Positions 1-64,000 of a stretch of 64,000 bases of DNA are shown piece by piece. Numbering within the stretch: position 1 is the stretch's first letter; each line of letters opens with the position of its first letter. The stretch comes from Nitrospiraceae bacterium (lineage in GTDB: Bacteria > Nitrospirota > Nitrospiria > Nitrospirales > Nitrospiraceae). The position numbers and the translations under genes were made by a program. The stretch spans positions 98,112 through 162,111 of the forward strand of contig JBFWWG010000011.1 in NCBI GenBank assembly GCA_050246315.1, given 5' to 3'. The notes under the pieces are model-generated. The model did not search any database, was not told the origin of the DNA, and worked only from the letters and a program-made list of their open reading frames with translations.

Positions 1-2250
1 CTGCGCGCCGTCGAGCCGGTCCATGCCAAGCTGGCTCCGGGCGACAAGCGGTTCGTGCTCATTGCGGGAGTGAACCAAGACACGATCACCGGTATGCGGA
101 TCGATAATGGAGACTTCGCCTATGAAGTCACGAAAGCCGGAGACGGCACCGTTCCGCTGGACTTCGCCAAACTCGAAGATGTGCCGACGTACTATGTCGA
201 GGAAAGTCACGGCAGCCTTCCGAACAACGGCATCGTGCGCGATGCCGTGGCCTCGCTTCTCAACGGGGCCGCGCCACAGCGGGTGATGACGCAATGGAGC
301 CCGCCGCGAGGAGCGGCCGTCCGGATGCGCCACGGTCAAGACCTGCGGCAGAGCGTCTTTGAAGGACGGCGCGGCAGGCAATTGACCGCACGGGACATGC
401 GGATGGTCTTGGAGGAGGTGGCTGCTCCGCCGGTGCCGATCGGCCAGCGAAGCGCCAAGACTCCGGCGGTCGCCGAGGGGACGGCGCGCTTCGAACACCT
501 CGTGGTGGGGCGTCGGTACCAGCGAGAGCTCGATGTCACGCTCGTGAAGGGCAACATCGCGGATGTGGACACGCGGGCCTGCGTGCTCGGCATTTTCCAG
601 GAGGTAACTCCGACCGGGGCCGCGCGAGCCCTGGACGACCGCTTGGGCGGCATGATTCGAGAGTTTACGGAACGGCGCATGTTTACCGGAATCGTCGGGG
701 AGACGTTCCTGATGCCGGTCAATCGATCGAGCTTGCGAACGGAAATGATCATGCTGGCCGGTATGGGAACCTTCGACCGCTTCACGCCGGACATGCAGGA
801 ACTGGTGTCCGAGAACGTCCTGCGGGTCTTCCTGCGCGCGCGGGTAGAGGAGTTCGCGACCGTGATTCTGGGCGGCAGCACGGGATCGAGCGTGGCCGCC
901 GTCGCCAAGCAGATGTTCACCGGCTTCCTTAAAGCCCTCCAGGATGCCGATCGCGGACAGCGGTTCCGCCGCATCATTCTCTGCGAACGAGACGACGCGC
1001 GGTATGATGAATTGAAGCGGAGCGTATACGACCTGGCCAGCACGCCGCTATTCCAGGGGGCCGAGCTGACGATCAACGAAGAGGTCTTCCCTCCGTTGGA
1101 TGTATCGGCTCTTGATGGAGCGCGCGCCCTCGCCTCCGGCCGGGGAGAGGACCCCATCTATTTGTTCGTGCGTCAACTGCCCAGCGCGCCCGACTCAACG
1201 GTGTTCCAAGCCGCCCTGCTGACCGCTGGCGGACGCGCCGCCATCATTACGGAGGACGCGGCTCCTCCGAAGGCCGAGTTGGAAGCCCACCTCGCCTTGA
1301 CGGGCGGCGGACGACTGAAAATCACGAGCGATGAGGAGTTGGCCGCCTACGGCAAAAAGCTGGGACAACTGGTGCTCCATCCCAAGATTCAGGAGGTGTT
1401 GGCGAGTCCCGGTCTAGAAGATCGCCATCTCGTCGTCGTGCATGACCTCGCCGCTTCCCGCATTCCCTGGGAGACGCTGATGATCGACGGAAGGCGTCCG
1501 GCTCTCACGGAGGGAGTCAGTCGCCGCTATCTCGCATCGAACCTGTCAGTGGCCAAGTGGAGGGAGGAACAGCGGCAAGATGCGATGTTGCGCGTGTTGT
1601 TGGTGGTCAACCCCACGCAGGACTTGGCTGGGGCGGCGTCAGAAGGCAGGCTGGTCGAGAATGTGCTGAACGGCCAACGAGGGGTGGAGCTGGCGATCGT
1701 GAAGGAACAGCAGGCGACCAGAAGCCGCCTGCTCGCGGAACTGAAGGGAGGCCGATACGATGTCGTCCACTATGCGGGGCATGCGTACTATGATCGAGCG
1801 AACCCGAGCCAGAGCGGGATCGTGTGCCACGGAGACGAGATCCTGACCGGGCCGGATCTGATGTCGCTTCCCACGCTGCCGAGCATGGCGTTTTTCAACG
1901 CCTGTGAAGCGGGCCGTGTGCGGGTGTGGCGGCCAAAGATGCAGCGAGGAAAACGCTCGCTGAGCCGGAAGCAAGCGGCGCCGCCGGCCGATCCGTTGGA
2001 AGTGTCGGTGAGTTTCGCCGAGGCCTTCCTGCGCGGAGGCGCCGCGACCTACGTGGGGACCTATTGGCCTGTGGGGGATAAAGCGGCAGAAGAGTTCGCG
2101 CAGACCTTGTACAGCCAACTGATCGAAGGACAATCGGTGGCTCGGTCCCTCTTGGCGGCGCGCCAGGCTCTTCAGAAGTCCGCGCTTCTCGATTGGGCGG
2201 ACTACATCCACTATGGCAGCCCGGATTTCGTGCTGAAAGTCCGGAGCTAA
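1..2250 (+). CDS. CHAT (caspase-like) domain protein with N-terminal alpha/beta-hydrolase (lipase-like) remnant and central leucyl-aminopeptidase-N/macro-like domain; 5' end lies outside the window
   Basis: Frame is open from base 1. CHAT catalytic motifs VVHYAGH and FFNACE, plus YVGTYWPVGD and DWADYIHYG. GDGTVPL...HGSLPNN resembles a lipase Asp/His segment. Confidence 0.85.
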   Translation: MRAVEPVHAKLAPGDKRFVLIAGVNQDTITGMRIDNGDFAYEVTKAGDGTVPLDFAKLEDVPTYYVEESHGSLPNNGIVRDAVASLLNGAAPQRVMTQWSPPRGAAVRMRHGQDLRQSVFEGRRGRQLTARDMRMVLEEVAAPPVPIGQRSAKTPAVAEGTARFEHLVVGRRYQRELDVTLVKGNIADVDTRACVLGIFQEVTPTGAARALDDRLGGMIREFTERRMFTGIVGETFLMPVNRSSLRTEMIMLAGMGTFDRFTPDMQELVSENVLRVFLRARVEEFATVILGGSTGSSVAAVAKQMFTGFLKALQDADRGQRFRRIILCERDDARYDELKRSVYDLASTPLFQGAELTINEEVFPPLDVSALDGARALASGRGEDPIYLFVRQLPSAPDSTVFQAALLTAGGRAAIITEDAAPPKAELEAHLALTGGGRLKITSDEELAAYGKKLGQLVLHPKIQEVLASPGLEDRHLVVVHDLAASRIPWETLMIDGRRPALTEGVSRRYLASNLSVAKWREEQRQDAMLRVLLVVNPTQDLAGAASEGRLVENVLNGQRGVELAIVKEQQATRSRLLAELKGGRYDVVHYAGHAYYDRANPSQSGIVCHGDEILTGPDLMSLPTLPSMAFFNACEAGRVRVWRPKMQRGKRSLSRKQAAPPADPLEVSVSFAEAFLRGGAATYVGTYWPVGDKAAEEFAQTLYSQLIEGQSVARSLLAARQALQKSALLDWADYIHYGSPDFVLKVRS

Positions 2251-2265
2251 TCCACAAAGCATGGG

Positions 2266-2299
2266 GGCCTGGCACCGCCGTCTTCGGCGGTGCCAGGCC
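2266..2299. terminator. Perfect 15-bp GC-rich hairpin after the CHAT gene (terminator or REP-like)
   Basis: ggcctggcaccgccg-tctt-cggcggtgccaggcc; no clear U-tract follows. Confidence 0.55.
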
Positions 2300-2525
2300 T
2301 CGTTCACTCAGTCGGCATCCCCCAGTCTCGCCTCAACGATACGTCTCTGCGAAACCCCTGTGCGTAGGCCAATCTTCAGCCAGACTTCAGGAACTTTCGC
2401 ATGCCCGGAGATCGGGCTAGACCCTCTTTGCCGCTCCATCTAGATCCAAATCAGTACCAGGGTCTATGGGCTCGACCCGCCGATCGATCTATACCGGTAG
2501 GGGACGGATCAGTTCGGAGGTGCAG

Positions 2526-2903
2526 GTGGAAAAGATTCGCGTGTTGCTGGCCAACCATCCGCTGATGCTTCCGGACGACATTCGCAATCTGGTGGAAGAA
2601 CAAGAGGACATGGAGATCGTGGGCGACTGCCGAGGTCCTATGAAAATTCTGCAAGAAACGGGCAGGACCAAGGCCGATGCCGTGATTCTCGCGCAGGAGG
2701 GAACGCAAGAGCCGGGTCTCTGCAGCCAGTTGCTGGCCGTGTATCCCGACCTCACCATCCTCGGCCTGACGCCGGACATGACGGCCGGGTTCGTGCGGCA
2801 ACTCTGTTCGCGTCGGGATGCCCTGGCCGAGGTCAAGAAACAGGATGTCATCCACCGGCTCCGTGCGGCCGTGCGGCAACCCTGTAGCGAACGGGAGGGC
2901 TGA
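2526..2903 (+). CDS. Stand-alone atypical NarL-like receiver domain protein
   Basis: GGAGG RBS before GTG at 2526. IRVLLANH...DMEIVG...KADAVIL...YPDLTILGLT follows the REC pattern, but the acidic pocket and phospho-Asp are missing. Confidence 0.65.
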   Translation: MEKIRVLLANHPLMLPDDIRNLVEEQEDMEIVGDCRGPMKILQETGRTKADAVILAQEGTQEPGLCSQLLAVYPDLTILGLTPDMTAGFVRQLCSRRDALAEVKKQDVIHRLRAAVRQPCSEREG

Positions 2904-2999
2904 GGCCGTTCGGCGATTGCCAAGAGCGAGGTCATCGGCATGATGCGAGGGCGAAACGAGGACGAGCCAACGACTTAATCTCAGCAGCGGAGGAGGCCA

Positions 3000-4586
3000 A
3001 TGCCAACTACACCAACGTATCCAGGAGTCTACATCGAAGAGATTCCGAGCGGCGTGCGTACGATCACCGGAGTCGCCACCTCCATCGCCGCCTTTATTGG
3101 TCGAGCACTCAGAGGACCGACCAACGAGCCCATCACCATCAATAGCTTCGGGGATTTCGAACGGACCTTCGGCGGGTTGTGGGTGGGCAGCAGCCTGGGC
3201 TTCGCCGTTCGGGACTTTTACCTGAACGGCGGAGGGCAGGCCGTCATTGTCCGTCTCTACCATGCCGAGACGGGCACAGGGGCCAAACCGGCGCAGGCGA
3301 AACTCACGGCAGATTCCCTCGGGCTCGAGGCCGCCAGCCCTGGAGCCTGGGGCAACAAGTTGCGCGCGCGAGTGGATCACAATACGCGGCCGGCGCTTCC
3401 GGGCGAAGCCGCCGACAGCCTGTTCAATCTGACCGTACGGGACGGAGAGACCGGAGCGATCGAGAGCTTCCGGAACGTCTCGATCACTGCGGGCCATCCG
3501 CGGCAGATCGACAAGGTCCTGCTCAACGAATCCCAACTCGTGCGCATGACCGGCAATCTGCCGGCCGCGCGTCCCGCGAAGAGCAACGATCCCGCGGCCG
3601 GGAAAGATCCGTGGGAAGACAACACCCCGGCGACCAACTACAAGGTGGCGACAGCCGCCGAAGCCTCGGACGGTGCGGCGTTGACGAAGGCCGATGATTT
3701 CACCCCGGCGAACGCCGAGAGCAACAAGAAGGGGTTGTATGCGCTGGCCAAGGCCGACCTCTTCAATCTCCTCTGCATCCCACCTTATCTCGCCAGCGGC
3801 AATGTGGACACGGGCCTGACTTCGGAAGCGGCGGCCTACTGCGAGCGGCGCCGGGCCATGCTGTTAGTAGATCCTCTCGTCGAGTGGACCTCGAAGGATG
3901 CGGCCAAGTCCGGCGTGGCGAACATCGGCACGACCAGCAAGAATGCGGCACTCTACTTTCCACGATTGCGTCAGCCGAATGCGCTGAAAGACAACCAGGT
4001 CGAAGATTTCGTGCCCTGCGGCGCCGTCGCCGGGATCTTCGCTAGAACCGACGCGCAACGGGGGGTGTGGAAGGCTCCAGCCGGTTTGGAGGCGACGCTC
4101 GTCGGGGTTCCGGGTCTCAGCGTGCCGTTGAACGATCCCGAAAACGGCGAGCTCAATCCATTGGGCGTCAACTGTCTCCGCGTGATGGCGCCCGCCGGTC
4201 CGTTGGTATGGGGTGCGCGCACGCTGCAGGGCGACGACCGCTTCGCCTCGGAGTGGAAGTATGTGCCGGTTCGGCGCATCGCCCTCTTCATCGAAGAAAG
4301 CCTGTATCGAGGCACCCAATGGGTAGTCTTCGAGCCGAACGACGCGCCGCTATGGGCGCAGATTCGTCTCAACATCGGAGCCTTCATGCACAACCTCTTC
4401 AGGCAAGGCGCGTTCCAAGGCCAGACTCCTCAAGAGGCGTACTTCGTCAAGTGCGACAAAGAAACCACGACACAGAACGACATCAATCTCGGCATCGTGA
4501 ACATCGTGGTCGGTTTTGCTCCTCTGAAACCGGCCGAGTTCGTCATCATCAAGATTCAGCAGATGGCCGGTCAGATCCAGTCATAA
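3000..4586 (+). CDS. Contractile tail sheath protein (Afp2/3/4-like)
   Basis: TYPGVYIEE, AAFIGRA, GVWKAPAG, LNPLGVN, WGARTL, WKYVPVRR, WVVFEPND, LKPAEFV motifs; GGAGG RBS. Confidence 0.97.
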   Translation: MPTTPTYPGVYIEEIPSGVRTITGVATSIAAFIGRALRGPTNEPITINSFGDFERTFGGLWVGSSLGFAVRDFYLNGGGQAVIVRLYHAETGTGAKPAQAKLTADSLGLEAASPGAWGNKLRARVDHNTRPALPGEAADSLFNLTVRDGETGAIESFRNVSITAGHPRQIDKVLLNESQLVRMTGNLPAARPAKSNDPAAGKDPWEDNTPATNYKVATAAEASDGAALTKADDFTPANAESNKKGLYALAKADLFNLLCIPPYLASGNVDTGLTSEAAAYCERRRAMLLVDPLVEWTSKDAAKSGVANIGTTSKNAALYFPRLRQPNALKDNQVEDFVPCGAVAGIFARTDAQRGVWKAPAGLEATLVGVPGLSVPLNDPENGELNPLGVNCLRVMAPAGPLVWGARTLQGDDRFASEWKYVPVRRIALFIEESLYRGTQWVVFEPNDAPLWAQIRLNIGAFMHNLFRQGAFQGQTPQEAYFVKCDKETTTQNDINLGIVNIVVGFAPLKPAEFVIIKIQQMAGQIQS

Positions 4587-4598
4587 GGAGGACGTACG

Positions 4599-5117
4599 AT
4601 GGCGCAGTTCAGCGTCAATACACAGCGGTTTGATCCGTACAAGAATTTCAAGTTCCGCGTGAAATGGGACGGCCGGTATGTCGCCGGTATCAGCAAAGTG
4701 GGGGCTCTGAAACGCACGACCGAGGTGGTGGAGCATCGGGAGGGGGGCGACCCCAGCACCGGCCGCAAGTCGCCGGGGCGAGCCAAATACGAGGCCATCA
4801 CCTTGGAACGGGGCGTCACGCATGATCTTGAGTTCGAGAAGTGGGCCAACAAGGTGTGGGACTTCGGGTCGGGCCTCGGGCGGGAGGTGTCGCTCAAGGA
4901 CTTTCGGAAGGACATCATCATCGAGATGTACAACGAAGCGGGTCAGCTCGCCTTCGCCTACAAGGTGTATCGCTGTTGGGTGTCCGAGTTTCAGGCCCAG
5001 CCGGATCTGGATGCGAATGCGAATGCCGTGGCGATTCAATCCATCAAGCTGGAGAACGAGGGTTGGGAACGGGATCGCGACGTGCCTGAGCCTGCGGAAC
5101 CGGCCTTGTCGGCGTAG
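4599..5117 (+). CDS. Tail tube protein (T4 gp19-like, Afp1/5-like)
   Basis: DPYKNFKFRV, EVVEHREGG, KSPGRAKYEAITLERGVT, LDANANAVAI motifs; AAGGAGG RBS. Confidence 0.97.
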   Translation: MAQFSVNTQRFDPYKNFKFRVKWDGRYVAGISKVGALKRTTEVVEHREGGDPSTGRKSPGRAKYEAITLERGVTHDLEFEKWANKVWDFGSGLGREVSLKDFRKDIIIEMYNEAGQLAFAYKVYRCWVSEFQAQPDLDANANAVAIQSIKLENEGWERDRDVPEPAEPALSA

Positions 5118-5123
5118 GACATC

Positions 5124-5876
5124 ATGCACGGCCTCTCGGCGCAAGAGCTGCTCGATGTCTGGGACCAAGGGGAGAGTCTCTCATCCTGCGGACGGGCGAC
5201 GCTCCTGCTGGCGACGACCTGTCCGGAATACTCGCGCCAGCTCATCGACAGTCTCACGATCGGGGAGCGTGATGCGCTCTTGGCCGAAATACGAGCCCGC
5301 ACGTTCGGATGGGATTTGGCGAGCGTGGCAAGGTGCCCGGCCTGCCGAGAATTGGTCGATGTGGGCATCGATGTGCGGGCGATCTTTTCCGACAGGGCGC
5401 CGGCGGCGCCGAACGGGGAGCTGTACCGACAGCCTTTGGTGATCGAATCGAATGACTTCGTCGTGCATGTCGCAATTCCGGCTGTTCGAGATCTCGAGGC
5501 GATCTTGACCGCTACCGCTCCGGTAGAAGGGCTTCGTCTGCTGTTGCGGCGCTGCGTCCTCCGTGCGGAGCGCCGAGGGGCGCCTTGCGAAGTGGAGGAT
5601 CTTTCCGAAGACGTGCGCGCGCTGATTGACCAACGCCTGGCGGAAGCCGATCCGCATGGAGCTGTGCGCCTCTCCCTGCACTGCCCTGGATGCGATCATC
5701 GTTGGGTCCTGTCGTTCGACGTGCTGGCGTACTTTTGGAGCGAAATTCGGACCGGGGCACGGCGGCTGCTACGAGAGATTCATGCACTGGCCTCGGCCTA
5801 TGGGTGGAGGGAGTCCGAGATCTTGATACTCAGCGCGGCGCGGCGCCGCGCTTATTTGGAATTGGTGGCGGGATGA
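5124..5876 (+). CDS. eCIS baseplate/tail-assembly protein with two CPxC motifs
   Basis: LTIGERDALL, CPAC, CPGC and EIHALASAYGWRESEIL motifs typical of the gene after the tube in CIS loci. Confidence 0.75.
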   Translation: MHGLSAQELLDVWDQGESLSSCGRATLLLATTCPEYSRQLIDSLTIGERDALLAEIRARTFGWDLASVARCPACRELVDVGIDVRAIFSDRAPAAPNGELYRQPLVIESNDFVVHVAIPAVRDLEAILTATAPVEGLRLLLRRCVLRAERRGAPCEVEDLSEDVRALIDQRLAEADPHGAVRLSLHCPGCDHRWVLSFDVLAYFWSEIRTGARRLLREIHALASAYGWRESEILILSAARRRAYLELVAG

Positions 5877-6742
5877 GTCGGTACATGTGGGATCTGGTCA
5901 TGCGGAGCCTGGGAGAGGTTGGCGGACTGAGTCCCCGTCCGTTGAATCGGTACGAACCCGGCCAGTGGGGCGGCGCCTCGGAGAGCACCGACGTCATCCA
6001 AGAGATGAACGGCATGGGTCTGCCGTTGGAATCTGGACGGTCGTTCCCGGACGATTTGTCACGGACAGTCCTGCCGATGATGGACGCCGGTCCCGCCGAA
6101 ATCGTGGTCCATCCGGCCAGGCAAACCGATACGTACGCCCGAGACGATCGTGCAGAGAGATTGGTTGAGGGGAGGTGGCTTGCTCAGCAAGAAATCTCCG
6201 GTGAACGAAACGACGAAGCCGATGTCGCGAAGGCGGAACGAACCCCGCAGGCAGGCCGGCCGGCGAGCCCAACACGGATCTCCGGTCATTCCAATGGCAT
6301 TCAAGTAATGAACCTCCAGATCCCGCCACAAGCAGAAGCGAGTGCTTCAGCGCAGCGTCCTCCAGCGCAGGTCGCTTCACCAGAACGACGCGATCGACGT
6401 ATGACTGAGAGCGTCGAGGAAGGAGCGTCTTCGGATGGAACGCGCAGTGGAGCGCGCAGGTCGCTCGGCAATGAGCAGCTACCGTCGCCGGTGACGACTC
6501 GACCGCGGTCGTCTGATCCTCTTGAACCGACGCTGGGAGATCTCTCGGTTCGTGATGTGCGCCGTGAGGCGACGGAACCGCCAGTGGCGAAACGGCCGCC
6601 GGTTGTTCAGATTCGCATCGGGCGAATCGAGGTCAGGGCCGTCGAACCACCGGTGTCCGCCCCGAGCAAGAAGGTCGTTGAAGCGCCACGTTCATCGGTG
6701 CCGCTCGACCAGTACTTGAGACGCCGCACTCGGGAGGCCTGA
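5873..6742 (+). CDS. eCIS-associated low-complexity protein (possible tape-measure/chaperone role)
   Basis: ATG overlaps the upstream TGA (ATGA). Disordered core with conserved-looking C-terminus VQIRIGRIEVRA...SVPLDQYLRRR. Confidence 0.6.
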   Translation: MSRYMWDLVMRSLGEVGGLSPRPLNRYEPGQWGGASESTDVIQEMNGMGLPLESGRSFPDDLSRTVLPMMDAGPAEIVVHPARQTDTYARDDRAERLVEGRWLAQQEISGERNDEADVAKAERTPQAGRPASPTRISGHSNGIQVMNLQIPPQAEASASAQRPPAQVASPERRDRRMTESVEEGASSDGTRSGARRSLGNEQLPSPVTTRPRSSDPLEPTLGDLSVRDVRREATEPPVAKRPPVVQIRIGRIEVRAVEPPVSAPSKKVVEAPRSSVPLDQYLRRRTREA

Positions 6743-8049
6743 TGGGAAACGCCCTGGCCATAGCCGCGGTGACCGCGGTGCTCAAGGATCTGCTCAACAA
6801 CGGCCTCATCGATCACAATGTCACGGGGGCGGTCGGAGGCAACGTGACGGTCAGCGCGCTGCCGCCGGACCGAGTCTTTGCTCCCGGGGCGCAAGAAGGC
6901 AATCAGCTCAATCTCTTTCTCTATCAGGTGGCCCCCAACGCCGGCTGGCGCAATGTCGGGCTGCCGTCCCGTGACGAGCGCGGCGGGCGATTGACCAATC
7001 CCCCCCTGGCGCTGGATCTGCATTATCTCCTGACGGCCTATGGCGCTGAAGACCTGCACGCGGAGCTCCTGCTCGGCTATGCCATGCAACTGTTCCATGA
7101 AACTCCCATGCTGACCAGGCAGGCCATTCGCACGGCGCTCTTGCCTTCTCCGGTGAACGGATCGATCCTCCCGCCGGCGCTCCAGGCCTTGTCGGCCTCT
7201 GATCTGGCCGACCAGGTCGAGCAGATCAAGATCGTCTCAACGGCTCTCAACAGCGAAGAGATGTCGAAGCTATGGACGGCGTTGCAGGCTCGCTACCGCC
7301 CGACGGCCGCGTATCACGTCTCGGTGGTCATGATCGAATCGCAGCGTCCCGCGAAGTCGCCGCTGCCGATTCTGACGATCGGTCCGGTCGATCCGGTCAC
7401 GCGTGAGCCGCGAGGCCCCGTGGCGGTGGCCAATCTCGAACCACCGTTCCCGACGTTGACTTCGGTGACCCTTCCCGAGCAACGAGCAAGCGCGCAGCTC
7501 GGCGATACCCTGGTCGTGCAGGGGCACAAGCTGGATGGCACCAATCTGGCCATCCGTCTGGCCAGTCCGCGATTGACTCAGCCTGTCGAGTTGCCGATTG
7601 CCTCCGGCAATACCGCGACCAGGCTGGAGACCACCATTCCGAACCAGCCGGCCACGTTGCCGGCCGGGCTGTACTCCCTGGCGCTGCTCGTCCAGCGGCC
7701 AGGCGAGACCTTCCGGCGCACGACCAATGAACTCACGCTGGCGTTGGCGCCTCGGATCACGACGGCGTTGCCTGCGACATTTGTACGTGACAGAAACGGC
7801 GATGCCACCATCTCGTTGGCCGTGCAACCGGAGGTCCAGTCAACGCAACGGGTGGCCTTGCTTCTGGGCGATCTGGAGATCACAGCTCTACCGAGGACCA
7901 ACCAGACCAATACCGTCTCCTTTGTGATTCGCGGTGCGACACCGGGGACGTATCTGGTGCGGGTGCGGGTGGACGGTGTGGACAGTGTGGTGGTGAATCG
8001 CACGGTCACACCGCCGGAGTTCTTCAATCATCGAGTGACGGTGACGTGA
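6742..8049 (+). CDS. DUF4255 / Pvc16(Afp16)-like tail cap/terminator protein with C-terminal Ig-like domains
   Basis: MGNALAIAAVT, LNLFLYQV, PPLALDLHYLLTAY, LWTAL...YRPTAAYHVSVV. Confidence 0.9.
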   Translation: MGNALAIAAVTAVLKDLLNNGLIDHNVTGAVGGNVTVSALPPDRVFAPGAQEGNQLNLFLYQVAPNAGWRNVGLPSRDERGGRLTNPPLALDLHYLLTAYGAEDLHAELLLGYAMQLFHETPMLTRQAIRTALLPSPVNGSILPPALQALSASDLADQVEQIKIVSTALNSEEMSKLWTALQARYRPTAAYHVSVVMIESQRPAKSPLPILTIGPVDPVTREPRGPVAVANLEPPFPTLTSVTLPEQRASAQLGDTLVVQGHKLDGTNLAIRLASPRLTQPVELPIASGNTATRLETTIPNQPATLPAGLYSLALLVQRPGETFRRTTNELTLALAPRITTALPATFVRDRNGDATISLAVQPEVQSTQRVALLLGDLEITALPRTNQTNTVSFVIRGATPGTYLVRVRVDGVDSVVVNRTVTPPEFFNHRVTVT

Positions 8050-10070
8050 TGCAGACGGACCAGCAGAGCGCCCCGTCCTGGCACGAGACGAACCAGCGGT
8101 CTCTTATGGCCGAGGTGGCCCGAGTCGGTGCCGCTCTCGCCCGGCACGCGGCGGCTCGGTCCGTCGGCATGGACGCGCCGCCGGAGCGGGTTGGGCAGGA
8201 GCCGGATGCGCGGGATCCGGAGGTCGGAGAATCCGCCGCTCCGTCCGCGCTGGATGTGCTGTGCGTCAGTTTCGGGCTCTCGGCATTCGAACGAGACATC
8301 CTGCTCTTGGCGGCGGGAATGGAACTCGACGCCGGTATGGCGCCCGCCTGTGCGGCTGCACAGGGGGATGCGCGTCGGCCCTATCCGACATTCGGCCTGG
8401 CCTTGGCGTCGCTGTCTCATGCCCATTGGAGCGCCGTCATTCCTACAGCCCCCTTACGCCGCTGGCGGTTGGTGGAGGTGGGCCATGGTGACACCCTCAT
8501 GACAAGCCCCCTGCGGATCGATGAGCGAATCCTGCACTATCTCGCGGGTCTGTCGCATCCGGACGAGCGGTTGGCCGGCCTGGTGGAGGCCGTTGTGATG
8601 GAGCTCATGGGCGCGCTAGCTCCCACCCATCAGCGGCTGGTTGACCAGGCGGTCGCGATGATCGTGCGGCCGGCTGCCACGTACCGAAGGCCGCATCTCC
8701 AACTCTGTGGCGGCGATGGGCTGACCAAGCGGCAGATCGCCGCTGCCATCGCGGAGGCCGTAGGCGGACCTCTGTATCGTCTCGTGGCGTCTGCGTTGCC
8801 GACCGCGCCACAGGAACTCGATATGGTTCTGCGGCTGTGGACTCGGGAAGCCGTGCTCGCGCGGAGTCTCCTCCTGATCGAATGTGATGAGACCGATGCG
8901 CTTGATGGCGGGAAAGACCATGCGCTCAACACGTTTCTCGATGGTGTCAGCGCGCCGCTTATTCTGAGCGTCAGGGAGCGTCGTCGGTCGGGACCCAGTC
9001 GGTTCCTCAATTTGGACGTGGAACCGCCTTCCCATCAGGAGCGCCGGCATCTATGGACACAGGCGCTGGGGCAATGGGGTCCGACCTTGAACGGGGCAGT
9101 CGAGGCGGTGAGCCGGCAATTTCAAATCGGTCCCGGTGTTATTCAGGCCGCCGGCCTTGCCTTAAGCGCGGAGGGCGATTACGACAGTTCGCTGGCTACG
9201 GGGCTGGAACAGGCCGATCGGCTGTGGGAGTTCTGCCGCCGACAAGCGCGACCGCGGCTCGACGAGCTGGCACAACGCATCGAGCCCGCGGCGACCTGGG
9301 AGGACCTGGTCCTGCCGGATGCCCAACGGCAGACCCTGCGAGAAATCACGATGCATGTCCGGCACCGCACGACTGTGTATGAGACGTGGGGATTCTCGGA
9401 AAAGGGGACCCGCGGTCTGGGCATCAGCGCGCTCTTTGCCGGGGCGAGCGGGACGGGGAAGACCATGGCGGCGGAGGTGCTGGCCTCTTCCCTCCGTCTC
9501 GATCTCTACCGCATCGACCTCAGTCAAGTGGTCAGCAAATACATCGGCGAAACGGAAAAGAACCTGCGCAAGGTCTTCGATGCGGCGGAGGGCGGGGCCG
9601 CCATTCTGTTGTTCGACGAGGCCGACGCGCTGTTCGGCAAACGCAGCGAAGTCAAAGATAGTCACGACCGCTACGCCAACGTCGAGGTGAGCTATCTCTT
9701 GCAGCGCATGGAAGCCTATCGGGGCCTGGCGATTCTGACGACCAACATGAAAACCGCCTTGGACGCGGCCTTTCTGCGTCGCATCCGGTTCGTCGTACAG
9801 TTCCCGTTTCCCGACCAGACGCGGCGGGCGGAAATCTGGAGGCGGATCTTTCCGGAGGCCGTGCCGAGGGAAGGACTCGATTGGGAGCGGTTGGCACGCC
9901 TGAACGTGGCCGGAGGGCATATTCGGAACATCGCGATGAATGCGACGTTCCTTGCGGCGGACGCCGGGGAGGCCGTGACGATGCGACACCTCTTGCAAGC
10001 GGCGCGGGGCGAGTATGCCAAGCTGGAAAGACCGCTGACGGAAGCCGAAATCGGAGGATGGGGGGCATGA
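8046..10070 (+). CDS. eCIS AAA+ ATPase (Afp15/Pvc15-like)
   Basis: Walker A GASGTGKT, VSKYIGETEKNL, Walker B LLFDEADALFGKR, DRYANVEVSYLLQRME. Confidence 0.95.
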   Translation: MMQTDQQSAPSWHETNQRSLMAEVARVGAALARHAAARSVGMDAPPERVGQEPDARDPEVGESAAPSALDVLCVSFGLSAFERDILLLAAGMELDAGMAPACAAAQGDARRPYPTFGLALASLSHAHWSAVIPTAPLRRWRLVEVGHGDTLMTSPLRIDERILHYLAGLSHPDERLAGLVEAVVMELMGALAPTHQRLVDQAVAMIVRPAATYRRPHLQLCGGDGLTKRQIAAAIAEAVGGPLYRLVASALPTAPQELDMVLRLWTREAVLARSLLLIECDETDALDGGKDHALNTFLDGVSAPLILSVRERRRSGPSRFLNLDVEPPSHQERRHLWTQALGQWGPTLNGAVEAVSRQFQIGPGVIQAAGLALSAEGDYDSSLATGLEQADRLWEFCRRQARPRLDELAQRIEPAATWEDLVLPDAQRQTLREITMHVRHRTTVYETWGFSEKGTRGLGISALFAGASGTGKTMAAEVLASSLRLDLYRIDLSQVVSKYIGETEKNLRKVFDAAEGGAAILLFDEADALFGKRSEVKDSHDRYANVEVSYLLQRMEAYRGLAILTTNMKTALDAAFLRRIRFVVQFPFPDQTRRAEIWRRIFPEAVPREGLDWERLARLNVAGGHIRNIAMNATFLAADAGEAVTMRHLLQAARGEYAKLERPLTEAEIGGWGA

Positions 10071-10429
10071 CAGAGGAGCTGCGAGGACTGAGGACCGAAT
10101 CGGAGCACCCTCAGGCGCAAGGTTTCGCTCAGTCCTCATCGCTCAGTCCTCAGACGTATGAAATCGACATCGAAGTACTCGAGCTGCATGGCTTCCCGTA
10201 TGGGGACAGAGACCGCATCGCCCTGGCCTTAGAGCGCGAGTTGGGAAGGCTCTGCTTGGAAGAGGGAATTCCGCCGGCCTTGGTTCATCCAGCTCATATC
10301 GCGCGGTTGAGCGGGGGATCATTCACGGTTTCATCCGGGTCAAGGGCCGAAAGGGTGGGCAGACAAGCGGCGCAAGCCGTGTACGGCGCCTGGCGGACAG
10401 CCGGCGGACCGAGTCTGTCTGAGCGATGA
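10067..10429 (+). CDS. Small eCIS-associated hypothetical protein
   Basis: ATGA overlap with the ATPase stop; IDIEVLELHGF...ALERELGRL pattern of the type found after CIS ATPases. Confidence 0.6.
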   Translation: MTEELRGLRTESEHPQAQGFAQSSSLSPQTYEIDIEVLELHGFPYGDRDRIALALERELGRLCLEEGIPPALVHPAHIARLSGGSFTVSSGSRAERVGRQAAQAVYGAWRTAGGPSLSER

Positions 10430-10454
10430 ACGACTAACGCGAAAGGAGAACGTC

Positions 10455-10886
10455 ATGGCGCGTCGAGCCACGCGAGCACCGGAAGCCGCACGAACTTGTG
10501 CGACCGGAATCTGCGATCCGCAGAGGACCCAAGGACTTAAGGCCCCCGCGCCGAATGGGAAGCATGCGCTGGTGACACTTAGAGGGCCGGGTGTGTTTCT
10601 GGCGGCGCAGGTCTCGAAGCAAGGAGGCAATACCGACCTGACCTTCGTCAATCTGGATATCGACGACAGGAACGTAACCAGTCTGTCCTTTGCAGCAGCT
10701 AATAACTGGGGACTCACCCAGCAGAATCCGTACGGCATCGCCCTGCTCAAGGGAAGCGCGATCGACACGCTGACCGTAGGCCTCCCCTCGCCCTTGCGGT
10801 TCGAGCGAGAGCTCAGGCTTTCCGTCAATGTGAATGAAACCGGAGTCGTTCAGATAGTCGCCAACGTCATTCACGGTACTGCCTGA
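10455..10886 (+). CDS. Hypothetical beta-rich protein (143 aa)
   Basis: AAGGAG RBS, in operon orientation; no recognisable family. Confidence 0.6.
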   Translation: MARRATRAPEAARTCATGICDPQRTQGLKAPAPNGKHALVTLRGPGVFLAAQVSKQGGNTDLTFVNLDIDDRNVTSLSFAAANNWGLTQQNPYGIALLKGSAIDTLTVGLPSPLRFERELRLSVNVNETGVVQIVANVIHGTA

Positions 10887-10907
10887 TGCGCGAGATCGGT
10901 TGAGCTA

Positions 10908-12524
10908 ATGACCACGCGAATACAAAACCGAGTCCCCCCACGCGTCGAGGCGTCCGGAATTTCCGCTCGAGCGGGAGTTCTCCAGCGCCAATGCGTGTGC
11001 GGCGGACCGGCCGGGATGACCGGAGAGTGTGAGATGTGCAAGAGCATAAAGCTCATGGGCAAACCGCTTCAGCGCAAACTTGTGAGCAGCGAACCTGATG
11101 ATCGGTACGAGCAGGAAGCCGATCGTGTCGCGGAGCAGGTGATGCGGATGCCGGACGCCGACGTGAGTAGATCACGCCACGATGCTGCGAGTCCGCTGGT
11201 CCAGCGCCGGACGACGGAGGGAGGCACCGGTGTGATGGAAGCGCCGCCCATCGTCCACGATGTGCTGAACTCTTCGGGGCAGCCGCTCGGCGGGGCCACT
11301 CGGGCCTTCTTCGAGCCGCGGTTCGACCATGACTTCAGCAAGGTGCGGGTGCATGCGGGGGGGCTGGCCGAGCAATCGGCGCGGGACATGAATGCGCATG
11401 CATATACCGTGGCGCCCCACGTCGTGTTTGGTACGGATCGGCTCTCGCCGGAGACACTTGTGGGACGCCGGTTGATGGCTCACGAACTCGCCCATGTGGT
11501 GCAGCAATCAGGGGGAAATGGGATGACGGGCAACGTCGTGCAGCGCCAGCCGGCCAATATGACCGAGGCCTACTACCAGAGGCTGGTTAAGCAAAAGAAG
11601 TGGTGTCGCGATTCAGAGAAATCGGGGGAGCTTCATCCGGGGCTGCAGTGTTACCGTGAGATACCAGCGCGTCGCGGCTATCCACCTGCAAATCAAGTCT
11701 GTTTCAGCAAGGAAACCGGGAAGTTCGTCGAGGAAAGCCCGGATTTTGTCTCAGCGGTTTGGGGGCAGAAGAAAGACGGCATCTGCGATATCCCGATGGG
11801 ATTGACCGACCCACCTCAGCCCTTCACCCAACGTGGCCGGCGTCCGCTCGGTCATTTGATCGCCGATATCGCGACCGAAGATCCCAATCTGATTGGCAAA
11901 CACTTTGGGCGACTGTCCGGCGTGGCCATGGGTATTGCGTTGCCCAAGGGGCTCGACTCGGACCTTTTGGCTTTCGCCGTTCCGACGATACTTGGTTTCG
12001 TTGCTGGAGAACTCGGCGAACGAGGGTTGCCTCGGTTGAACGGCTTGGCTCGAAAGCACGGATTTGTGCCGACCATCAGTCTGGAAGCCGGCAGCAACAT
12101 CGGCCTGGGTCTCGGCATCGGACTCGAGAAAAGAGATCGCCCCCTGCCTCTTGTGCCCATCAACACATACCTGACGTTCAGCCTCGATTCGACCTTGGAC
12201 GTCGCTGGCGAATCAGGGGGCAGTGGGGCTTTTCTGGCAAAAGTCGGCGTCCGTATTGATCCGGGCAAACAGGGCGGACTGTTCGCGCTGGGATCAGTCG
12301 GCGCAGGGCTGGCATTGGGCGAAGAGGCGTCCGGAGCGGTTTCGGCGGAAATCGGCGCGGGGATTCGGGCGACAGATTTCCTCGACGTGCAACTGGTGCG
12401 AGAGACCGTCGCCGGCGATGAGGGGGAAGGTGCCACCTATTGGCTGACCTTAAAACTCGTCGCTCCGCAGCGCGTGCTCAAGGGGCATCGGAAGATTCCA
12501 GTCTCCAAGAAAGGGCCTCGATGA
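10908..12524 (+). CDS. DUF4157 (eCIS core) protein 1 with Cys-rich N-module and beta-barrel-like C-terminus
   Basis: LQRQCVCGG..GECEMC, YEQEADRVAEQVM, FFEPRFDHDFSKVRVH, LMAHELAHVVQQ. Confidence 0.9.
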   Translation: MTTRIQNRVPPRVEASGISARAGVLQRQCVCGGPAGMTGECEMCKSIKLMGKPLQRKLVSSEPDDRYEQEADRVAEQVMRMPDADVSRSRHDAASPLVQRRTTEGGTGVMEAPPIVHDVLNSSGQPLGGATRAFFEPRFDHDFSKVRVHAGGLAEQSARDMNAHAYTVAPHVVFGTDRLSPETLVGRRLMAHELAHVVQQSGGNGMTGNVVQRQPANMTEAYYQRLVKQKKWCRDSEKSGELHPGLQCYREIPARRGYPPANQVCFSKETGKFVEESPDFVSAVWGQKKDGICDIPMGLTDPPQPFTQRGRRPLGHLIADIATEDPNLIGKHFGRLSGVAMGIALPKGLDSDLLAFAVPTILGFVAGELGERGLPRLNGLARKHGFVPTISLEAGSNIGLGLGIGLEKRDRPLPLVPINTYLTFSLDSTLDVAGESGGSGAFLAKVGVRIDPGKQGGLFALGSVGAGLALGEEASGAVSAEIGAGIRATDFLDVQLVRETVAGDEGEGATYWLTLKLVAPQRVLKGHRKIPVSKKGPR

Positions 12525-12558
12525 ATGCAGCCCAATTGAGGGCTGAGCCGAGACGATC

Positions 12559-14142
12559 ATGACAGGACTACGACGAATGCAAACGACGGCATCGCAAGGC
12601 CGGCCATTCACCTCGGCACCTGCGGGGTGCCACTTGCAGCGCCGGTGCGCCTGCGGCGGATCGGCAGGGATGAGCGGGACATGTGCGGAATGCAGCCAGA
12701 AGAGACTCCTGGGAAAGCCGTTGCAAGCCAGGTTGCGAATCAATGAACCGGGAGATCCATACGAGCAGGAAGCTGATCGCGTCGCCGAGCAGGTGATGCG
12801 GATGCCGGATACTGAAGCGACCAGGCCGTGCGGCGAAGGCGGGAGTCCGATCGTGCAACGACGTGCGACAAGTGGTGGCACCGGTGTGATGGAAGCGCCG
12901 TCCATCGTCCACGACGTGCTGAACTCTTCAGGGCAGCCGCTCGACGCCTCGATCCGCGCCTTCTTCGGGTCGCGCTTCGGCCATGACTTCAGCCGAGTGC
13001 GGGTGCATGCCGATGGGAAGGCGGACAAGTCCGCGCGAGCAGTGAACGCCCATGCCTACACGGTGGGACCCAACATCGTGTTCGGCGCCAGGCAGTTCTC
13101 GCACGAAACGCGGGAAGGCCGGCGGTTGCTGGCGCATGAACTTGCGCACGTCGTGCAGCAATCGGGCTCCGAGCCATTACTGAGAGACCGAGGCGGTAGC
13201 CGTTCTCGGCCATCCCTTCTCTCTACGCCTTGTATCCAGCGCGACGGAATGGGAGACGTCCGTTTGGCGGAGGCGCGGGACGAGCTGGAAGAACAAATTC
13301 GCACGACGCCCGCGTTCGTCGCTCTGGATCCGGACAGCGTCAAGTTGACGGAAGAAATCATCATCGAAATACGCAAGCGATCTCTTCCCGATACCTATCA
13401 TTTCCTGTCGAAATTGAAAGTACTTTTCGATACGCCGCTCAAGCCTCCGGCCGTGATTACGACGGAGACACAGGCTGGGACGGCGACCGCTGTGAAGGCG
13501 GAGAAAACACGATTGGCCAAACCGGCGGCGGCCCGGAATACGACACGTGAAGAGAAGGCGGCCGCCGATCCGAAAAGAACCTGGGTCCCAATCGCCGGCA
13601 AGTTTGGCGGAGGGACCTATTACGTGGATCGGACCTCTGCCACCAACATCGTTGTGAGAGCCGATATTCACCTGATCGCGAAAGGCACCGGCACCAAGAA
13701 GGATGTGGATTCTATCAAAGCCATGGAAGATGGGATCGAAAAGGCCGCCTCCAATAAAGGGTACTGGGTAGACATTCGCTTTGTAGACACGGCAGCGGCA
13801 AACACGTTTCAGGTGGATGTGGATCCTTCGCAGTGGGAAGTGGCGACGAACTGGTCCGGTGGTGACCCGGTGGGTTTTGCCCATGAGCTGCATCACATGT
13901 TTGCTTTCGACCTCGACCGATACGACTATACCCAGCATGCCAGCAACGAATCCATGCCAATACCCGATCGCTTGCATTGGTTCCGGGAGGAGCTGAAGAA
14001 ACCGGCAAACTACAACGACCCTACCTCCATCATGAATTCCGCTTCTCATCCGAACGATGATGATGCATGTCGGGTGGCGGGGTTGGATGTCGCAGTCTGT
14101 GTCCCTGCACGAGTAGCGGCACGCGCGGCGGGGAAGCTATGA
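12559..14142 (+). CDS. DUF4157 protein 2 with C-terminal zincin-like (HELHH) domain
   Basis: Same N-module and DUF4157 motifs; second HExxH in GFAHELHHMF, followed by SIM (Met-turn-like). Confidence 0.88.
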   Translation: MTGLRRMQTTASQGRPFTSAPAGCHLQRRCACGGSAGMSGTCAECSQKRLLGKPLQARLRINEPGDPYEQEADRVAEQVMRMPDTEATRPCGEGGSPIVQRRATSGGTGVMEAPSIVHDVLNSSGQPLDASIRAFFGSRFGHDFSRVRVHADGKADKSARAVNAHAYTVGPNIVFGARQFSHETREGRRLLAHELAHVVQQSGSEPLLRDRGGSRSRPSLLSTPCIQRDGMGDVRLAEARDELEEQIRTTPAFVALDPDSVKLTEEIIIEIRKRSLPDTYHFLSKLKVLFDTPLKPPAVITTETQAGTATAVKAEKTRLAKPAAARNTTREEKAAADPKRTWVPIAGKFGGGTYYVDRTSATNIVVRADIHLIAKGTGTKKDVDSIKAMEDGIEKAASNKGYWVDIRFVDTAAANTFQVDVDPSQWEVATNWSGGDPVGFAHELHHMFAFDLDRYDYTQHASNESMPIPDRLHWFREELKKPANYNDPTSIMNSASHPNDDDACRVAGLDVAVCVPARVAARAAGKL

Positions 14143-14227
14143 CAATAGCGAGCGCTGAACAAACTGGATCATGCTGCCGAAGGAAACACGGCGATGCTTA
14201 AGAGATCGCTGACCGCTTCATTCCAGG

Positions 14228-15637
14228 ATGAGAAATTCTTGCGAGGGGGCTTCCCCCGTATGCGAAGGTTTCTTCCGAGCCTCAGTGAGGTATGCCTCAG
14301 GTGAGGAAGACCCATGTGACGAGGTGAGGAACCATATGCTTGCAGTGGCAGACAAGATGCCTGACTCAACGAATGCGTCCGGGATGCCTTCTTCGGGCAT
14401 GTTCGTCCTCCACCGCAAATGTGCCTGCGGGGGATCGGCGAGGATGAATGGGATATGTACTGAGTGTCAGCAGAAGAAGCTTCTGGGCAAGCCTCTGCAG
14501 GACAAATTGCGGATCAATGAGCCGGGCGATGTCTATGAACAGGAAGCTGATCGCGTCGCCGAGCAGGTGATGCGGATGCCGGATACTGAAGCGACCAACC
14601 CAGGCCACGATGCCGCCAGTCTGCTCGTCCAGCGCCGGTCGACCGCGGGCAGCACCGGAGCCGCCGAGGCGCCGCCCATCGTCCACGACGTACTGAACTC
14701 TTCAGGGCAGCCGCTCGATGCCGCCACCCGAGCCTTCTTCGAACCTCGGTTCGGCCACGATTTTAGGAATGTCCGCGTGCATGCAGATGGGAAGGCGGAC
14801 GAGTCCGCGCGAGCGGTGAGCGCCCATGCCTATACGGTCGGTCACCACATGGTGTTTGGTCCCGGCCAGTTTTCGCCGGAGACGCATGGAGGCCGACGAT
14901 TGCTGGCGCACGAATTAACGCATGTCCTCCAGCAGGGAGCTTCCGGGCACAGCGCCACAGGGAGTGGCTCCCTGGGTATCCAACGTCAGGGTGTGAAAGG
15001 CCGGACTAGACCGCCGACGACAGAAACCGAAGGTTGCGATCCTTCATTGCAGAGCGACTTGAAAACAATGCACCACCCGGCCCGTGAGCATGTCGAACGC
15101 GCCATCGCGAGTTTAGATCCTGGTTGGAAGCGCATGACTCCCGCCAACCGGGCGGCGTTCTCGCAATACTTCGACCCATCGAACAGCGGGCAAATCGACA
15201 ATGGGTTCGTCCGTACGGTGAGGGATCGGTACAAACTGATACACAGCACCATGCAGTCCCTGCGCTTTGACTGCGATCCGGAGTCATGGACTCTATGCGG
15301 GACATCCAAGAAATGGTGCGTCGGAGGGCGCTTGATGTGGACGTGCTTCGGCAATCTCCATGTCTGTTCGAATGCCTACAAGACCGCCACTTCAACTTCG
15401 AAGATCGAGACCATTATTCACGAGTCGGTGCATAACGCCTTGCTGACGACGGATCGAGCCTATTCCAACGAAGCAGGGTTCCGGGATCTCAGTCCAAGAG
15501 GAACCGGCTTCTGGGGACGGGTTCTGAACTTTCTCGGTAACATCCCTGTGTTGGGGATTCTGTTCCGGTTGCTACCGGGGAACAAAGACACCATGAACAA
15601 CCCCGACAGTTACGCGGGTTACGCGATGCAGGTGTAA
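14228..15637 (+). CDS. DUF4157 protein 3 with C-terminal M35 (aspzincin/lysine-specific) metalloendopeptidase; true start possibly 14357
   Basis: DUF4157 motifs; IIHESVH..TTDRAY and NNPDSYAGYA match the M35 HExxH+D and NADSY signatures. Confidence 0.85.
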   Translation: MRNSCEGASPVCEGFFRASVRYASGEEDPCDEVRNHMLAVADKMPDSTNASGMPSSGMFVLHRKCACGGSARMNGICTECQQKKLLGKPLQDKLRINEPGDVYEQEADRVAEQVMRMPDTEATNPGHDAASLLVQRRSTAGSTGAAEAPPIVHDVLNSSGQPLDAATRAFFEPRFGHDFRNVRVHADGKADESARAVSAHAYTVGHHMVFGPGQFSPETHGGRRLLAHELTHVLQQGASGHSATGSGSLGIQRQGVKGRTRPPTTETEGCDPSLQSDLKTMHHPAREHVERAIASLDPGWKRMTPANRAAFSQYFDPSNSGQIDNGFVRTVRDRYKLIHSTMQSLRFDCDPESWTLCGTSKKWCVGGRLMWTCFGNLHVCSNAYKTATSTSKIETIIHESVHNALLTTDRAYSNEAGFRDLSPRGTGFWGRVLNFLGNIPVLGILFRLLPGNKDTMNNPDSYAGYAMQV

Positions 15638-15818
15638 GGGGTCGATACGGCAGATGATGGAGAGGGACTGTCCGCACGGCTGAGGAAAGTCGTACCGCAA
15701 GAGCTCGATCGAGAGAACAAGACCGTGCGAGTCCGTGTCATGAAGATGGCAACAAAAGCGAAGGCAAGCGACGTGTCCAATTGCCGGCGATCGAAAATGC
15801 GAACCACACTGAAGACGG

Positions 15819-17873
15819 TTGCTGATCCAAAGGGTGGCGATCGTGAGTGATCACCGTTCCACACTTCCGGGAAGAAGCGAGTCGGCGGACAAGAAGCGTG
15901 TGTCTACAAAGGCGCACCAACATGACCGCGCCCCATCAGCCCCCTGGCTCCAAGCGCTCAAAGCGTCGCGTTCGCTTGTCGATACGGGTTTGGTGAATCA
16001 GGTCATACAGTCACCCGGCGAAGTTCTCGATGAACAGTCTCGGAGGTACTTCGAGCCGCGCTTCGGCCATGACTTCTCTCGAGTGCGGGTGCATACGGAT
16101 CAGCGCGCCGGAGGGTCGGCCGACCGTCTTCAAGCGGAGGCTTATACCGCAGGGTCCCATGTGGTGTTTGCCCCCGGACGTTACGCGCCCCAAACAGAGC
16201 GAGGCAGAGCGCTGCTAGCCCATGAACTGGCGCATGTGGTGCAGCAGCCGGGCGTGGCAGAGGCATGCGGACACATGCGGCTCAGCCGCACCGATTCTCC
16301 AGCCGAACGGGCGGCGGACCTCGGCGGCCATCGTGTGACCGCAGGTCTGGCAGCGGGAGAGGCGGGAACGGCCGAAGCCGGGGTCATTTACCGCACGATC
16401 AAAGACGACCTGCGCGAGGCGATCGCCGGCTGGGGAACCGACGAGGAGGCGATCTATACACGTCTGGCCAACGCCAGCGCCGATGAAAAAACGTCCGTCC
16501 TCTCAGACCCGGTCTTGATGCAGGATCTCTACGATGATCTCAACCGGAGCGAGTGGGGAAAAGTGCTGGGCTTGCTCGGCGCCAGCGCCGAATCGCGCGT
16601 GCACGCCGCGTCGGAAGGCTGGGGGACCGACGAGGAGGCGATCTATGACGCCCTCCGGGCGACCGGCGTGGATGCGTTGAAAAGCATGCTGCGGGGATCG
16701 ACGGTATTGCTGGAGTTACGCGACGAACTGGATGACGACGAACTGGGACAAGCCTTGGCGATCATCGCCGAGAAATTCTTCCGAGAAGGGGTGAACGTCG
16801 ATGCGGACATCTATCATGCTCTGCTGCTGTTCCCGGACGCCATCAACGAGGCGTTGGACCATTTTGCAGGGATGAGGATCAATCTTGCGACTTCGGTCAT
16901 CCCCAACCTTCCCCGTGGCCACAATATGCCGGCTGCGGTCGTCGACGACGTCAACACCCATATCGCGCACGATTCCGATCTCGCCCGAGTGGAAGCCGCC
17001 TTCGAGGCCCGCTGGAATCTCAATCTCACCGCCCGCGCAGGTGCCGCCGGTCCGGCGCCGCGGTGGACCGTGGGCTTGATCCGCCAGGTGCATCGCGCTT
17101 TGCAGCAAGTGCCGGCGGGCCATGTCGTCCGCGCCGCGCAGACGACCGCCGGCATCAGCGCGGGCGAGATCGCCGCGTTTCAACTGGATGCGCTCAAAGC
17201 ACAGCAGGGATCCTGGAGCGCGTCCACAGGAACGATCCGCGTGGGCACGGCGTTCAGCAACGTCGCGGGCCTGACGAGGCACGAGGTCGGCCATGCGATG
17301 GACGATTTTCTCGGCGCAACGACCGCGGGATTCAAACGGAACGCCACCAACGGATGGAGGTGGGGTGCCGCCTCCACAACGTGGGAAACGATGATGGCGG
17401 ATCCCTGGCTGAGAAAAGACGGCAGCCAGGTCCCGGCCGCCGATCAGACAGCCATCAAGGCGGTGCTGGACGCCTATGTCCTGACCGACGGGAGCGGAGG
17501 GCTGCGCACCGGGACGCCGGCCGGCCATGCCATCCGCACCTACTGGAATGACGACGTGCCGATGATCGAGGCGGCCAAGGGATTGGCTGGGAAAAAGGAC
17601 GACGTGTACACCGCGCTCGGCAGCGTGAAGCAGTTCGGCGGGCGTTACTACAGTTGGAGCACCTACTATCACGAATTCTACGTGTACAACGCGATCGTGC
17701 AGGACAAGCGGGTCAGCAATTATTCGCTCTATGGTCACCCGGAGTTCTTTGCGGAGATGTACGAGGCCTACTATGCAGAAGGTCCGGGCCCGAAGCGCGG
17801 AGACAAACTCAAAGGAGTGCCGAATTGGAAGCAGTTCTTCGATACGACGGTGCATCCGACCGTGATGACGTAA
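15819..17873 (+). CDS. DUF4157 protein 4 with two annexin-like repeats and a C-terminal gluzincin-like protease
   Basis: YFEPRFGHDFSRVRVH, LLAHELAHVVQQ; GWGTDEEAIY twice; RHEVGH and PEFFAEMY. Confidence 0.85.
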   Translation: MLIQRVAIVSDHRSTLPGRSESADKKRVSTKAHQHDRAPSAPWLQALKASRSLVDTGLVNQVIQSPGEVLDEQSRRYFEPRFGHDFSRVRVHTDQRAGGSADRLQAEAYTAGSHVVFAPGRYAPQTERGRALLAHELAHVVQQPGVAEACGHMRLSRTDSPAERAADLGGHRVTAGLAAGEAGTAEAGVIYRTIKDDLREAIAGWGTDEEAIYTRLANASADEKTSVLSDPVLMQDLYDDLNRSEWGKVLGLLGASAESRVHAASEGWGTDEEAIYDALRATGVDALKSMLRGSTVLLELRDELDDDELGQALAIIAEKFFREGVNVDADIYHALLLFPDAINEALDHFAGMRINLATSVIPNLPRGHNMPAAVVDDVNTHIAHDSDLARVEAAFEARWNLNLTARAGAAGPAPRWTVGLIRQVHRALQQVPAGHVVRAAQTTAGISAGEIAAFQLDALKAQQGSWSASTGTIRVGTAFSNVAGLTRHEVGHAMDDFLGATTAGFKRNATNGWRWGAASTTWETMMADPWLRKDGSQVPAADQTAIKAVLDAYVLTDGSGGLRTGTPAGHAIRTYWNDDVPMIEAAKGLAGKKDDVYTALGSVKQFGGRYYSWSTYYHEFYVYNAIVQDKRVSNYSLYGHPEFFAEMYEAYYAEGPGPKRGDKLKGVPNWKQFFDTTVHPTVMT

Positions 17874-17935
17874 CTCCGTCGGCGCGTCTTCAGCTCGTGC
17901 GGGAAGCGACGGCTTCCGTAGTCGCGGGCGCCGTC

Positions 17936-18769
17936 ATGGACGTCGAGACGGCCGGCCGCCTGATCCAGCCGGAGTTGGAATCGTACGGGGAGGTGATCGC
18001 GGCGGTCGAGCAGAACGTCGCGGGCTTGCTGGTGCGCGGAGAAGGGGAGAGCTTTACGGAACGCGTCGGCGAACTGATGGAGGCGTGGGGCATGTCGGAT
18101 GAAGCCCGGCGTTATCATCGTCATTTGGCCGCCGCCTTCGAGCACAAGCGCGTCTTCTTGAAACTGGAGTGGTGTGAGGTCGATTGCAGGGTCGAGCGCC
18201 AGATCGCCGTGTATTATCGCCGGCGCCCGCACGTGCACGAGGCGCTTCAGATCCTGACACGATTCGCGGGATATGGGCTGTCTGTGGACGCATTGCGCGA
18301 ACTCGGTTCAATCCTGGGCAAGGACACCGTGCACTTCGTGGCCTTCACGGCCCGACCGGATCGGCCGTTGTGGCACAAGTTCTATTTCTCCCAGTATGTG
18401 ACGGCCGAATCGTACGCGCGCGTGGAGGCGCGGCTGCAACGGGCCGCGGGATGCACCACGGCAAGCTCTGGGTCGGTCGCGCGGTGGACGGTCTATCAGG
18501 ACCGATTGGCGCCTCCGTACCGGCCGTGCACCCTCTTTGTCTCGCGGGCCATTTCAGAAGACGGGGTCGATGATTCGATCAAGATCGACTATCCGGAGGT
18601 GCCGCCGGTAATAGCCGCCGGTTTGCTCGATGGCGCCGAAGCGGAGCGCGCCGGCTCTCGTCTGAGAAGGCTGTGCGACGCGGCCGGCCGCCAGGCGCTC
18701 TCGTACCTCGGCGTACGGATCGGCGCCGGATCGCGCCTCGTGCTGAAGGGTTACGCGGATTTCCCATGA
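17936..18769 (+). CDS. Hypothetical protein (possible ABBA/PT-barrel prenyltransferase-like)
   Basis: ATG at 17936; stop overlaps the CpXC start; repeated K-x-Y/aromatic strand motifs. Family call is weak. Confidence 0.5.
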   Translation: MDVETAGRLIQPELESYGEVIAAVEQNVAGLLVRGEGESFTERVGELMEAWGMSDEARRYHRHLAAAFEHKRVFLKLEWCEVDCRVERQIAVYYRRRPHVHEALQILTRFAGYGLSVDALRELGSILGKDTVHFVAFTARPDRPLWHKFYFSQYVTAESYARVEARLQRAAGCTTASSGSVARWTVYQDRLAPPYRPCTLFVSRAISEDGVDDSIKIDYPEVPPVIAAGLLDGAEAERAGSRLRRLCDAAGRQALSYLGVRIGAGSRLVLKGYADFP

Positions 18770-19482
18770 GCCGATGGGAAAAACAGCGCATCGCCTGTCC
18801 CCACTGCGGCGCGGTGCAGGAGGCCAAAGTGTTCGTGAGCGTCAACGGCGCCCGCATCAAGGACGCGGCCGACCGGATTATCGAGGGCCGGTGGAGCGAG
18901 ATGTCCTGTCTGAAATGCGGAAGACGGTATCGGCACGATGCGCCACTGTTGTTTGCCGACATCCCCGGCGGACTGTGGATCGTCCAATATGATGGTTCCG
19001 AGCGGGGTCGATTCGCCGTGCTCGAGGAAGAGGCCGACGCCATCTTCGAGCGGGAGTTCATGGAGCGGCCTCCGGCGGCGATCCGGGAACAGGCGAGGAC
19101 GGTCCAGCGTCGTGTCTGCTTCGGCCGCCGGCAATTGGTGGAGAAATTGCTGTTGCGACGCCACGGTTTCGACGATCGCACGGTGGAGTGCTTGAAGCTC
19201 GTTCTGATGCGCGAATATGCGCGTGACTTTTTCGCCGTCGGGCCGGCGGAGTTTTACCTGCGCCAGGTCGAACCGGGCGGTCTCCACATGGTGGCCGTGC
19301 CGATCGGCGAGCCGCATCCGGTTTTCGAACTGAGGGTGGAGCGGCCGACCCTCGACGAGATCACCCGAGACTCAGAGCGGTTTCGGGCGGCATTCCCCGA
19401 CCTGTTTGCCAAGCTCTATGTGAGTGCGGCGCGTTACGTCACGGAATCGGAAGGGGACAAAGTTGCCCAAACGGTCGGATAG
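18766..19482 (+). CDS. CpXC domain protein
   Basis: IACPHCG...VFVSVN...CLKCG...PLLFAD pattern; ATGA overlap. Confidence 0.8.
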   Translation: MSRWEKQRIACPHCGAVQEAKVFVSVNGARIKDAADRIIEGRWSEMSCLKCGRRYRHDAPLLFADIPGGLWIVQYDGSERGRFAVLEEEADAIFEREFMERPPAAIREQARTVQRRVCFGRRQLVEKLLLRRHGFDDRTVECLKLVLMREYARDFFAVGPAEFYLRQVEPGGLHMVAVPIGEPHPVFELRVERPTLDEITRDSERFRAAFPDLFAKLYVSAARYVTESEGDKVAQTVG

Positions 19483-19492
19483 GAGCGGCCGC

Positions 19493-20524
19493 ATGATGTC
19501 CCAGACATGCACCACATGGGCTCCCGTGAGGTTGTTGGGACTGCCTCAAGCGAGCAGCCACGTTCTCCAGCGCAAGTGCGCTTGCGGTGAATCGGCGGGC
19601 ATGACTGGAACCTGTGCCGAGTGCCGGCAGAGGAAGTTCTTGGGAAAACCGCTTCAGGCTAAATTGCGGATCACCGAACCGGGCGATGTCTATGAGCAGG
19701 AAGCCGATCGCGTCGCGGAGCAGGTGCTGCGGATGCCGGATACCGAAGCGACCAGGCCATGCCGCGATGCCGGGAATTCGCTCGTGCAGCGCCGCGCGAC
19801 AGAGGGAGGCGACGGCGTGATGGAAGCCCCGCCGATCGTCCACGACGTGCTGGCTTCTCCCGGTCACCCACTGGATGCGGCCACTCGTGCCTTCTTCGAG
19901 CCCCGCTTCGGCCATGACTTCGGACGAGTGCGGGTGCACACCGATGCGGGCGCAGCGGAGTCGACAAGAGCTGTTCAGGCGTTGGCCCATACGATCGGCA
20001 ACGACGTGGTCTTCGGCACAGGACAGTATTCCCCAAGGACGCACGCGGGGCGGTACCTGCTTGCGCATGAGCTGACGCATGTCGTCCAACAATCCGGTAT
20101 GAGGGCGGGTGCCTCCTTGCAGAGGAAAGCGGCCGTTTCGTCCAGTGCCGAACTGAGCTTTGATCAAGGACATCCTCGAACGGAGCCGGTGCCTCCGGTC
20201 GACTGCGCCGTCGAGATCACTCTCGGCCATGATTGCTTTGCGCTCATCGCCGAGATGATCGCGATCCAAGCGGACATGCGAGAGAACAATCGATGGCTGG
20301 AGCGGTATAGGAACGGAGATATTCCGTGGGATGCCGATGCGTATAAGACGCGTGCCCAATACCAGGGAGACTTGCGGACGAAATTCGAAGCGAAAGAACG
20401 GATACGGAAGTCCTGTTGCGCGGGGCACGAGGTTCCGGGCGAAGCCCCCACCATGTCTCCCGCTGCGAGCCCGGCTCCCGCCCCACAGCCTTCGACACCC
20501 GACGAACAAGGATCAGGCGGATGA
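19493..20524 (+). CDS. DUF4157 protein 5 with short Cys-containing helical C-terminus
   Basis: LQRKCACGE..GTCAEC, YEQEADRVAEQV, FFEPRFGHDF, LLAHELTHVVQQ. Confidence 0.88.
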   Translation: MMSQTCTTWAPVRLLGLPQASSHVLQRKCACGESAGMTGTCAECRQRKFLGKPLQAKLRITEPGDVYEQEADRVAEQVLRMPDTEATRPCRDAGNSLVQRRATEGGDGVMEAPPIVHDVLASPGHPLDAATRAFFEPRFGHDFGRVRVHTDAGAAESTRAVQALAHTIGNDVVFGTGQYSPRTHAGRYLLAHELTHVVQQSGMRAGASLQRKAAVSSSAELSFDQGHPRTEPVPPVDCAVEITLGHDCFALIAEMIAIQADMRENNRWLERYRNGDIPWDADAYKTRAQYQGDLRTKFEAKERIRKSCCAGHEVPGEAPTMSPAASPAPAPQPSTPDEQGSGG

Positions 20525-20576
20525 CGGAGCATGGAGTCGGACATTCAGATGCGCGAGGTCGAAAAACGAGGCCGTC

Positions 20577-21230
20577 ATGACTACCTTCCCTGGTTCCCCC
20601 AAACTTCTCAAAGGCGGGCTGGTCCTGATCGATCCGGAGACGGCCATGGTCCAGCGCATCATCGCGCTGCAATACAACCCCGACTCGTTGAGCCGATCGT
20701 TTCAGATCAAGGGGGTGGGAACCGAAGGCGGCGACCGATCGGAAGTCTTGCGCTTGAAAGGTCCTCCGGTCGAGACGATCAAGGTGGAAGCGGAAATCGA
20801 CGGGACGGACCAACTCGAATTCGCCGATGCTGTGGCGACCGCGGTCGGCATTCATCCTCAGTTGGCCGCGCTGGAAACGATCGTGTATCCGACCAGCGGC
20901 CAATTGCTCGCCAACAATACGTTGGCCAAGGCCGGCACGTTGGAAATCGCGCCGATGGAAACGCCCTTGACGCTCTTCGTGTGGAGCAAGACGAGGGTCG
21001 TGCCGGTGCGGCTGACGGAGTTCAGCATCACGGAGGAGGCGTTCGATCCGGCGCTGAATCCCATCCGCGCCAAGGTCAGTCTGGGGATGCGCGTGCTGAC
21101 GGTCGACGACGTCGGCTTCAGCCATAAGGCGGGCACCCTGTTCATGAGTTACCTCCAGGTGAAGGAGCAACTGGCCGCCCAGCACCAAGGCGGCTCATTG
21201 AATGTGCTCGGCATAGGAGCGATTCCATGA
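20577..21230 (+). CDS. CIS tube-initiator protein (Afp7/Pvc7 N-terminal-like)
   Basis: IALQYNPDSLSRS, LFVWSKTRVVPVRLTEFSITEEAFDPALNPIRAKVSL. Confidence 0.8.
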   Translation: MTTFPGSPKLLKGGLVLIDPETAMVQRIIALQYNPDSLSRSFQIKGVGTEGGDRSEVLRLKGPPVETIKVEAEIDGTDQLEFADAVATAVGIHPQLAALETIVYPTSGQLLANNTLAKAGTLEIAPMETPLTLFVWSKTRVVPVRLTEFSITEEAFDPALNPIRAKVSLGMRVLTVDDVGFSHKAGTLFMSYLQVKEQLAAQHQGGSLNVLGIGAIP

Positions 21231-21589
21231 CGGATCCATTGCAGTTCTTGATGCAGGCCGTTCCCCTGAATGCGGTGCTGTTTGCGCCGAACAGTCGCTA
21301 TTATGCCGTCCCCACGGCGGTGCATCGGCTGTCGGATGGGACCACAGTGCCGTACGTGAAACGGCGGTTCATTGCGCCGCCGGAGAAGTTTGCGCTGCTC
21401 CAGGAACATACGCTGATCCAGGGCGAGCGGCTGGATCACCTGGCCAACCGATACTTCGGCGACCCGGAGCTGTTCTGGCGCATTTGCGACGCCAATGGCG
21501 CGATGCGGCCGGACGAGCTGATCGAGGAGGTGGGGCAGCGGCTCCGCATCACCTTGCCGGAAGGTATCGCGGGAGGCACCGGTGCTTAA
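21227..21589 (+). CDS. LysM-domain baseplate protein
   Basis: GERLDHLANRYFGDPELFWRICDAN. Confidence 0.88.
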   Translation: MTDPLQFLMQAVPLNAVLFAPNSRYYAVPTAVHRLSDGTTVPYVKRRFIAPPEKFALLQEHTLIQGERLDHLANRYFGDPELFWRICDANGAMRPDELIEEVGQRLRITLPEGIAGGTGA

Positions 21590-22709
21590 GGGCATCCACG
21601 TCAGTCTGTTGATCGGGCCGGTCGTGCCGATCCCCGTCTCTCAGGAGGTGCTGGACGCCTTGACGAATGTGCAGGTGATCAACAGCACCGACGACAAGAT
21701 GAACGGCTTCGAGCTCACGTTCGTGCTTGGAACGCGCTCTCCGTTGCATACGATCTTTCTGCTCTCCGCCGGCTCGCCGATACCATTGGTTCGGGTGGTC
21801 ATCGCGGTCGTTATGAATGGAACCACGGAAGTGTTGATGGATGGGGTGATGACGCAGCACGAGATCAAGCCGGGTACGGACGCGGCGCACGCCACCTTGA
21901 TCGTGAAGGGAAAAGACCTCACCGCCGTGATGGACTACCTAGAGTTCAACATTCCCTATCCGGCCATGCCGGCGGAAGCGCGGGTGGCATTGATGCTTGC
22001 CAAGTACCTGCCGTTCGGGGTCATTCCGATGGTGATCCCCAGCATCCTGCTCGACGTGCCGATCCCGATCGAGAAGATTCCGAATCAACGGGGGACGGAT
22101 CTTAACTATATCCGATGGCTGGCGAAGCGGGTCGGCTATGTGTTCTATCTCGAACCGGGACCGGAAATCGGAACCAGCCTGGCCTATTGGGGACCTGAGA
22201 TTAAGGTGGGTGTTCCACAACCGGCGCTGAACATCAACATGGATGCCCATACGAACGTGGAGTCGCTGAGTTTCACGTTCGACACCGAAAACCGCACGCT
22301 TCCCATCATCTACCTCCATAATAAGGAATCGAAGACGATCATCCCCATTCCGGTGCTGGATATCACCCCGCTGAATCCGCCTCTCGGATTGATTCCGCCC
22401 ATCCCGATGCAAACGAAGCCCGTCCGCGGTATGGCGAAATACTCTCCCGTCGAGGCGCTGCTCATCGGGGTGGCGAAGGCGGCGAAATCTTCGGATGCCG
22501 TGAAAGGCACCGGAAGTTTGGACGTGCTTCGATACGGACGTGTCCTCAGAGCTCGAAAACTCGTCGGTGTTAGGGGAGCCGGAACGGCCTTCGACGGGTT
22601 GCACTACGTCACGAGCGTAACGCACACAATCAAGCGCGGGGAATACAAGCAGAATTTCTCGTTGTCGCGGAACGGATTGATCTCGACGCTTCCACAGGTG
22701 CCGGCATGA
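21582..22709 (+). CDS. Baseplate hub, VgrG/gpD-like N-terminal part (Afp8-like)
   Basis: GTDLNYIRWLAKRVGYVFY, VGVRGAGTAFDGLHYVTSVTHTI; position in locus. Confidence 0.8.
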   Translation: MLKGIHVSLLIGPVVPIPVSQEVLDALTNVQVINSTDDKMNGFELTFVLGTRSPLHTIFLLSAGSPIPLVRVVIAVVMNGTTEVLMDGVMTQHEIKPGTDAAHATLIVKGKDLTAVMDYLEFNIPYPAMPAEARVALMLAKYLPFGVIPMVIPSILLDVPIPIEKIPNQRGTDLNYIRWLAKRVGYVFYLEPGPEIGTSLAYWGPEIKVGVPQPALNINMDAHTNVESLSFTFDTENRTLPIIYLHNKESKTIIPIPVLDITPLNPPLGLIPPIPMQTKPVRGMAKYSPVEALLIGVAKAAKSSDAVKGTGSLDVLRYGRVLRARKLVGVRGAGTAFDGLHYVTSVTHTIKRGEYKQNFSLSRNGLISTLPQVPA

Positions 22710-23284
22710 ACGAAGCGGATAGTGCGGCTGATGTGCAACAGAGCGACGTTGGAGAGAAGTTTTATGGCAAGTATCGGGGGACGGTCGTGAACAACCTCGA
22801 TCCCATGCAACTCGGTCGCATCCAGGTGATGGTGCCGGATGTGTTCGGCTTGTCGATTTCCAGTTGGGCCATGCCCTGTGTACCGATCGCCGGGAAGCAG
22901 CAGGGCATCTTCGTCCTTCCTCAGGTCGGCTCGGGCGTGTGGATCGAGTTCGAACAGGGGGAACCGGACTATCCCATTTGGGTCGGGGGGTTTTGGGGGA
23001 TTGCGGCGGAAGTCCCGGCTCTGGCGTTGGCGCCACCGCCCCCGCCCCCGGGACAGAACATCGTCATTCAAACGACCGGACAGAACACGCTCTTGTTGAG
23101 CGATGTGCCGGGGCCGACCGGCGGCATCATGCTTAAGACAATGACGGGCGCGATGATCCTGATGAATGACGTCGGGGTGACGATCAGCAACGGCAAGGGC
23201 GCCACGATCATGATGAACGGGCCGGCGATCACCATCACGGGTTCGCCGGTCACGATCAACAATGGCGCGCTGACCGTTCTGTGA
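22706..23284 (+). CDS. Spike protein, gp5/phage baseplate V OB-fold (VgrG C-terminal part)
   Basis: FYGKYRGTVVNNLDPMQLGRIQV, PQVGSGVWIEFEQGEPDYPIWVGGFW. Confidence 0.92.
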   Translation: MNEADSAADVQQSDVGEKFYGKYRGTVVNNLDPMQLGRIQVMVPDVFGLSISSWAMPCVPIAGKQQGIFVLPQVGSGVWIEFEQGEPDYPIWVGGFWGIAAEVPALALAPPPPPPGQNIVIQTTGQNTLLLSDVPGPTGGIMLKTMTGAMILMNDVGVTISNGKGATIMMNGPAITITGSPVTINNGALTVL

Positions 23285-23342
23285 ACGTCGCGACCACGGC
23301 CACACGAATTGTCGGGTGGTGACGAAGAAGGAGCTTCAGGCC

Positions 23343-23663
23343 ATGCCCGGATTTCTGGTTCATCTCGGGGCGACCGTACTGTGTGCGCATGGAGGGCAGG
23401 CCATGCCGACCTCCCCGAATCCGAGGGTACTGGTGAGCGGGCAGCCGGTGGCCACGCAACCGACCCCCTATTCCATTGCGGGCTGTCCGTTCGTGACCGG
23501 CACGACCCCTACTCCCTGCCTCACGGGACAATGGCTCACGGCCTCGACGCGGTTGTTGGTGGGAGGGGTTCCGGTCGTCCTGTTCGACAGTCAGGCCATG
23601 TGCGCGCCGAACGGGACGCCCTTGATGATCACGTCTACGCAGACACGGGTCACGGGGATGTAG
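23343..23663 (+). CDS. PAAR-like spike tip (Afp10-like)
   Basis: GATVLCAHGG, GCP...PC..GQW, RLLVGGVPV. Confidence 0.8.
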   Translation: MPGFLVHLGATVLCAHGGQAMPTSPNPRVLVSGQPVATQPTPYSIAGCPFVTGTTPTPCLTGQWLTASTRLLVGGVPVVLFDSQAMCAPNGTPLMITSTQTRVTGM

Positions 23664-23667
23664 CGCT

Positions 23668-24024
23668 ATGCCACTCGACTATCCCTTCCAATTCGACGGC
23701 AGCGGCCGCACGGCGATGACCGGCGAGACGGACCATGTGCGCGATCTGATCGAGCAGGTCTTGTTCACGGCCCCCGGCGAGCGGGTCAATCGTCCGACGT
23801 ACGGCAGCGGTCTCACACAACTGGTATTCGCCCCCAACAGCGATGCCTTGGCCGCAGCCACGCAGGTCAGTGTGCATGGCGCGCTGCAGCAATGGCTGGG
23901 GGATTTGCTGATGGTTGAAGGAGTGGAGGTGCTCCGCGAAGACGCGGCCCTGCGCGTGACCGTCCGGTATGTCGTGAGACAAACCCAGGAACGCCGAGCG
24001 GTAGAGGTGGTGCGGACGATATGA
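23668..24024 (+). CDS. GPW/gp25 baseplate protein (Afp9-like)
   Basis: LIEQVLFTAPGERVNRPTYGSGL. Confidence 0.93.
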   Translation: MPLDYPFQFDGSGRTAMTGETDHVRDLIEQVLFTAPGERVNRPTYGSGLTQLVFAPNSDALAAATQVSVHGALQQWLGDLLMVEGVEVLREDAALRVTVRYVVRQTQERRAVEVVRTI

Positions 24025-26579
24025 GCCCGATGACGCAAGTCCACAGCGACGTGAACCTCCGACGCACACTCGTCCGGACGACGGTCGGAAGCGACGGAAA
24101 ACCGGTCGTGAACGGTATGGATTTCCTGGAGGTGACGACGCCGGACCAGACGACTCTCCAGGTGCACTTTATTCATCCCCTGCCGGGGCAGGCCAACGGC
24201 GTGCCTGCCGCGCCGCCGCTGTCGGCCGCCAACGTCGTCATCACGGGTGGCGTACGTGTGACCGAGATCCGGGTCGTGCGTGCGACCGCCATCGGCAATG
24301 TCTTTACGGTCGTCGTCGATCAGCCGGGGGACTTCTCCCGGTATACGTTGCAGCTTGTTGCCGGTCCGGGAGAGACCAGTCCGCCGGCCGGATTCGACCC
24401 GCAACTGGCGGTCCTCTCGTTTTCCTTCAAGGTGGCCTGTCCGACCGATCTCGACTGCCGCACGGAGGACGTGTGCCCCCCCGAGCCAATGGAAAAGCCG
24501 GATATCAACTACCTCGCCAAGGACTATGCGAGCTTCCGTCGGATCATGCTGGATCGTCTGGCTCTCCTGGCGCCCGAATGGACGGAACGGTCGCCGGCCG
24601 ACCTGGGCATCACGCTCGTCGAACTCTTGGCCTATGTCGCGGACCATCTGAGTTACGAGCAGGATGCCGTGGCGACGGAGGCCTACTTCGGGACCGCCCG
24701 TCGCCGAGTATCCGTCCGACGGCACGTTCGCCTGGTCGGGTATCTCCCGTTCGAGGGATGTAACGCTCGTGTGTGGGCGCAGATTCAATTGCAGCCCGGC
24801 AGCAACGACGTGGTGCTCTCGGCGCGCGGCCCACAAGGACCGACAAGGCTGCTGACATCGGTTCGCGGGCACAACCAAGTCCTTCCGCCACGATCGAATG
24901 CGGAGCAAGCGGCGTTGGCGATGAACCCGATCGTGTTCGAGTTGATGGAGGATGTGCGGTTGTACGCCAAGCATGCGCGGATGACGTTCTATACGTGGGG
25001 CAACAAGCAATGTTGCCTCCCGGCGGGCGCCACGAGGGCCACGCTCAGAACGCAGCTTCCCACCCTCCGCAAGGGCACTGTCCTGATCTTCCAGGAAGAG
25101 AAAGGGCCGATGACGGGATTGCCGGAGGATAGGGATCCTTCGCATCGCCATGTCGTGCGATTGATCACGGACGCGGTCGTCGGCATAGACCCGCTTACCC
25201 AGGAGCCGATCTCCGAGATCGAATGGCATGCGGAGGATGCACTGCCGTTCCCGTTCTGCTTGTCTTCCAAGACGGATCGGAACCATGGCGAGGACGATGT
25301 GGAGGACGTCACGGTGGCGTTGGGGAATATCGTGCTGGCAGACCATGGACGGACGGTGGAGACACCGGAGTCGCTCGGTTCGGTGCCGATGCCGCGGCTG
25401 ACTCGTGTGCCGGCAGGCACAGAGATGCCGTCAAGTGAAGCTTCCGATGGCGCCGCAGCGCCGGGCTCTCGGAGCCGGCAGGTGGTCCCCCCTCGCTATC
25501 GTCCCGTCCTGCGTGGCCGCCCGCTCACGCATGCCGCCCCCTTCCCGTATCTCGACGAGACAGACCAGCCTCGCTCGGCGCGCGCGGCTCTGGTCTATGC
25601 GCGGGAAACCGTTCGTCCGGCAATCGGATCGCTGGTGAGTACGTTCAATGCTGTTGAGACGGACTGGATGGTCACCCAGGATCTTCTCACCGACAGCCTC
25701 GGCCGTCCGGACTGCGTGGTGGAAATGGAACAAGATGGGACGGCGTCGATTCGATTCGGAGACGGTCGATATGGGCGGCGGCCTGAGCCCGGCAGCCTGT
25801 TCCAGGTCGTCTATCGCATCGGCAACGGGAGCCGTGGAAACATCGGCGCGGACACGTTACACCATGTCGTGACCGACAGTCCCCACGTGGCGGGCGTGAC
25901 GAATCCGTTGCCCGCTTTCGGCGGAATGGAACCGGAGAGTCTTGAGGAGATCAGACGGAACGCGCCTGTGGCGTTTCGCACCCAGGATCGCGCGGTGACC
26001 ATGGACGACTATGCCGACATGACCGAGCGAACCCCGAACGTCCAACAAGCCGCCGCCACGCTCAGATGGACGGGGAGTTGGCATACGGTCTTCATCACCG
26101 TCGATCGGCTGGGCGGGGCACGGGTCGATCCTGCTTACGAGACCGACCTGCGGAACAGGTTGGAGTTCGCTCGCTTGGCCGGACAGGACATCGAAATCGA
26201 CAATCCGAGACTGGTGGCGCTGGAAATCGAGATGCGCGTGTCCGTGGAGCCGGACTATTTTCGGAGCGACGTGCAGCGCGCGCTGCTCGATCTGTTCAGT
26301 AACCGGGTCCTGTCGGACGGACGGCGCGGTCTCCTCCATCCGGACAATTTTTCTTTCGGGCAGCCTGTCTATCTCAGCCCGCTGTATGCCGCGGCTCAGG
26401 CGGTGGCCGGGGTGCGGGCGGTGGTCATCACGCAGTTTCAACGGTTGGACAATCCGGGGGGTGATGCGCTGGCGCAAGGGGTGCTTTCGCTGAGTCGCTT
26501 GGAAATCGCGCGGTGCGACAATGATCCGAACTTCCCGGACCGCGGCGTCTTTCGGTTGATTCTTGAAGGTGGCTTATGA
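24021..26579 (+). CDS. Baseplate J-like wedge protein 1 (Afp11-like)
   Basis: YLAKDYASFR, DLGITLVELLAY, IRFGDGRYGRRP, YRIGNGSRGNIG, DRAVTMDDY. Confidence 0.92.
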   Translation: MSPMTQVHSDVNLRRTLVRTTVGSDGKPVVNGMDFLEVTTPDQTTLQVHFIHPLPGQANGVPAAPPLSAANVVITGGVRVTEIRVVRATAIGNVFTVVVDQPGDFSRYTLQLVAGPGETSPPAGFDPQLAVLSFSFKVACPTDLDCRTEDVCPPEPMEKPDINYLAKDYASFRRIMLDRLALLAPEWTERSPADLGITLVELLAYVADHLSYEQDAVATEAYFGTARRRVSVRRHVRLVGYLPFEGCNARVWAQIQLQPGSNDVVLSARGPQGPTRLLTSVRGHNQVLPPRSNAEQAALAMNPIVFELMEDVRLYAKHARMTFYTWGNKQCCLPAGATRATLRTQLPTLRKGTVLIFQEEKGPMTGLPEDRDPSHRHVVRLITDAVVGIDPLTQEPISEIEWHAEDALPFPFCLSSKTDRNHGEDDVEDVTVALGNIVLADHGRTVETPESLGSVPMPRLTRVPAGTEMPSSEASDGAAAPGSRSRQVVPPRYRPVLRGRPLTHAAPFPYLDETDQPRSARAALVYARETVRPAIGSLVSTFNAVETDWMVTQDLLTDSLGRPDCVVEMEQDGTASIRFGDGRYGRRPEPGSLFQVVYRIGNGSRGNIGADTLHHVVTDSPHVAGVTNPLPAFGGMEPESLEEIRRNAPVAFRTQDRAVTMDDYADMTERTPNVQQAAATLRWTGSWHTVFITVDRLGGARVDPAYETDLRNRLEFARLAGQDIEIDNPRLVALEIEMRVSVEPDYFRSDVQRALLDLFSNRVLSDGRRGLLHPDNFSFGQPVYLSPLYAAAQAVAGVRAVVITQFQRLDNPGGDALAQGVLSLSRLEIARCDNDPNFPDRGVFRLILEGGL

Positions 26580-29275
26580 GCGAACCACTCGAACCAGGGC
26601 TGAGTCTGTGCGGCTGTTGCGAGGGCCTGACGCAGGCGACGCCCATCGAGGTCACCAATCGTCCCGGTCTTTCGGCGATCGGATATCGAGTCGGCACGCA
26701 CGGATCGTTCAAGACCGGCATGTTGGCTCGATTGACGGCAGGCAGCTCGATTCTGCAGTCGCTACGGACACGCCGCAACGACGATTTTTCCATCGGGCTC
26801 ATCGATGCCTGGGCGACGGTCCTGGATATTTTGACCTTTTATCAGGAGCGGCTGGCGAACGAATCCTATCTGTTCACGGCCACCGAACGACGATCGCTTC
26901 TGGAGCAGGCGCGGCTCATCGGCTATGAGCCGCGGCCCGGCGTCGCCGCGGGCACCTATCTCGCCTTTACCGTCGAGGAGACGGGTGTGGCCTCGTTACC
27001 GGGGGCTCCGCTCCCGCCGACGCCGTCTGGTCCCCGCGAGGTGATCGTCCCGAAGGGGACGAAGGTACAAAGCGTTCCCGGACCGGGCGAGACCGCCCAG
27101 ATGTACGAGACCATCGAGGACATGACGGCCCACGTCGACTGGAATAGTCTGCAACCGCGGCTGAGTCAGCCTCATCCCGTGCGTACGGACTTGGAACAGG
27201 TCACGGTGCGGGGACTCTCCCCCTTCGTGAAAGCCGGAGATATCCTGCTCATCGTGGCAGGGAGCGATCCGGATGACGAGAAGGTGAAACAGGTGCTCAG
27301 GGTGACGTCTGATCCGAAGGGTCAGACCACCACCTTCGATCTGGCGATGACCCCGGCACCCGTTCCCTGGATCAGACCGGTCCTGAGCTTCAGCCCGTTT
27401 GTCCGCACGGCTACGACGCTCGACAATGCCTTTGTCGAGACCGGATTGCTCGCGGGAACACGCTGGAATCAGCGCCTGCTGCTGTCCATGGCCAAGACCC
27501 ATCGCTGGTCGCGCGTGGCCTTGCAAAGGAGAATCAATCTCCCTCCGCTGAAGCCATTGCCTACCGATCCGGGCATCTTTGCATTTCGCGAGCGTGCCGC
27601 GCTCTTCGGTCACAACGCGCCCAAACATGCGTCGCTGCCCGCCGATCAAACGAAGTCCGGCGCTGTCTACGAAGAGAACTGGGAGGGAAGGACACTTCAA
27701 CAGGAGCAACCCCTCTCAGGCGAGGCGTATGTGTATCTGGACCGGACCTATCCGGGGATCGTGACGGGCAGTTGGGTGGTGCTCATGAGCCCAAATGCCG
27801 GACCGCGGATCTATCAAGTGCACGAAACGACGGATCTCACAAGGGCGGACTTCACGCTCACCGCCAAGGTGACGCGCATCCGAGTCGGCAGTTCGGAACA
27901 CTTCGAAGACTTTACCCTGCGGGACACGACCGTCTTTGTCGTGAGCGAACGGCTGGACTTGGCTCCGATCCCAATTCCGGATGTCGTGCAAGGAAATGAG
28001 GTGACGCTCAACGGGGCCTATCTCGGCCTTGAAGCGGGACGATGGGTCATCGTGACCGGGGAGCGCGATGATCTATCCGGCGTCACGGCCAGTGAAGTGC
28101 ACCGACTGGCCGATGTGACGCTCGAGGAAGGGTTGACGACGCTCACGTTGCAGTCGGCGCTGGCCCATCTCTACGTCCGCGCGACGGTCCGGGTCAGCGG
28201 CAACGTGGCGGCCGCCACGCACGGCGAGTCCCGGTCGGAGTTGCTCGGCTCGGGAGACGGCCGGCTGCCTTTCCAGCAATTCACGCTTCGCCAACCGCCG
28301 TTGACTTACATCAGCGCCCCGACGCCGAGCGGCGGACAGTCCACGCTCGAGGTCTGCGTCAACGATCAACTCTGGCAGGAGGTGGCGACGCTCTACGGGC
28401 AGGGACCGACCGATCACGTCTACGTCACGCGCAGGGACGACGACGGCAAGACCACGATCCAGTTCGGCGATGGCGTGACCGGGGCGCGTCTGCCGAGCGG
28501 CCTGCAGAATGTGCGCGCCGCCTATCGCCAGGGCATCGGCGCGGCGGGTCTCGTCAAGGCGAGTCAACTCACGTTGCTCATGACGAAGCCGACCGGCGTT
28601 CGCGATGTGACGAACCCGCTTGACGCGACCGGCGCGGCCGATCCCGAGGGGATCGAGGACATCAGACGCAATGCCGCGCTGACTCTTCGAACGCTGGACC
28701 GAATTGTATCCTTGCAGGATTACGAGGATTTCGCGGCCGCCTTCTCCGGCGTAAGTAAGGCGCTGGCCACCTCCACGTGGACGGGACGCCGCCGCGGCGT
28801 TCTGCTGACGGTGGCGGGGACCGATGGAGCGGTTGTCGAGGAGACCGGCGCGGTCTACACCAATCTCCTGCGCGCGATTCAGGAGAACGGAGACCCCCAG
28901 GTCCCGGTCCAGGTGGCGAGCTATCGGCCGGCGTTCTTCAAAGTGGCGGCCAAGATCACCGTAGCGTTCGGCTCCTCCCCGGAGATCGTCCTGGCCGGCG
29001 TGCAGGAGCAATTACGGGCCACCTTCTCGTTCTCCGCGCGTCAGTTCGGTCAACCGGTCGCGCTCAGCGAGGTGCTGTCCGTGATGCATTCGGTTCCCGG
29101 GGTGCAGGCCGTGCATGTCACGCAGTTGTATCGGATGGATGATCCGGCGGCGCCGTCGCTCCAAACCGAACTGCCGGCCATGGTGCCGCAGTCCGGCAGC
29201 GGTGCGGGCACTCTCGGCGCGGAATTGGTGACGCTCGATGCAAGCCCGTTGGTGGAGATCGGAGTGGCTTCATGA
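26576..29275 (+). CDS. Baseplate J-like wedge protein 2
   Basis: LTFYQERLANESYLFTA, IQFGDGVTGARLP, RIVSLQDYEDFA. Confidence 0.9.
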   Translation: MSEPLEPGLSLCGCCEGLTQATPIEVTNRPGLSAIGYRVGTHGSFKTGMLARLTAGSSILQSLRTRRNDDFSIGLIDAWATVLDILTFYQERLANESYLFTATERRSLLEQARLIGYEPRPGVAAGTYLAFTVEETGVASLPGAPLPPTPSGPREVIVPKGTKVQSVPGPGETAQMYETIEDMTAHVDWNSLQPRLSQPHPVRTDLEQVTVRGLSPFVKAGDILLIVAGSDPDDEKVKQVLRVTSDPKGQTTTFDLAMTPAPVPWIRPVLSFSPFVRTATTLDNAFVETGLLAGTRWNQRLLLSMAKTHRWSRVALQRRINLPPLKPLPTDPGIFAFRERAALFGHNAPKHASLPADQTKSGAVYEENWEGRTLQQEQPLSGEAYVYLDRTYPGIVTGSWVVLMSPNAGPRIYQVHETTDLTRADFTLTAKVTRIRVGSSEHFEDFTLRDTTVFVVSERLDLAPIPIPDVVQGNEVTLNGAYLGLEAGRWVIVTGERDDLSGVTASEVHRLADVTLEEGLTTLTLQSALAHLYVRATVRVSGNVAAATHGESRSELLGSGDGRLPFQQFTLRQPPLTYISAPTPSGGQSTLEVCVNDQLWQEVATLYGQGPTDHVYVTRRDDDGKTTIQFGDGVTGARLPSGLQNVRAAYRQGIGAAGLVKASQLTLLMTKPTGVRDVTNPLDATGAADPEGIEDIRRNAALTLRTLDRIVSLQDYEDFAAAFSGVSKALATSTWTGRRRGVLLTVAGTDGAVVEETGAVYTNLLRAIQENGDPQVPVQVASYRPAFFKVAAKITVAFGSSPEIVLAGVQEQLRATFSFSARQFGQPVALSEVLSVMHSVPGVQAVHVTQLYRMDDPAAPSLQTELPAMVPQSGSGAGTLGAELVTLDASPLVEIGVAS

Positions 29276-31428
29276 CGCTCGATGCCGACAAACTCTACGC
29301 CTTGCTCCCGTCGATCTATCGCATTCGCGATCAGGAGAAAGGAGAGCCGCTCAAGGCCTTCTTGGCCGTGCTCGCGGAGCAGGCCGAGGTCTTGGAAGAA
29401 GATCTGTCCCAGCTCTACGACGATCAGTTTATCGAGACCTGTGCCGAATGGGTCGTGCCCTACCTGGGCGATTTGATCGGGTATCGGCGGCTACGGGGTG
29501 CGTCCTCCTCCGACGATTCGTCGCGGGCCGAGGTGGCGAATACGATTGCCTATCGACGCCGGAAGGGAACGGTGTCGATGGTCGAGCAGTTGGCCTCGGA
29601 TGTGACGGGATGGAAGGCGCGGGCGGTGGAATACTTTCAGTATGTCTGCGCGACGCAATATCTGAATCATATCCGGCCGGCCCATCAGGCGGTGGCCGAC
29701 TTGCGCCGCCAACGACAGTTGATGTGGTCGCAGACTCCATTCAACTCGCTGCCTCGCACAGTCGATGTACGATGGATCGCAACCGGCCGAGGCCGGTACA
29801 ACCTTCCGAATGTCGGTCTGTTCCTGTGGCGGCTCCGCCCCTATCGTGTCGCCAAAGGGACCGCCAAGCTCGTCAAAGAAGGCTGTTTCACGTTTCACCC
29901 CCTCGGATCAGACATGCCGCTGTTCAATCCGGGTCAAGGAGAAGAGAGCCTTACCCGGCTGGCGGAACCGGTGCACGTACCCGATCCGCTCCGCCGGAGA
30001 CCCTTGTTCGACGAACTCGAAGAACTTCGCCAAAGTCTCGCGGATGGTCGCGCGGAAGCCGCGGCCACTCGTGCCTTGTCGTGGTTTGATCCGGCGCAAC
30101 CGGTGTTTCAGATATTCAAGAACGGGACGGCCGTTCCTGTGAAGGAGATTCTGATCTGCGATTTGACCGACTGGCAACGTCCGCCGGCCCGCCGGACCTA
30201 TCGACCTCGCGGAAAGCGGCCAGGCGATGCCACGCCAGATCCGCAACTGCCGATCCAACTCGCCGTCGATCCTGTACTCGGGCGTCTGGCCTTCCCCGCG
30301 AACGTCAATTTGGCGGGGGTGGTGGTCCAGGTGACTTATTCCTTCGGATTCAGCGGCGCCTTCGGCGGAGGACCCTATCCGACCGATTCCCTCCGTGCAC
30401 CCGTGACGCGTCGCGTGACGACGGGAGGCTCGACGCTGGCGCAGGCCTTGGCGGCGGTGGGGACTGCAGATGCCGTGATTCAGATCGATGACAGTGCCAC
30501 GATCGACGGAGATCTCACGATCATGCTGGGACCCGACCAGGATCTGACGATTCAAGGCAACGAAGGCACGCGCCCCGTACTGAACGGCACGATCACCGTT
30601 GTCAGCGCCGAAGAGGCGGAACTGACCTTGCACAATCTCATGTTCGCGAAATCGGTGCGGGTGACCGGCGCGGCAGAGACGACCCTCACGATCCGGCACT
30701 GTACGCTGGCCCCGGTCGAACTCGCGCAGGACCTGTCGATGAAACCGCGTCCGGAGCCGTCCGTTCGCTGGGTCGATGCCGGAAGCCATGGGACGCTGGT
30801 GATGGATCACACGCTCAGCGGCCGTCTGGTGACGAGCCCCGATGTGTCGGTGGGGCTGTTCGACAGCGCCGTCGATGCGCTCGCGGACACGGGGGTGGCC
30901 TTGGCTGCGGCCGACGGCGGTCAGATTGCAACGGGAGAGTTGCGGCTGGTTCGTACCACGGTCATCGGTACCATTCGTGTTCGGGCTCTTGAATTGGCGG
31001 AACAGGCTCTGGTGACCGGCGCTGTCATCAGCGACCAGCAACAGCATGGGTGTGTGCGCTTTTCGTATCTCCCGTCCGACTCCCGCGTTCCTCGCCGGTA
31101 TCGTTGTCAGCCGGAATGGGCGGTGCAACGAGCGAAAGATACGGCACAGCGGCGCGATCCATCGGTTGGACCCGATGTGCTTGCGCAACTGGACGCGCGC
31201 ATTCGATCGGCCTTGCGCCCGCTGTTCACCACGAGTCGATTCGGCGAGCCGGCCTATCTCCAGCTTCACGCGTCCTGTCCGGTAGAGATTCGGACGGGGG
31301 CCGAGGATGGGTCGGAAATGGGGCTCTTCCAGAGTGTGGGGCAGGCTCAGCGCGAGGCAAACGTCCGTGCGCGCATGGAGGAGTATCTTCGGTTCGGATT
31401 GGAAAGCGGCATCTTTTACGCGACGTAG
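29272..31428 (+). CDS. Phage tail protein I-like baseplate protein (Afp12-like)
   Basis: LYALLPSIYRIRD, WVVPYLGDLIG, RRKGT, GCVRFSY, GAEDGSEMG. Confidence 0.85.
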   Translation: MTLDADKLYALLPSIYRIRDQEKGEPLKAFLAVLAEQAEVLEEDLSQLYDDQFIETCAEWVVPYLGDLIGYRRLRGASSSDDSSRAEVANTIAYRRRKGTVSMVEQLASDVTGWKARAVEYFQYVCATQYLNHIRPAHQAVADLRRQRQLMWSQTPFNSLPRTVDVRWIATGRGRYNLPNVGLFLWRLRPYRVAKGTAKLVKEGCFTFHPLGSDMPLFNPGQGEESLTRLAEPVHVPDPLRRRPLFDELEELRQSLADGRAEAAATRALSWFDPAQPVFQIFKNGTAVPVKEILICDLTDWQRPPARRTYRPRGKRPGDATPDPQLPIQLAVDPVLGRLAFPANVNLAGVVVQVTYSFGFSGAFGGGPYPTDSLRAPVTRRVTTGGSTLAQALAAVGTADAVIQIDDSATIDGDLTIMLGPDQDLTIQGNEGTRPVLNGTITVVSAEEAELTLHNLMFAKSVRVTGAAETTLTIRHCTLAPVELAQDLSMKPRPEPSVRWVDAGSHGTLVMDHTLSGRLVTSPDVSVGLFDSAVDALADTGVALAAADGGQIATGELRLVRTTVIGTIRVRALELAEQALVTGAVISDQQQHGCVRFSYLPSDSRVPRRYRCQPEWAVQRAKDTAQRRDPSVGPDVLAQLDARIRSALRPLFTTSRFGEPAYLQLHASCPVEIRTGAEDGSEMGLFQSVGQAQREANVRARMEEYLRFGLESGIFYAT

Positions 31429-31480
31429 CCTGCTCGGCGATCGAACGGGACCAGACGCAGATAACGATAGGAGACCGGTC

Positions 31481-34207
31481 ATGAAAGGCGACTTCAGTCG
31501 GCAGACCTTCGCGCAGGGCAAGCATTACAGCGCCGTCCTCCTTCAGCAGGGACGGGTGCAGCTCGATGCGGATTGGAACGAATCGCAGGCGATCCACGAG
31601 CATCGCAGCGAGACCATGACGCGAGACGTGATCGGTTTATCCGGCGCCCCGACGATCGGGCCGGGCTTCCAGATTCAAGTCGGACAGGATGGCGTCAGTC
31701 TGCTGATCGGCCGCGGACGCTACTACATCGACGGCATTCTTTGCGAGAACGACGCGGATCTCAACTATGCCGCCCAACCAGACTTGCCAGGGGTTCGGAG
31801 TGTCGTCGACGTCCTGAAGGACGGCAATGCCGTCTTCGGCCTCGTCTATCTGGAAGTGTGGAGCCGACATCTCACGGCGTTGGACGACGCCGCCATGCGC
31901 GAATCGGCGTTGGGGGGACCGGATACGACTACACGGCTCAAGACGGTGTGGCAGGTGAAAGTGCTGCCCGTGAAGACGCCCGCGTCCGGTGTGGTCGGAC
32001 CGGAGACGTTTTTCGAGGAATGGACTCAGTTGCTCGCCTCTCCAACCGGCTTGCTCTCGGCGCGCGCGAAGCCGGTGGCCGCCGGCAATAACCCCTGCAT
32101 CATCCCTCCAAGCGCAGGCTATCGCGGTCTCGAGAACCAGTTGTATCGAGTGGAGATTCATAAGGGCGGGGTGTTGGGCGACCCGGCCAAAGTGCCGACA
32201 TTCAAGTGGTCCCGCGATAACGGCACCGTCGTTACGGCCATCGAACGCTTGAGCGGTCAGGAGGTGACCGTTCGGGACCTGGGGCCGGACGAGGTGCTCG
32301 GCTTTGCGAGCGGACAGTGGGTCGAGATTATCGACGATGCGGCGGAGCTGAATCGGCTTCCGGGCCAACTCATTCAAATCGACAGCGTCAATCGCGCCAC
32401 TCGGGTGATCAAGCTGGTCTCGGCTCCGACCGTGCGAGTCGATTCGGCGACGCATCCGAAGCTGCGCCGCTGGGACAGCGTCAACGAGATGGCCATCGCG
32501 GTCCCCAGCACGAACGAGGGGTTCCTGGCGCTGGAGAACGGGCTGGAGGTGAAGTTTTCCGGCGGAAGCTTCGTGACGGGAGATTATTGGCTCATTCCCG
32601 CGCGGACGGCCATCAATGGAGAGACAGGAACGATCGAATGGCCGTTCACCGCCCCGCAACTGCCGCATGGTTCCGAGCGGCACTTTTGTCGCCTGGCTCT
32701 GCTCCAGCGGAATCCTCAGACGAACACCCTCACGTCGATCGACGGCCGCAAGCTGTTTCTTCCCTTGACGGGAATCGGGGCGATGCACGTAGTAGGTACG
32801 AGCTGGCGTCACGACGACGTGATGACCCTTCAGGCCATCCAAGATACCGGCATCCAGATCACGCTGGATATGATCCCCTCCCACCCGTCGCGGGACGTGC
32901 CCGGCGCGCCGGACGCCATCAATCCCGGCACGATGATAGTCACGCTCGAAACGCCGGCGATCCCATCGACCGATGCCGCTGCGAATCCCCCTCGGGTCGA
33001 AACGATTCTCAGCGGGTCCATGACCGTGTCCAACAACAGCCTGGTCTGGAAACCCGATCTCCAGTCCTTCCTGAAATTGATGGAGGGGCCGCCGGCCTTG
33101 AGGGTCGTGCGCGTCACGCTCAAGGGTCACAAGATCTGGTCGTTTCAAGCGGGACAGATTTTCTACCTGGATGGGCAAGCGTTTGCCGGACCCGGGCTCC
33201 GGAGCGACGGTCAGACCCCGCGGACGGACCTGCTGTTTCCATCGGGGGCTGGAGTGCGGGCGAGCGATTTCGAGAGCTGGTTCTATTTGCCGGCGCAAAT
33301 CGTCCCGCCGCCGCCCAATCTCGTCGGGTTCACCGTGAATCCCAACATCCTGCAAGCCGGGCAAGCCGTCTCTCTCACCGTGACGCTGGATCGTGTTGCC
33401 CCGGCAGGCGGCGTAACCATCTCGATTGCCAAGACCATGCTCTCGGGGACGGATCCTGTTCCCTCCCTGGCGTCGATCACTATCGCGGAAGGGCAGGCCG
33501 TGGTGACGGTCGCTGTTCCAACAAGAGCGAACGTGGCGGCATCGCTCTCGCTCAAGGCGACCTTACGGCAGACGGAGCTGACGGCCAATTTGACCGTGCA
33601 GGTCGTCGCGATCACGATTGCGCCGTCGACCACGACTCTGTTCGTCAACGGCAGCGTGCAATTGACGGCCTCGGTGACCGGAGCGGCTCAGACCGGAGCG
33701 TCCTTTGCTATCACAGAGGGAGTTCGAGGCGGGGCTCTGGCTCTCACCGGGAAGAACACCGCCACCTATACCGCCTCCGTGGCGCAACCGGGGGTGTACC
33801 ACGTCGTCGCCACGAGTCTTGCCGATTCCACCAAGACCGCGGTCGCCACGATCACCGTGATTAAGAAGGTCAAGGACGGCAAGGAAGGGAAGGAACTGGT
33901 CAAGGAACAGTCCGAGGTCCCCAAGGCGATTCGTGACAACGTGGTGGTCAAAGCTCGGGAGGTCGTGACACCGAAGATTCGCGAGACGTCCAAGGTAACA
34001 GACGTGATTCGTTCCCGCGGTCTTGAGGGAGTATCCTCGACAGAGGAGTCAGGGGAGGAAGGCGGCGGAGCGGGCACGGAGGCATCCGGAGGGAAGGCCT
34101 TCATCAAACCGGAAGAACGGCCGCCGGTGGGGGAACCGCAGCGCGGAGCGCGCACGCCGTCGCGCCGAAAATCGAAACGGAAACCGAAGGCCGGGGGACC
34201 GGGGTGA
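31481..34207 (+). CDS. DUF6519-type eCIS tail fibre with Ig-like domains and K/E-rich C-terminal tail
   Basis: AGGAG RBS; MKGDFSR...QQGRVQLDADWNE, GYRGLENQLYRVEIH, FKWSRDNG, GDYWLIPART; Ig-like ITIAPSTTTL...ATITV. Confidence 0.88.
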   Translation: MKGDFSRQTFAQGKHYSAVLLQQGRVQLDADWNESQAIHEHRSETMTRDVIGLSGAPTIGPGFQIQVGQDGVSLLIGRGRYYIDGILCENDADLNYAAQPDLPGVRSVVDVLKDGNAVFGLVYLEVWSRHLTALDDAAMRESALGGPDTTTRLKTVWQVKVLPVKTPASGVVGPETFFEEWTQLLASPTGLLSARAKPVAAGNNPCIIPPSAGYRGLENQLYRVEIHKGGVLGDPAKVPTFKWSRDNGTVVTAIERLSGQEVTVRDLGPDEVLGFASGQWVEIIDDAAELNRLPGQLIQIDSVNRATRVIKLVSAPTVRVDSATHPKLRRWDSVNEMAIAVPSTNEGFLALENGLEVKFSGGSFVTGDYWLIPARTAINGETGTIEWPFTAPQLPHGSERHFCRLALLQRNPQTNTLTSIDGRKLFLPLTGIGAMHVVGTSWRHDDVMTLQAIQDTGIQITLDMIPSHPSRDVPGAPDAINPGTMIVTLETPAIPSTDAAANPPRVETILSGSMTVSNNSLVWKPDLQSFLKLMEGPPALRVVRVTLKGHKIWSFQAGQIFYLDGQAFAGPGLRSDGQTPRTDLLFPSGAGVRASDFESWFYLPAQIVPPPPNLVGFTVNPNILQAGQAVSLTVTLDRVAPAGGVTISIAKTMLSGTDPVPSLASITIAEGQAVVTVAVPTRANVAASLSLKATLRQTELTANLTVQVVAITIAPSTTTLFVNGSVQLTASVTGAAQTGASFAITEGVRGGALALTGKNTATYTASVAQPGVYHVVATSLADSTKTAVATITVIKKVKDGKEGKELVKEQSEVPKAIRDNVVVKAREVVTPKIRETSKVTDVIRSRGLEGVSSTEESGEEGGGAGTEASGGKAFIKPEERPPVGEPQRGARTPSRRKSKRKPKAGGPG

Positions 34208-34211
34208 TGGG

Positions 34212-34967
34212 GTGAATCCAGCTCGCTATGTGCTGGTGTTTGCACAAGCGAGTGACGAGGTCGCGGCCGGTTTTGTCAGGCGGAACGCCAGGCGCGCGGT
34301 CCGTCTGGTGACGCCTCGGGATCTCTCACGAGCGGGATGGCGGTACGAGGTCCGAGGTGGAGTGCCATCCGCCCAGGCCGTGGTTGAGGGACGGATTGTT
34401 CCGCAGAGCCGGCTTGCCGGAGTGATCACCAGGCTGGGATGTGTGACGGCGGCCGACGTGCCGCATATCGCGGCCAGCGATCGGGCCTATGTTGCGGCGG
34501 AGATGCAGGCGTTTCTCGCGGCCTGGCTCCATCTGGTCCCCTGTCCGATCCTCAATCGTCCCACACCGATGTGTTTGGCTGGGAACGCGTGGTCCTCTCA
34601 TAAGTGGGTCCAGACCGCCGTCCGATTGGGGATACCGGTGTCGCCCATCGAGCAGCGCGTCGATTGGAGTGCCCGTAGAGGGAAGCATGACCCGACGGTT
34701 CGAAGGGCGTCCACAAGTGATGTCACGATCGTGGGTCCTCGGGCAATCGGAACAGCCAGCTCCCGCCTGGTGCAACGGGCCCGAATGCTCACCCGTGCCG
34801 CGGGACTCGAGTTCGCGACCGTTCAATTCTCCACGATGTACGACGATGCGATATTTCTTGGTGTGTCTCTTTGGCCGGACCTTGCCGATGAACCGATCGC
34901 GGAAGCGATCTTGCGGTATCTGTGGAGGCAGTCACAGCAGATCCCAGGCATTGCGGCGACGGCATGA
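34212..34967 (+). CDS. Degenerate ATP-grasp-like protein
   Basis: DRAYVAAEMQAFLAAWL...ILNRP resembles MvdD/RimK-type N-terminal regions; lacks the E-x-N catalytic motif (FLGVSLWPD instead). Confidence 0.6.
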   Translation: MNPARYVLVFAQASDEVAAGFVRRNARRAVRLVTPRDLSRAGWRYEVRGGVPSAQAVVEGRIVPQSRLAGVITRLGCVTAADVPHIAASDRAYVAAEMQAFLAAWLHLVPCPILNRPTPMCLAGNAWSSHKWVQTAVRLGIPVSPIEQRVDWSARRGKHDPTVRRASTSDVTIVGPRAIGTASSRLVQRARMLTRAAGLEFATVQFSTMYDDAIFLGVSLWPDLADEPIAEAILRYLWRQSQQIPGIAATA

Positions 34968-35917
34968 TTCTCCTCTGGGGTCTTCACGAAGATGCTCCGC
35001 TCGGGGCCGTGTACCGCGTGCTTCAGGAGTGGGGCGCCCCTGTCTTCTTCCTCGATCAATACGAAGTGCTGGATTCGTCGCTGACGCTCCATGTGAGTGC
35101 TCATGCGGAGGGGGTGTTGCGCGTGGGCGCCCGCGACATTCGGCTGGAGGACATCTCGGCCGCCTATATCCGGCCCTATGATTCGGCCGGATTGCTCCGC
35201 GGGCCCGCCGCCCGTACCCGGTCGTCTCCATACCAGCACGCCGTCGAGTTCGATGCCTGCCTTTGGGGATGGCTGGATGTGACTCCCGCAGTGATCGTCA
35301 ATCCATTGGAAGCCATGGCCGGCAACCACTCCAAGCCGTTTCAGGCGGCGACCATCGAAGCCATGGGATTCGAGGTGCCCGAGACAATCGTGACGACGGA
35401 CAAGGAATTGGCGAAGAGTTTTTGGGAACGGCATGACGCCGTGGTCTACAAATCCGTGAGCGGGGTCCGGAGCATCGTTTCGCGGTTGACAGCGGAGCAT
35501 CGTGACCGTCTGGCCGATATCCAATGGTGCCCGACGCAGTTTCAGGCCTATGTGCCGGGGACGGATGTGCGGGTCCATGTGGTGGGGGATGACATCTTTG
35601 CCTGCGAAATTCTCTCCGATGCCGACGACTACCGGTATGCCGACTGCGAAGAAACTGAGACGAGGCTCCGGGCGTATTCGCTCCCGGCTGACTGTGCCGA
35701 TCGGTGCCTGAGACTGGCGGCCCACATGGGGTTGGTCCTGGCGGGTATCGATTTGCGGTGCACGCCTGACGGCCGCTGGTACTGCTTTGAAGTCAACCCG
35801 TCGCCGGGCTTCACCTACTTTCAGGAACAGACGCAGCATCCGATCGACCGTGCGATGGCACAACTCCTGATCGATGCGCCTCATCTGCCGGCTCATTGCC
35901 GAGCCATCGAAATGTAA
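34964..35917 (+). CDS. RimK/graspetide-maturase-like ATP-grasp ligase
   Basis: NHSKPFQ, GFEVPETIVT, VVYKSVSG, QFQAYVPGTDVRVHVVG, AGIDL, CFEVNPSPGF. Confidence 0.9.
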   Translation: MILLWGLHEDAPLGAVYRVLQEWGAPVFFLDQYEVLDSSLTLHVSAHAEGVLRVGARDIRLEDISAAYIRPYDSAGLLRGPAARTRSSPYQHAVEFDACLWGWLDVTPAVIVNPLEAMAGNHSKPFQAATIEAMGFEVPETIVTTDKELAKSFWERHDAVVYKSVSGVRSIVSRLTAEHRDRLADIQWCPTQFQAYVPGTDVRVHVVGDDIFACEILSDADDYRYADCEETETRLRAYSLPADCADRCLRLAAHMGLVLAGIDLRCTPDGRWYCFEVNPSPGFTYFQEQTQHPIDRAMAQLLIDAPHLPAHCRAIEM

Positions 35918-36327
35918 TTCCCTCCTCCATTTGTAATCCCGACTGCTGGAATTCACGACAGACGTTCATGATCGTGCCTCTGTCTGCGTATCCGATGAGA
36001 TACAGGCGTATTGCTTTGGATACAGGGTCATTGGCTCTGGACGAAAGTCCTTCTACGCGGTTCCGAAATCTCGTGACCGTTCAAGTCACACTCGTTGGCT
36101 CGATTGAAATTTGAACCCCTGCGCCTATGGCGAGACGAACGGCAGGAACAAGACTGCTGTGGAATAAGTTTTGCTAGCTAGGTGGTTCCTATCTCTTCGA
36201 ATCAAAACCGATTGGACATTCGAAAAGTCATAATTAGGTCTCGCGTTGTCGCGCCGAAGGGAGTAGACTTCCATCTGTTTTCGCCCGCCCACCCCATCAG
36301 GAATGTCCGGACAGGACATCGGCACCC

Positions 36328-37002
36328 ATGAGCGACCATGTGATTCGTGTCGGCATCCTGCATCGCCATCGTCTCCTGCGCGAAAGTCTGGCCTGTTATC
36401 TAGGACAGCGCGAGACGATCTCGGTTGTGTATTCGACATCCGGATGGGAGTTGGACGAAGCGGAGTTGGCTGCGCTCAATCCGAATGTGATTTTGCTCGA
36501 ATGTGACCCGGCTTCGCGAGAGCCGATGCAGGCGGCGAAACGGCTTCATGCCTCTGTCCCGGAGGCGAAACTGTTAATCATGGACGTGCCGGAGACCGAG
36601 ACCGATATCCTCTCCTGTATCGAGGACGCGCGCGCCTCGGGCTATCTGCTCCGGGATTCGTCGGCCGAAGACGTGCTGAGGGCGGTGCAGGCGCTGGCAA
36701 GGGGAGAAACGCTCTGTTCTCCCCGGATCGCCCATCTGTTGTTTTCACGAGTCTCTTCGTTGGCGCCGCGCGACCGCGGATCCGGTATCGACGACGACGC
36801 GGGCCTCACAAGACGGGAACGGGAGATCATCGGCTTGATCGAACGGGGGCTTTGCAACAAGGAGATCGCCGTCCATTTGTGTATCGAGGTGCAGACGGTC
36901 AAGAACCACGTCCACAATATCCTCGACAAGCTCCAGTTGCAGGATCGCCGGGAAGCCGCTCGCTACGCCAGGGAACGGGGTTTGGTGGGCAGGGGACATT
37001 AA
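36328..37002 (+). CDS. NarL/LuxR family response regulator with atypical receiver
   Basis: LTRREREIIGLIERGLCNKEIA...QTVKNHVHNILDKL LuxR HTH. Confidence 0.93.
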   Translation: MSDHVIRVGILHRHRLLRESLACYLGQRETISVVYSTSGWELDEAELAALNPNVILLECDPASREPMQAAKRLHASVPEAKLLIMDVPETETDILSCIEDARASGYLLRDSSAEDVLRAVQALARGETLCSPRIAHLLFSRVSSLAPRDRGSGIDDDAGLTRREREIIGLIERGLCNKEIAVHLCIEVQTVKNHVHNILDKLQLQDRREAARYARERGLVGRGH

Positions 37003-37087
37003 CCTGCCGTGCGTCGCTGAAATCAAGCTGTTTGGCCGGATGAATTCCAGCGGCGATGATTGAACTGAAAAACAGCCTTTGTCGGCG

Positions 37088-37972
37088 TCATCCGCGCTTG
37101 AATGCACGAATCATCGCCAGATCATGTTTGGCTGAGGCATAGTCGGTTCCATCTTGTTTGCCCAATGCAATTGCCCGTCGGATGAAGAACTCTGCCGCGT
37201 CGAGATCGCGTTCAAATATCAGTATGCTCCCCAGACCATTCAATGCCGAGTAATCGTTGGGGTTGCCAAAGAGTGCCTGGATGAACCAACGTTCAGCCCG
37301 TACGAGCAATCGGTCTTTGGGCGGACGGCCAGCCTGGATCGCCGCCCAATGCTTTAGCATGTACGCATTCTTGTCGTGATACCCTGCGAGGTTCAGCACC
37401 ATCGGTTCCAGCGGCCACATTTTCTTGGCATCAGACGTCACACTCTCGACCTGTCGATGCTTCTTCTTGCCTGTCCGAAGATCCCTGTTTCCCAGGCAAT
37501 CAGTCACGGCGCTTTGCCCCTCAACGATTCGCTGTGTCGTCTGCCGGAGTTCCCTGCTTGGACTGCTCATAACGGGCGGAACCTCGTTTGCCGCATCCGG
37601 AGACGTGCGAACGGCGCGGCAGAGCTGATCAATGGAAGCGGTGTTCCGGCGTTGCAGATTCACGTAAATCGTGTTCTGGAGGAAATAGGGTAACGGTGTG
37701 TGATCGCGCACACAGGTCACAATGAATCGGTTCAGATGAAAGGCGGTCAGCACTTCAGCCGCAACCCATCGAGATCTTGCCGCGGCCTTCGACCAGAGAA
37801 GGATCAGCACGCGGCTGCTCCTGATCGCACCGTGCAGTTCCTTTCGCAACAAGACTCCCAGGCGGATCTCTGAACGGTCCAACCAAACCTTGAGGCCGTC
37901 CTTCTCCAGGCGTGCTTCGATCTGGGCGGCCACCGCAGCGTCCTTCGAGGCGTGGCTTATGAACGCATCCAT
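37088..37972 (-). CDS. TIR domain (TIR_2) protein with C-terminal TPR
   Basis: AFISHASKD, VWLD, SRWVAAEV (catalytic Glu present); ALNGLGSIL...RRAIAL TPR. Confidence 0.88.
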   Translation of the reverse strand: MDAFISHASKDAAVAAQIEARLEKDGLKVWLDRSEIRLGVLLRKELHGAIRSSRVLILLWSKAAARSRWVAAEVLTAFHLNRFIVTCVRDHTPLPYFLQNTIYVNLQRRNTASIDQLCRAVRTSPDAANEVPPVMSSPSRELRQTTQRIVEGQSAVTDCLGNRDLRTGKKKHRQVESVTSDAKKMWPLEPMVLNLAGYHDKNAYMLKHWAAIQAGRPPKDRLLVRAERWFIQALFGNPNDYSALNGLGSILIFERDLDAAEFFIRRAIALGKQDGTDYASAKHDLAMIRAFKRG

Positions 37973-38103
37973 TTGGCGACTCTCCTCTGATTCACGGCTA
38001 CTCTCCTGCCTTTCGCGCGCGTAACAGTGCCGGGATTGATTTCGGTAACCTCGTGCCGAAAATGGTATGAGGCGACCTGCCCATGATCGTGGTCGCGGTC
38101 CTT

Positions 38104-39225
38104 TTACTCAAATCCCTGAAATTGCTCTGCGCGAAGTTTTTCTTTCGCCACGGCTTGGCCGACCCGCTGCAATTGGTCGATGTGCTCCACCGAGTCGAGC
38201 TTTTGGACGTCTTTCGGCTCGATGTCCGTGAGACCAAGGGCGTCGAGGCCGGTTCTGGAGAGTTCGGCGTTGTAGCGCATGTAGGTGAAGAGCTTGGGCG
38301 AGACCGCGCTGCGCGCCCCGATGAGATCGCCCACCTCTCGGTCGAGTGGATCGCCGGCCAGGCATTTGCCGAAGACACGGCACAACAGGTCTTGCTCATT
38401 CAGGGCGGCAAACATCAGCGCCGAAGGGATCGAGCCGGCGTTGTACAGGAGATTCATCTCTCCCGGCTCCAGATCCTTGTTGGCGTCGGGACTGGTCCCG
38501 GTGCCGACCGAAACAATGAGCATCTTATCTTCGCCGGCCGGCCAATTGAGGTTGTACGGTCCGGTTGTGGCCATGATGAACGATTGAAACGATGGATTGT
38601 TGTAGGGCGTAATGCCACCGTCGACGAAAATGAATTCCTGCTGGCCGACCTTGACGACTTCGGGCGGAAAGTAGACCGGCGCTGCCGTACTGGCACGGAC
38701 CAATTGCCAGAGGGGCAGGTTCAGATTGCAGTCCGTTCTCGCCCGATCGTTGTATTTGGCCTTGGGATTGTTCCAGATGGGCCAGGGCGAATCCGTGGTG
38801 GCATTGCGCATGACCATCATCAGGACTGTCCGTAGGCGGTCGCTCCCCAAGGTCGTATCGGCCCCGAGTTCTGCTTCCAGCTTATCGGCAAGGCCCTCGT
38901 CATCGTATTTGTACTTGAATCGCTTAAGCAGAAAGGCTTTGTCGAACATCTGGGCGCCGCTCGTGACATAAAAGTCTCGAATCCGGCTGACCGACATCCC
39001 GAGCGAGAGGCAGGCGGCCAGGATGGCGCCGGTGCTGGTGCCGGCGACAAAGTCAAAGTAATCGGCCAGCACGAAGTTCCGTTGCTTCTCGGGTTTCTGG
39101 AAGGAGCGTAGGAGGTCCTCGATGGCGCCGAGGATCTCCACCGTGATCATCCCGCGGATGCCGCCGCCGTCAAGCGCCAGAATCTTCTTGGGTCCCGGTT
39201 GCTGGATGCGTTCCGCCAGTGTCAT
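38104..39225 (-). CDS. Patatin-like phospholipase
   Basis: ILALDGGGIRG, GTSTG nucleophile, ASTAAPVYF, FVDGG. Confidence 0.95.
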   Translation of the reverse strand: MTLAERIQQPGPKKILALDGGGIRGMITVEILGAIEDLLRSFQKPEKQRNFVLADYFDFVAGTSTGAILAACLSLGMSVSRIRDFYVTSGAQMFDKAFLLKRFKYKYDDEGLADKLEAELGADTTLGSDRLRTVLMMVMRNATTDSPWPIWNNPKAKYNDRARTDCNLNLPLWQLVRASTAAPVYFPPEVVKVGQQEFIFVDGGITPYNNPSFQSFIMATTGPYNLNWPAGEDKMLIVSVGTGTSPDANKDLEPGEMNLLYNAGSIPSALMFAALNEQDLLCRVFGKCLAGDPLDREVGDLIGARSAVSPKLFTYMRYNAELSRTGLDALGLTDIEPKDVQKLDSVEHIDQLQRVGQAVAKEKLRAEQFQGFE

Positions 39226-39247
39226 GTCATTCCCCTTTCCGTCGGTG

Positions 39248-41242
39248 TCAGAAGCCGAACGCCTCGTTGGTATCGATGATGATCGTCTTGGCGCCTCGCG
39301 CTTTGGCCTGCTGGATCATGTCCTCGGTGCCGCCGGGGCCGTCGCCTTGTGCTCTATTCCAGAGGGCAATCAGCGTCACACGAGCCGCCCCTTTCGCCAG
39401 GGCATGGTAGAGCATCCACAGATTATTCCGATTCCAGATGGTGTACTTCTCCCTTGCCCGTAACCAGCGAGGAAGCTCCCTCGATTCTGCCAGCACGGTG
39501 ACCGGCAGCCGATCATGGAGAGAATTGAAACGATCCACCCACTCCGGGCCGGCGGATTGCACCGAGGCCACGACAAACTGATCTCGGGGCAGGGCGAGAT
39601 AGAGGCGGCTGGGAATGCCGAGTTCGCTGCACACTTCATGGAACAGGATGTCGCCGCCGGAGGCCCCTCCGGCGATGCCGAGCGCCACATGGCCCAGGCG
39701 CTGACGCTCTTGGGTCACGATCGCATGGATGCGCTGTCGAGCGATGGATTCTTTGTCCGCCGGAAAGCGAGGGGTGGCTCGACCGGGGTTGTCGATGCGG
39801 TGACCGGTAAAGAGCAACACGCCGCCGGACATGTGAGACACTGTGTGAGGGGGAGGCGCAGCCGGGAGCATCGAAAGAACCTTGGCGACATTGTCGTTGA
39901 ACAGGCCAAGGTCTTGGTAGAGGGTCAGTTGACTGCGAACGGCATCGACGGCGAAATCCGGCGCCCCGGCCAGCGCGTCCTGATAGGCGCTGGCCGCGCG
40001 GGCGGGTCGTGTGGTCGTCAGGCAACAGTGGTCGGCCTGGCTGATCTTGGCCCAGAGCAGTTGTTCTGTGTCTCCCTCACGTTGAAGTCGAGGCAAGGCG
40101 GCTTGCAGCGAAAAGGCCACGGTGTGACCGAGCGCCAATCTGTCCGCTTCGGCCTCAGCCAAGGCCCGTCGGGCGTCGTCGTCGCGGTCGAAGCGCTCGG
40201 CCCAGACGTCGGGGAGGGCGGTCGCCAGTCCGGTGAGGATGGCCGACAGCGCCAGCGCATTCAAGCCGGAATAGAAATGATTGAGGTCTTCGTGAAAGGC
40301 CCCGGAGTAGGCCTCCAAGGATTCCCGCAAGAAGGGAGAGCGGAGCGCCTCGGCCCGTCGTTGGTCCGGCGGGGCCGATTGCCAGAGGCTGCGCCAGCGT
40401 TCCTTGGCATTTCGGCCGAGCAGCGCATGAATCTCGGCCCGGTCCCAGCCCCGGAGCCGAGCGGATTGCAGCGCGCGCTGAATCGCTTGGTCTGACCGAG
40501 CGAGGTCGTTGAGACGCTGATACACCGTGGCCAACTGCACATTGGCCTCCAAGTCCAATGGATCGATCTTGCGAATGGCTTCCCAGGTTTCTCTCGCGCC
40601 CTCGAAGGCCTTCAATTTGAATTGCGCCCGTCCGACGACACGCAGGCCTTCGTACTCCCATTCCAGGCCCGAGACTTCCGAAGCCAGGAGTTCGAGGTCT
40701 CCCGGGACTTTGGCGGCGAGCGCACGATCGACCTCTTCGCGGAAGTCCCGTGGAACAGGCAGAAAGTGGGACCGATCTTGCTCCGTGAGGCCGGGCAACA
40801 GATTGAACACGGGGCTGTCCGGCGCTTCGGACTCGAGGGTTTGTCGTAGGGCGGCCACAAGCAGATCCATCTTGGCGGCGGGAGCCTTGGCGTCGTAGGT
40901 GAAGTATCGATCCGTTTGAAGGTCGAACGGGTAGCGGTCGCCCTCCGCGCGGATGAGAAACGTCCGCTTGTGGCGCAAGGCATGACGGATGCCGAGTTCG
41001 TAGAACACATTGGCATTGTGGATGGAGAGGTCGGCGACGACGAGGTCGGCCGTCAAGAGTCGCTGGAACATATCTACCCGGATGTTGCCCTGCCGAAGGA
41101 TGTCGAGGGTGGTACGCCCATCCACCCCGCATTGCGAGAGGGCCGGAGCGATCAACTCCCGCTCGATCACATCGAAGTCGATCGGTTCCTTAGCGAGGGT
41201 TTCTTTGAGTCCGAAGGGACGAATGATAAACGCGCGCATCAC
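39248..41242 (-). CDS. DUF4071 (deoxyribohydrolase-like/TRAF-binding) + TPR + SLOG-like domain protein
   Basis: AFIIRPFG, ADLVVADLSIHNANVFYELGIRHA, FYSGLNAL; C-terminal LLFTGHRID, GGASGGDILFHE, ALWN...GPGGTEDM. Confidence 0.8.
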   Translation of the reverse strand: MMRAFIIRPFGLKETLAKEPIDFDVIERELIAPALSQCGVDGRTTLDILRQGNIRVDMFQRLLTADLVVADLSIHNANVFYELGIRHALRHKRTFLIRAEGDRYPFDLQTDRYFTYDAKAPAAKMDLLVAALRQTLESEAPDSPVFNLLPGLTEQDRSHFLPVPRDFREEVDRALAAKVPGDLELLASEVSGLEWEYEGLRVVGRAQFKLKAFEGARETWEAIRKIDPLDLEANVQLATVYQRLNDLARSDQAIQRALQSARLRGWDRAEIHALLGRNAKERWRSLWQSAPPDQRRAEALRSPFLRESLEAYSGAFHEDLNHFYSGLNALALSAILTGLATALPDVWAERFDRDDDARRALAEAEADRLALGHTVAFSLQAALPRLQREGDTEQLLWAKISQADHCCLTTTRPARAASAYQDALAGAPDFAVDAVRSQLTLYQDLGLFNDNVAKVLSMLPAAPPPHTVSHMSGGVLLFTGHRIDNPGRATPRFPADKESIARQRIHAIVTQERQRLGHVALGIAGGASGGDILFHEVCSELGIPSRLYLALPRDQFVVASVQSAGPEWVDRFNSLHDRLPVTVLAESRELPRWLRAREKYTIWNRNNLWMLYHALAKGAARVTLIALWNRAQGDGPGGTEDMIQQAKARGAKTIIIDTNEAFGF

Positions 41243-41272
41243 CGGTCTCCTTGAGTGTGGCGTCCCGTTAGT

Positions 41273-41305
41273 CCGTTCGCCCTGAGCCGGTCGAAGGGCG
41301 AACGG
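41273..41305. repeat. REP-like palindrome
   Basis: ccgttcgccct-gagccggtcga-agggcgaacgg; related to the internal palindrome of the 49.5-kb element. Confidence 0.65.
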
Positions 41306-41377
41306 ATTATCACGGGACTTTCAGGGATAGAGCACGAGTGTACTGCGTCTGACGTTTCCTTACCTTCATTCCAAGAC

Positions 41378-41513
41378 CGTCATTCCCGGGCCGCTGTTCG
41401 TCATTCTCGCGCCCCTGTTCGTCATTCCCGCGAATGCGGGAATCCAGGTCAGAAAAGCGGAAATCCAGATTATAAAAAAGACCGCGCGGATTCCGGCTCA
41501 AGCCCGGAATGAC
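41378..41513. repeat. GTCATTCCCG-type palindromic repeat cluster
   Basis: Three cgtcattc units at 21-bp spacing, cgtcattcccgcgaatgcgggaatcc, and a distal inverted ggattccggctcaagcccggaatgac. Confidence 0.7.
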
Positions 41514-41549
41514 AATGAAAGCCAAGGACCCAGTTGAGGCGGCGTTGCC

Positions 41550-43445
41550 TCATGAGGCCCCTCCCTTGACCTTCTCGCGCAAGGCTTGCAGGAACCGCCG
41601 GTCCTCGGGCGAAAGGTGCAGGCCTCGCTTGTCGATGGCTGACAGGATGTCAAAGGCCTGCTTCCAGTAGGCCTGTGCTTCGTTGGCCTTCTCCCGGCGT
41701 TCAGCGAGGCTGGCTAGCTTCACATACGAGACGCTGAGGTCGCGCTGCCAGTCGGTGTTGCCGGGGTCGCTCGTCGCCAGAGTCTTCCGAATGGTCAGGC
41801 TGTCGCGGTAGGCCTGCGCGGCCTCCTCCAGCTTTCCTTGCTTGACCGCCACGTCGCCGAGTCGGTCGTAGGAGACGCTGAGGTCGCGCTGCCAGTCGGT
41901 GTTGCCGGGGTCGCTCGTCGCCAGTTGCTTCGCAATGGTCAGGCTGTCGCGGTAGGCCTGCGCGGCCTCCTCCAGCTTTCCTTGCTTGACCGCCACGTCG
42001 CCGAGCTTGTTATAGGAGACGCTGAGGTCGCGCTGCCAGTCGGTGTTGCCGGGGTCGCTCGTCGCCAGTTGCTTCGCAATGGTCAGGCTGTCGCGGTAGG
42101 CCTGCGCGGCCTCCTCCAGCTTTCCTTGCCTGACCGCCACGTCGCCGAGCTTGTTATAGGAGACGCTGAGGTCGCGCTGCCAGTCGGTGTTGCGCGGGTC
42201 GGAGCCGGTGAGGCGCTGGGCGAGGCGGTGCGCTTCTTCATAGTCTCGCCTGGCCTCGGCCAGGGTGGTACGGACCCTGGCGAGGTCGCCCTGGTCCAGG
42301 AGGAACCAGAGGTTGGCGTGAAGCGCGTCCGGCCAGTCCGGCTCGATGGCGAGGATTTCATTGTAATGGGTGCGGGCCTCGGTGGCCTGACCCTTAGCTT
42401 GGTACAGGGCGGCGGTCCGAAGGAGCGGCTGAAGGTCGGCGCGGTTGCGCTCGCGCGCTGTTGCCGTGCGGGCGCGAACGGTTTGGACGATCGCGTGCCG
42501 CTGGGTTCCCATATAGGCGATGGCCTCGTCGACGCCCTGTTCGGCGAGGATGCGGGTCATTTCCTGAAACACGGTGGTCGCCGTGCCGCGTCCCTCGATC
42601 TCGGCGAAGGACGCAGACAATTCCTCGATGCGGGATAACCTCATGGTCTGCGCGTGGTCGGCAGCTTCGCGCAGCTCCTGACGTTTCTTCCAGTCAGTCG
42701 ATTTGTCGGCCTCGGCCAGTTCTCGACGATGGGTTTCCTCTGCGGTCTGTTGAAGATGCGCGCGGATTCGTTCGGTGTTCACGACGGTGGACTGCTTCAC
42801 TTCGGTGGAGAGACTCTGGTAGATCCACCACCCACCGCCGCCAAGGATGATCAGGCCCAAAAGAATTGCGATGAGAGTCCTGGCGACTCGACGGTCTCTG
42901 TCCTCGCCACGCTTCCGCAACCAGCCCAACTCATCACGCAGTCGGAGGACGATGTTTTGCAACTCGGTGGGATTGTTCGCAGTGTGGCGGAGGTGATTTT
43001 CCGCTTTGAGGCGTGCGACGTACTTCTGTTGCAGCGTACGCCGTTCGGCTTGGTACCCAGCAGGATCGGGGTGGTTGGCTTCATGTGGCAGATCGAGCTG
43101 GGTGACCGGCTTATCACAGGAGAAGTCTGCCTCGATGACTGTGACCCAGGTTTTTTTCTTGTTCTCGATCGCATAGAGCAACTCGAACTGGGTGTAGGAG
43201 AGGCGGCCGTATAATGGATCGACGGTCGGCGGCTCGGCTCCATACCCCTGGCCGACAAGTTGGATCACCCCTTCGCAGGAGTCGAGTTGCTCACGCAGCC
43301 ACTGGCGGAGTTCGCCGTGGCCGGTGGGAAAATCATCTTGGGAGACTGGGTCGAATCCGAGCGTGCGGACCGTGGCGGCCACGTCCTTGCGTGCGGTTCG
43401 CAGTTCCTCGCTGACCGCTGAAAGAAACAGACGAGGTCGGTCCAT
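41550..43445 (-). CDS. DUF4062 domain + transmembrane helix + TPR repeat protein
   Basis: RLFLSAVSEELRTAR...VGQGYG...SYTQFELLYA; TM LIAILLGLIILGGGGWWIY; 48-aa TPR-like repeats. Confidence 0.85.
   Translation of the reverse strand: MDRPRLFLSAVSEELRTARKDVAATVRTLGFDPVSQDDFPTGHGELRQWLREQLDSCEGVIQLVGQGYGAEPPTVDPLYGRLSYTQFELLYAIENKKKTWVTVIEADFSCDKPVTQLDLPHEANHPDPAGYQAERRTLQQKYVARLKAENHLRHTANNPTELQNIVLRLRDELGWLRKRGEDRDRRVARTLIAILLGLIILGGGGWWIYQSLSTEVKQSTVVNTERIRAHLQQTAEETHRRELAEADKSTDWKKRQELREAADHAQTMRLSRIEELSASFAEIEGRGTATTVFQEMTRILAEQGVDEAIAYMGTQRHAIVQTVRARTATARERNRADLQPLLRTAALYQAKGQATEARTHYNEILAIEPDWPDALHANLWFLLDQGDLARVRTTLAEARRDYEEAHRLAQRLTGSDPRNTDWQRDLSVSYNKLGDVAVRQGKLEEAAQAYRDSLTIAKQLATSDPGNTDWQRDLSVSYNKLGDVAVKQGKLEEAAQAYRDSLTIAKQLATSDPGNTDWQRDLSVSYDRLGDVAVKQGKLEEAAQAYRDSLTIRKTLATSDPGNTDWQRDLSVSYVKLASLAERREKANEAQAYWKQAFDILSAIDKRGLHLSPEDRRFLQALREKVKGGAS
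41728..42192. repeat. Near-identical 144-bp intragenic tandem repeat (~3.2 copies)
   Basis: gagacgctgaggtcgcgctgccagtcggtgttg recurs at 41728, 41872, 42016 and 42160. Confidence 0.93.
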
Positions 43446-43471
43446 GAGGGTCGGCGTCTCCTTCGTGGGGT

Positions 43472-44362
43472 TTAGGCGTGTGTTGCGACCGGCTCAATGT
43501 ACTTGTTCGACACCCACCCCTCAAGGTCGCCCTGGCCGTCCACTTCCACTTTGGTCCAGCGTGCGCCCTTTTCCAGGACGAGCAGGACGGTGCCTTTGCG
43601 CAGGGCCGGCGCGGACGGTTCATATTCCGTCCCGGGACCCTTGCGTATGTTCAGCGAGTCGGCAGTGACCCGGCACCGTTCGTCTGCTTCGACCTTCCGG
43701 CCCAGGGCGCGGGATCGGATCGATTCCAGCGGGAAGGCCGGCCCCGGATCGCGCTTGCGCTCCGGCGCGATGTCCTCATGGCCGAGCACATCCGAGAGCC
43801 CATATGCCTTGACGAGCAGGGAAGCCAGGTCCAGCGCCGTCTCGATCTGCTGCTCCGTGTAGGTGTGCCACCAGGAGAGTTCCGGCTCGAGCTTATGCTT
43901 CGCTTGCACGGCTTGGCTCGACGGGTAGGTCGTGCCGAACCAGGCCGTGAGCTTGTCTCCCTGCTTGGTGAGCCGGCCCGGGTTATCCATTTCGATGCCG
44001 ATGGCGTATTCGTTGAGTCCGGTCAGGCCCTCCCAATGGCTGATTCCCGCATGCCAGGTTTTGATATTGAAGGGCGCCAGTTGCGTGATGGCGCCGTCGC
44101 GGCCCACGACCAGATGGGCCGAGGCCTGCGCGGCGGGGTTGCAGAGCCAGTCGCAGGAGTCCTTGGCGCTCCGGCCGGCTGTGTAATGAAAAATGAGATA
44201 ACGCGGCGTGATGATGCCGCCACGGTTGGGCGTGTCTCGAAAGGCGATATTCGGGCCGACCAATCGATGATCGCGGCAGGTGAGCGTGTCCTGCGTATCG
44301 GTCGCGGGCGACCTGGTCCGAGGTGAACGGCGCGACGTTCGCTGCTTGCGAGTTCTCGGCAT
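43472..44362 (-). CDS. N-acetylmuramoyl-L-alanine amidase (Amidase_2) with C-terminal SH3b domain
   Basis: IFHYTA, ASAHLVV, WHAG, IGIE, LGHEDIAPERKRDPG; LNIRKGPG...GWVSNKYI; no signal peptide. Confidence 0.92.
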   Translation of the reverse strand: MPRTRKQRTSRRSPRTRSPATDTQDTLTCRDHRLVGPNIAFRDTPNRGGIITPRYLIFHYTAGRSAKDSCDWLCNPAAQASAHLVVGRDGAITQLAPFNIKTWHAGISHWEGLTGLNEYAIGIEMDNPGRLTKQGDKLTAWFGTTYPSSQAVQAKHKLEPELSWWHTYTEQQIETALDLASLLVKAYGLSDVLGHEDIAPERKRDPGPAFPLESIRSRALGRKVEADERCRVTADSLNIRKGPGTEYEPSAPALRKGTVLLVLEKGARWTKVEVDGQGDLEGWVSNKYIEPVATHA

Positions 44363-44563
44363 GGGGCGCTCCTCTTATGTCCTATGCCTGGCGGGGTGAC
44401 AGGGTAACACAACTATCTTGCTGAGGCTCATGTACCAAGAGGCTCAGGGGCGACCGCAACCATTTACAGTCCAAGCAATCGTCGTACCAACGTATTCGGC
44501 CGTGAGGCTCTTGTTTCAAACCGTATCGAATTCGATGCAGATTCGCGGGCGGCGGAGCGGCGA

Positions 44564-45886
44564 TCACTTGTGGTTGGAAGACTGTCGAAGCGCCTCGTGC
44601 CGCCGTCCGAGATAGAGACCGTTCACGAGCCACAGTCCTGCGATCGGCATGGCCGCGAGCGCCAGTTCGGAGATGGAAAAGCCCGCCGCTTGCAGCGTTG
44701 TCGCCACCCAACTACTGGCCATGTCCCCTCCTCGGTGCACCACCGTGTCGATGACGTTCTTGGCCTGATATTTTTCTTCCTTCGTTACCACCGTAAAAAG
44801 GGTTTCGCGCGTCGGCTTCGTAATGGCAAATTCACCGGATCGGCGCAGGATGCCGAAGGCCACCAGCACCGGCAGGATCGGCGCCGCGCTGAAGACCCCG
44901 AACCCGATCAGGTTGAAGGCCGGGACCGCTGCGAGCAGAGCCGTGACTCCGAGTCCTGTCAGGAGCCGGCCGGTCAGCAGCACCTGGGCGCAGACGGTCA
45001 GGCTGTTCACGGCAAAATCCACCAGGGCGAAGAGCCTCGTCCGTTCTTCGGGATTGCCCAATACTTGCGGCACGAGGACCATCTGTTGGCTGTAGAGCAA
45101 CGTGGAGAGCACGGAGTAACCAGCCAGGTAGAGGCAGATCAATAGGAGATAGCGGGACTGGACAATCTTGGTGATGCCGACCAGGAGACCGGGCGGGGTA
45201 CTGGACGTAGTCTCCAAGCTGTGGCGGTCCCCCCGCTCGGCCTGATCGGCCGCTCGCGCCGGGGCGCTCGTCAAGGCGAAGAAACAGGCCAAAGACGCGA
45301 GCAGCAACGAGATCGACACCAAGAGCAGGGGGGCAATCCCGATGATCGGCACCGCCAGCGCAGTAAGGAGGGGGCCGGCTATCGCTCCGGCGCTCCCGCC
45401 TGCCGCGATGAAGCCGAACAGGCGGCGAGCGGCCTCCGTGGAATAGAGATCCGCCATCACGCTCCAAAAGACGGAGACGACGAACAGGTTGAACACGCTG
45501 ACCCAAACGAAAAACACGGGTGCGACGACCGAGCGAGGCATCTCCAGCGTCAGCGCGAGATAGAACAAGAACAGGTTCGACGCGAAAAACAGATAGACCG
45601 TGGGAATGAGCCGGCGTACCGGCAGCCGACCGGCCAGCCAGCCGAAGAGCGGGACCAGCGCGAGCATCGAAACAAACACGGCCGAGAACATCCAGGGTAG
45701 GGTCCGCATGCCGGACTGGACGCCCATCTCATCTCTGATAGGCCGGAGGACGTAGTAGGACGCGAGCAGCGTGAAAAAATAAAGGAACGACAGGAGCAGC
45801 GCGCGTACTTCAACAGCCTCGACCGACACGAGCCGGCGCAGCAGCGACAGGAGGGAAGCAGGGGGCGGAGCGGAGGTCTGGGTCAT
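44564..45886 (-). CDS. NTP/NDP exchange (TLC/ADP-ATP translocase-like) MFS transporter
   Basis: YYVLRPIRDEMG, FVWVSVFNLFVVSVFWS, ARRLFGFIAAGG, KPTRETLF, KYQAKNVIDTVVHRGGD. Confidence 0.85.
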   Translation of the reverse strand: MTQTSAPPPASLLSLLRRLVSVEAVEVRALLLSFLYFFTLLASYYVLRPIRDEMGVQSGMRTLPWMFSAVFVSMLALVPLFGWLAGRLPVRRLIPTVYLFFASNLFLFYLALTLEMPRSVVAPVFFVWVSVFNLFVVSVFWSVMADLYSTEAARRLFGFIAAGGSAGAIAGPLLTALAVPIIGIAPLLLVSISLLLASLACFFALTSAPARAADQAERGDRHSLETTSSTPPGLLVGITKIVQSRYLLLICLYLAGYSVLSTLLYSQQMVLVPQVLGNPEERTRLFALVDFAVNSLTVCAQVLLTGRLLTGLGVTALLAAVPAFNLIGFGVFSAAPILPVLVAFGILRRSGEFAITKPTRETLFTVVTKEEKYQAKNVIDTVVHRGGDMASSWVATTLQAAGFSISELALAAMPIAGLWLVNGLYLGRRHEALRQSSNHK

Positions 45887-46200
45887 TGAGGAGGCAGACT
45901 GTCGGCTGACTATACCCGGATCGGAAAGACCGAGGCAACGTGCGCCAGCACCTGTATCGAGTCGGATACGGTCAGCGTATCGGAAAAGATACGGCGCACT
46001 CGATCGGGCTCCATGAGGAATCATGCGTTTGTGCGGAGTTTCCAGGCGCCATCTTGTGGCCGGGCGTTTGCAGGATTATCCTTTCAGGTGATCTCACCGG
46101 TGACATCGCCTGCACGGACGGATCATCCGAGGACGTCCAGGTGCTACGGTGTTTCCCGCGCCAATCCCGATACGCAGGTGCGTCCAGAAAGGGAAAAGTC

Positions 46201-47151
46201 ATGATCACAACAGATCCAACCGAACTTGAGCAGATGAAAACGCTGGGCGAACTGACCGAGCAAGCCCGAGCCATTCTCCGCGACATGGAGGAAGCCGATC
46301 GGGCTCCTATCGAGAGAACCGTCCACGATTATGCCGGACGAACGGGATACTCCGCGCAATTTCTCCATGCGTTCGAAGTGCCTCATCCGACACCGACCGG
46401 AGTCCGAGCACGGGATGTCGCCCCGCTGCTGAGCGGATCCGGAACGGAACTCAAGTACGAACATTTCTCGGTCGTGATATCGAAGTCTCGACGACTCGCT
46501 CTCTATGTCGCCTGCAACATCGACGGCAAGCGTTCTCAAAAAATCAAACGCGGCCGGGATCGCTGGAGTTTCGATCCGAGGATGGATCGGCGGTATCAGG
46601 TCGGGGAGGACCTCTACGCGGGGAATGAGTTGGATCGCGGTCACTTGGTGCGGCGCGAAGATCCGGTGTGGGGTCAGAAGGACGAGGCGGCCATCGCAAA
46701 CGACGACACCTTTCACTACACCAACTGTTCTCCGCAGCATGAAAAGTTCAATCAACAGACCTGGCTGGGCCTCGAAGACTACATTTTGCAGAACAGTCGG
46801 GCACACAAGTTGAGAGTCACCGTGTTCACGGGGCCGATCTTCCGCGATGACGATCCGGAGTATCGCGGTGTGCGCCTTCCGCGCGAATATTGGAAGGTGG
46901 TGGCAGTCGTCTCGGACGGACGGAATTCCGCCACGGCCTATATGATCAGTCAATCGGAATTACTCGAACAGCTCCGGGCCTTCGGGTTCGGCCGCTACAA
47001 GACCTATCAGGTGAGTATCGGCCAGATCGAGAGATTGGCGAACCTGGACTTCGGACTCTTGAGGCAATTTGACGGCTTTACCACCGAGGAAGGACGTACC
47101 AGACGAGCAATGCGGACCGAGATCCGCTCCTGGAAAGACATCCGGATCTGA
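46201..47151 (+). CDS. DNA/RNA non-specific endonuclease (NucA/EndoG family)
   Basis: LDRGHLVRR, TFHYTNCSPQ, WLGLEDY, VFTGP, YWKV; no signal peptide. Confidence 0.93.
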   Translation: MITTDPTELEQMKTLGELTEQARAILRDMEEADRAPIERTVHDYAGRTGYSAQFLHAFEVPHPTPTGVRARDVAPLLSGSGTELKYEHFSVVISKSRRLALYVACNIDGKRSQKIKRGRDRWSFDPRMDRRYQVGEDLYAGNELDRGHLVRREDPVWGQKDEAAIANDDTFHYTNCSPQHEKFNQQTWLGLEDYILQNSRAHKLRVTVFTGPIFRDDDPEYRGVRLPREYWKVVAVVSDGRNSATAYMISQSELLEQLRAFGFGRYKTYQVSIGQIERLANLDFGLLRQFDGFTTEEGRTRRAMRTEIRSWKDIRI

Positions 47152-47215
47152 CGGCCGGCCTGCCGCCGGTCGTTGAATGAGTCACCCGCTTTCACTCTTG
47201 CGCAGGAGGACCGCC

Positions 47216-49348
47216 ATGCCTGAACTCACGCAGGTGCGACTTGGCAAGAAAACTGAACCCCCGATCGTGCTCCGCAAGAGCGACGATCTTATTGCGGTCC
47301 GGACCCGGTCCACTCGATCCATCAGATCCGGAGCCGTTCGAACCCCTGAATCAGGAGAAGTGGCGGACGGACATCTCGTCTTTACGATTCCGGAAGCGGG
47401 CGTCGAAGTCTTTCGAGTTCCCCCCGGGCCTGGACGACGGTCGCTGGAAAACCGGAAGGATGCGCTCCGCGCGGCCTCCGATGTACGATTTGCCGGCGGC
47501 GTGATGGTGGATGAAAAATCCGGGGAGCCGGTGCTCTACACGGAAAACCTGTTCATCAAGTTTGTCGATGACCTGGACCCGGATGACTGTCGGGAGGTGA
47601 TCCGCGAGGCCGGCCTGACGATCAAGAAGGAGCTGACTTACGCCACGAACGCCTTTTTCGTCGGCGCGCCGGAAGGCACAGGGTCCGAGGTCTTTAATGT
47701 GGCCGCGACGCTCTTGAATCGAAGGGACGTGGAATATTGTCACCCGGAACTCGTGCGACCCAAAGGCCGGCGCGCCATTGCCGCCGAGCAATGGCATCTC
47801 AAGACGACCACGGTCAATGGCACTCAGGTCTCGGCGAGCGCCAACGTCGAGGCGGCCCATCAGATCACCATGGGGGAAGAATCCGTCATCGCGATCATCG
47901 ACGACGGGGTGGACATCGATCATCCGGAATTCGCCGGGTCGGGAAAGATCTTCGCCCCGCGCGATGCCACTCTCGGGATCGGAGATCCCAGGCCGAAGGA
48001 TGCGGCGTTCAAAGAAAATCACGGGACCGCCTGCGCGGGGGTGGCCTGTGCCGCGGGAGTCGAACGCGCCTCCGGGGTGGCCCCGAAAGCCAAGCTGATC
48101 CCCATCCGGCTGAATTCGGCGCTGGGTTCTCAGCAGGAGGCCGAGGCATTCGAGTGGGCGGCGAACAACGGCGCCGATGTGATTTCGTGCAGTTGGGGTC
48201 CGATGGACGGAGACTGGTGGAACCCGAACGATTCCGGCCACAACCAGAAGGTCCCTCTCCCGGCCAGCACCAAGTTGGCGATCGACTATGCGACAACCAA
48301 AGGGCGGAGTGGCAAAGGGTGCGTCGTGTTGTTTGCGGCAGGCAACGGGAACGAGAGCGTGGATCATGACGGGTATGCCAGTTACGAGCGGGTCATCGCG
48401 GTCGCGGCCTGCAACGACCGGGGGAAGCGCAGCGTGTACAGCGATTTTGGGAAGGCTGTCTGGTGCTCGTTCCCGAGCAGCGATATGGGCCATCCGCCGT
48501 TTCAGCATCCGGCGCCGCTCACCACGGGTATTTGGACGACTGATCGTGCAGGGTCGCCGGGCTATAATCCGGGTCAACCCGATGAAGGCGACCTCCGTGG
48601 CAACTACACGAACAGTTTCGGCGGCACGTCCAGCGCTTGCCCAGGCGCAGCGGGAGTCACCGCGCTGGTACTGTCGGTCAATCCTGATCTGAAATGGCAG
48701 GAGGTGCGGGAGATACTTAAGCAATCCTGCGACAAAATCGACCCACAGGGCGGCAATTACACGACGGAAGGATGGAGCCGGTTCTACGGGTATGGCCGTC
48801 TCAACGCCGAAACGGCCGTGAAACTCGCCAAGCCGTCGGAGCAGAGTCGGGTGCTCATCAGCCGCACGTTCAACGAGCCGGTGCCGGATCTCCAGGCGGT
48901 GACAGCCTTATTGGACGTGAATGACGATATCCCTGTGGAGAATCTGATCGTCCATCTCGACCTGGCGCATACGTATATTGGTGACTTGGTCATTACGCTG
49001 ATGCCGCCGATGGGTGTGACGCCGGCCAAAGTCGTCCTGCACAACCGATCAGGCGGCGCGGCGCAGAACCTCAAACGCACCTACGATATGCTGGATACCA
49101 CCGCCCTTGCGGCATGGAGAGGGAAGAGCCTCAAGGGAACCTGGATGCTCAAGATTGAGGACGCGGAGGCACGGGACGAGGGAACGTTGAAACAGTTCGG
49201 CCTTGAACTGGTCTTCGCGTCAGGCGGCCCGCGCGCGGAGGCCGCGCGGAACGCCGGTGCAATGCATGGCGGGCGGCGAGCGGCCAGTGGTCGTGGGGCG
49301 AAGACCGGCGGCCGGCGCGCGTCCTCACGGCCGACTCGGCAGTCATGA
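47216..49348 (+). CDS. S8 subtilisin/kexin-like serine protease with proprotein-convertase P domain
   Basis: IIDDG, HGTACAG, AAGNG, GGTSSAC triad motifs; HTYIGDLVITL...GTWMLKIED P domain; AGGAGG RBS. Confidence 0.93.
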   Translation: MPELTQVRLGKKTEPPIVLRKSDDLIAVRTRSTRSIRSGAVRTPESGEVADGHLVFTIPEAGVEVFRVPPGPGRRSLENRKDALRAASDVRFAGGVMVDEKSGEPVLYTENLFIKFVDDLDPDDCREVIREAGLTIKKELTYATNAFFVGAPEGTGSEVFNVAATLLNRRDVEYCHPELVRPKGRRAIAAEQWHLKTTTVNGTQVSASANVEAAHQITMGEESVIAIIDDGVDIDHPEFAGSGKIFAPRDATLGIGDPRPKDAAFKENHGTACAGVACAAGVERASGVAPKAKLIPIRLNSALGSQQEAEAFEWAANNGADVISCSWGPMDGDWWNPNDSGHNQKVPLPASTKLAIDYATTKGRSGKGCVVLFAAGNGNESVDHDGYASYERVIAVAACNDRGKRSVYSDFGKAVWCSFPSSDMGHPPFQHPAPLTTGIWTTDRAGSPGYNPGQPDEGDLRGNYTNSFGGTSSACPGAAGVTALVLSVNPDLKWQEVREILKQSCDKIDPQGGNYTTEGWSRFYGYGRLNAETAVKLAKPSEQSRVLISRTFNEPVPDLQAVTALLDVNDDIPVENLIVHLDLAHTYIGDLVITLMPPMGVTPAKVVLHNRSGGAAQNLKRTYDMLDTTALAAWRGKSLKGTWMLKIEDAEARDEGTLKQFGLELVFASGGPRAEAARNAGAMHGGRRAASGRGAKTGGRRASSRPTRQS

Positions 49349-49512
49349 GCGAGGGGCGAGCCTGCCCGCTTGGGGGCCGAAAACTCATTCCCAAGCTTGT
49401 CGCAGCCGGGGCACCCGTTGCTCCTGGATGGCAACGGGTCGCACGGCGGTTGCAGCAGCATTCATCGGTGAATAATGCGGACTCATAACAGTCGCTGTCT
49501 CGTTCGCCAAGA

Positions 49513-49649
49513 CTAGCAGGTTCGGAAAAACGCGATTTGTGTGCTTCGACAGGCTCAGCACGATCGGAAAACACCAGTCTCTTCAATGACTGCTCCGTTC
49601 GTCCTGAGGCTCTCGAAGGATGAACGGAGGGTTTTTCGCAGCCTGCTAG
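49513..49649. mobile_element. MITE-like element bounded by CTAG with imperfect terminal inverted repeats
   Basis: ctagcaggttcggaaaaac ... gtttttcgcagcctgctag; internal palindrome tccgttcgtcct...aggatgaacgga. Confidence 0.6.
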
Positions 49650-50041
49650 AGGCATACATCCTCGCCACCTTCCCTCCGATTACTCCGCAATGGATCACTC
49701 AAGACCTACCGTCCGACGACTGCGGCTGCAGCAATCAGCAGAACGTTGAAATTCCGTCACTCGTCATCCGTCGAACATAGAAGAGTACCACGTCTCGCTG
49801 GCCTGTATGCTTTGGCCTTGGTCGCTTGACGGGTAACGCGTGACGGCAGTTCGGATTGCCGAGAGCACCAAGACCGGCGGACGTGCTCGGCAGTCTGCGG
49901 GGTAGGTTTCAATACGTCAACTGTGGTAAGAGAGACCATCCCGCACCATTGGGCGAGTGCGCTCGGAAGAGTGACTCTTCATCGAGACGATGCCGTCATC
50001 ATGTGCGCTTCTCCTGGACTCCGTGTTGAGGGAGAGAGAAG

Positions 50042-51010
50042 ATGAGCCTCAAGTTAAGTTTGGACGATGATGCGACGCAACAGTGCCATGTCAATGGCGC
50101 GCGGCTCTCCCTCCGGGTTGTGGCGGCGCTCTTGACGCTCTGGATCGGCGGAGGTCCTTTAGGGTCCCAGGCTTCCGATCAGGGATCAGCCGCGTCTGCT
50201 TCGAAGGAACCGCCTGCCGCCTCGCATCAGAAGGATGGTCAGAAGGAAGGGCACAAAGAAGGCCCGAAGGAAAAAGAAAGCCAGAAGGAAGGGGAGGGGA
50301 AAGCTCCTGCCGGATCGGTGGAAAAACGCCCGGCCTCGGGAGAGGCATCGGCGCCTGTCGCAGCGCCATCTCAACCTGAGCCGTCGGAGGAGCCGGCTAA
50401 GAAAGCGCTGGGATCGGTCATTCTCACCGCCAAGCTGGCTTTGATGGGCGATCCACGGCTGTTCCCCTATGAGATCGAAGTCGAAATCGATGGTGCTCGG
50501 GCGGTGTTGTCCGGCAAGGTCGCAAGCGCCGAGGAGCAGTTGGCCGCAACCGAAGTGGTTCAGACAGTCCCTACCATTAAGGAAGTGGTGAATAAACTCG
50601 TGGCGACGCCCGATGTCAGGACGGCGCTGGGGAAGCAACGCGACGAATTGATCACACAGTATGTGAAGGATCGGTTCAGCCGGAGCGAGACTTTAAAGAC
50701 CGCGGGATTCGAGGTGGCCTGCCAAAACGGCGTCGTCCTGCTCAAGGGGGAAACTCGATTCCAGGTGATCGCGCTTGAGGCGGCCCAAGCCGCGAGACAG
50801 GTCCCGGGGGTGAAGGCCGTCAATACGGACGGGGTTCGTCTGGCCGGAACGGTCATCAAGGAAAAGGAGCCGGAAAAGGAGCCGCCGAAAGAGCCGGCAA
50901 AGGAGCCGACAAAAGAATCCGGGAAAGAATCCGGGAAGGAACCGCCGAAGGAAGCCTCGAAGGAATCAGCAAAGGAACCCAAGAAAGAGCCCGCGAAAGC
51001 GAAGGAATGA
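50042..51010 (+). CDS. BON domain (OsmY-like) protein with Lys/Glu/Pro-rich repeats
   Basis: Hydrophobic N-terminal segment; two BON domains (IEVEIDGARAVLSGKV; VACQNGVVLLKGE...VPGVKAVN); KEPxKE tail. Confidence 0.8.
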   Translation: MSLKLSLDDDATQQCHVNGARLSLRVVAALLTLWIGGGPLGSQASDQGSAASASKEPPAASHQKDGQKEGHKEGPKEKESQKEGEGKAPAGSVEKRPASGEASAPVAAPSQPEPSEEPAKKALGSVILTAKLALMGDPRLFPYEIEVEIDGARAVLSGKVASAEEQLAATEVVQTVPTIKEVVNKLVATPDVRTALGKQRDELITQYVKDRFSRSETLKTAGFEVACQNGVVLLKGETRFQVIALEAAQAARQVPGVKAVNTDGVRLAGTVIKEKEPEKEPPKEPAKEPTKESGKESGKEPPKEASKESAKEPKKEPAKAKE

Positions 51011-51065
51011 GACAAGAGAGAGAGCGGGCGGATACGGCAATGGATCATGGAGCCTACAGGTTCTG

Positions 51066-52358
51066 ATGCCGAATGGGTGGGCCAGAGCGGATAGCCCCTG
51101 GGTTGTCCCCCAGCCGACGGTGAGTGGCCGCCGCTGGTTGCTCTCTCGGGATTTTGCCTATGTCTGGTGGGGGCAGACAGTCTCGCAGGTCGGCGACGGC
51201 ATCTCCAAGCTCGCCCTCCTCTGGTTTGTCTATGCGGTGACCGGCTCCCCGCTCAAGACGACCGTGATCGGGCTGTTGCAGACGATCCCCCCGATCGTCC
51301 TGGGACCATTGATCGGTGTGGCCGTGGACCGGCTTCCGAAGAAGCCGTTGCTGATTGTGTCCGATATCAGCCGTGCGATTCTGATCGGGCTGATCCCCTG
51401 TTGGATGTCGGTGGAAAGCTTCACGGTCGAGCGGCTGTATCTGCTCGTATTTCTCCATGCCGTGGCGACGGCGTTGTTCGGTCCGGCCTTAACGGCGACG
51501 ATTCCGTCGATTGTCGCTCCGGCGCAATATACGGCTGCGAACGCACTGCTCCAGAGCACCACCAGCCTCGGCGTGCTCATGGGGCCCGCCTTGAGCGGAC
51601 TCGGCATCGCGGCGCTCAGCTCGCAGGATGTGCTCTGTCTGAATGCCGTCACCTACCTGGTCTCGGCTCTCTTCTTTCTACGGATTCGGGTCGCGCCTCC
51701 GGCAGCGACCGGCACAAGCGGGGGTGTGGTGCGTTCGACGCTGACCGACCTGGTGGAGGGGATTCGATTTGCTCTGTTCCGGCAGCCGACCATCCTCTTT
51801 TTGACCTTGACGGCGTCGCTCTACACGTTTGCCACAAGCGCCTTTACGACGTTGTTTCCGGTCTTCGGCCGCAAGTTACTCGATTTGGGGCCGGTCGAGG
51901 TCGGGTATCTCTGGTCGGCGCTCGGAGCCGGTCTGTTGGCTGTGTCGATCGCCTTGATCTGGATCAGCGAATGGGGTCTCGGACGGAGGATTCGGGTGAT
52001 CACCACGGCGAGCGCTATCAGCGGGGCCGCGCTTCTGGCGCTGTCGTGGGCTTCCAACAGTTATGTGGCCGGGGCGTTGATGTGTGTGATTGGCGGAGGA
52101 CTCGGCACCCTGACCCCGATTGCCTGGGGGGTTTTGCAGGAACTCTCTCCTCCCTCCATGGTCGGTCGCGCGTTGGCCGTCTATTCGACCGGCGCCATGA
52201 CTGCTGCGATCGGTGGACTGACGTTTTTCGGATGGGTGACCGGCGAATTCGGCGAGTCGATCAGCCTGATCGGGATCGGCCTTGCGCTCTTTGCCACTGC
52301 CGTTGTTGCCGCCACGTTTTCCCGATGGGTGGGGAGTGATGTCGCCGCGCGAATCTAA
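51066..52358 (+). CDS. MFS transporter (DHA3/macrolide-efflux-like)
   Basis: GQTVSQVGD, GVAVDRLPKK motif A; ~12 hydrophobic segments. Confidence 0.9.
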   Translation: MPNGWARADSPWVVPQPTVSGRRWLLSRDFAYVWWGQTVSQVGDGISKLALLWFVYAVTGSPLKTTVIGLLQTIPPIVLGPLIGVAVDRLPKKPLLIVSDISRAILIGLIPCWMSVESFTVERLYLLVFLHAVATALFGPALTATIPSIVAPAQYTAANALLQSTTSLGVLMGPALSGLGIAALSSQDVLCLNAVTYLVSALFFLRIRVAPPAATGTSGGVVRSTLTDLVEGIRFALFRQPTILFLTLTASLYTFATSAFTTLFPVFGRKLLDLGPVEVGYLWSALGAGLLAVSIALIWISEWGLGRRIRVITTASAISGAALLALSWASNSYVAGALMCVIGGGLGTLTPIAWGVLQELSPPSMVGRALAVYSTGAMTAAIGGLTFFGWVTGEFGESISLIGIGLALFATAVVAATFSRWVGSDVAARI

Positions 52359-52449
52359 CAGAGGCCGGCGCACGGGGTCGGGAAGAAGGGGCGTGCCGGC
52401 CCCCAACGGTGGCCGCAAGCATCGGTCTCAGGACCGGAGAGGACGTCCC

Positions 52450-54615
52450 GTGGATTCGATCATCCGGGTCAAGGATCAGTTTTACATTCATGCCGATTCG
52501 TCGCTCGTCGACAATCGGACGCACGTGCTCAAACAGGGAGACTCCTTCGCGGTGTTCGACCGATACGGCGACATCAAGCCGGTCGGGATGTTTTCACACG
52601 GCCTCTACCATGCCGGCACCAGGCACCTGTCCCGCCTGGAAGTCTTCGTGGGAGGCGCCCGCCCGATTTTGCTGAGCTCGGCAGTAGGAGAGGACAACAT
52701 CGTGCTCACGGTGGACCTCACGAACTCCGACCTGGATCATGACGAGCAGGCCAGGGCGCGCCGGGGCACCTTCCATCTGTTCCGGTCGGCTTTTTTGTGG
52801 GGAGGCGGGTGTTATGAACAGTTTCGCCTGGTGAACTACGGCGTCGATCCGGCGCAGATCTCGCTCTCCGTCAAATTCGACGCAGATTTTGTCGACATCT
52901 TCGAGGTGCGCGGCGTGCGGCGGCGCCGCAGAGGCAAACGGCTGCGCTCGATCGTCAAGTCCGACCTCGTGCAGTTGCTCTATCAAGGTCTGGACGGGAT
53001 CGTCCGGCGCACCAGCTTGCACTGGCACCCCACTCCGCAGGTCCTATCCGAGTCGGAAGCCCGCTTCGATCTTGCGTTGAAACCGAAGGAGGAGGTTTCG
53101 CTGACGCTGGCGGTCCGCTGCGAGCAGGCTGAGCAGAAGGTAAGCGTGATACGCTATCACCAGGCGTGGGAGCAGGCGAAGCATGACCTGACCAGCCGGA
53201 TGGGCGAGGATTGCGAGATCGTGACGTCTCACGATCGCTTCAACGAATGGCTCGACCGGTCCCGGCGCGATCTCCATATGATGATCTCGGAGACCCCGCA
53301 TGGTCCCTATCCCTATGCCGGCGTGCCGTGGTTCAGCGCTCCCTTCGGGCGGGACGGCATCATCACCGCGCTGGAGTATCTCTGGGTGAATCCCTCTATC
53401 GCCAAAGGAGTCCTCGGCTATCTGGCCGCGTCTCAAGCCAAGGAGCGAGTGCCGGAGCAGGATGCGGAGCCCGGTAAGATCCTGCACGAAAGCCGCAAGG
53501 GCGAGATGGCCGCCCTCGGCGAGGTGCCGTTCGGTTCCTACTATGGCAGCGTAGACTCGACGCCGCTATTTATCATGCTGGCGGGCGCCTATTACGAACG
53601 GACCGGCGATCGAAGCTTCATCGAGGCACTCTGGCCGAATCTCGACGCGGCGATGCGGTGGATCGATACCTACGGCGATGCGGACCGGGATGGATTTGTC
53701 GAGTATGCCAGGCGTTCGTCGCGTGGACTCGTTCAGCAAGGATGGAAGGACTCATACGATGCCGTGTTTCACGAAGACGGCAAGATGGCCGAGGCGCCGA
53801 TCGCGCTTTGTGAGGTGCAGGGCTATGTCTATGCGGCGAAGCGCAGCGCGGCGGCCTGTGCAGCCGCATTGGGAAAAAAGGAGGCCGTGTTTACGTTCCT
53901 TCGTCAAGCCGAGGTGTTGAAACAGCGATTTCATCAGGCGTTTTGGTCCGATCACCTCTCCGGCTACGCGCTCGCGCTCGATGGCGAGAAGCGCCCTTGC
54001 CTGGTCAAGACATCCAATCCCGGGCATTGCCTCTTTACCGAAATCGCAGGGACATCCTATGCCGAGCGGCTAGCGCAATCGTTAATTGAAAAAGAATTGT
54101 TTTCCGGATGGGGGGTCCGAACGGTGGCGGCGGACCAGGCGCGATACAGCCCGATGTCCTACCACAATGGATCGGTCTGGCCCCATGATAATGCGATCAT
54201 TGCCATGGGACTGGCCCGCTACGGACACACCGACGCGGCTGTGAAGATTCTGCGGGCTCTGTTCGACGCCTCTCAATACTTCGATCTGCATCGACTGCCC
54301 GAGTTGTTTTGCGGGTTCGGACGCCGGCCCGGCCAAGGTCCAAGCCTGTATCCGGTGGCCTGTTCGCCGCAAGCCTGGAGCGCAGCCTCGGTGTTCATGT
54401 TGCTGGCCGCCTGTTTGGGGCTCACGGTGCGGGCGACGGAGAATCGGATTCTGTTTCATCGTCCGTTGTTGCCGGAATTTTTGCGCGAAGTGCACCTTCG
54501 CCATCTTCGTGTCGGCGCCATGTCCGTGGATCTCGTTCTAACGGGAGCTAAGGATACGGTTCGAGTGGAGGCCTTGCGGAATGAAGGTGGAGTGGACATC
54601 GTGATCGGGAAGTAA
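52450..54615 (+). CDS. Amylo-alpha-1,6-glucosidase / glycogen debranching enzyme-like protein
   Basis: GGAGAGG RBS + GTG; AGVPWFSAPFGRD, EPGKILHE, YYGSVDSTPLF, QGWKDS, YHNGSVWPHDN, RLPELFCG. Confidence 0.92.
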   Translation: MDSIIRVKDQFYIHADSSLVDNRTHVLKQGDSFAVFDRYGDIKPVGMFSHGLYHAGTRHLSRLEVFVGGARPILLSSAVGEDNIVLTVDLTNSDLDHDEQARARRGTFHLFRSAFLWGGGCYEQFRLVNYGVDPAQISLSVKFDADFVDIFEVRGVRRRRRGKRLRSIVKSDLVQLLYQGLDGIVRRTSLHWHPTPQVLSESEARFDLALKPKEEVSLTLAVRCEQAEQKVSVIRYHQAWEQAKHDLTSRMGEDCEIVTSHDRFNEWLDRSRRDLHMMISETPHGPYPYAGVPWFSAPFGRDGIITALEYLWVNPSIAKGVLGYLAASQAKERVPEQDAEPGKILHESRKGEMAALGEVPFGSYYGSVDSTPLFIMLAGAYYERTGDRSFIEALWPNLDAAMRWIDTYGDADRDGFVEYARRSSRGLVQQGWKDSYDAVFHEDGKMAEAPIALCEVQGYVYAAKRSAAACAAALGKKEAVFTFLRQAEVLKQRFHQAFWSDHLSGYALALDGEKRPCLVKTSNPGHCLFTEIAGTSYAERLAQSLIEKELFSGWGVRTVAADQARYSPMSYHNGSVWPHDNAIIAMGLARYGHTDAAVKILRALFDASQYFDLHRLPELFCGFGRRPGQGPSLYPVACSPQAWSAASVFMLLAACLGLTVRATENRILFHRPLLPEFLREVHLRHLRVGAMSVDLVLTGAKDTVRVEALRNEGGVDIVIGK

Positions 54616-55347
54616 CCACGGTGTCTTGAGTCGCAGGACCTCTGAGCGCGTTCTTCCTCCCGCCAACGGGCACTCTCTCTCACTCACCCAAGAAAAAAGT
54701 ACGACTCGATCGGACGGAAGATCATAATTGGAGTGTTTGCTTGTTCCTATGGTCGACTCAGAATGTCGCGGGCGGTTCTCGATGGTGGATATGTATAACA
54801 CGTTGAAATATTTGAATGTTATCATGATATTATCCAGGTCGGTCTCGTTAGTTTCCTCACCTGTATGAAAAACCATCCACTGTGACGAGTCTTCCATTCA
54901 GTTGATTTTCTTCCTTACAGGACAATGATTTTGTCCATTGTGCGGAACCGTGGTGCGTCGTAAGGTGGCGCTGCACAGTGTATTTGCCGACGCTCTCCCC
55001 AGGACTGATCGACAAACTCCCGATTCGGTTGAGCGGTAATTCAGAGACGGCTGGTCGAAGGAAAATTCAGGGGCTCCCGGGCGAGAGGAAGTCTAACTTC
55101 ATGTCGTTCAACGAAATATGTGATGAGATCGCAAAACGGTACGACTCATGCATGGCAGGAACGACCCGACAAGGTTGGGAGCCATATCGATATCAGTGTA
55201 AACGTAGTCGAGTGAATGGAGTCGCAGAGGGGTGAGTCCGGAGAACCAGTCGAGCGGCATGAGTCGTAACAGCCTACCGACCCCGCATCTTGTGGACCGC
55301 CAGGCCAATCGCGCATCATCTAGCCTATCGAGGAGGACAACCGAATC

Positions 55348-56439
55348 ATGAGAATCGCGCAAGTCGCACCACTGTGGGAGAGCGTTCCGCCGCAACGGTA
55401 TGGAGGGACCGAACGGATCGTCTCCTATATCACGGAAGAATTGGTTCGCCAGGGACACGATGTCACTCTCTTTGCCAGCGGAGATTCCGTGACCGAAGCA
55501 CGGTTGGAATCGATCTGTCCGCAAGCCCTTCGATTGAACAGCGGGATCTTCAATCGGGACGCTCCGATGATGATGTTGCTGGAACGGGGGTTCGGTGCCC
55601 CCGCCGGAACGTTTGATCTCATTCACTCGCACGTAGACTTCCTCGGTTTCCCTGTGGCTCGGCGAAGCGCCACACCGGTCTTGACCACCTTGCATGGGCG
55701 TCAGGATCTTCCGGAACTCGTTCCGGTTTTTCGTGAATTCTTCGACATGCCGTTGATCTCGATTTCGGACGCACAGCGGCGACCGTTGCCCTGGGCCAAC
55801 TGGCATGCGACCGTCCATCACGGCTTGCCGGAGGACCTGTATTCCTACCATCCGACTCCCGGAAAGTACCTGGCCTTCTTAGGGCGTATTTCTCCTGAAA
55901 AGTGCCCGGAACAGGCGATCGAAGTGGCCAAGCGTGTCGGCATTCCCATCCGGATCGCCGCCAAGGTTGATCCCGCCGATCGAGACTTCTTCAAGGCCAA
56001 GGTGGAACCGCTCATGGATCACCCGTTGGTGGAGTTCTTGGGGGAAATCACAGACGAAGAAAAGAACCAGTTCATCGGCGAAGCCTACGCACTGGTCTGC
56101 CCGTATGACTGGCCGGAGCCGTTTGGGCTCGTGCTGATCGAGGCCCTGGCCTGCGGCACGCCGGTGCTGGCCTATCGTCGCGGCTCGATTCCGGAAATCA
56201 TCGAGGACGGCGTAACCGGGTTCATCTCCGAGAACATCGGGGGGATGATCGCGTCCGTGGCTGGGCTTGCTTCGATCGATCGGGCCCGTTGTCGGGCCGC
56301 GTTCGATCAGCGGTTTACCGCGCGACGTATGGCGCAGGATTACGTCAGGTGTTATGAGCGATTGATCGAGGCCAAATATGGGGCCGAGGAGATGCCATCA
56401 ACCAACGGCCGGCATTCAGTGTCACTGGTGGGGAGTTAA
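55348..56439 (+). CDS. Glycosyltransferase family 4
   Basis: MRIAQVAPLWESVPPQRYGGTER, FLGRISPEK, EPFGLVLIEALACGTPV. Confidence 0.95.
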   Translation: MRIAQVAPLWESVPPQRYGGTERIVSYITEELVRQGHDVTLFASGDSVTEARLESICPQALRLNSGIFNRDAPMMMLLERGFGAPAGTFDLIHSHVDFLGFPVARRSATPVLTTLHGRQDLPELVPVFREFFDMPLISISDAQRRPLPWANWHATVHHGLPEDLYSYHPTPGKYLAFLGRISPEKCPEQAIEVAKRVGIPIRIAAKVDPADRDFFKAKVEPLMDHPLVEFLGEITDEEKNQFIGEAYALVCPYDWPEPFGLVLIEALACGTPVLAYRRGSIPEIIEDGVTGFISENIGGMIASVAGLASIDRARCRAAFDQRFTARRMAQDYVRCYERLIEAKYGAEEMPSTNGRHSVSLVGS

Positions 56440-57792
56440 ATGGCGACTGAGACGCGCGCGAGGAACGACAAGATGAATCAAGAGTCGTCAGAGGCCGTTC
56501 AGCAGGTTGCCGAGGCGGAGCCTGCGCCCAACGGCGGCGGTTGGCTGCTACTCCGTACGCGGGACTTTGGATTGCTCTTCTGGGGGCAGCTCACATCGCA
56601 AATCGGAGACAGCCTCAGCAAGGTGGCGTTGCTGTGGTTTGTCTATCAGATGACGGGATCGGCGTTGAAGATGGCCATCATCGGCCTCTTGCAGACCGTG
56701 CCGCCGCTTGTGCTCGGTCCCGTGATGGGTGTCTATCTGGATCGCTTGCCGACCAAATCGACGATGATCGTGGTCGATCTGCTTCGAGCCTTCCTGGTGA
56801 TGTTGATTCCCGGGCTCTACGCTCTAGACCTACTGACTCTGGAGCGGTTGTATGTCCTGGTGTTCTGCGTGGCGGTCGTGTCGATGATCTTTGGTCCCGC
56901 CTTGGCTTCGGCGGTACCCCAGATTGTCCGGCGGGAACAACTCACAAGCGCCAATGCCCTGCTTCAAGGGACGGCCAACATCGGCGTCTTGATTGGACCG
57001 GCGATCAGCGGGCTCGGGATCGTCCTCATCGGCGCACAGAACGTGCTCTATGTGGACGCCGCCACTTTCTTTATCTCCGCCCTCTGTCTGATGCCGATCC
57101 GCGTACGAGCTCGCGCGGCCGTTGATGCGGTCTTGGAGGCGAAACGGTCCTTCCGGGAAGACCTGATGGTCGGATTCCGATTCGTGTTCATTCAACATCG
57201 GACCATCACGGCCCTGATGCTGACGGCGACGCTGTACAGCCTGGGCGTCAGCGCCTTCGTCTTCATGCTGCCGGTATTTGCCGAGCAGACGTTGAACCTG
57301 GGGCCGTTGGAACTGGGTTGGCTCTGGTCTTCGCTGGGGATCGGCATGTTGGCGGGCTCGGCCTGGTTGGCTTCGAGAAAGCACCAGGCAACCACCAACG
57401 GATTCAAGGTGATTTCAAGCTCGATGACCGTGGGAGGGGTGGCCGTGTGTGGCTTGAGCATGCTGCCGACTCCGCTCGTGGCGACGGGCCTGATCGTGAT
57501 CATTGGAGGCAGTACCGCACTGTTCATGCCGATCGTGTGGGGTGTTCTACAGGAGTTGACGCCGGAACCGCTCTTGGGCCGCGTGTTCACGACCTTCAGT
57601 ACGGGGGGCATGGCCTCGGCGATGGCGGGAATGGCGGGGTTTGGATGGGCAGCCGATACCATGGGACCCGGCATCTGCCTGGTTGGCATCGGACTGGTGT
57701 TGCTGGTGACCGCCTGCGTGGCAGCCGGGTGCAGCCGGGTTCATTATCCTGCCGGTATGCAGAAGCAGATGGACGAGCCTCTTGCAGCGTAA
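56440..57792 (+). CDS. MFS transporter, paralog of 51066..52358
   Basis: RDFGLLFWGQLTSQIGDSLSKVALLWFVY, GVYLDRLP. Confidence 0.9.
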   Translation: MATETRARNDKMNQESSEAVQQVAEAEPAPNGGGWLLLRTRDFGLLFWGQLTSQIGDSLSKVALLWFVYQMTGSALKMAIIGLLQTVPPLVLGPVMGVYLDRLPTKSTMIVVDLLRAFLVMLIPGLYALDLLTLERLYVLVFCVAVVSMIFGPALASAVPQIVRREQLTSANALLQGTANIGVLIGPAISGLGIVLIGAQNVLYVDAATFFISALCLMPIRVRARAAVDAVLEAKRSFREDLMVGFRFVFIQHRTITALMLTATLYSLGVSAFVFMLPVFAEQTLNLGPLELGWLWSSLGIGMLAGSAWLASRKHQATTNGFKVISSSMTVGGVAVCGLSMLPTPLVATGLIVIIGGSTALFMPIVWGVLQELTPEPLLGRVFTTFSTGGMASAMAGMAGFGWAADTMGPGICLVGIGLVLLVTACVAAGCSRVHYPAGMQKQMDEPLAA

Positions 57793-57815
57793 GCAGGGGT
57801 GTTCGTCCTGAATCG

Positions 57816-59465
57816 TTATGATGAAGATTCGAAGGCGTGACCGACGATCGCCTGCGCCTCGGTCTGGATCTGTTTGAGATGGTCGCGGCCGCGGAATGAC
57901 TCGGTATAGAGTTTATACACTTCCTCTGTCCCCGAGGGTCGTGCGGCGAACCAGCCGTGGCTGGTAACTACCTTGACGCCTCCGATCGAGGCTCCATTTC
58001 CTGGAGCCTTGGACAGCACCGACAGAACTGGATCCCCAGCCAACTCTCTGACTTGAAGCTGCTCGGGCGAGAGACTCTGGAGAATCGTCTTTTGACGCGC
58101 CGTCGCCGGGGCATCGATCCGCTCGTAACAGGGCTCGCCGAGTTCCTTCGTTAAGTCACGATACAATTCGCCTGGGTCCTTGCCGGTGACCGCGCGCATT
58201 TCGGCTGCCAGCAGATCCATAATGATGCCGTCCTTGTCGGTTGTCCACACAGTCCCATCCATCCGCAGAAACGACGCCCCTGCGCTTTCCTCTCCGCCGA
58301 ATCCCAGCGACCCGTCCAGGAGCCCCGGTACGAACCATTTGAATCCCACTGGCACCTCGACAAGCCGGCGGCCTAGTGAGTCCGCCACCCGGTCGATCAG
58401 GCTGCTGCTCACGAGAGTCTTGCCGATTGCGGCAGTCTCAGGCCACTGAGGACGATGGGCAAACAGGTAGGCGATGGCTGTTGCGAGGTAATGATTGGGA
58501 TTCAACAGTCCCGCGCTTCGCGTCACGATACCGTGGCGGTCGGAGTCCGCGTCGTTTCCAAAAGCTACGTCAAAGCGGTCGCGCAGCGCGATGAGCGCAC
58601 TCATCGCATAGGGTGAGGAACAGTCCATTCGTATTTTTCCGTCCCAATCGAGAGGCATGAACCGGAAGGTGGGATCGACCGACCGGTTGACGAGCTGCAC
58701 GTCCAGGCCGTACCGCGCTGCGAGCGGTTCCCAATAACCCACCACGGAACCGCCGAGTGGGTCCGCGCCAATAGTCAGTTTCGCCTCGCGTATACGCGGC
58801 AAGTCCACGACATGGACCAAATCCTCAATAAAGGTTCCGACGTAATCGTGCCGGTGGACGGTCCCGGCCTGCATCCCCCGCTCGTAGGGAATCCGTACGA
58901 CCTGGCGCAACCGCTCGTTCAGCAACCTGTTGGCCCGTTCCTCGATCCATTTCGTGATGCTGGTGTCCGCCGGGCCGCCGTTCGGCGGGTTGTACTTGAA
59001 GCCGCCGTCTTCAGGGGGATTGTGGGAGGGGGTGACGACGATGCCGTCCGCGAGGCCGGCCTGTCGGCCTCGGTTATAGGTCAGAATGGCGTGCGAAATG
59101 ACCGGAGTGGGCGTAAAGCCGTTGTCCCGATCAACCATGAGCTGCACGTGGTTGGCGGTCAGCACTTCAATCGCCGTTCGAAAGGCCGGTTCCGACAGGG
59201 CATGTGTATCGCGACCCAGGAAGAGCGGGCCGGTGATTCGTTCCTGCTGTCGATAGTCGCAGATGGCCTGCGTGGTGGCCAAGATATGGGCTTCGTTGAA
59301 TGTCTGCCGCAAGGCCGAACCCCGATGGCCGCTGGTCCCAAAACTGACACGATGGGCGGGGTTGCCCGGATCGGGCGCGTTCGCATAGTACGCGTCCTGC
59401 AAGGCCGCGGCATCGATCAGCAGGTCAGGCGGAGCCGGCTTCCCGGCTAGTGGGTGTATGGCCAT
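57816..59465 (-). CDS. pgm: Phosphoglucomutase (alpha-D-glucose-1,6-bisphosphate dependent)
   Basis: [35 protein letters not shown]. Confidence 0.96.
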
Positions 59466-59634
59466 AGATGTGTCGGAATGTTGAAAGGTTTTCGGATCGA
59501 ACACAACCAACTTGCGCGATCATAGGGCGAACGGAGATCTGAAACAAGGGACCTTGTGACGGGGGATCGCACAGGTCACGGTCAGGGCGGGTGAGGACGG
59601 GGGTGTAGGCGGGGCGAGGCACCGCGCGGAACCG

Positions 59635-59775
59635 TTATCGGCTGTGCGATCGTCTGACGCGCAACCAATTCAGGACACGCTCGCAGGCTGTTTCGATCGG
59701 TCCTTCGGCCATCAGTGCCAAGCCGAGCAGCGCCAAGATGCTCATCACCAGTCCGGCTTCCTCGAAGTCAGACAT
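59635..59775 (-). CDS. Small 46-aa membrane protein
   Basis: Strong AAGGAGGAG RBS before ATG; MSDFEEAGLVMSILALLGLALMAEG... single hydrophobic helix. Confidence 0.5.
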   Translation of the reverse strand: MSDFEEAGLVMSILALLGLALMAEGPIETACERVLNWLRVRRSHSR

Positions 59776-60117
59776 CGGCTCCTCCTTGTAGGCTGGGAAC
59801 GAGGTCTCAAGGTAGCCGAGGGCGGCCTTGTCGGGGTAGTCCTCAAAGGAACAGAACCGCAGTCTTTTGTAGGATAAGGAGCCAGCAACCCTTAAAAAGC
59901 GCCGTTCAAAGGAGGGAAGGAGCGAACGGAGGGCCAGGCCGGTCGGGGTCTTGAGCCGATCGATCCGACTGATCGTCCGCCAAACGAACTCCACCTGCGT
60001 CACGACCCGTCCGGCACGAACGATCGGCCGGCATCAGGGAAACGCGCTTGCGATTCGGCCTTCATCGGACATAAGATTACGTGGTCCTTCTTTACGAGGC
60101 CGATCGTCACCAAGGGG

Positions 60118-61401
<1,284 letters not shown>

Positions 61402-61751
61402 CCATGCCCCTCATACCTTCCTCAGAGTATCGTTGCACACAGCACCCCTCCTGTCGCGTCAGCTAGTAAACCGGCCCAGCCTTTCTTCAACCGGCCCTGC
61501 AACACCGTGCAACAGGCAGCGGCTCTGATTCAGGCTGTCTGCCGCCGGCGGCGGTCACAAGCTGCGGAGGAGGCAACGGGACCTCCCCTCGATGGCGTGT
61601 GAAGCCTCCTGCGCTCCGCGTCGCTCTTCCAGGTCATCGACGATCCAGCGACTCGATCAGCGCGACCATCGTCGCGAGGCCCATGATCTCAACCATGCGA
61701 CACCTCGCAACGACTGGGGACAATCGGAGTGGCGCCCGGTATCACGCATAC

Positions 61752-61925
61752 TTATGCGGCATGGCGGCTTCTGACTGGTCCATGTGTCGGCTCGGTCGAG
61801 TTGCTCAGGTCGATCGACAGGTCTGACGATTCGCTCTTTCCCCTATAGAGAATCGCCATGCACACAAAGAACAGCCCGACCATGGTCATCAGACCCGCCA
61901 CAATTCCCCAGTATCCCCAGGACAT
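61752..61925 (-). CDS. Small 57-aa single-TM protein (below the ORF-track cutoff)
   Basis: GAGGTG RBS; MSWGYWGIVAGLMTMVGLFFVCMAILYRGKSESSDLSIDLSNSTEPTHGPVRSRHAA. Confidence 0.6.
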   Translation of the reverse strand: MSWGYWGIVAGLMTMVGLFFVCMAILYRGKSESSDLSIDLSNSTEPTHGPVRSRHAA

Positions 61926-62009
61926 AAAGCACCTCGCTTGTTGCGGACGACCTCGGTGGTGACGTCCGGCTGTTTCGCGGTCGATCGGTGTTCGTCTGTG
62001 CTCCGTCGT

Positions 62010-62951
62010 TCACGCAATCTTCCGGTACACCCGCTGCAGGGCCTCAAACTTCATGTCGGCAACCGTCTCCTCTTCCGACCGTCCTGACCTGAAGGCCAGA
62101 CTGCCGCCGAAGATGCCGAGCAAAGCCGCGCTGGCCGCGATAAAGTACCCGACCGGGATCTCAGGCCAGGATCGCGGATCGGTTAGTCCGGCGGTCCGTT
62201 TATCGGCCATGGCCAGTCGCTCGAACTGCTCGGCGACTTGTTGAGTTTTCCTGATGGCCGTCAACACGCCGGCCAATTGATGTTGGTTGGCGGCGTGTGC
62301 ATCTTCATACCGCATCTGAGCCTGCGTCACCTGCATGATGGCTCGGCCGGTCCGTTCCTGAACTTGCCCGGCAAGCGCCGTCAATTCCCGGCTGGTGTCC
62401 ACAATGGTTCGGCCGAGGGTTGGCTGCCAAACCGACGAAAACTCGCCATCCAATCTCTGCCCCATGGTTTCGGTCGCGTGAATCATTCGTGTATTGAACT
62501 CCGACGACTCGAATCCCGTCGGCACCATGCCGTTCCGCCAGCCGCGCTGGGAAAAGTTGACGATGGCACGGCCCATCACGGTTTGTACCCGGCCGTGATG
62601 ATCGGTCTTCATGCGTGCAGCCTTGTCTTCGACGATCTGGTTGAGATTCCGGGGCGAGCTGTCGAACCGGTGCTGTGCCATCAGGGCGCGCGAAAGGTTG
62701 GTTGCGCTTTCTGTGATCGCGCGAGGGCCGTCGCGTTCCAGAAGAGATTCATCGAGGATGGCTTGGCCCAGCGCCGGCTGGAGCCAGACCATGCTTGCTA
62801 GAATGCCGGTCGGATGCGAGGTCGCCCCTTGTTGAGGTCGGCCCGTCTGGAAGGTCCCGTTGGCGGCGGTCATCAACAGGTAGCCGCTGAACACCGTCGC
62901 CGCCAGTCCAATGGCTACCGCGAGATCGTTGATGTCGTAATGGCGTTCCAT
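62010..62951 (-). CDS. Hypothetical membrane-anchored helical protein (TM near each end)
   Basis: AAGGAGGG RBS before ATG 62951; two hydrophobic segments; internal LQPALGQAI / WQPTLGRTI / VQERTGRAI repeats. Confidence 0.7.
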   Translation of the reverse strand: MERHYDINDLAVAIGLAATVFSGYLLMTAANGTFQTGRPQQGATSHPTGILASMVWLQPALGQAILDESLLERDGPRAITESATNLSRALMAQHRFDSSPRNLNQIVEDKAARMKTDHHGRVQTVMGRAIVNFSQRGWRNGMVPTGFESSEFNTRMIHATETMGQRLDGEFSSVWQPTLGRTIVDTSRELTALAGQVQERTGRAIMQVTQAQMRYEDAHAANQHQLAGVLTAIRKTQQVAEQFERLAMADKRTAGLTDPRSWPEIPVGYFIAASAALLGIFGGSLAFRSGRSEEETVADMKFEALQRVYRKIA

Positions 62952-63748
62952 AATACCCTCCTTCGCCCGTCGGGCAGGGCTCTGCGCGGCAGGTGTCCGA
63001 TTAATCGTTTCGCCCGAGGGCCTTCGCATAGCGGTTTAAGCCGGTAGTCCATCAAGTTAAATTCCTCCTGAGCGATGTGCGGGATGGCTCGGCACGGATG
63101 AATCGGCGTGACCGGTTCGTGGTGCCGATTGAGATCGGCCGCAGTGGAGCCTGATAGCGAACGTCTAAGGCGATGATTTCAGAGGCTAAGTGAGAAGTGA
63201 AACGAACGATGGTGTGATCGCACAGAAAGAGAACATGGGTGCTGAAGGGAGGGCACCCGGGATGGCCATACCGTCGGATTCGTGTTCCGCGGAGGACCAT
63301 AGCCACCACCTGTAGAGCAAGGCGGTTGCAGAGAACAATTCTAGTCTACGCGTCGGACGCAAGACAGGTCAACTGAGCTGCGGGCAAGAGGAACCCTGTC
63401 CCAGACATGGGTGTGTCGGTGCGAGAAGTTTCCTGGTGGGGGGAATCTCTACCGACAGCGGCTTCTTGGAAACCATGCAGAGCTGCCGGTTCTTGAGAAG
63501 TTTGGATCGGAGGTAAGGCTTCTACTGGCGATCTTCTCTGCTAACCGCGGCTGCGATAAACCGATATTACGGCGAGCGGTTCAAGTAAAGCTTGGATCAG
63601 AAGGAGCGAATCGGTGGAAGGTGTTTCTCCGGCGTCAATGCAGATGGGGCTCCGCCTGGTGAGCCGCGGGGCTAGCAAGCTTGGATCTGACAGGGTGAAT
63701 CGCTGAGGGAGTTCTCCGCGGGCGGCATATACCTAACAACTTGAAAGA

Positions 63749-63948
63749 GCCAGCGGTTCACACGAAGTGCGGATCTGAAATGAAGACCACGGGAGGATTT
63801 CTCCGCTGGCCACAGTTACGATGAGACGATAAATAGGCCAGCGGTTCACACGAAGTGCGGATCTGAAATGAAGACCACGGGAGGATTTCTCCGCTGGCCA
63901 CAGTTACGATGAGACGATAAATAGGCCAGCGGTTCACACGAAGTGCGG
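63749..63948. repeat. 88-bp exact tandem repeat (2 full copies + 24 bp) abutting the tRNA 3' end
   Basis: gccagcggttcacacgaagtgcgg starts at 63749, 63837 and 63925. Confidence 0.93.
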
Positions 63949-63950
63949 TA

Positions 63951-64000
63951 TGGTGGGCCGTGTAGGGGTCGAACCTACGGCCCGCTGATTAAGAGTCAGC
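63951..64000 (-). tRNA. tRNA-Lys (CUU), 3' portion; 5' end outside window
   Basis: Reverse complement gctgaCTCTTAAtcagc anticodon arm, GTTCGA T-loop, CCA end. Confidence 0.93.

Follow-up and report, generated by a model that had tools for sequence, protein, structure and literature searches.

A C-terminally tagged eCIS tail fibre adjoins a graspetide-type ATP-grasp ligase and its truncated partner: a candidate docking tag for proposed side-chain crosslinking

In the graspetide synthetases PsnB, CdnC and MdnC, the leader of the precursor is bound by the central domain of the enzyme. The enzyme family analysed here has already been catalogued and is uncharacterised. It corresponds to 'branch 8' of Makarova et al. 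(2022, Biol Direct, PMC8939145), an assignment made through shared genomes and protein lengths, and to 'group 32' of Carter et al. (2026, ACS Chem Biol, PMC13097080). Of the 48 branch_8 rows, the 34 considered list 319-aa ATP-grasps for Lyngbya PCC 8106 and L. aestuarii BL J, two entries that correspond to our loci L077 and L080, and a truncated, inactive ATP-grasp neighbour has been described for branch 8 loci (PMC8939145). No precursor was predicted for branch 8 by these authors, who proposed peptidase-derived substrates; this is explained by the fact that only proteins of up to 150 aa were considered (PMC8939145). In the group 32 rows consulted, several 'precursors' have ...FIRPEERP... behind K/E repeats and many others are unrelated small ORFs, and the precursor listed for Nostoc sp. 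PA-18-2419 differs from the tagged 294-aa protein found at this locus (L013) in our set (PMC13097080). Both are catalogues without experiment, and in the portions consulted neither ties the family to extracellular contractile injection systems (eCIS) nor recognizes a C-terminal tag on large proteins.

The window analysed is a stretch of 64,000 nucleotides from a Nitrospiraceae bacterium (contig JBFWWG010000011.1). From their sequences, the last three genes of its eCIS structural operon, all on the forward strand, are proposed to form one module composed of a tagged client (the fibre), a pseudo-ATP-grasp partner (gene A) and an active-type ligase (gene B). The tail-fibre gene (31481..34207; 908 aa from the ATG at 31481, with the stop TGA read from the sequence at 34205-34207) lies directly 3' of two Baseplate_J genes and Tail_P2_I, in the same operon as the sheath, tube, Pvc16_N, AAA and DUF4157 genes. 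The encoded protein comprises a DUF6519 (eBAP5) baseplate-anchor domain (Pfam E 1.5e-68), an Ig-like middle and a tagged C-terminal tail. DUF6519 has been named eBAP5 as the eCIS fibre anchor (PMC12923769), and this domain, the post-baseplate position and the other eCIS markers within the window identify the protein as a fibre of this type. The 'last Ig domain' of the first-pass annotation is tentative, as the middle of the fibre matches Big_3_5 at E 0.0046, below the cut-off of that model, while homologous segments in the archaeal carriers L006 and L010 match Big_2/I-set.

The C-terminal tail begins with a Lys/Glu/Asp-rich segment (33863..34003; KKVKDGKEGKE...KVTD), which may be the core for side-chain crosslinking or act as a charged spacer, and continues with a Gly/Glu/Ser-rich linker sequence (34004..34090), whose length and composition differ between carriers. 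These are followed by the conserved tag GKAFIKPEERPPVG (34091..34132), the proposed docking ('follower') element for the A/B pair, in which FIKPEERPPVG occupies exactly 34100-34132, and by a basic end, EPQRGARTPSRRKSKRKPKAGGPG (34133..34204), which starts RRKSKRKPK, terminates in ...KAGGPG, and is kept in the Nitrospiraceae clade and variable elsewhere. From 33863 on, the fibre reads KKVKDGKEGKELVKEQSEVPKAIRDNVVVKAREVVTPKIRETSKVTD before entering the linker, tag and basic end. The K-E/D tail, Gly/Glu linker and motif reported at first pass are thus borne out by the sequence, as is the reported tight gene spacing: the fibre and gene A are separated by 4 nt (34208-34211), and genes A and B overlap by ATGA. 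Contigs from RNA libraries of two studies span the fibre–A and A–B junctions, which is no proof of transcription or of a single transcript.

Gene B (34964..35917; 317 aa from the ATG at 34964) encodes a graspetide-synthetase-type ATP-grasp ligase. It matches TIGR04187 (E 6.3e-44), MvdD (4.9e-27) and MvdC (9.7e-24) better than rimK_fam (5.7e-13), and its profile matches PsnB (6e-32), CdnC (1e-29) and MdnC (1e-28) in the PDB better than RimK (3e-9), although Pfam names only a RimK domain (E 3.2e-7). The TIGR04187 match spans residues 6-302 of 317 and includes the pre-ATP-grasp N-domain over its whole length, so that the maturase match is full-length and better than that to primary-metabolism ATP-grasps. 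By these profiles, B has its nearer relatives among the graspetide maturases rather than in RimK, in line with the earlier suggestion of an MvdC/MvdD-like enzyme. As its score of 150.4 bits lies under the curated NCBIfam TIGR04187 cut-off of 350, B represents a separate branch of the clade and not a strict TIGR04187 member. Residues K163, Q192, Q194, D201, R203, D263, R265, E276 and N278, which we take to be ATP/Mg-site positions of the ATP-grasp fold, do not vary across 22 sequences and are aligned to their counterparts in PsnB. Assignment of B as a RimK-type glutamate ligase is not supported, as the RimK matches are much weaker than those to graspetide synthetases and the KAGGPG end of the fibre is not acidic.

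Gene A (34212..34967; 251 aa from the GTG at 34212, stop TGA at 34965-34967) encodes a truncated graspetide-synthetase-like ATP-grasp paralogue and is the proposed recognition or partner subunit. It has no Pfam or NCBIfam match; the earlier description of two ATP-grasp genes therefore holds by sequence for B, and for A at the level of the fold and in truncated form. The AF2 model of A (pLDDT 91) finds its best Foldseek matches in PruB, MdnB, AMdnB, CdnC, MdnC and PsnB, with the target only partly covered. In the hhalign alignment of A and B (probability 94%), residues ~143-195 of B are skipped, and D263/E276/N278 of B are aligned to Q/G/S in A. By this comparison, A lacks both the central (lid) domain and the Mg-binding acidic residues of a complete ATP-grasp, which makes it a putative pseudo-enzyme partner, predicted to be catalytically dead and ATP-grasp-like at fold level only.

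Our comparative set comprises 80 homologous loci from many phyla. Gene A adjoins gene B in all of them, and a protein bearing the tag (pattern F[IV]...[ED]RP) is encoded directly upstream of gene A, on the same strand, in 75. In one more (L018) the tag occurs at another place in the locus, in two more it takes a degenerate FIGxxxRA form, and one further locus ends at a contig edge. A six-frame scan of all 80 loci returned just four unrelated matches, which places the pattern beyond chance. The family consensus is G-[RQEK]-[AS]-F-I-x-x-[EDQ]-E-R-P-x-V-G. Shared genomes and protein lengths, the truncated neighbour at every locus and a tag that also occurs in group 32 rows identify the pair as a member of branch 8/group 32. 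As a negative control, DUF6519 fibre regions of Nitrospirota without the pair were examined, and none of the 26 contains the tag, as against three of four pair-bearing regions elsewhere in the same genome sample; 26 of the 27 DUF6519 genomes in this sample have neither a tag nor an adjacent pair. The co-occurrence anticipated at first pass is thereby upheld. The Nitrospiraceae genome itself contains only one tag of the fibre type. A variant tag occurs in this genome at the N-terminus of a PqqD-type peptide chaperone.

The tag carriers belong to unrelated families, namely DUF6519 eCIS fibres, Kelch, Ig (Big_2/I-set), tyrosinase and ILEI proteins, cyanobacterial proteins, proteins without Pfam matches, and peptides of 41-42 aa. 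A fibre followed at short distance by A and then B is seen in 22 of the 80 loci, distributed over Nitrospirota, Acidobacteriota, Pseudomonadota and Chloroflexota. The earlier view of a feature bound to eCIS does not hold, as eCIS loci make up about a quarter to a third of the 80, and the rest tag unrelated proteins or 41-aa peptides. Beyond the tag carrier and the pair, no conserved neighbour was found among nine non-eCIS loci compared. Sequence comparison thus indicates that the tag-plus-pair module is not eCIS-specific, and because the same module sits on many unrelated proteins, the fibre would be one client of a portable tagging system, not its raison d'être.

The tail is under selection for Lys over Arg. 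In all 66 carriers whose body measures 100 aa or more, K/(K+R) is higher before the tag than in the body, with pooled values of 0.77 in the 100 aa before the tag and 0.36 in the body. Spacings from Lys to an acidic residue of +1, +3 and +4 are enriched in the tails, and +2 is depleted. A 30-aa window with at least 50% K/D/E is present in 51 of 76 carriers and a strongly K/D/E-rich window is missing in 25, so the Lys/acid segment is not universal; the earlier notion that this tail travels with the pair is supported across phyla. In 20 cyanobacterial carriers, particular K/E positions are invariant or almost so, and these fall where the model of the L013 protein predicts disorder. In the 41-42-aa peptides, acidic residues are nearly confined to the tag or its neighbours (one extra in L065), and one Ktedonobacter group 32 entry contains no Lys; modification of these would need the tag's own Glu, or Ser/Thr esters.

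A complex model of A, B and the tail places the tag between A and B with an ipSAE of 0.84, as compared with 0.00 for the best of three controls, in agreement with the docking role suggested for the motif at first pass. Of 157 solved complexes in the ipSAE calibration, 116 reached this mark, as did 2 of 215 mismatched pairs; the present model differs from that set in its three chains and own alignments. The runs share at least 60% of contacts, with a partner pLDDT of 47-48. Tail residues 76-81, 83, 85-87 and 89 are predicted to contact A 85-97 and B 162-164 and 182-191, the B contact residues (162-191) falling in its central domain, and tail residues 23-37 (IRDNVVVKAREVVTP) also lie within the modelled interface. 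As the confident contacts include none of the Mg-site residues of B, the model names no modified residue, and as graspetide synthetase–leader structures exist, its pass may partly mirror likeness to solved complexes. The tag is accordingly best described as predicted to dock on the A/B pair. The co-occurrence, the absence from pairless regions, the affinities of B and the complex model together suggest that an embedded RiPP-like substrate with FIxPEERP as a docking element is the best reading; the first-pass interpretation as a whole is thus partly supported, and the observation itself is confirmed.

We consider it rather probable that the tag is a C-terminal docking ('follower') element and that B makes Lys-Glu/Asp side-chain crosslinks in the tail. 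In this mechanism, the tag G-x-[AS]-F-I-x-x-x-E-R-P-x-V-G near the fibre C-terminus would serve as a recognition sequence behind the core, a natural 'follower', and would bind in a groove to which A contributes its conserved helix and B its central domain. In the cytoplasm, ahead of particle release, B would activate Asp/Glu side chains with ATP and couple them to Lys side chains. The flexible tail, rich in Lys, Asp and Glu, would in this way acquire isopeptide (omega-amide) links, and the distal tail would thereby be stapled, stiffer and more protease-resistant. The covalent bond, the residues joined and the effect on the fibre are what we infer.

The tag itself could instead be reactive, B activating the near-invariant Glu of E-R-P, or an acidic neighbour, and joining it in trans to a Lys of another fibre-trimer chain, another carrier copy or another protein, with covalent oligomers or attachment as the outcome rather than internal staples. 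Glu occupies +5 in 75 of 76 tags, though the search pattern itself demanded [ED]; in the 41-42-aa peptides, Lys-rich ends flank the acids gathered in or beside the tag, many carriers have Lys/Arg-rich ends behind it, and the carriers have nothing else in common, as a general ligation tag would predict. We nevertheless find this unlikely, given that a related sub-family has Leu or Gln at the Glu position (HFIxxxLRPDL, PFITAELRPDL), which shows that Glu is not universal, and that position counts reveal no conserved nucleophile near the tag; the variant tag on the chaperone N-terminus also suits docking better than reaction. That variant also fits docking without any chemistry on the carrier, whereby the tag recruits A and B to assist assembly or folding or to travel as a particle passenger, or regulates an enzyme with its substrate elsewhere. 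The model covers binding alone, and Makarova et al. suggested substrates encoded elsewhere for branch 8, having found no precursor (PMC8939145). Such a role appears distinctly improbable in view of the 41-42-aa ORFs with little beyond the tag that are kept before the pair in three loci, which are difficult to account for if the tagged peptide is not itself the product, of the Lys-over-Arg preference beside the tag (66/66 carriers), which points to Lys chemistry, and of the single tag of this type in the genome.

Side-chain crosslinking must also be weighed against the addition of free amino acids, such as Glu, to the tail, with B acting like RimK or tubulin-type glutamylases. The lone Pfam hit and the matching RimK-family models speak for such an activity, but B scores far higher against RiPP-maturase models and against solved graspetide synthetases, an MvdD-like pre-ATP-grasp N-domain is matched full length in B, and the fibre ends without acidic residues, leaving glutamylation very improbable. 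Finally, 26 of 27 Nitrospirota genomes with a DUF6519 fibre have no adjacent pair, as would suit A and B being unrelated to the fibre and merely situated at the operon end. This is scarcely credible and already contradicted by the recurrence of the gene order across four phyla (22/80 loci) and by a tag that tracks the presence of the pair (75/80 loci with it; 0/26 regions without it).

More broadly, and tentatively, since we judge it somewhat short of probable, the 14-residue C-terminal follower may be a portable 'grasp-tag' that recruits a heteromeric ligase, a graspetide ATP-grasp plus a pseudo-ATP-grasp, to staple or crosslink Lys and Asp/Glu of full-size folded proteins. If so, the eCIS fibre tip would be covalently stapled or inter-chain crosslinked at the expense of ATP, in what would be the first case of a contractile-injection-system fibre matured post-translationally by an enzyme. 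As eCIS fibres set target binding, an enzyme-matured tip would add a layer of particle maturation, and heterologous particle production would require two extra genes. Graspetide chemistry would reach natural full-size proteins beyond small secreted peptides, and the field would gain a natural 'follower' recognition sequence and a pseudo-enzyme partner. For branch 8, a testable answer to the precursor question emerges: the upstream neighbour of any size or family would be the client, marked by its C-terminal tag. A short tag with a dedicated ligase could also serve as a tool for protein stapling or ligation.

Among enzymes of solved structure, B is closest to plesiocin PsnB, chryseoviridin CdnC and microviridin MdnC (6e-32 to 1e-28), whose fold A shares; unlike the A/B pair, these are homodimers that use N-terminal leaders and form mostly ester rings on small secreted peptides. 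RimK, the ribosomal protein S6 glutamate ligase, resembles B in its ATP-grasp fold and full-size protein substrate, but the match is weak (E 3e-9 versus 6e-32 for PsnB), and RimK adds free Glu to an acidic C-terminus. The carrier here is an eBAP5 (DUF6519) fibre in its usual post-baseplate place, and the term 'atp-grasp' occurs 0 times in the main text of the eBAP5 catalogue (PMC12923769). In chemistry, the corallotide system is comparable: its TIGR04187-type CorB repeatedly makes Lys-Asp (K-x-x-x-D) isopeptide rings (lactams) in a ~22 kDa precursor (PMC13097080). As described in the sections consulted, however, CorA/CorB is accompanied by 2OG oxygenase and beta-lactamase partners instead of a pseudo-ATP-grasp, its repeat is a different one, it lacks the FIxxEERP tag, and it is confined to Corallococcus with no structural-protein carrier (PMC13097080). 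In the myxomiditide system, with the ligases MyxF, MyxD1 and MyxD2, MyxF processively forms tandem K-x-x-E lactams, and MyxD2 is an ATP-grasp without leader recognition that works only alongside partner ATP-grasps; by comparison with A/B, the substrate there, in the sections consulted, is a small peptide of the microviridin type that carries its PFFxRFx leader at the N-terminus, every partner enzyme is full-length and the product is a protease inhibitor (PMC12848669). The locus analysed here shares with graspetide systems an adjacent putative precursor, a conserved recognition sequence and a Lys/acid-rich core, and differs from the usual ones in placing the recognition sequence after the core and in having, mostly, a large protein as precursor. 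In this regard, ThfB stays functional when its leader is relocated behind the core (PMC13003496).

A complete eCIS-type operon is encoded on the plus strand of the window, comprising the sheath (3000–4586), the tube (4599–5117), a Pvc16_N protein (6742–8049), an AAA ATPase (8046–10070), five DUF4157/eCIS_core proteins (10908–20524), a VgrG-type OB protein (22706–23284), two Baseplate_J proteins (24021–29275), a Tail_P2_I protein (29272–31428) and a DUF6519 protein (31481–34207; E = 1.5e-68). DUF6519 is the named fibre anchor eBAP5, which belongs to a set of five N-terminal domains that anchor eCIS tail fibres to the baseplate (PMC12923769, whose main text does not contain the term ‘ATP-grasp’), and the label ‘tail fibre’ is therefore justified. 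The fibre ORF spans 31307–34207, with ATG 31481 as the preferred start (908 aa) because homologues begin there, and stops at TGA 34205–34207. Gene A starts with GTG at 34212, four bases past this stop, and its own stop shares an ATGA at 34964–34967 with the start codon of gene B; gene B ends at 35917. The K/E/D-rich part of the fibre tail begins at 33863 and reads KKVKDGKEGKELVKEQSEVPKAIRDNVVVKAREVVTPKIRETSKVTD, followed by a Gly/Glu/Ser linker, the tag region GKAFIKPEERPPVG, with FIKPEERPPVG at 34100–34132, and a basic end, all on the plus strand. The gap, the overlap, the K/E-rich tail and the motif described in the first-pass annotation are thus all present in the sequence. The tail matches no family in Pfam or NCBIfam, and a promoter and terminator scan of 33500–36500 gave counts no higher than chance. 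RNA-library contigs identical to the window bridge the fibre–A junction (33257–34947 in run X15 and 33398–34337 in run X16, both of study P7; 34068–34537 in run X17 of study P1) and the A–B junction (34698–34990 in X16; 34883–35201 in X17). These contigs, which possibly include DNA and leave parts of gene B (35704–35917) uncovered, are at most compatible with co-expression of the fibre, A and B.

The five DUF4157/eCIS_core proteins are tandem paralogues, with a weak Aspzincin_M35 match in one and a CpXC protein among them, and are probably the cargo or effector set of this eCIS. The sheath gene is preceded by a CHAT-domain protease-like protein (55–2250, plus strand). Immediately past the operon, a TIR_2 protein, a patatin-like phospholipase, a TPR-S sensor protein and a DUF4062-TPR protein form a defence-island-like set (37088–43445, minus strand); a LuxR-type regulator (36328–37002) and the TIR gene also adjoin the operon in the homologous loci L001 and L047. 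Further downstream are a DNA/RNA non-specific endonuclease and a subtilase with a P-domain (45940–49348, plus strand).

Relatives of gene B are abundant, with 5320 proteins at E ≤ 0.001 among 8000 scored candidates, the best 120 of which all reach at least 52% identity. A scan of species-representative genomes confirmed at least 582 places for B, and our comparative counts refer to the best 80 of these, which come from Nitrospirota, Acidobacteriota, Cyanobacteriota, Actinomycetota, Chloroflexota, Pseudomonadota, Myxococcota and archaea. Within these best 80 loci, gene A adjoins B in every case by tblastn, and the protein directly upstream of A ends in the tag almost everywhere, F[IV]...[ED]RP being found just before A on its strand in 75 of 80; unrelated matches to this pattern number only four in all six frames. 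The exceptions are L018, with the pattern elsewhere in the locus, L009 and L030, with a degenerate FIGxxxRA form, L072, cut by a contig end, and L059, in which A is truncated and the tag absent. Alignment of 76 distinct segments, from 76 carriers and the window’s tail (two being identical), gave the consensus G(56)-x-[AS](65)-F-I(75)-x-x-x-E(75)-R-P-x-V(67)-G(63), where F, [IV], [ED], R and P are required by the search pattern; the tag lies 5–98 residues from the C-terminus in the carriers of these loci. Gene order varies in three loci, with B–carrier–A in L011 (10001–12354), A–B–carrier in L018 (9300–12321), and the carrier and A on the strand opposite to B in L074 (10001–12268), the three genes remaining grouped in each.

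A sample of 401 Nitrospirota genomes served as a negative control. DUF6519 occurs in 27 of them and a B relative at E ≤ 1e-30 in 16, and the two are adjacent only in the genome of the window. The fibre gene and downstream region of the other 26 DUF6519 genomes contain no gene A, no gene B and no tag on the gene’s strand, a single unrelated pattern match being located on the opposite strand. By comparison, where the pair occurs elsewhere in the sampled Nitrospirota, a tagged ORF lies directly upstream of A in three of the four places fetched: L138, with SFITPEERPPVG within a 503-aa ORF, L139, with two tandem carriers bearing HFIxPELRPDL, and L140, which equals L008 in size and feature layout and seems to be the same contig. 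In the fourth place, L141, the tag pattern has no match. Judging from these sequences, tag and pair go together, and neither is predicted by the fibre family alone. The two tagged ORFs of L139 (G333:C79:4000–13500) lie at 4058 (HFIGPELRPDL) and 5616 (HFIKPELRPDL), and L054 likewise has tandem tagged ORFs at 297 and 2430 with two GRAFIRExERPQVG copies; in both, several clients are apparently served by one A/B pair.

Gene B matches a RimK domain alone, and weakly, in Pfam (E = 3.2e-7). In NCBIfam it matches TIGR04187, the ATP-grasp ribosomal peptide maturase model, over its full length (E = 6.3e-44; 150 bits, under the 350-bit cut-off), followed by MvdD (4.9e-27), MvdC (9.7e-24) and the RimK family (5.7e-13). 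A profile of 22 homologues likewise retrieves the solved structures of PsnB (6e-32), CdnC (1e-29), MdnC (1e-28) and PruB (5e-25) ahead of RimK (3e-9), and the positions aligned with the nucleotide/Mg site are invariant. On these matches and residues, gene B is a branch of its own within the graspetide-synthetase clade and appears to be catalytically competent. Of the MvdC/MvdD-type and RimK enzymes named in the first-pass annotation, the former are the nearer, and a RimK-like reading is rejected because its scores are relatively poor.

Gene A has no match in Pfam or NCBIfam. Its AlphaFold2 model, built from an alignment of 30 homologues (pLDDT 91.1, pTM 0.86), retrieves PruB (9bou; E = 1.7e-9, TM 0.71) as the best Foldseek hit, then MdnB, AMdnB, CdnC, MdnC and PsnB, with RimK below these. 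Profile–profile comparison aligns A with B at 94% probability and reveals that A has no counterpart of B residues ~143–195, the central domain with YKSxSG and CPTQFQ, and carries Q/G/S at the positions of B D263/E276/N278. Gene A is thus predicted to be a truncated, catalytically dead paralogue of B, so that of the two ATP-grasp ligases first annotated one holds as a graspetide-type enzyme and the other becomes a pseudo-enzyme. Its invariant residues, S39, G42, W43, R91, Y93, E97, F101 and N115 among others, point to a conserved non-catalytic role.

The same genome contains a second, paralogous ATP-grasp pair (L081, contig C14:58000–74000, minus strand, about 4010–12990), in which A’ (339 aa) and B’ (299 aa, 44% identical to gene B) match TIGR04187 at E = 5.5e-12 and 3e-38, respectively. 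The pair is followed by a PqqD-family protein with the variant tag MSRQPFITAELRPDL at its N-terminus, and then by a 44-aa ORF, an HPr-kinase-like gene, FA_hydroxylase and NTP_transf_5; an ABC transporter and Transglut_core3 lie upstream. This locus looks like a separate RiPP cluster with the tag borne by a chaperone.

The carriers are mutually unrelated. They include DUF6519 fibres, Kelch proteins (L031, L034, L044, L071), Big_2/I-set proteins, a tyrosinase (L027), an ILEI-domain protein, cyanobacterial proteins of 250–330 aa with a beta-rich domain and no family, and three 41–42-aa ORFs with little beyond the tag between Lys-rich ends (L035, 9146–9271; L048, 9149–9271; L065, 9146–9271). The beta-rich N-domain of the cyanobacterial carrier was modelled with AF2 for L013 (pLDDT 60–87), and Foldseek against the PDB gave a TM of only 0.10–0.20 (pore-forming toxins and others), so that there is no usable fold match. 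The 41–42-aa ORFs are conserved and end at the gene A start; they have an N-terminus rich in Lys/Arg, then the tag, then a short basic stretch, and are putatively the smallest natural clients, and the B proteins of their loci form one clade with 100% SH-aLRT. The archaeal L006 and L010 share the Ig-like part alone; in L010, baseplate genes lie upstream and DUF4157 genes follow downstream, and L006 is a short contig with a single DUF4157-like match on the downstream side. An eCIS context is also seen in L008, and L040, L042 and L054 have an AAA match only as eCIS marker. Mapping carrier classes on the B tree gives six changes for the eCIS-linked rows, only one of them forced by well-supported branches. 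No conserved accessory gene, such as a protease or exporter, or other conserved neighbour surrounds the module in nine non-eCIS loci, and the module therefore consists of the carrier, A and B. The feature, first taken as eCIS-specific, is instead portable, the same tag being borne by many kinds of protein.

The 100 residues before the tag contain 11.4% Lys and 16.1% Asp+Glu, as compared with 3.3% and 9.7% in the rest of the carriers, and in 51 of 76 carriers K/D/E make up at least half of a 30-residue window. Tail and body differ in K/(K+R), at 0.77 and 0.36, respectively, and the tail value exceeds the body value in every one of the 66 carriers whose body measures at least 100 aa. This preference for Lys over Arg persists in G+C-rich genomes, including that of the window (about 62% G+C), which argues that the Lys amine, and not charge alone, matters. 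Compared with shuffles, acidic residues stand at +1, +3 and +4 from Lys more often, and at +2 less often. In 20 cyanobacterial carriers (46–89% identity), K201, K204, E205, K207, E209, K211 and E212 are invariant or nearly so, in a region disordered in the L013 model. Three observations speak against a K/E core in all carriers: a strongly K/D/E-rich window is missing from 25 of 76 carriers, two of the three 41–42-aa peptides have acidic residues solely in or next to the tag (that of L065 has one more), and one published group-32 sequence has no Lys (PMC13097080).

Prediction of a complex of A, B and the last 114 fibre residues, with one alignment per chain, yielded an ipSAE of 0.84 (median of three runs), as compared with 0.00 for the best of three controls. 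Of 157 solved complexes, 116 reach the ipSAE mark, as do 2 of 215 mismatched pairs, in a calibration set-up that differs from the own alignments and three chains used here, and the pass may owe something to likeness with existing solved synthetase–leader complexes. At least 60% of contacts are shared among the runs, and the partner pLDDT is 47–48. The tail is contacted confidently at residues 73, 76–81, 83, 85–87 and 89 (the tag) and 23–37 (IRDNVVVKAREVVTP), A at 39, 76–79, 85–99 and 120–128, including the invariant S39, Y93 and E97, and B at 72–73, 97–101, 115, 119, 162–164, 168–173 and 182–191 in the central domain. The model supports, rather than demonstrates, tag binding to A/B, in line with the docking first proposed. 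The Mg-site residues of B lie outside the confident contacts, so the model singles out no modified residue.

On balance, we lean towards a mechanism in which the tag would dock, follower-like, at the A/B interface, and B would join Lys and Asp/Glu side chains as amides in the adjacent tail. The first-pass inference of an embedded RiPP-like substrate with the motif as docking element accordingly stands as the best-supported explanation. The main rival, which we regard as unlikely, is that the Glu of the tag itself donates the acyl group, with a Lys in trans as a possible acceptor; it would suit the 41–42-aa peptides, whose acidic residues are nearly confined to the tag or its neighbours, but Leu or Gln occupies this position in related systems, and the variant tag PFITAELRPDL, N-terminal on the PqqD-type chaperone beside the second pair, fits docking better than reaction. 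Glutamylation, docking of the tag that entails no chemistry, and a chance neighbourhood of carrier and pair all rank lower.

The enzyme family proposed here to act on the tail through tag docking is already catalogued, without known substrate, under the names branch 8 and group 32. Iyer et al. 2009 reportedly may describe the branch-8 family. Among 34 of the 48 Branch_8 rows of Makarova et al. 2022 (PMC8939145) are Lyngbya PCC 8106 and L. aestuarii BL J with 319-aa enzymes, corresponding to loci L077 and L080; the rows are marked ‘Iyer’ in that table, and the precursor search covered proteins of ≤ 150 aa only. Carter et al. 2026 describe the family as the uncharacterised group 32, with varied protease families nearby (PMC13097080). 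In some of the precursors listed there, K/E(D) repeats are followed by FIRPEERP or HFIxxxLRPDL; many others are unrelated small ORFs, and one is a gene A fragment. The RODEO ‘precursor’ given for Nostoc sp. PA-18-2419 (L013) in supplement file 2, part 373, is not the tagged neighbour. As several such ‘precursors’ are not the tagged neighbour and one is a truncated ATP-grasp fragment, the published list for group 32 is unreliable.

Full-text literature searches found no paper joining ATP-grasp or RimK with contractile injection, ATP-grasp with eCIS, or graspetide with tail fiber; two aspects appear to be new, namely identifying the clients from their C-terminal tag and connecting the module with an eCIS tail fibre. 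The proposed chemistry has precedents in characterised systems: CorB forms K-x-x-x-D lactams in the 22-kDa CorA (corallotide; PMC13097080), MyxF forms tandem K-x-x-E lactams and MyxD2 depends on partner ATP-grasps (PMC12848669), and ThfB is still guided by an engineered C-terminal leader (PMC13003496).

Follow-up and report, generated by a model that had tools for sequence, protein, structure and literature searches.

Two preprints describe the systems that appear closest to the locus analysed here. The Bacillus cereus BcTir/Tpr system of Liu et al. contains BcTpr, a protein of 415 residues that combines a MilB-like glycosidase with a TPR region, in which N82 and E86 are needed for NAD+ depletion, formation of a cADPR isomer and defence, and which binds cADPR with a Kd of 1.9 μM (10.1101/2023.05.26.542521). 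Among the 78 operons of that preprint, four “Patatin-Tpr” and five “YspA-Tpr” operons appear as list entries taken from Burroughs & Aravind 2020, with the remark that the domains can be fused (10.1101/2023.05.26.542521). ThsI, the effector of type VIII Thoeris, is described by Yirmiya et al. as a “CMP hydrolase” plus a TPR domain, the latter being the one predicted by Aravind; it is toxic once cADPR is supplied, and is sometimes encoded in an operon with a SLATT effector (10.64898/2025.12.03.692087). The two accounts differ in the maker of the signal, which is BcTpr itself in one (10.1101/2023.05.26.542521) and the TIR protein in the other (10.64898/2025.12.03.692087).

The locus lies in a 64,000-nucleotide stretch of DNA from a Nitrospiraceae bacterium (the window). 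Three ORFs of the same orientation, A, B and C, occupy the minus strand within positions 37088–41242 (Table 1). The spacing reported in the initial annotation, 22 bp and about 130 bp, agrees with the A/B gap of 22 bp (39226–39247) and the B/C gap of 131 bp (37973–38103). A domain-model scan of A, B, C and 15 flanking ORFs identified neither CD-NTase nor SIR2 domains, again in line with that annotation. Gene A is called from a GTG codon; the ATG at 41239 agrees with the start of its homologues (MRAF). The region upstream of A contains three direct repeats with a spacing of 21 nt (41378–41430), as well as an inverted repeat with 15-nt arms (41269–41309) immediately ahead of the AAGGAG ribosome-binding site. 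Downstream of the stop codon of the next gene on this strand, U, is a hairpin followed by a T-run.

Table 1. Features of the A–B–C locus, in window coordinates.
Feature	Position	Strand	Description
Gene U	41550..43445	-	631-aa DUF4062 (TIR-like) + TPR protein
Region upstream of A	41243..41549	-	Repeats and hairpin, read directly from the sequence
Gene A	39248..41242 from GTG; 39248..41239 from ATG	-	664/663 aa; DRHyd head + TPR-S + SLOG
A residues 2-150	40793..41239	-	Deoxyribosyltransferase/MilB/TIR-like Rossmannoid domain; putative catalytic N76, N78, E82
A residues 163-467	39842..40756	-	TPR-S / TPR solenoid, likeness to ASK1 central regulatory region
A residues 472-663	39254..39829	-	YpsA-like SLOG domain
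Gene B	38104..39225	-	373-aa patatin-like phospholipase, conserved partner of A
Mosaic tract in B	38400..39010	-	71-74% nucleotide identity to L001 vs 95-100% in flanks
Gene C	37088..37972	-	294-aa TIR_2 + TPR-like protein; neighbour, outside the conserved dyad

Structural modelling shows gene A to encode a predicted three-part protein, in which a MilB/deoxyribosyltransferase-like N-glycosidase head is followed by a TPR-S middle and a YpsA-like SLOG tail. The same architecture had been proposed from motifs (a deoxyribohydrolase-like NANVFYELG domain, TPRs and a SLOG-like domain with TGH, GGD and GGT), and is borne out by fold comparisons, Pfam and residue conservation. The head, folded alone as residues 2–165 (pLDDT 86.7), is most similar to a nucleoside 2-deoxyribosyltransferase (6evs_B, Z 12.0, rmsd 2.8 Å for 120 residues), followed by MilB (4ohr_A, Z 11.9, rmsd 3.0 Å for 132 residues). 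TIR domains are within 1 Z unit of these DRHyd matches, such that the two are tied by fold comparison, and the head also matches the PADLOC TIR effector model PDLC00733 at 7.8e-8. The middle region matches TPR-S (PF20308) at 1.3e-14, and the central region can be superposed onto 5ulm_B with Z 14.4 over 246 residues. The tail (residues 472–663) is closest to YpsA (2nx2, Z 17.5, rmsd 2.9 Å for 160 of 178 residues), with further matches to DprA (3uqz, Z 12.4) and ShosA (8zva, Z 12.1). None of the Pfam SLOG-family models is matched by A; the SLOG assignment is based on the fold and the invariant GGD/GGT loops. Four segments are invariant in 32 homologues of A: N76-A-N78-V-F-Y-E82-L-G in the head, and T479-G-H481, G529-G-D531 and G637-G-T639 in the tail. 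N78 and E82 of the N-x-N-x-x-x-E motif are invariant in alignments of 32 and 26 sequences, and the invariant polar residues of the tail include H481, D484, R488, R492, E512, D531, R605, D634 and T639.

The initial annotation labelled A as DUF4071. The Pfam model PF13281 (formerly DUF4071) gives no match in A at E<=0.1, but residues 4–347 share 28–34% identity with plasmid proteins annotated “TRAFs-binding domain-containing” (PF13281), which do match the model (8.3e-39 and 1.6e-7). A Rhizobium DUF4071 protein, encoded alongside SLATT and ThsB-type TIR genes, shares 30% identity with the same region (E 6e-38), and an E. coli IncP plasmid carries DUF4071 with two ThsB_TIR genes and SLATT. Judged by this homology, the head and TPR-S of A can be placed in the DUF4071 family, which in turn matches BcTpr and ThsI, an equation drawn from the descriptions in the two papers rather than from sequence comparison. 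Compared by description, ThsI resembles residues 1–470 of A, and the plasmid DUF4071 proteins near ThsB-type TIR and SLATT genes, in having a MilB-type domain and a TPR domain; A differs in its extra SLOG tail of 190 residues and in its conserved partner, which is a patatin and not a TIR protein. Similarly, N78 and E82 of A have the same N-x-N-x-x-x-E spacing as N82 and E86 of BcTpr, a match by motif spacing, whereas BcTpr lacks a SLOG domain and is partnered by a TIR protein. No system model in PADLOC 2.0 or NCBIfam claims A, and neither collection contains a model for ThsI of type VIII Thoeris. The module is nonetheless closer to the named systems than the initial annotation proposed.

Type I Thoeris (ThsA, SIR2-SLOG; ThsB, TIR) is a more distant comparison. 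As in this locus, one of its proteins joins an NAD-consuming enzyme domain to SLOG, and a TIR gene is also nearby in the window. In contrast, A, B and C contain no SIR2 domain, the SLOG of A is closest to YpsA by fold and is preceded by TPR-S, and TIR is not a conserved partner.

Outside the bacterial systems, the head and TPR of A align with residues 95–553 of the N-terminal regulatory region of human ASK1 (MAP3K5; PF13281; 8qgy, 5ulm). The model of residues 6–465 can be superposed onto 8qgy_B, rank 3 in Foldseek, with Z 13.6 over 383 residues, although the rmsd for the whole region is high (11.5 Å), A itself is below PF13281, and ASK1 carries a kinase instead of SLOG and patatin. A bacterial origin for this regulatory region was reportedly suggested by Burroughs in 2015. 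Such a link has been proposed by Aravind's group (PMC8195603).

Gene B matches Pfam Patatin (PF01734) at 1.8e-24, with 87.4 bits against a cutoff of 27.7. Its motifs GGGxRG, G62-T-S64-T-G66 and D202-G-G are all invariant in 28 patatins, so that the GTSTG and DGG motifs noted earlier are indeed intact; B has a complete Ser64/Asp202 dyad, and its C-terminal tail is conserved (F369, F372). The catalytic domain resembles CapV, the patatin effector of type I CBASS, in matching CBASS phospholipase models (PADLOC PDLC00758, 7.7e-44). However, B scores below the cutoff of NCBIfam CBASS_lipase (1.3e-34, 119.9 bits against 200), its C-terminal third is unmatched by CBASS phospholipase models, and CD-NTase is absent from A, B, C and the 15 flanking ORFs scanned. 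Part of B is a mosaic tract, as measured in 150-nt windows against L001, a related locus from a near-identical genome whose A is 98% identical to that of the window. In RNA-library contigs, coverage of the dominant strain shows a break that is consistent with this tract.

Comparison of related loci shows A and B to behave as a conserved unit, with A as the constant component of the dyad. Of 80 related loci, 53 have a patatin gene next to A in the same orientation, at a median gap of about 38 bp; these loci come from Acidobacteriota, Nitrospirales, Myxococcota, Proteobacteria and others. When the 1669 ORFs of these loci were clustered, patatin was the only broad neighbour family of A (52/80 loci). 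An adjacent patatin is absent from 27 loci, eight of which have short flanks. The pair has outlived a change of gene order, since the patatin lies downstream of A in L001, L065 and the window, as against upstream in about 50 loci. Distances between A proteins correlate with those between B proteins (Mantel r 0.68, 47 pairs, 0 of 999 permutations as high), a value that overstates the linkage because related genomes are not independent. Partners have been reshuffled between lineages, as the B of the window is closest to that of L065, L018 and L012 and its A is closest to that of L008, L016 and L022. TIR_2 occurs as an alternative partner, either as an adjacent gene or as a C-terminal fusion to A (L038, P0048, P0093); SLATT_1 is carried by other family members (L055, L060), and further members are grafted behind ParA-nSTAND1 (L021, L029, L047). 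In one genus, a paralogue of A next to the Kup gene is partnered by a patatin, a TIR_2 protein or TIR-nSTAND1. Of 8000 candidates scored, 3699 proteins fall into the A family at E<=1e-3, and GTDB species genomes yield 412 matching stretches, for the most part from soil Acidobacteriota. Within Nitrospirota, A is found in 12 of 401 genomes, all in one family and with 30–45% identity, and relatives in other phyla are 57–63% identical. The distribution is patchy and transferred.

We propose, with a probability of about 0.6, that A and B are a two-gene immune module of the abortive-infection type, a SLOG-fused, patatin-coupled variant of the DUF4071 (BcTpr/ThsI-like) family. For these two genes, the initial annotation of an immune-type module combining nucleotide- or NAD-processing domains with a phospholipase is supported. 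We infer the biochemical steps, their order and the defence phenotype as follows. A would be both sensor and regulator, in which TPR-S holds the head, a MilB-like NAD+/nucleotide N-glycosidase (N78, E82), in a closed state until a cue releases it, be it a cADPR-type nucleotide or a phage product. NAD+ cleavage by the head would follow, resulting in NAD+ depletion and an ADP-ribose-derived cyclic product, and the SLOG tail may bind or process that nucleotide, leading to feed-forward activation or assembly. B, through Ser64 and Asp202, would be the executioner that degrades membrane phospholipid. Signalling in A could run either way, because the preprints disagree on the signal maker. In this genome, C could supply a TIR-made nucleotide to A, but the A family does not need C.

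A related, more tentative possibility is that A and B amount to a self-contained Thoeris relative without TIR, in which the DRHyd head or the SLOG tail stands in for TIR by making a cADPR-type nucleotide from NAD+, and in which the patatin is gated by this NAD-derived messenger.

The initial annotation treated all three genes as one operon. C matches TIR_2 at 6.4e-22 (78.8 bits against a cutoff of 28), and its W69...E73 motif is intact, as first reported, and invariant in 31 homologues. We consider it rather unlikely that the three genes form one Thoeris-like system, with C sensing phage and making a cADPR-type signal, and A (ThsI-like, with SLOG as the receptor) and B acting as effectors. In favor of this arrangement, C follows B in the same orientation after 131 bp and has an intact catalytic Glu, the B/C junction is spanned by one RNA-library contig, and type VIII Thoeris pairs TIR with ThsI (10.64898/2025.12.03.692087). 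Fusions of A with TIR_2 and adjacent TIR_2 genes in relatives point the same way. TIR ORFs are present in the flanks (up to 8 kb each side) of 20 of 80 A loci, but many TIR genes in the neighbourhood of A are parts of separate TIR-ParA/STAND systems as described in a further preprint (10.64898/2026.10.19.760177), and a C-type protein adjoins A in one of the 80 loci (L001). A has the domain order of the type VIII effector, a MilB-type domain followed by TPR-S, plus SLOG, and lacks its conserved TIR partner. Moreover, the TIR fused to A in L038 is just 25% identical to the TIR domain of C. The C family itself (about 295 residues, 614 homologues) is without a conserved neighbour in 80 metagenome loci (47–86% identity to C; more than 1 kb of upstream sequence present in 39), any one partner being shared by at most nine. 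A is found beside C once in these loci, as a 30-codon remnant, and a patatin once, on the opposite strand. The syntenic relative L135 keeps C, whereas A and B are replaced. Conservation of gene neighbourhood, proposed with the three-gene operon as a check, is found for A–B and not for C, and the operon is not supported as a unit. From these comparisons, C is an independent neighbour belonging to a stand-alone family.

The slot of A and B in L135 contains other genes, including one for a TIR_2 protein, alongside 3′-end remnants of A and B. Gene U sits in a 2.2-kb indel (41256–43486) that L001 and one strain in a public run lack (joint 41252->43487), and genome comparison shows it to be an independent module within the indel. 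The locus is best read as a variable defence hotspot, in which C (TIR-TPR) and U (DUF4062-TPR) each form a single-gene module of their own. A, B and C are covered by contigs from all four RNA libraries analysed (three studies), with the A/B junction bridged by two contigs and B/C by one; such contigs can prove neither transcription nor a single transcript, and DNA carry-over is possible.

The families of both proteins include metabolic members, in SLOG/LOG as well as in patatins. The dyad could accordingly be a housekeeping or stress circuit, with a nucleotide-sensing, LOG/SLOG-like regulator controlling a lipase for membrane remodelling, and the full-length identity of A across phyla (50–63%) does imply strong purifying constraint. 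We regard this as improbable given the patchy occurrence in the phylum, the closest relatives of A in other phyla, its swapped partners, the replaceable hotspot, the neighbours rich in TIR, STAND, SLATT and DUF4062 genes, and the reported anti-phage activity of head and TPR-S homologues (10.1101/2023.05.26.542521; 10.64898/2025.12.03.692087). It is very improbable that the genes are cargo or accessories of the contractile-injection (phage-tail-like) locus filling window positions 1–34207, whose Baseplate_J, Tail_P2_I and DUF6519 genes are 3–7 kb away, as the two groups differ in strand and are separated by a LuxR gene and two others, and no tail-like family recurs beside A or C in the 80 loci of each.

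The locus is a clean natural example of module turnover in a defence hotspot, combining the U indel, a mosaic patatin and the replacement of A–B in a syntenic relative. The tie of the DRHyd-TPR-S core to cADPR-based anti-phage signalling is recent, and the SLOG-fused, patatin-coupled form is very abundant and without a dedicated TIR partner. This form makes it testable whether DRHyd or SLOG can replace TIR as signal maker, whether NAD-derived nucleotides can switch on patatin lipases, and what the ancestor of the ASK1 regulatory region sensed. If the TIR-less reading is true, B would represent the first case of a phospholipase whose gating depends on an NAD-derived messenger and not on a CBASS cyclic oligonucleotide, and ASK-family kinases would be predicted to sense an NAD-derived nucleotide, since the head and TPR of A would be the bacterial counterpart of the ASK1 regulatory region.

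The three co-oriented genes reported in the initial annotation (A, B and C) are present as claimed, with intergenic gaps of 22 and 131 bp. The start of A is preceded by an AAGGAG ribosome-binding site, and an alternative ATG one codon in (41239, giving MRAF...) is the start common to its homologues. In Pfam, A matches TPR-S (PF20308, 1.3e-14), B matches Patatin (1.8e-24), and C matches TIR_2 (6.4e-22) with an additional weak TPR match. PADLOC assigns B to its CBASS phospholipase models (7.7e-44) and C to its TIR models, and residues 40-119 of A match only the CBASS TIR-effector model (7.8e-8). In NCBIfam, B scores 119.9, under the CBASS_lipase cutoff of 200, and A has no match. Neither PADLOC 2.0 nor NCBIfam holds a system-specific model for A or for the plasmid-borne DUF4071 proteins discussed below.

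Genes of the A-B locus and its immediate neighbours
Gene	Position	Strand	Length	Description
A	39248-41242	minus	664 aa from GTG	DRHyd (MilB-like) head, TPR-S middle, modelled SLOG tail
B	38104-39225	minus	373 aa	patatin lipase
C	37088-37972	minus	294 aa	TIR-TPR
U	41550-43445	minus	631 aa	DUF4062-TPR, with its own hairpin and T-run; inside an indel absent from the near-identical genome L001

Sequence searches of solved structures, with A or with a profile of A, returned TPR proteins only. A was modelled with AlphaFold2 on 32 homologues (pLDDT 88.5, pTM 0.81). The head (residues 2-165), modelled alone (pLDDT 86.7), is best matched by nucleoside 2-deoxyribosyltransferases (6evs_B, Z 12.0; 8pqt_B in Foldseek, 1.8e-5) and aligns with MilB (4ohr_A) at Z 11.9 over 132 aa; the nearest TIR domains come no more than one Z unit behind (MyD88 11.3, followed by SARM1 10.2 and ThsB 9.3). 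The middle of the model (residues 163-467) resembles the central regulatory region of ASK1 (5ulm_B, Z 14.4, 246 aa), and residues 6-465 can be superposed onto ASK1 95-553 (8qgy_B, rank 3 in Foldseek) with Z 13.6 and an rmsd of 11.5 for 383 aa. Because TPR matches at such Z scores are common, the ASK1 match counts mainly for spanning both the head and the TPR region. The tail (residues 472-663) matches YpsA (2nx2, Z 17.5, rmsd 2.9, 160 aa), also resembles DprA (Z 12.4) and ShosA (Z 12.1), and is, on this modelled fold, a SLOG domain. Residues invariant among the 32 sequences include N76, N78 and E82 in the head and T479-G-H481, D484, R488, R492, E512, G529-G-D531, R605, D634 and G637-G-T639 in the tail. 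The fold matches and the invariant residues therefore bear out the earlier assignment of A as a deoxyribohydrolase-like domain, TPRs and a SLOG-like domain, and the observation as a whole (genes, gaps and domains) is confirmed. Since A and B together exceed 1000 residues, A was trimmed to residues 161-664 for complex prediction with B; the resulting score of 0.00, obtained without controls, is uninformative either way.

Relatives of A are numerous, with 3699 of the 8000 candidates scored reaching E≤1e-3; those listed are full length and 57-63% identical, except for three close ones at 85-98%. Among GTDB species genomes, 412 stretches match A, and 80 of these were kept as loci. In 53 of the 80 loci, tblastn places B next to A and in the same orientation, with a median gap of ~38 bp. 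It lies upstream of A in ~50 loci, a figure that includes one artefactual placement, and downstream in L001, L065 and the window. The remaining 27 loci are without patatin, and in eight of these one flank is shorter than 1.2 kb. Clustering of 1669 neighbouring ORFs identified patatin as the only broad partner of A (52 loci); the next two clusters, judged by coordinates, are alternative-frame ORFs within the patatin gene. Distances between A proteins correlate with those between their B partners (Mantel r 0.68 for 47 pairs from partly related, non-independent genomes; 0 of 999 permutations reached this value). The B of the window groups with those of L065, L018 and L012 and its A with those of L008, L016 and L022, so A and B occasionally change partners.

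Three further candidate associations of the A-B pair were rejected. Contractile-injection genes do not form a recurrent family among the clustered neighbours. A peptidoglycan-hydrolase link was suggested by an amidase gene next to A in L001 and by the muramidase of L082; no such family is recurrent there. TPR-S-patatin fusions of ~950 aa, which lie directly upstream of some pairs (L004, L037, L041, L053), are separate genes having only the TPR-S region in common with A. Their counterpart in L042 and L050 is a ParA-nSTAND1-TPR-S-patatin protein (~1450 aa), with a TIR gene before it. The window itself carries, on the plus strand, a contractile-injection or phage-tail-like gene run at 24021-34207 (scanned from 24021, and probably beginning near 1) that encodes two Baseplate_J proteins (852 and 899 aa), Tail_P2_I and DUF6519/DUF4815.

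The initial annotation placed C in the same operon as A and B, and this part of the proposal did not hold. L001, with a 98% identical A, is the only one of the 80 loci in which C lies beside A; two other tblastn matches to C near A cover the TIR domain only (29-36% identity). The C family comprises 614 proteins at E≤1e-5, and the 120 listed are ~295 aa long (260-348) and 53-86% identical, the window's own protein excepted. We examined 80 metagenome loci of C homologues (47-86% identity), 39 of which extend >1 kb upstream of C, where A and B would lie. A appears once in these loci, as a 30-codon remnant, and a single patatin (36% identical) is encoded on the opposite strand; no conserved partner of C was found in them, each neighbour family occurring in at most nine. 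In 400 other Nitrospirota genomes, matches to C are confined to the TIR domain (11 genomes, residues ~2-128, 33-39% identity). C, like U, is a neighbour of A+B and not part of it.

A scan of 36300-44600 gave one promoter-like signal, compared to 1.2 in shuffled sequences, and seven terminator-like signals, compared to 7.2. On visual inspection, a hairpin plus T-run lies downstream of U, and downstream of B there is a weak hairpin. Contigs from all four RNA libraries (three studies) cover A, B and C, bridging the A/B junction in X16 record 13 and X17 record 22, and the B/C junction in X16 record 11. Such contigs record presence only, without transcript ends, strand or level, and their uncovered parts carry no meaning; they are no proof of transcription or of a single transcript.

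The locus is variable even between close relatives. Compared to L001, the window has a 2.2-kb insertion or deletion at 41256-43486, and in a public run one contig passes directly from 41252 to 43487, skipping the U indel. At the edge of this indel are repeats upstream of A (41269-41474): CGTCATTCCCG occurs three times, spaced 21 nt, along with a further 21-nt tandem pair. An inverted repeat with 15-nt arms directly precedes the ribosome-binding site of A. In the syntenic relative L135 (~83% nucleotide identity), the MFS gene, amidase, C and LuxR gene are kept, and the A-B slot (3600-6900) encodes two other proteins, one of 360 aa that has no Pfam match and one of 462 aa that carries TIR_2 at its C-terminus. 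Of A only the final 30 codons persist there and of B the final 20, and a remnant of U also flanks the slot. Within B, ~600 nt at 38400-39010 (codons ~72-275) are 71-74% identical to L001, compared to 95-100% in the flanks (150-nt windows). This segment is a recombination tract, and the mosaic B suggests that recombination has exchanged alleles within this effector gene. Just past the hotspot, on the plus strand (45940-49348), lie a DNA/RNA non-specific endonuclease (403 aa) and then a P-domain subtilase (723 aa).

In loci without patatin, A-like genes adjoin genes for TIR_2 (L021, L025, L029, L030, L047, L050, L051), SLATT_1 (L055, L060) or DUF4062 (L025, L063), or a calcineurin-like gene together with a trypsin-TPR-S gene (L026). 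The A-like part may also be fused behind ParA-nSTAND1 (~1200 aa; L021, L029, L047) or carry a C-terminal TIR_2 (L038, P0048, P0093). The TIR-ParA/STAND neighbours fit systems described in a preprint (10.64898/2026.10.19.760177). In Nitrospirota, A occurs in 12 of 401 genomes, all of one family, at 30-45% identity. One Nitrospiraceae genus has an A paralogue (30-38% identical) at a single chromosomal site beside a Kup potassium transporter gene (L100-L106), where its partner is a patatin (L100), a ~460-aa TIR_2 protein (L101, L102, L106; that of L106 with a weak SIR2_2 match) or TIR-nSTAND1 (L103). An immune module is typically recognized by this combination: a constant component (A), interchangeable death-type partners, patchy occurrence, and nearest relatives that belong to other phyla.

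Residues 4-347 of A match 80 plasmid records, mostly annotated as 'TRAFs-binding domain-containing protein' (PF13281, former DUF4071). An E. coli IncP plasmid carries such a gene alongside SLATT and two ThsB_TIR genes, a Rhizobium plasmid carries one alongside SLATT and ThsB_TIR, and on a second Rhizobium plasmid one follows a patatin gene. By BLASTP, A and the DUF4071 protein of the first Rhizobium plasmid are 30% identical (E 6e-38) and have the NANVFYELG motif in common. According to one preprint, BcTpr consists of a MilB-like glycosidase (residues 1-189) and TPRs, requires N82 and E86 for NAD+ depletion, formation of a cADPR isomer and defence, and binds cADPR with a Kd of 1.9 uM; it also lists 78 Tpr operons, from Burroughs & Aravind 2020, including 28 Tir-Tpr, 5 YspA-Tpr and 4 Patatin-Tpr, and states that these domains can occur fused (10.1101/2023.05.26.542521). 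A second describes type VIII Thoeris as a TIR protein with ThsI, which consists of a 'CMP hydrolase' and the TPR domain that Aravind predicted and is sometimes co-operonic with the SLATT effector ThsH; the TIR protein makes canonical cADPR, and added cADPR is toxic to system-bearing cells (10.64898/2025.12.03.692087). The DUF4071 proteins probably correspond to ThsI and BcTpr, a likeness drawn from published descriptions, not from sequence. The preprints assign signal production differently, to the DRHyd protein (10.1101/2023.05.26.542521) or to the TIR protein (10.64898/2025.12.03.692087), so signalling in A could run in either direction. Beyond them, our literature search, with most subscription journals outside its range, returned no experimentally tested system combining patatin with SLOG, TPR-S or DUF4071.

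The original proposal of a nucleotide-signalling defence system distinct from the named ones is partly supported: A and B form a conserved pair with an immune-type signature, one less distinct from named systems than proposed. The pair is best read as a variant of the DUF4071 (BcTpr/ThsI-like) family, likened by description, in which A has a fused SLOG domain and is coupled to a patatin; this form had already been predicted computationally in outline. In the mechanism we propose, TPR-S would keep the glycosidase head of A inactive until the release signal, a phage cue or a cADPR-type nucleotide, arrives. The head may then cleave NAD+ via N78 and E82, causing depletion and yielding a cyclic ADPR product. 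The SLOG tail would bind or process the nucleotide, and the patatin lipase B, activated by nucleotide or by contact, would destroy the membrane. C may supply extra TIR-made nucleotide in this genome; the A+B family is independent of C.
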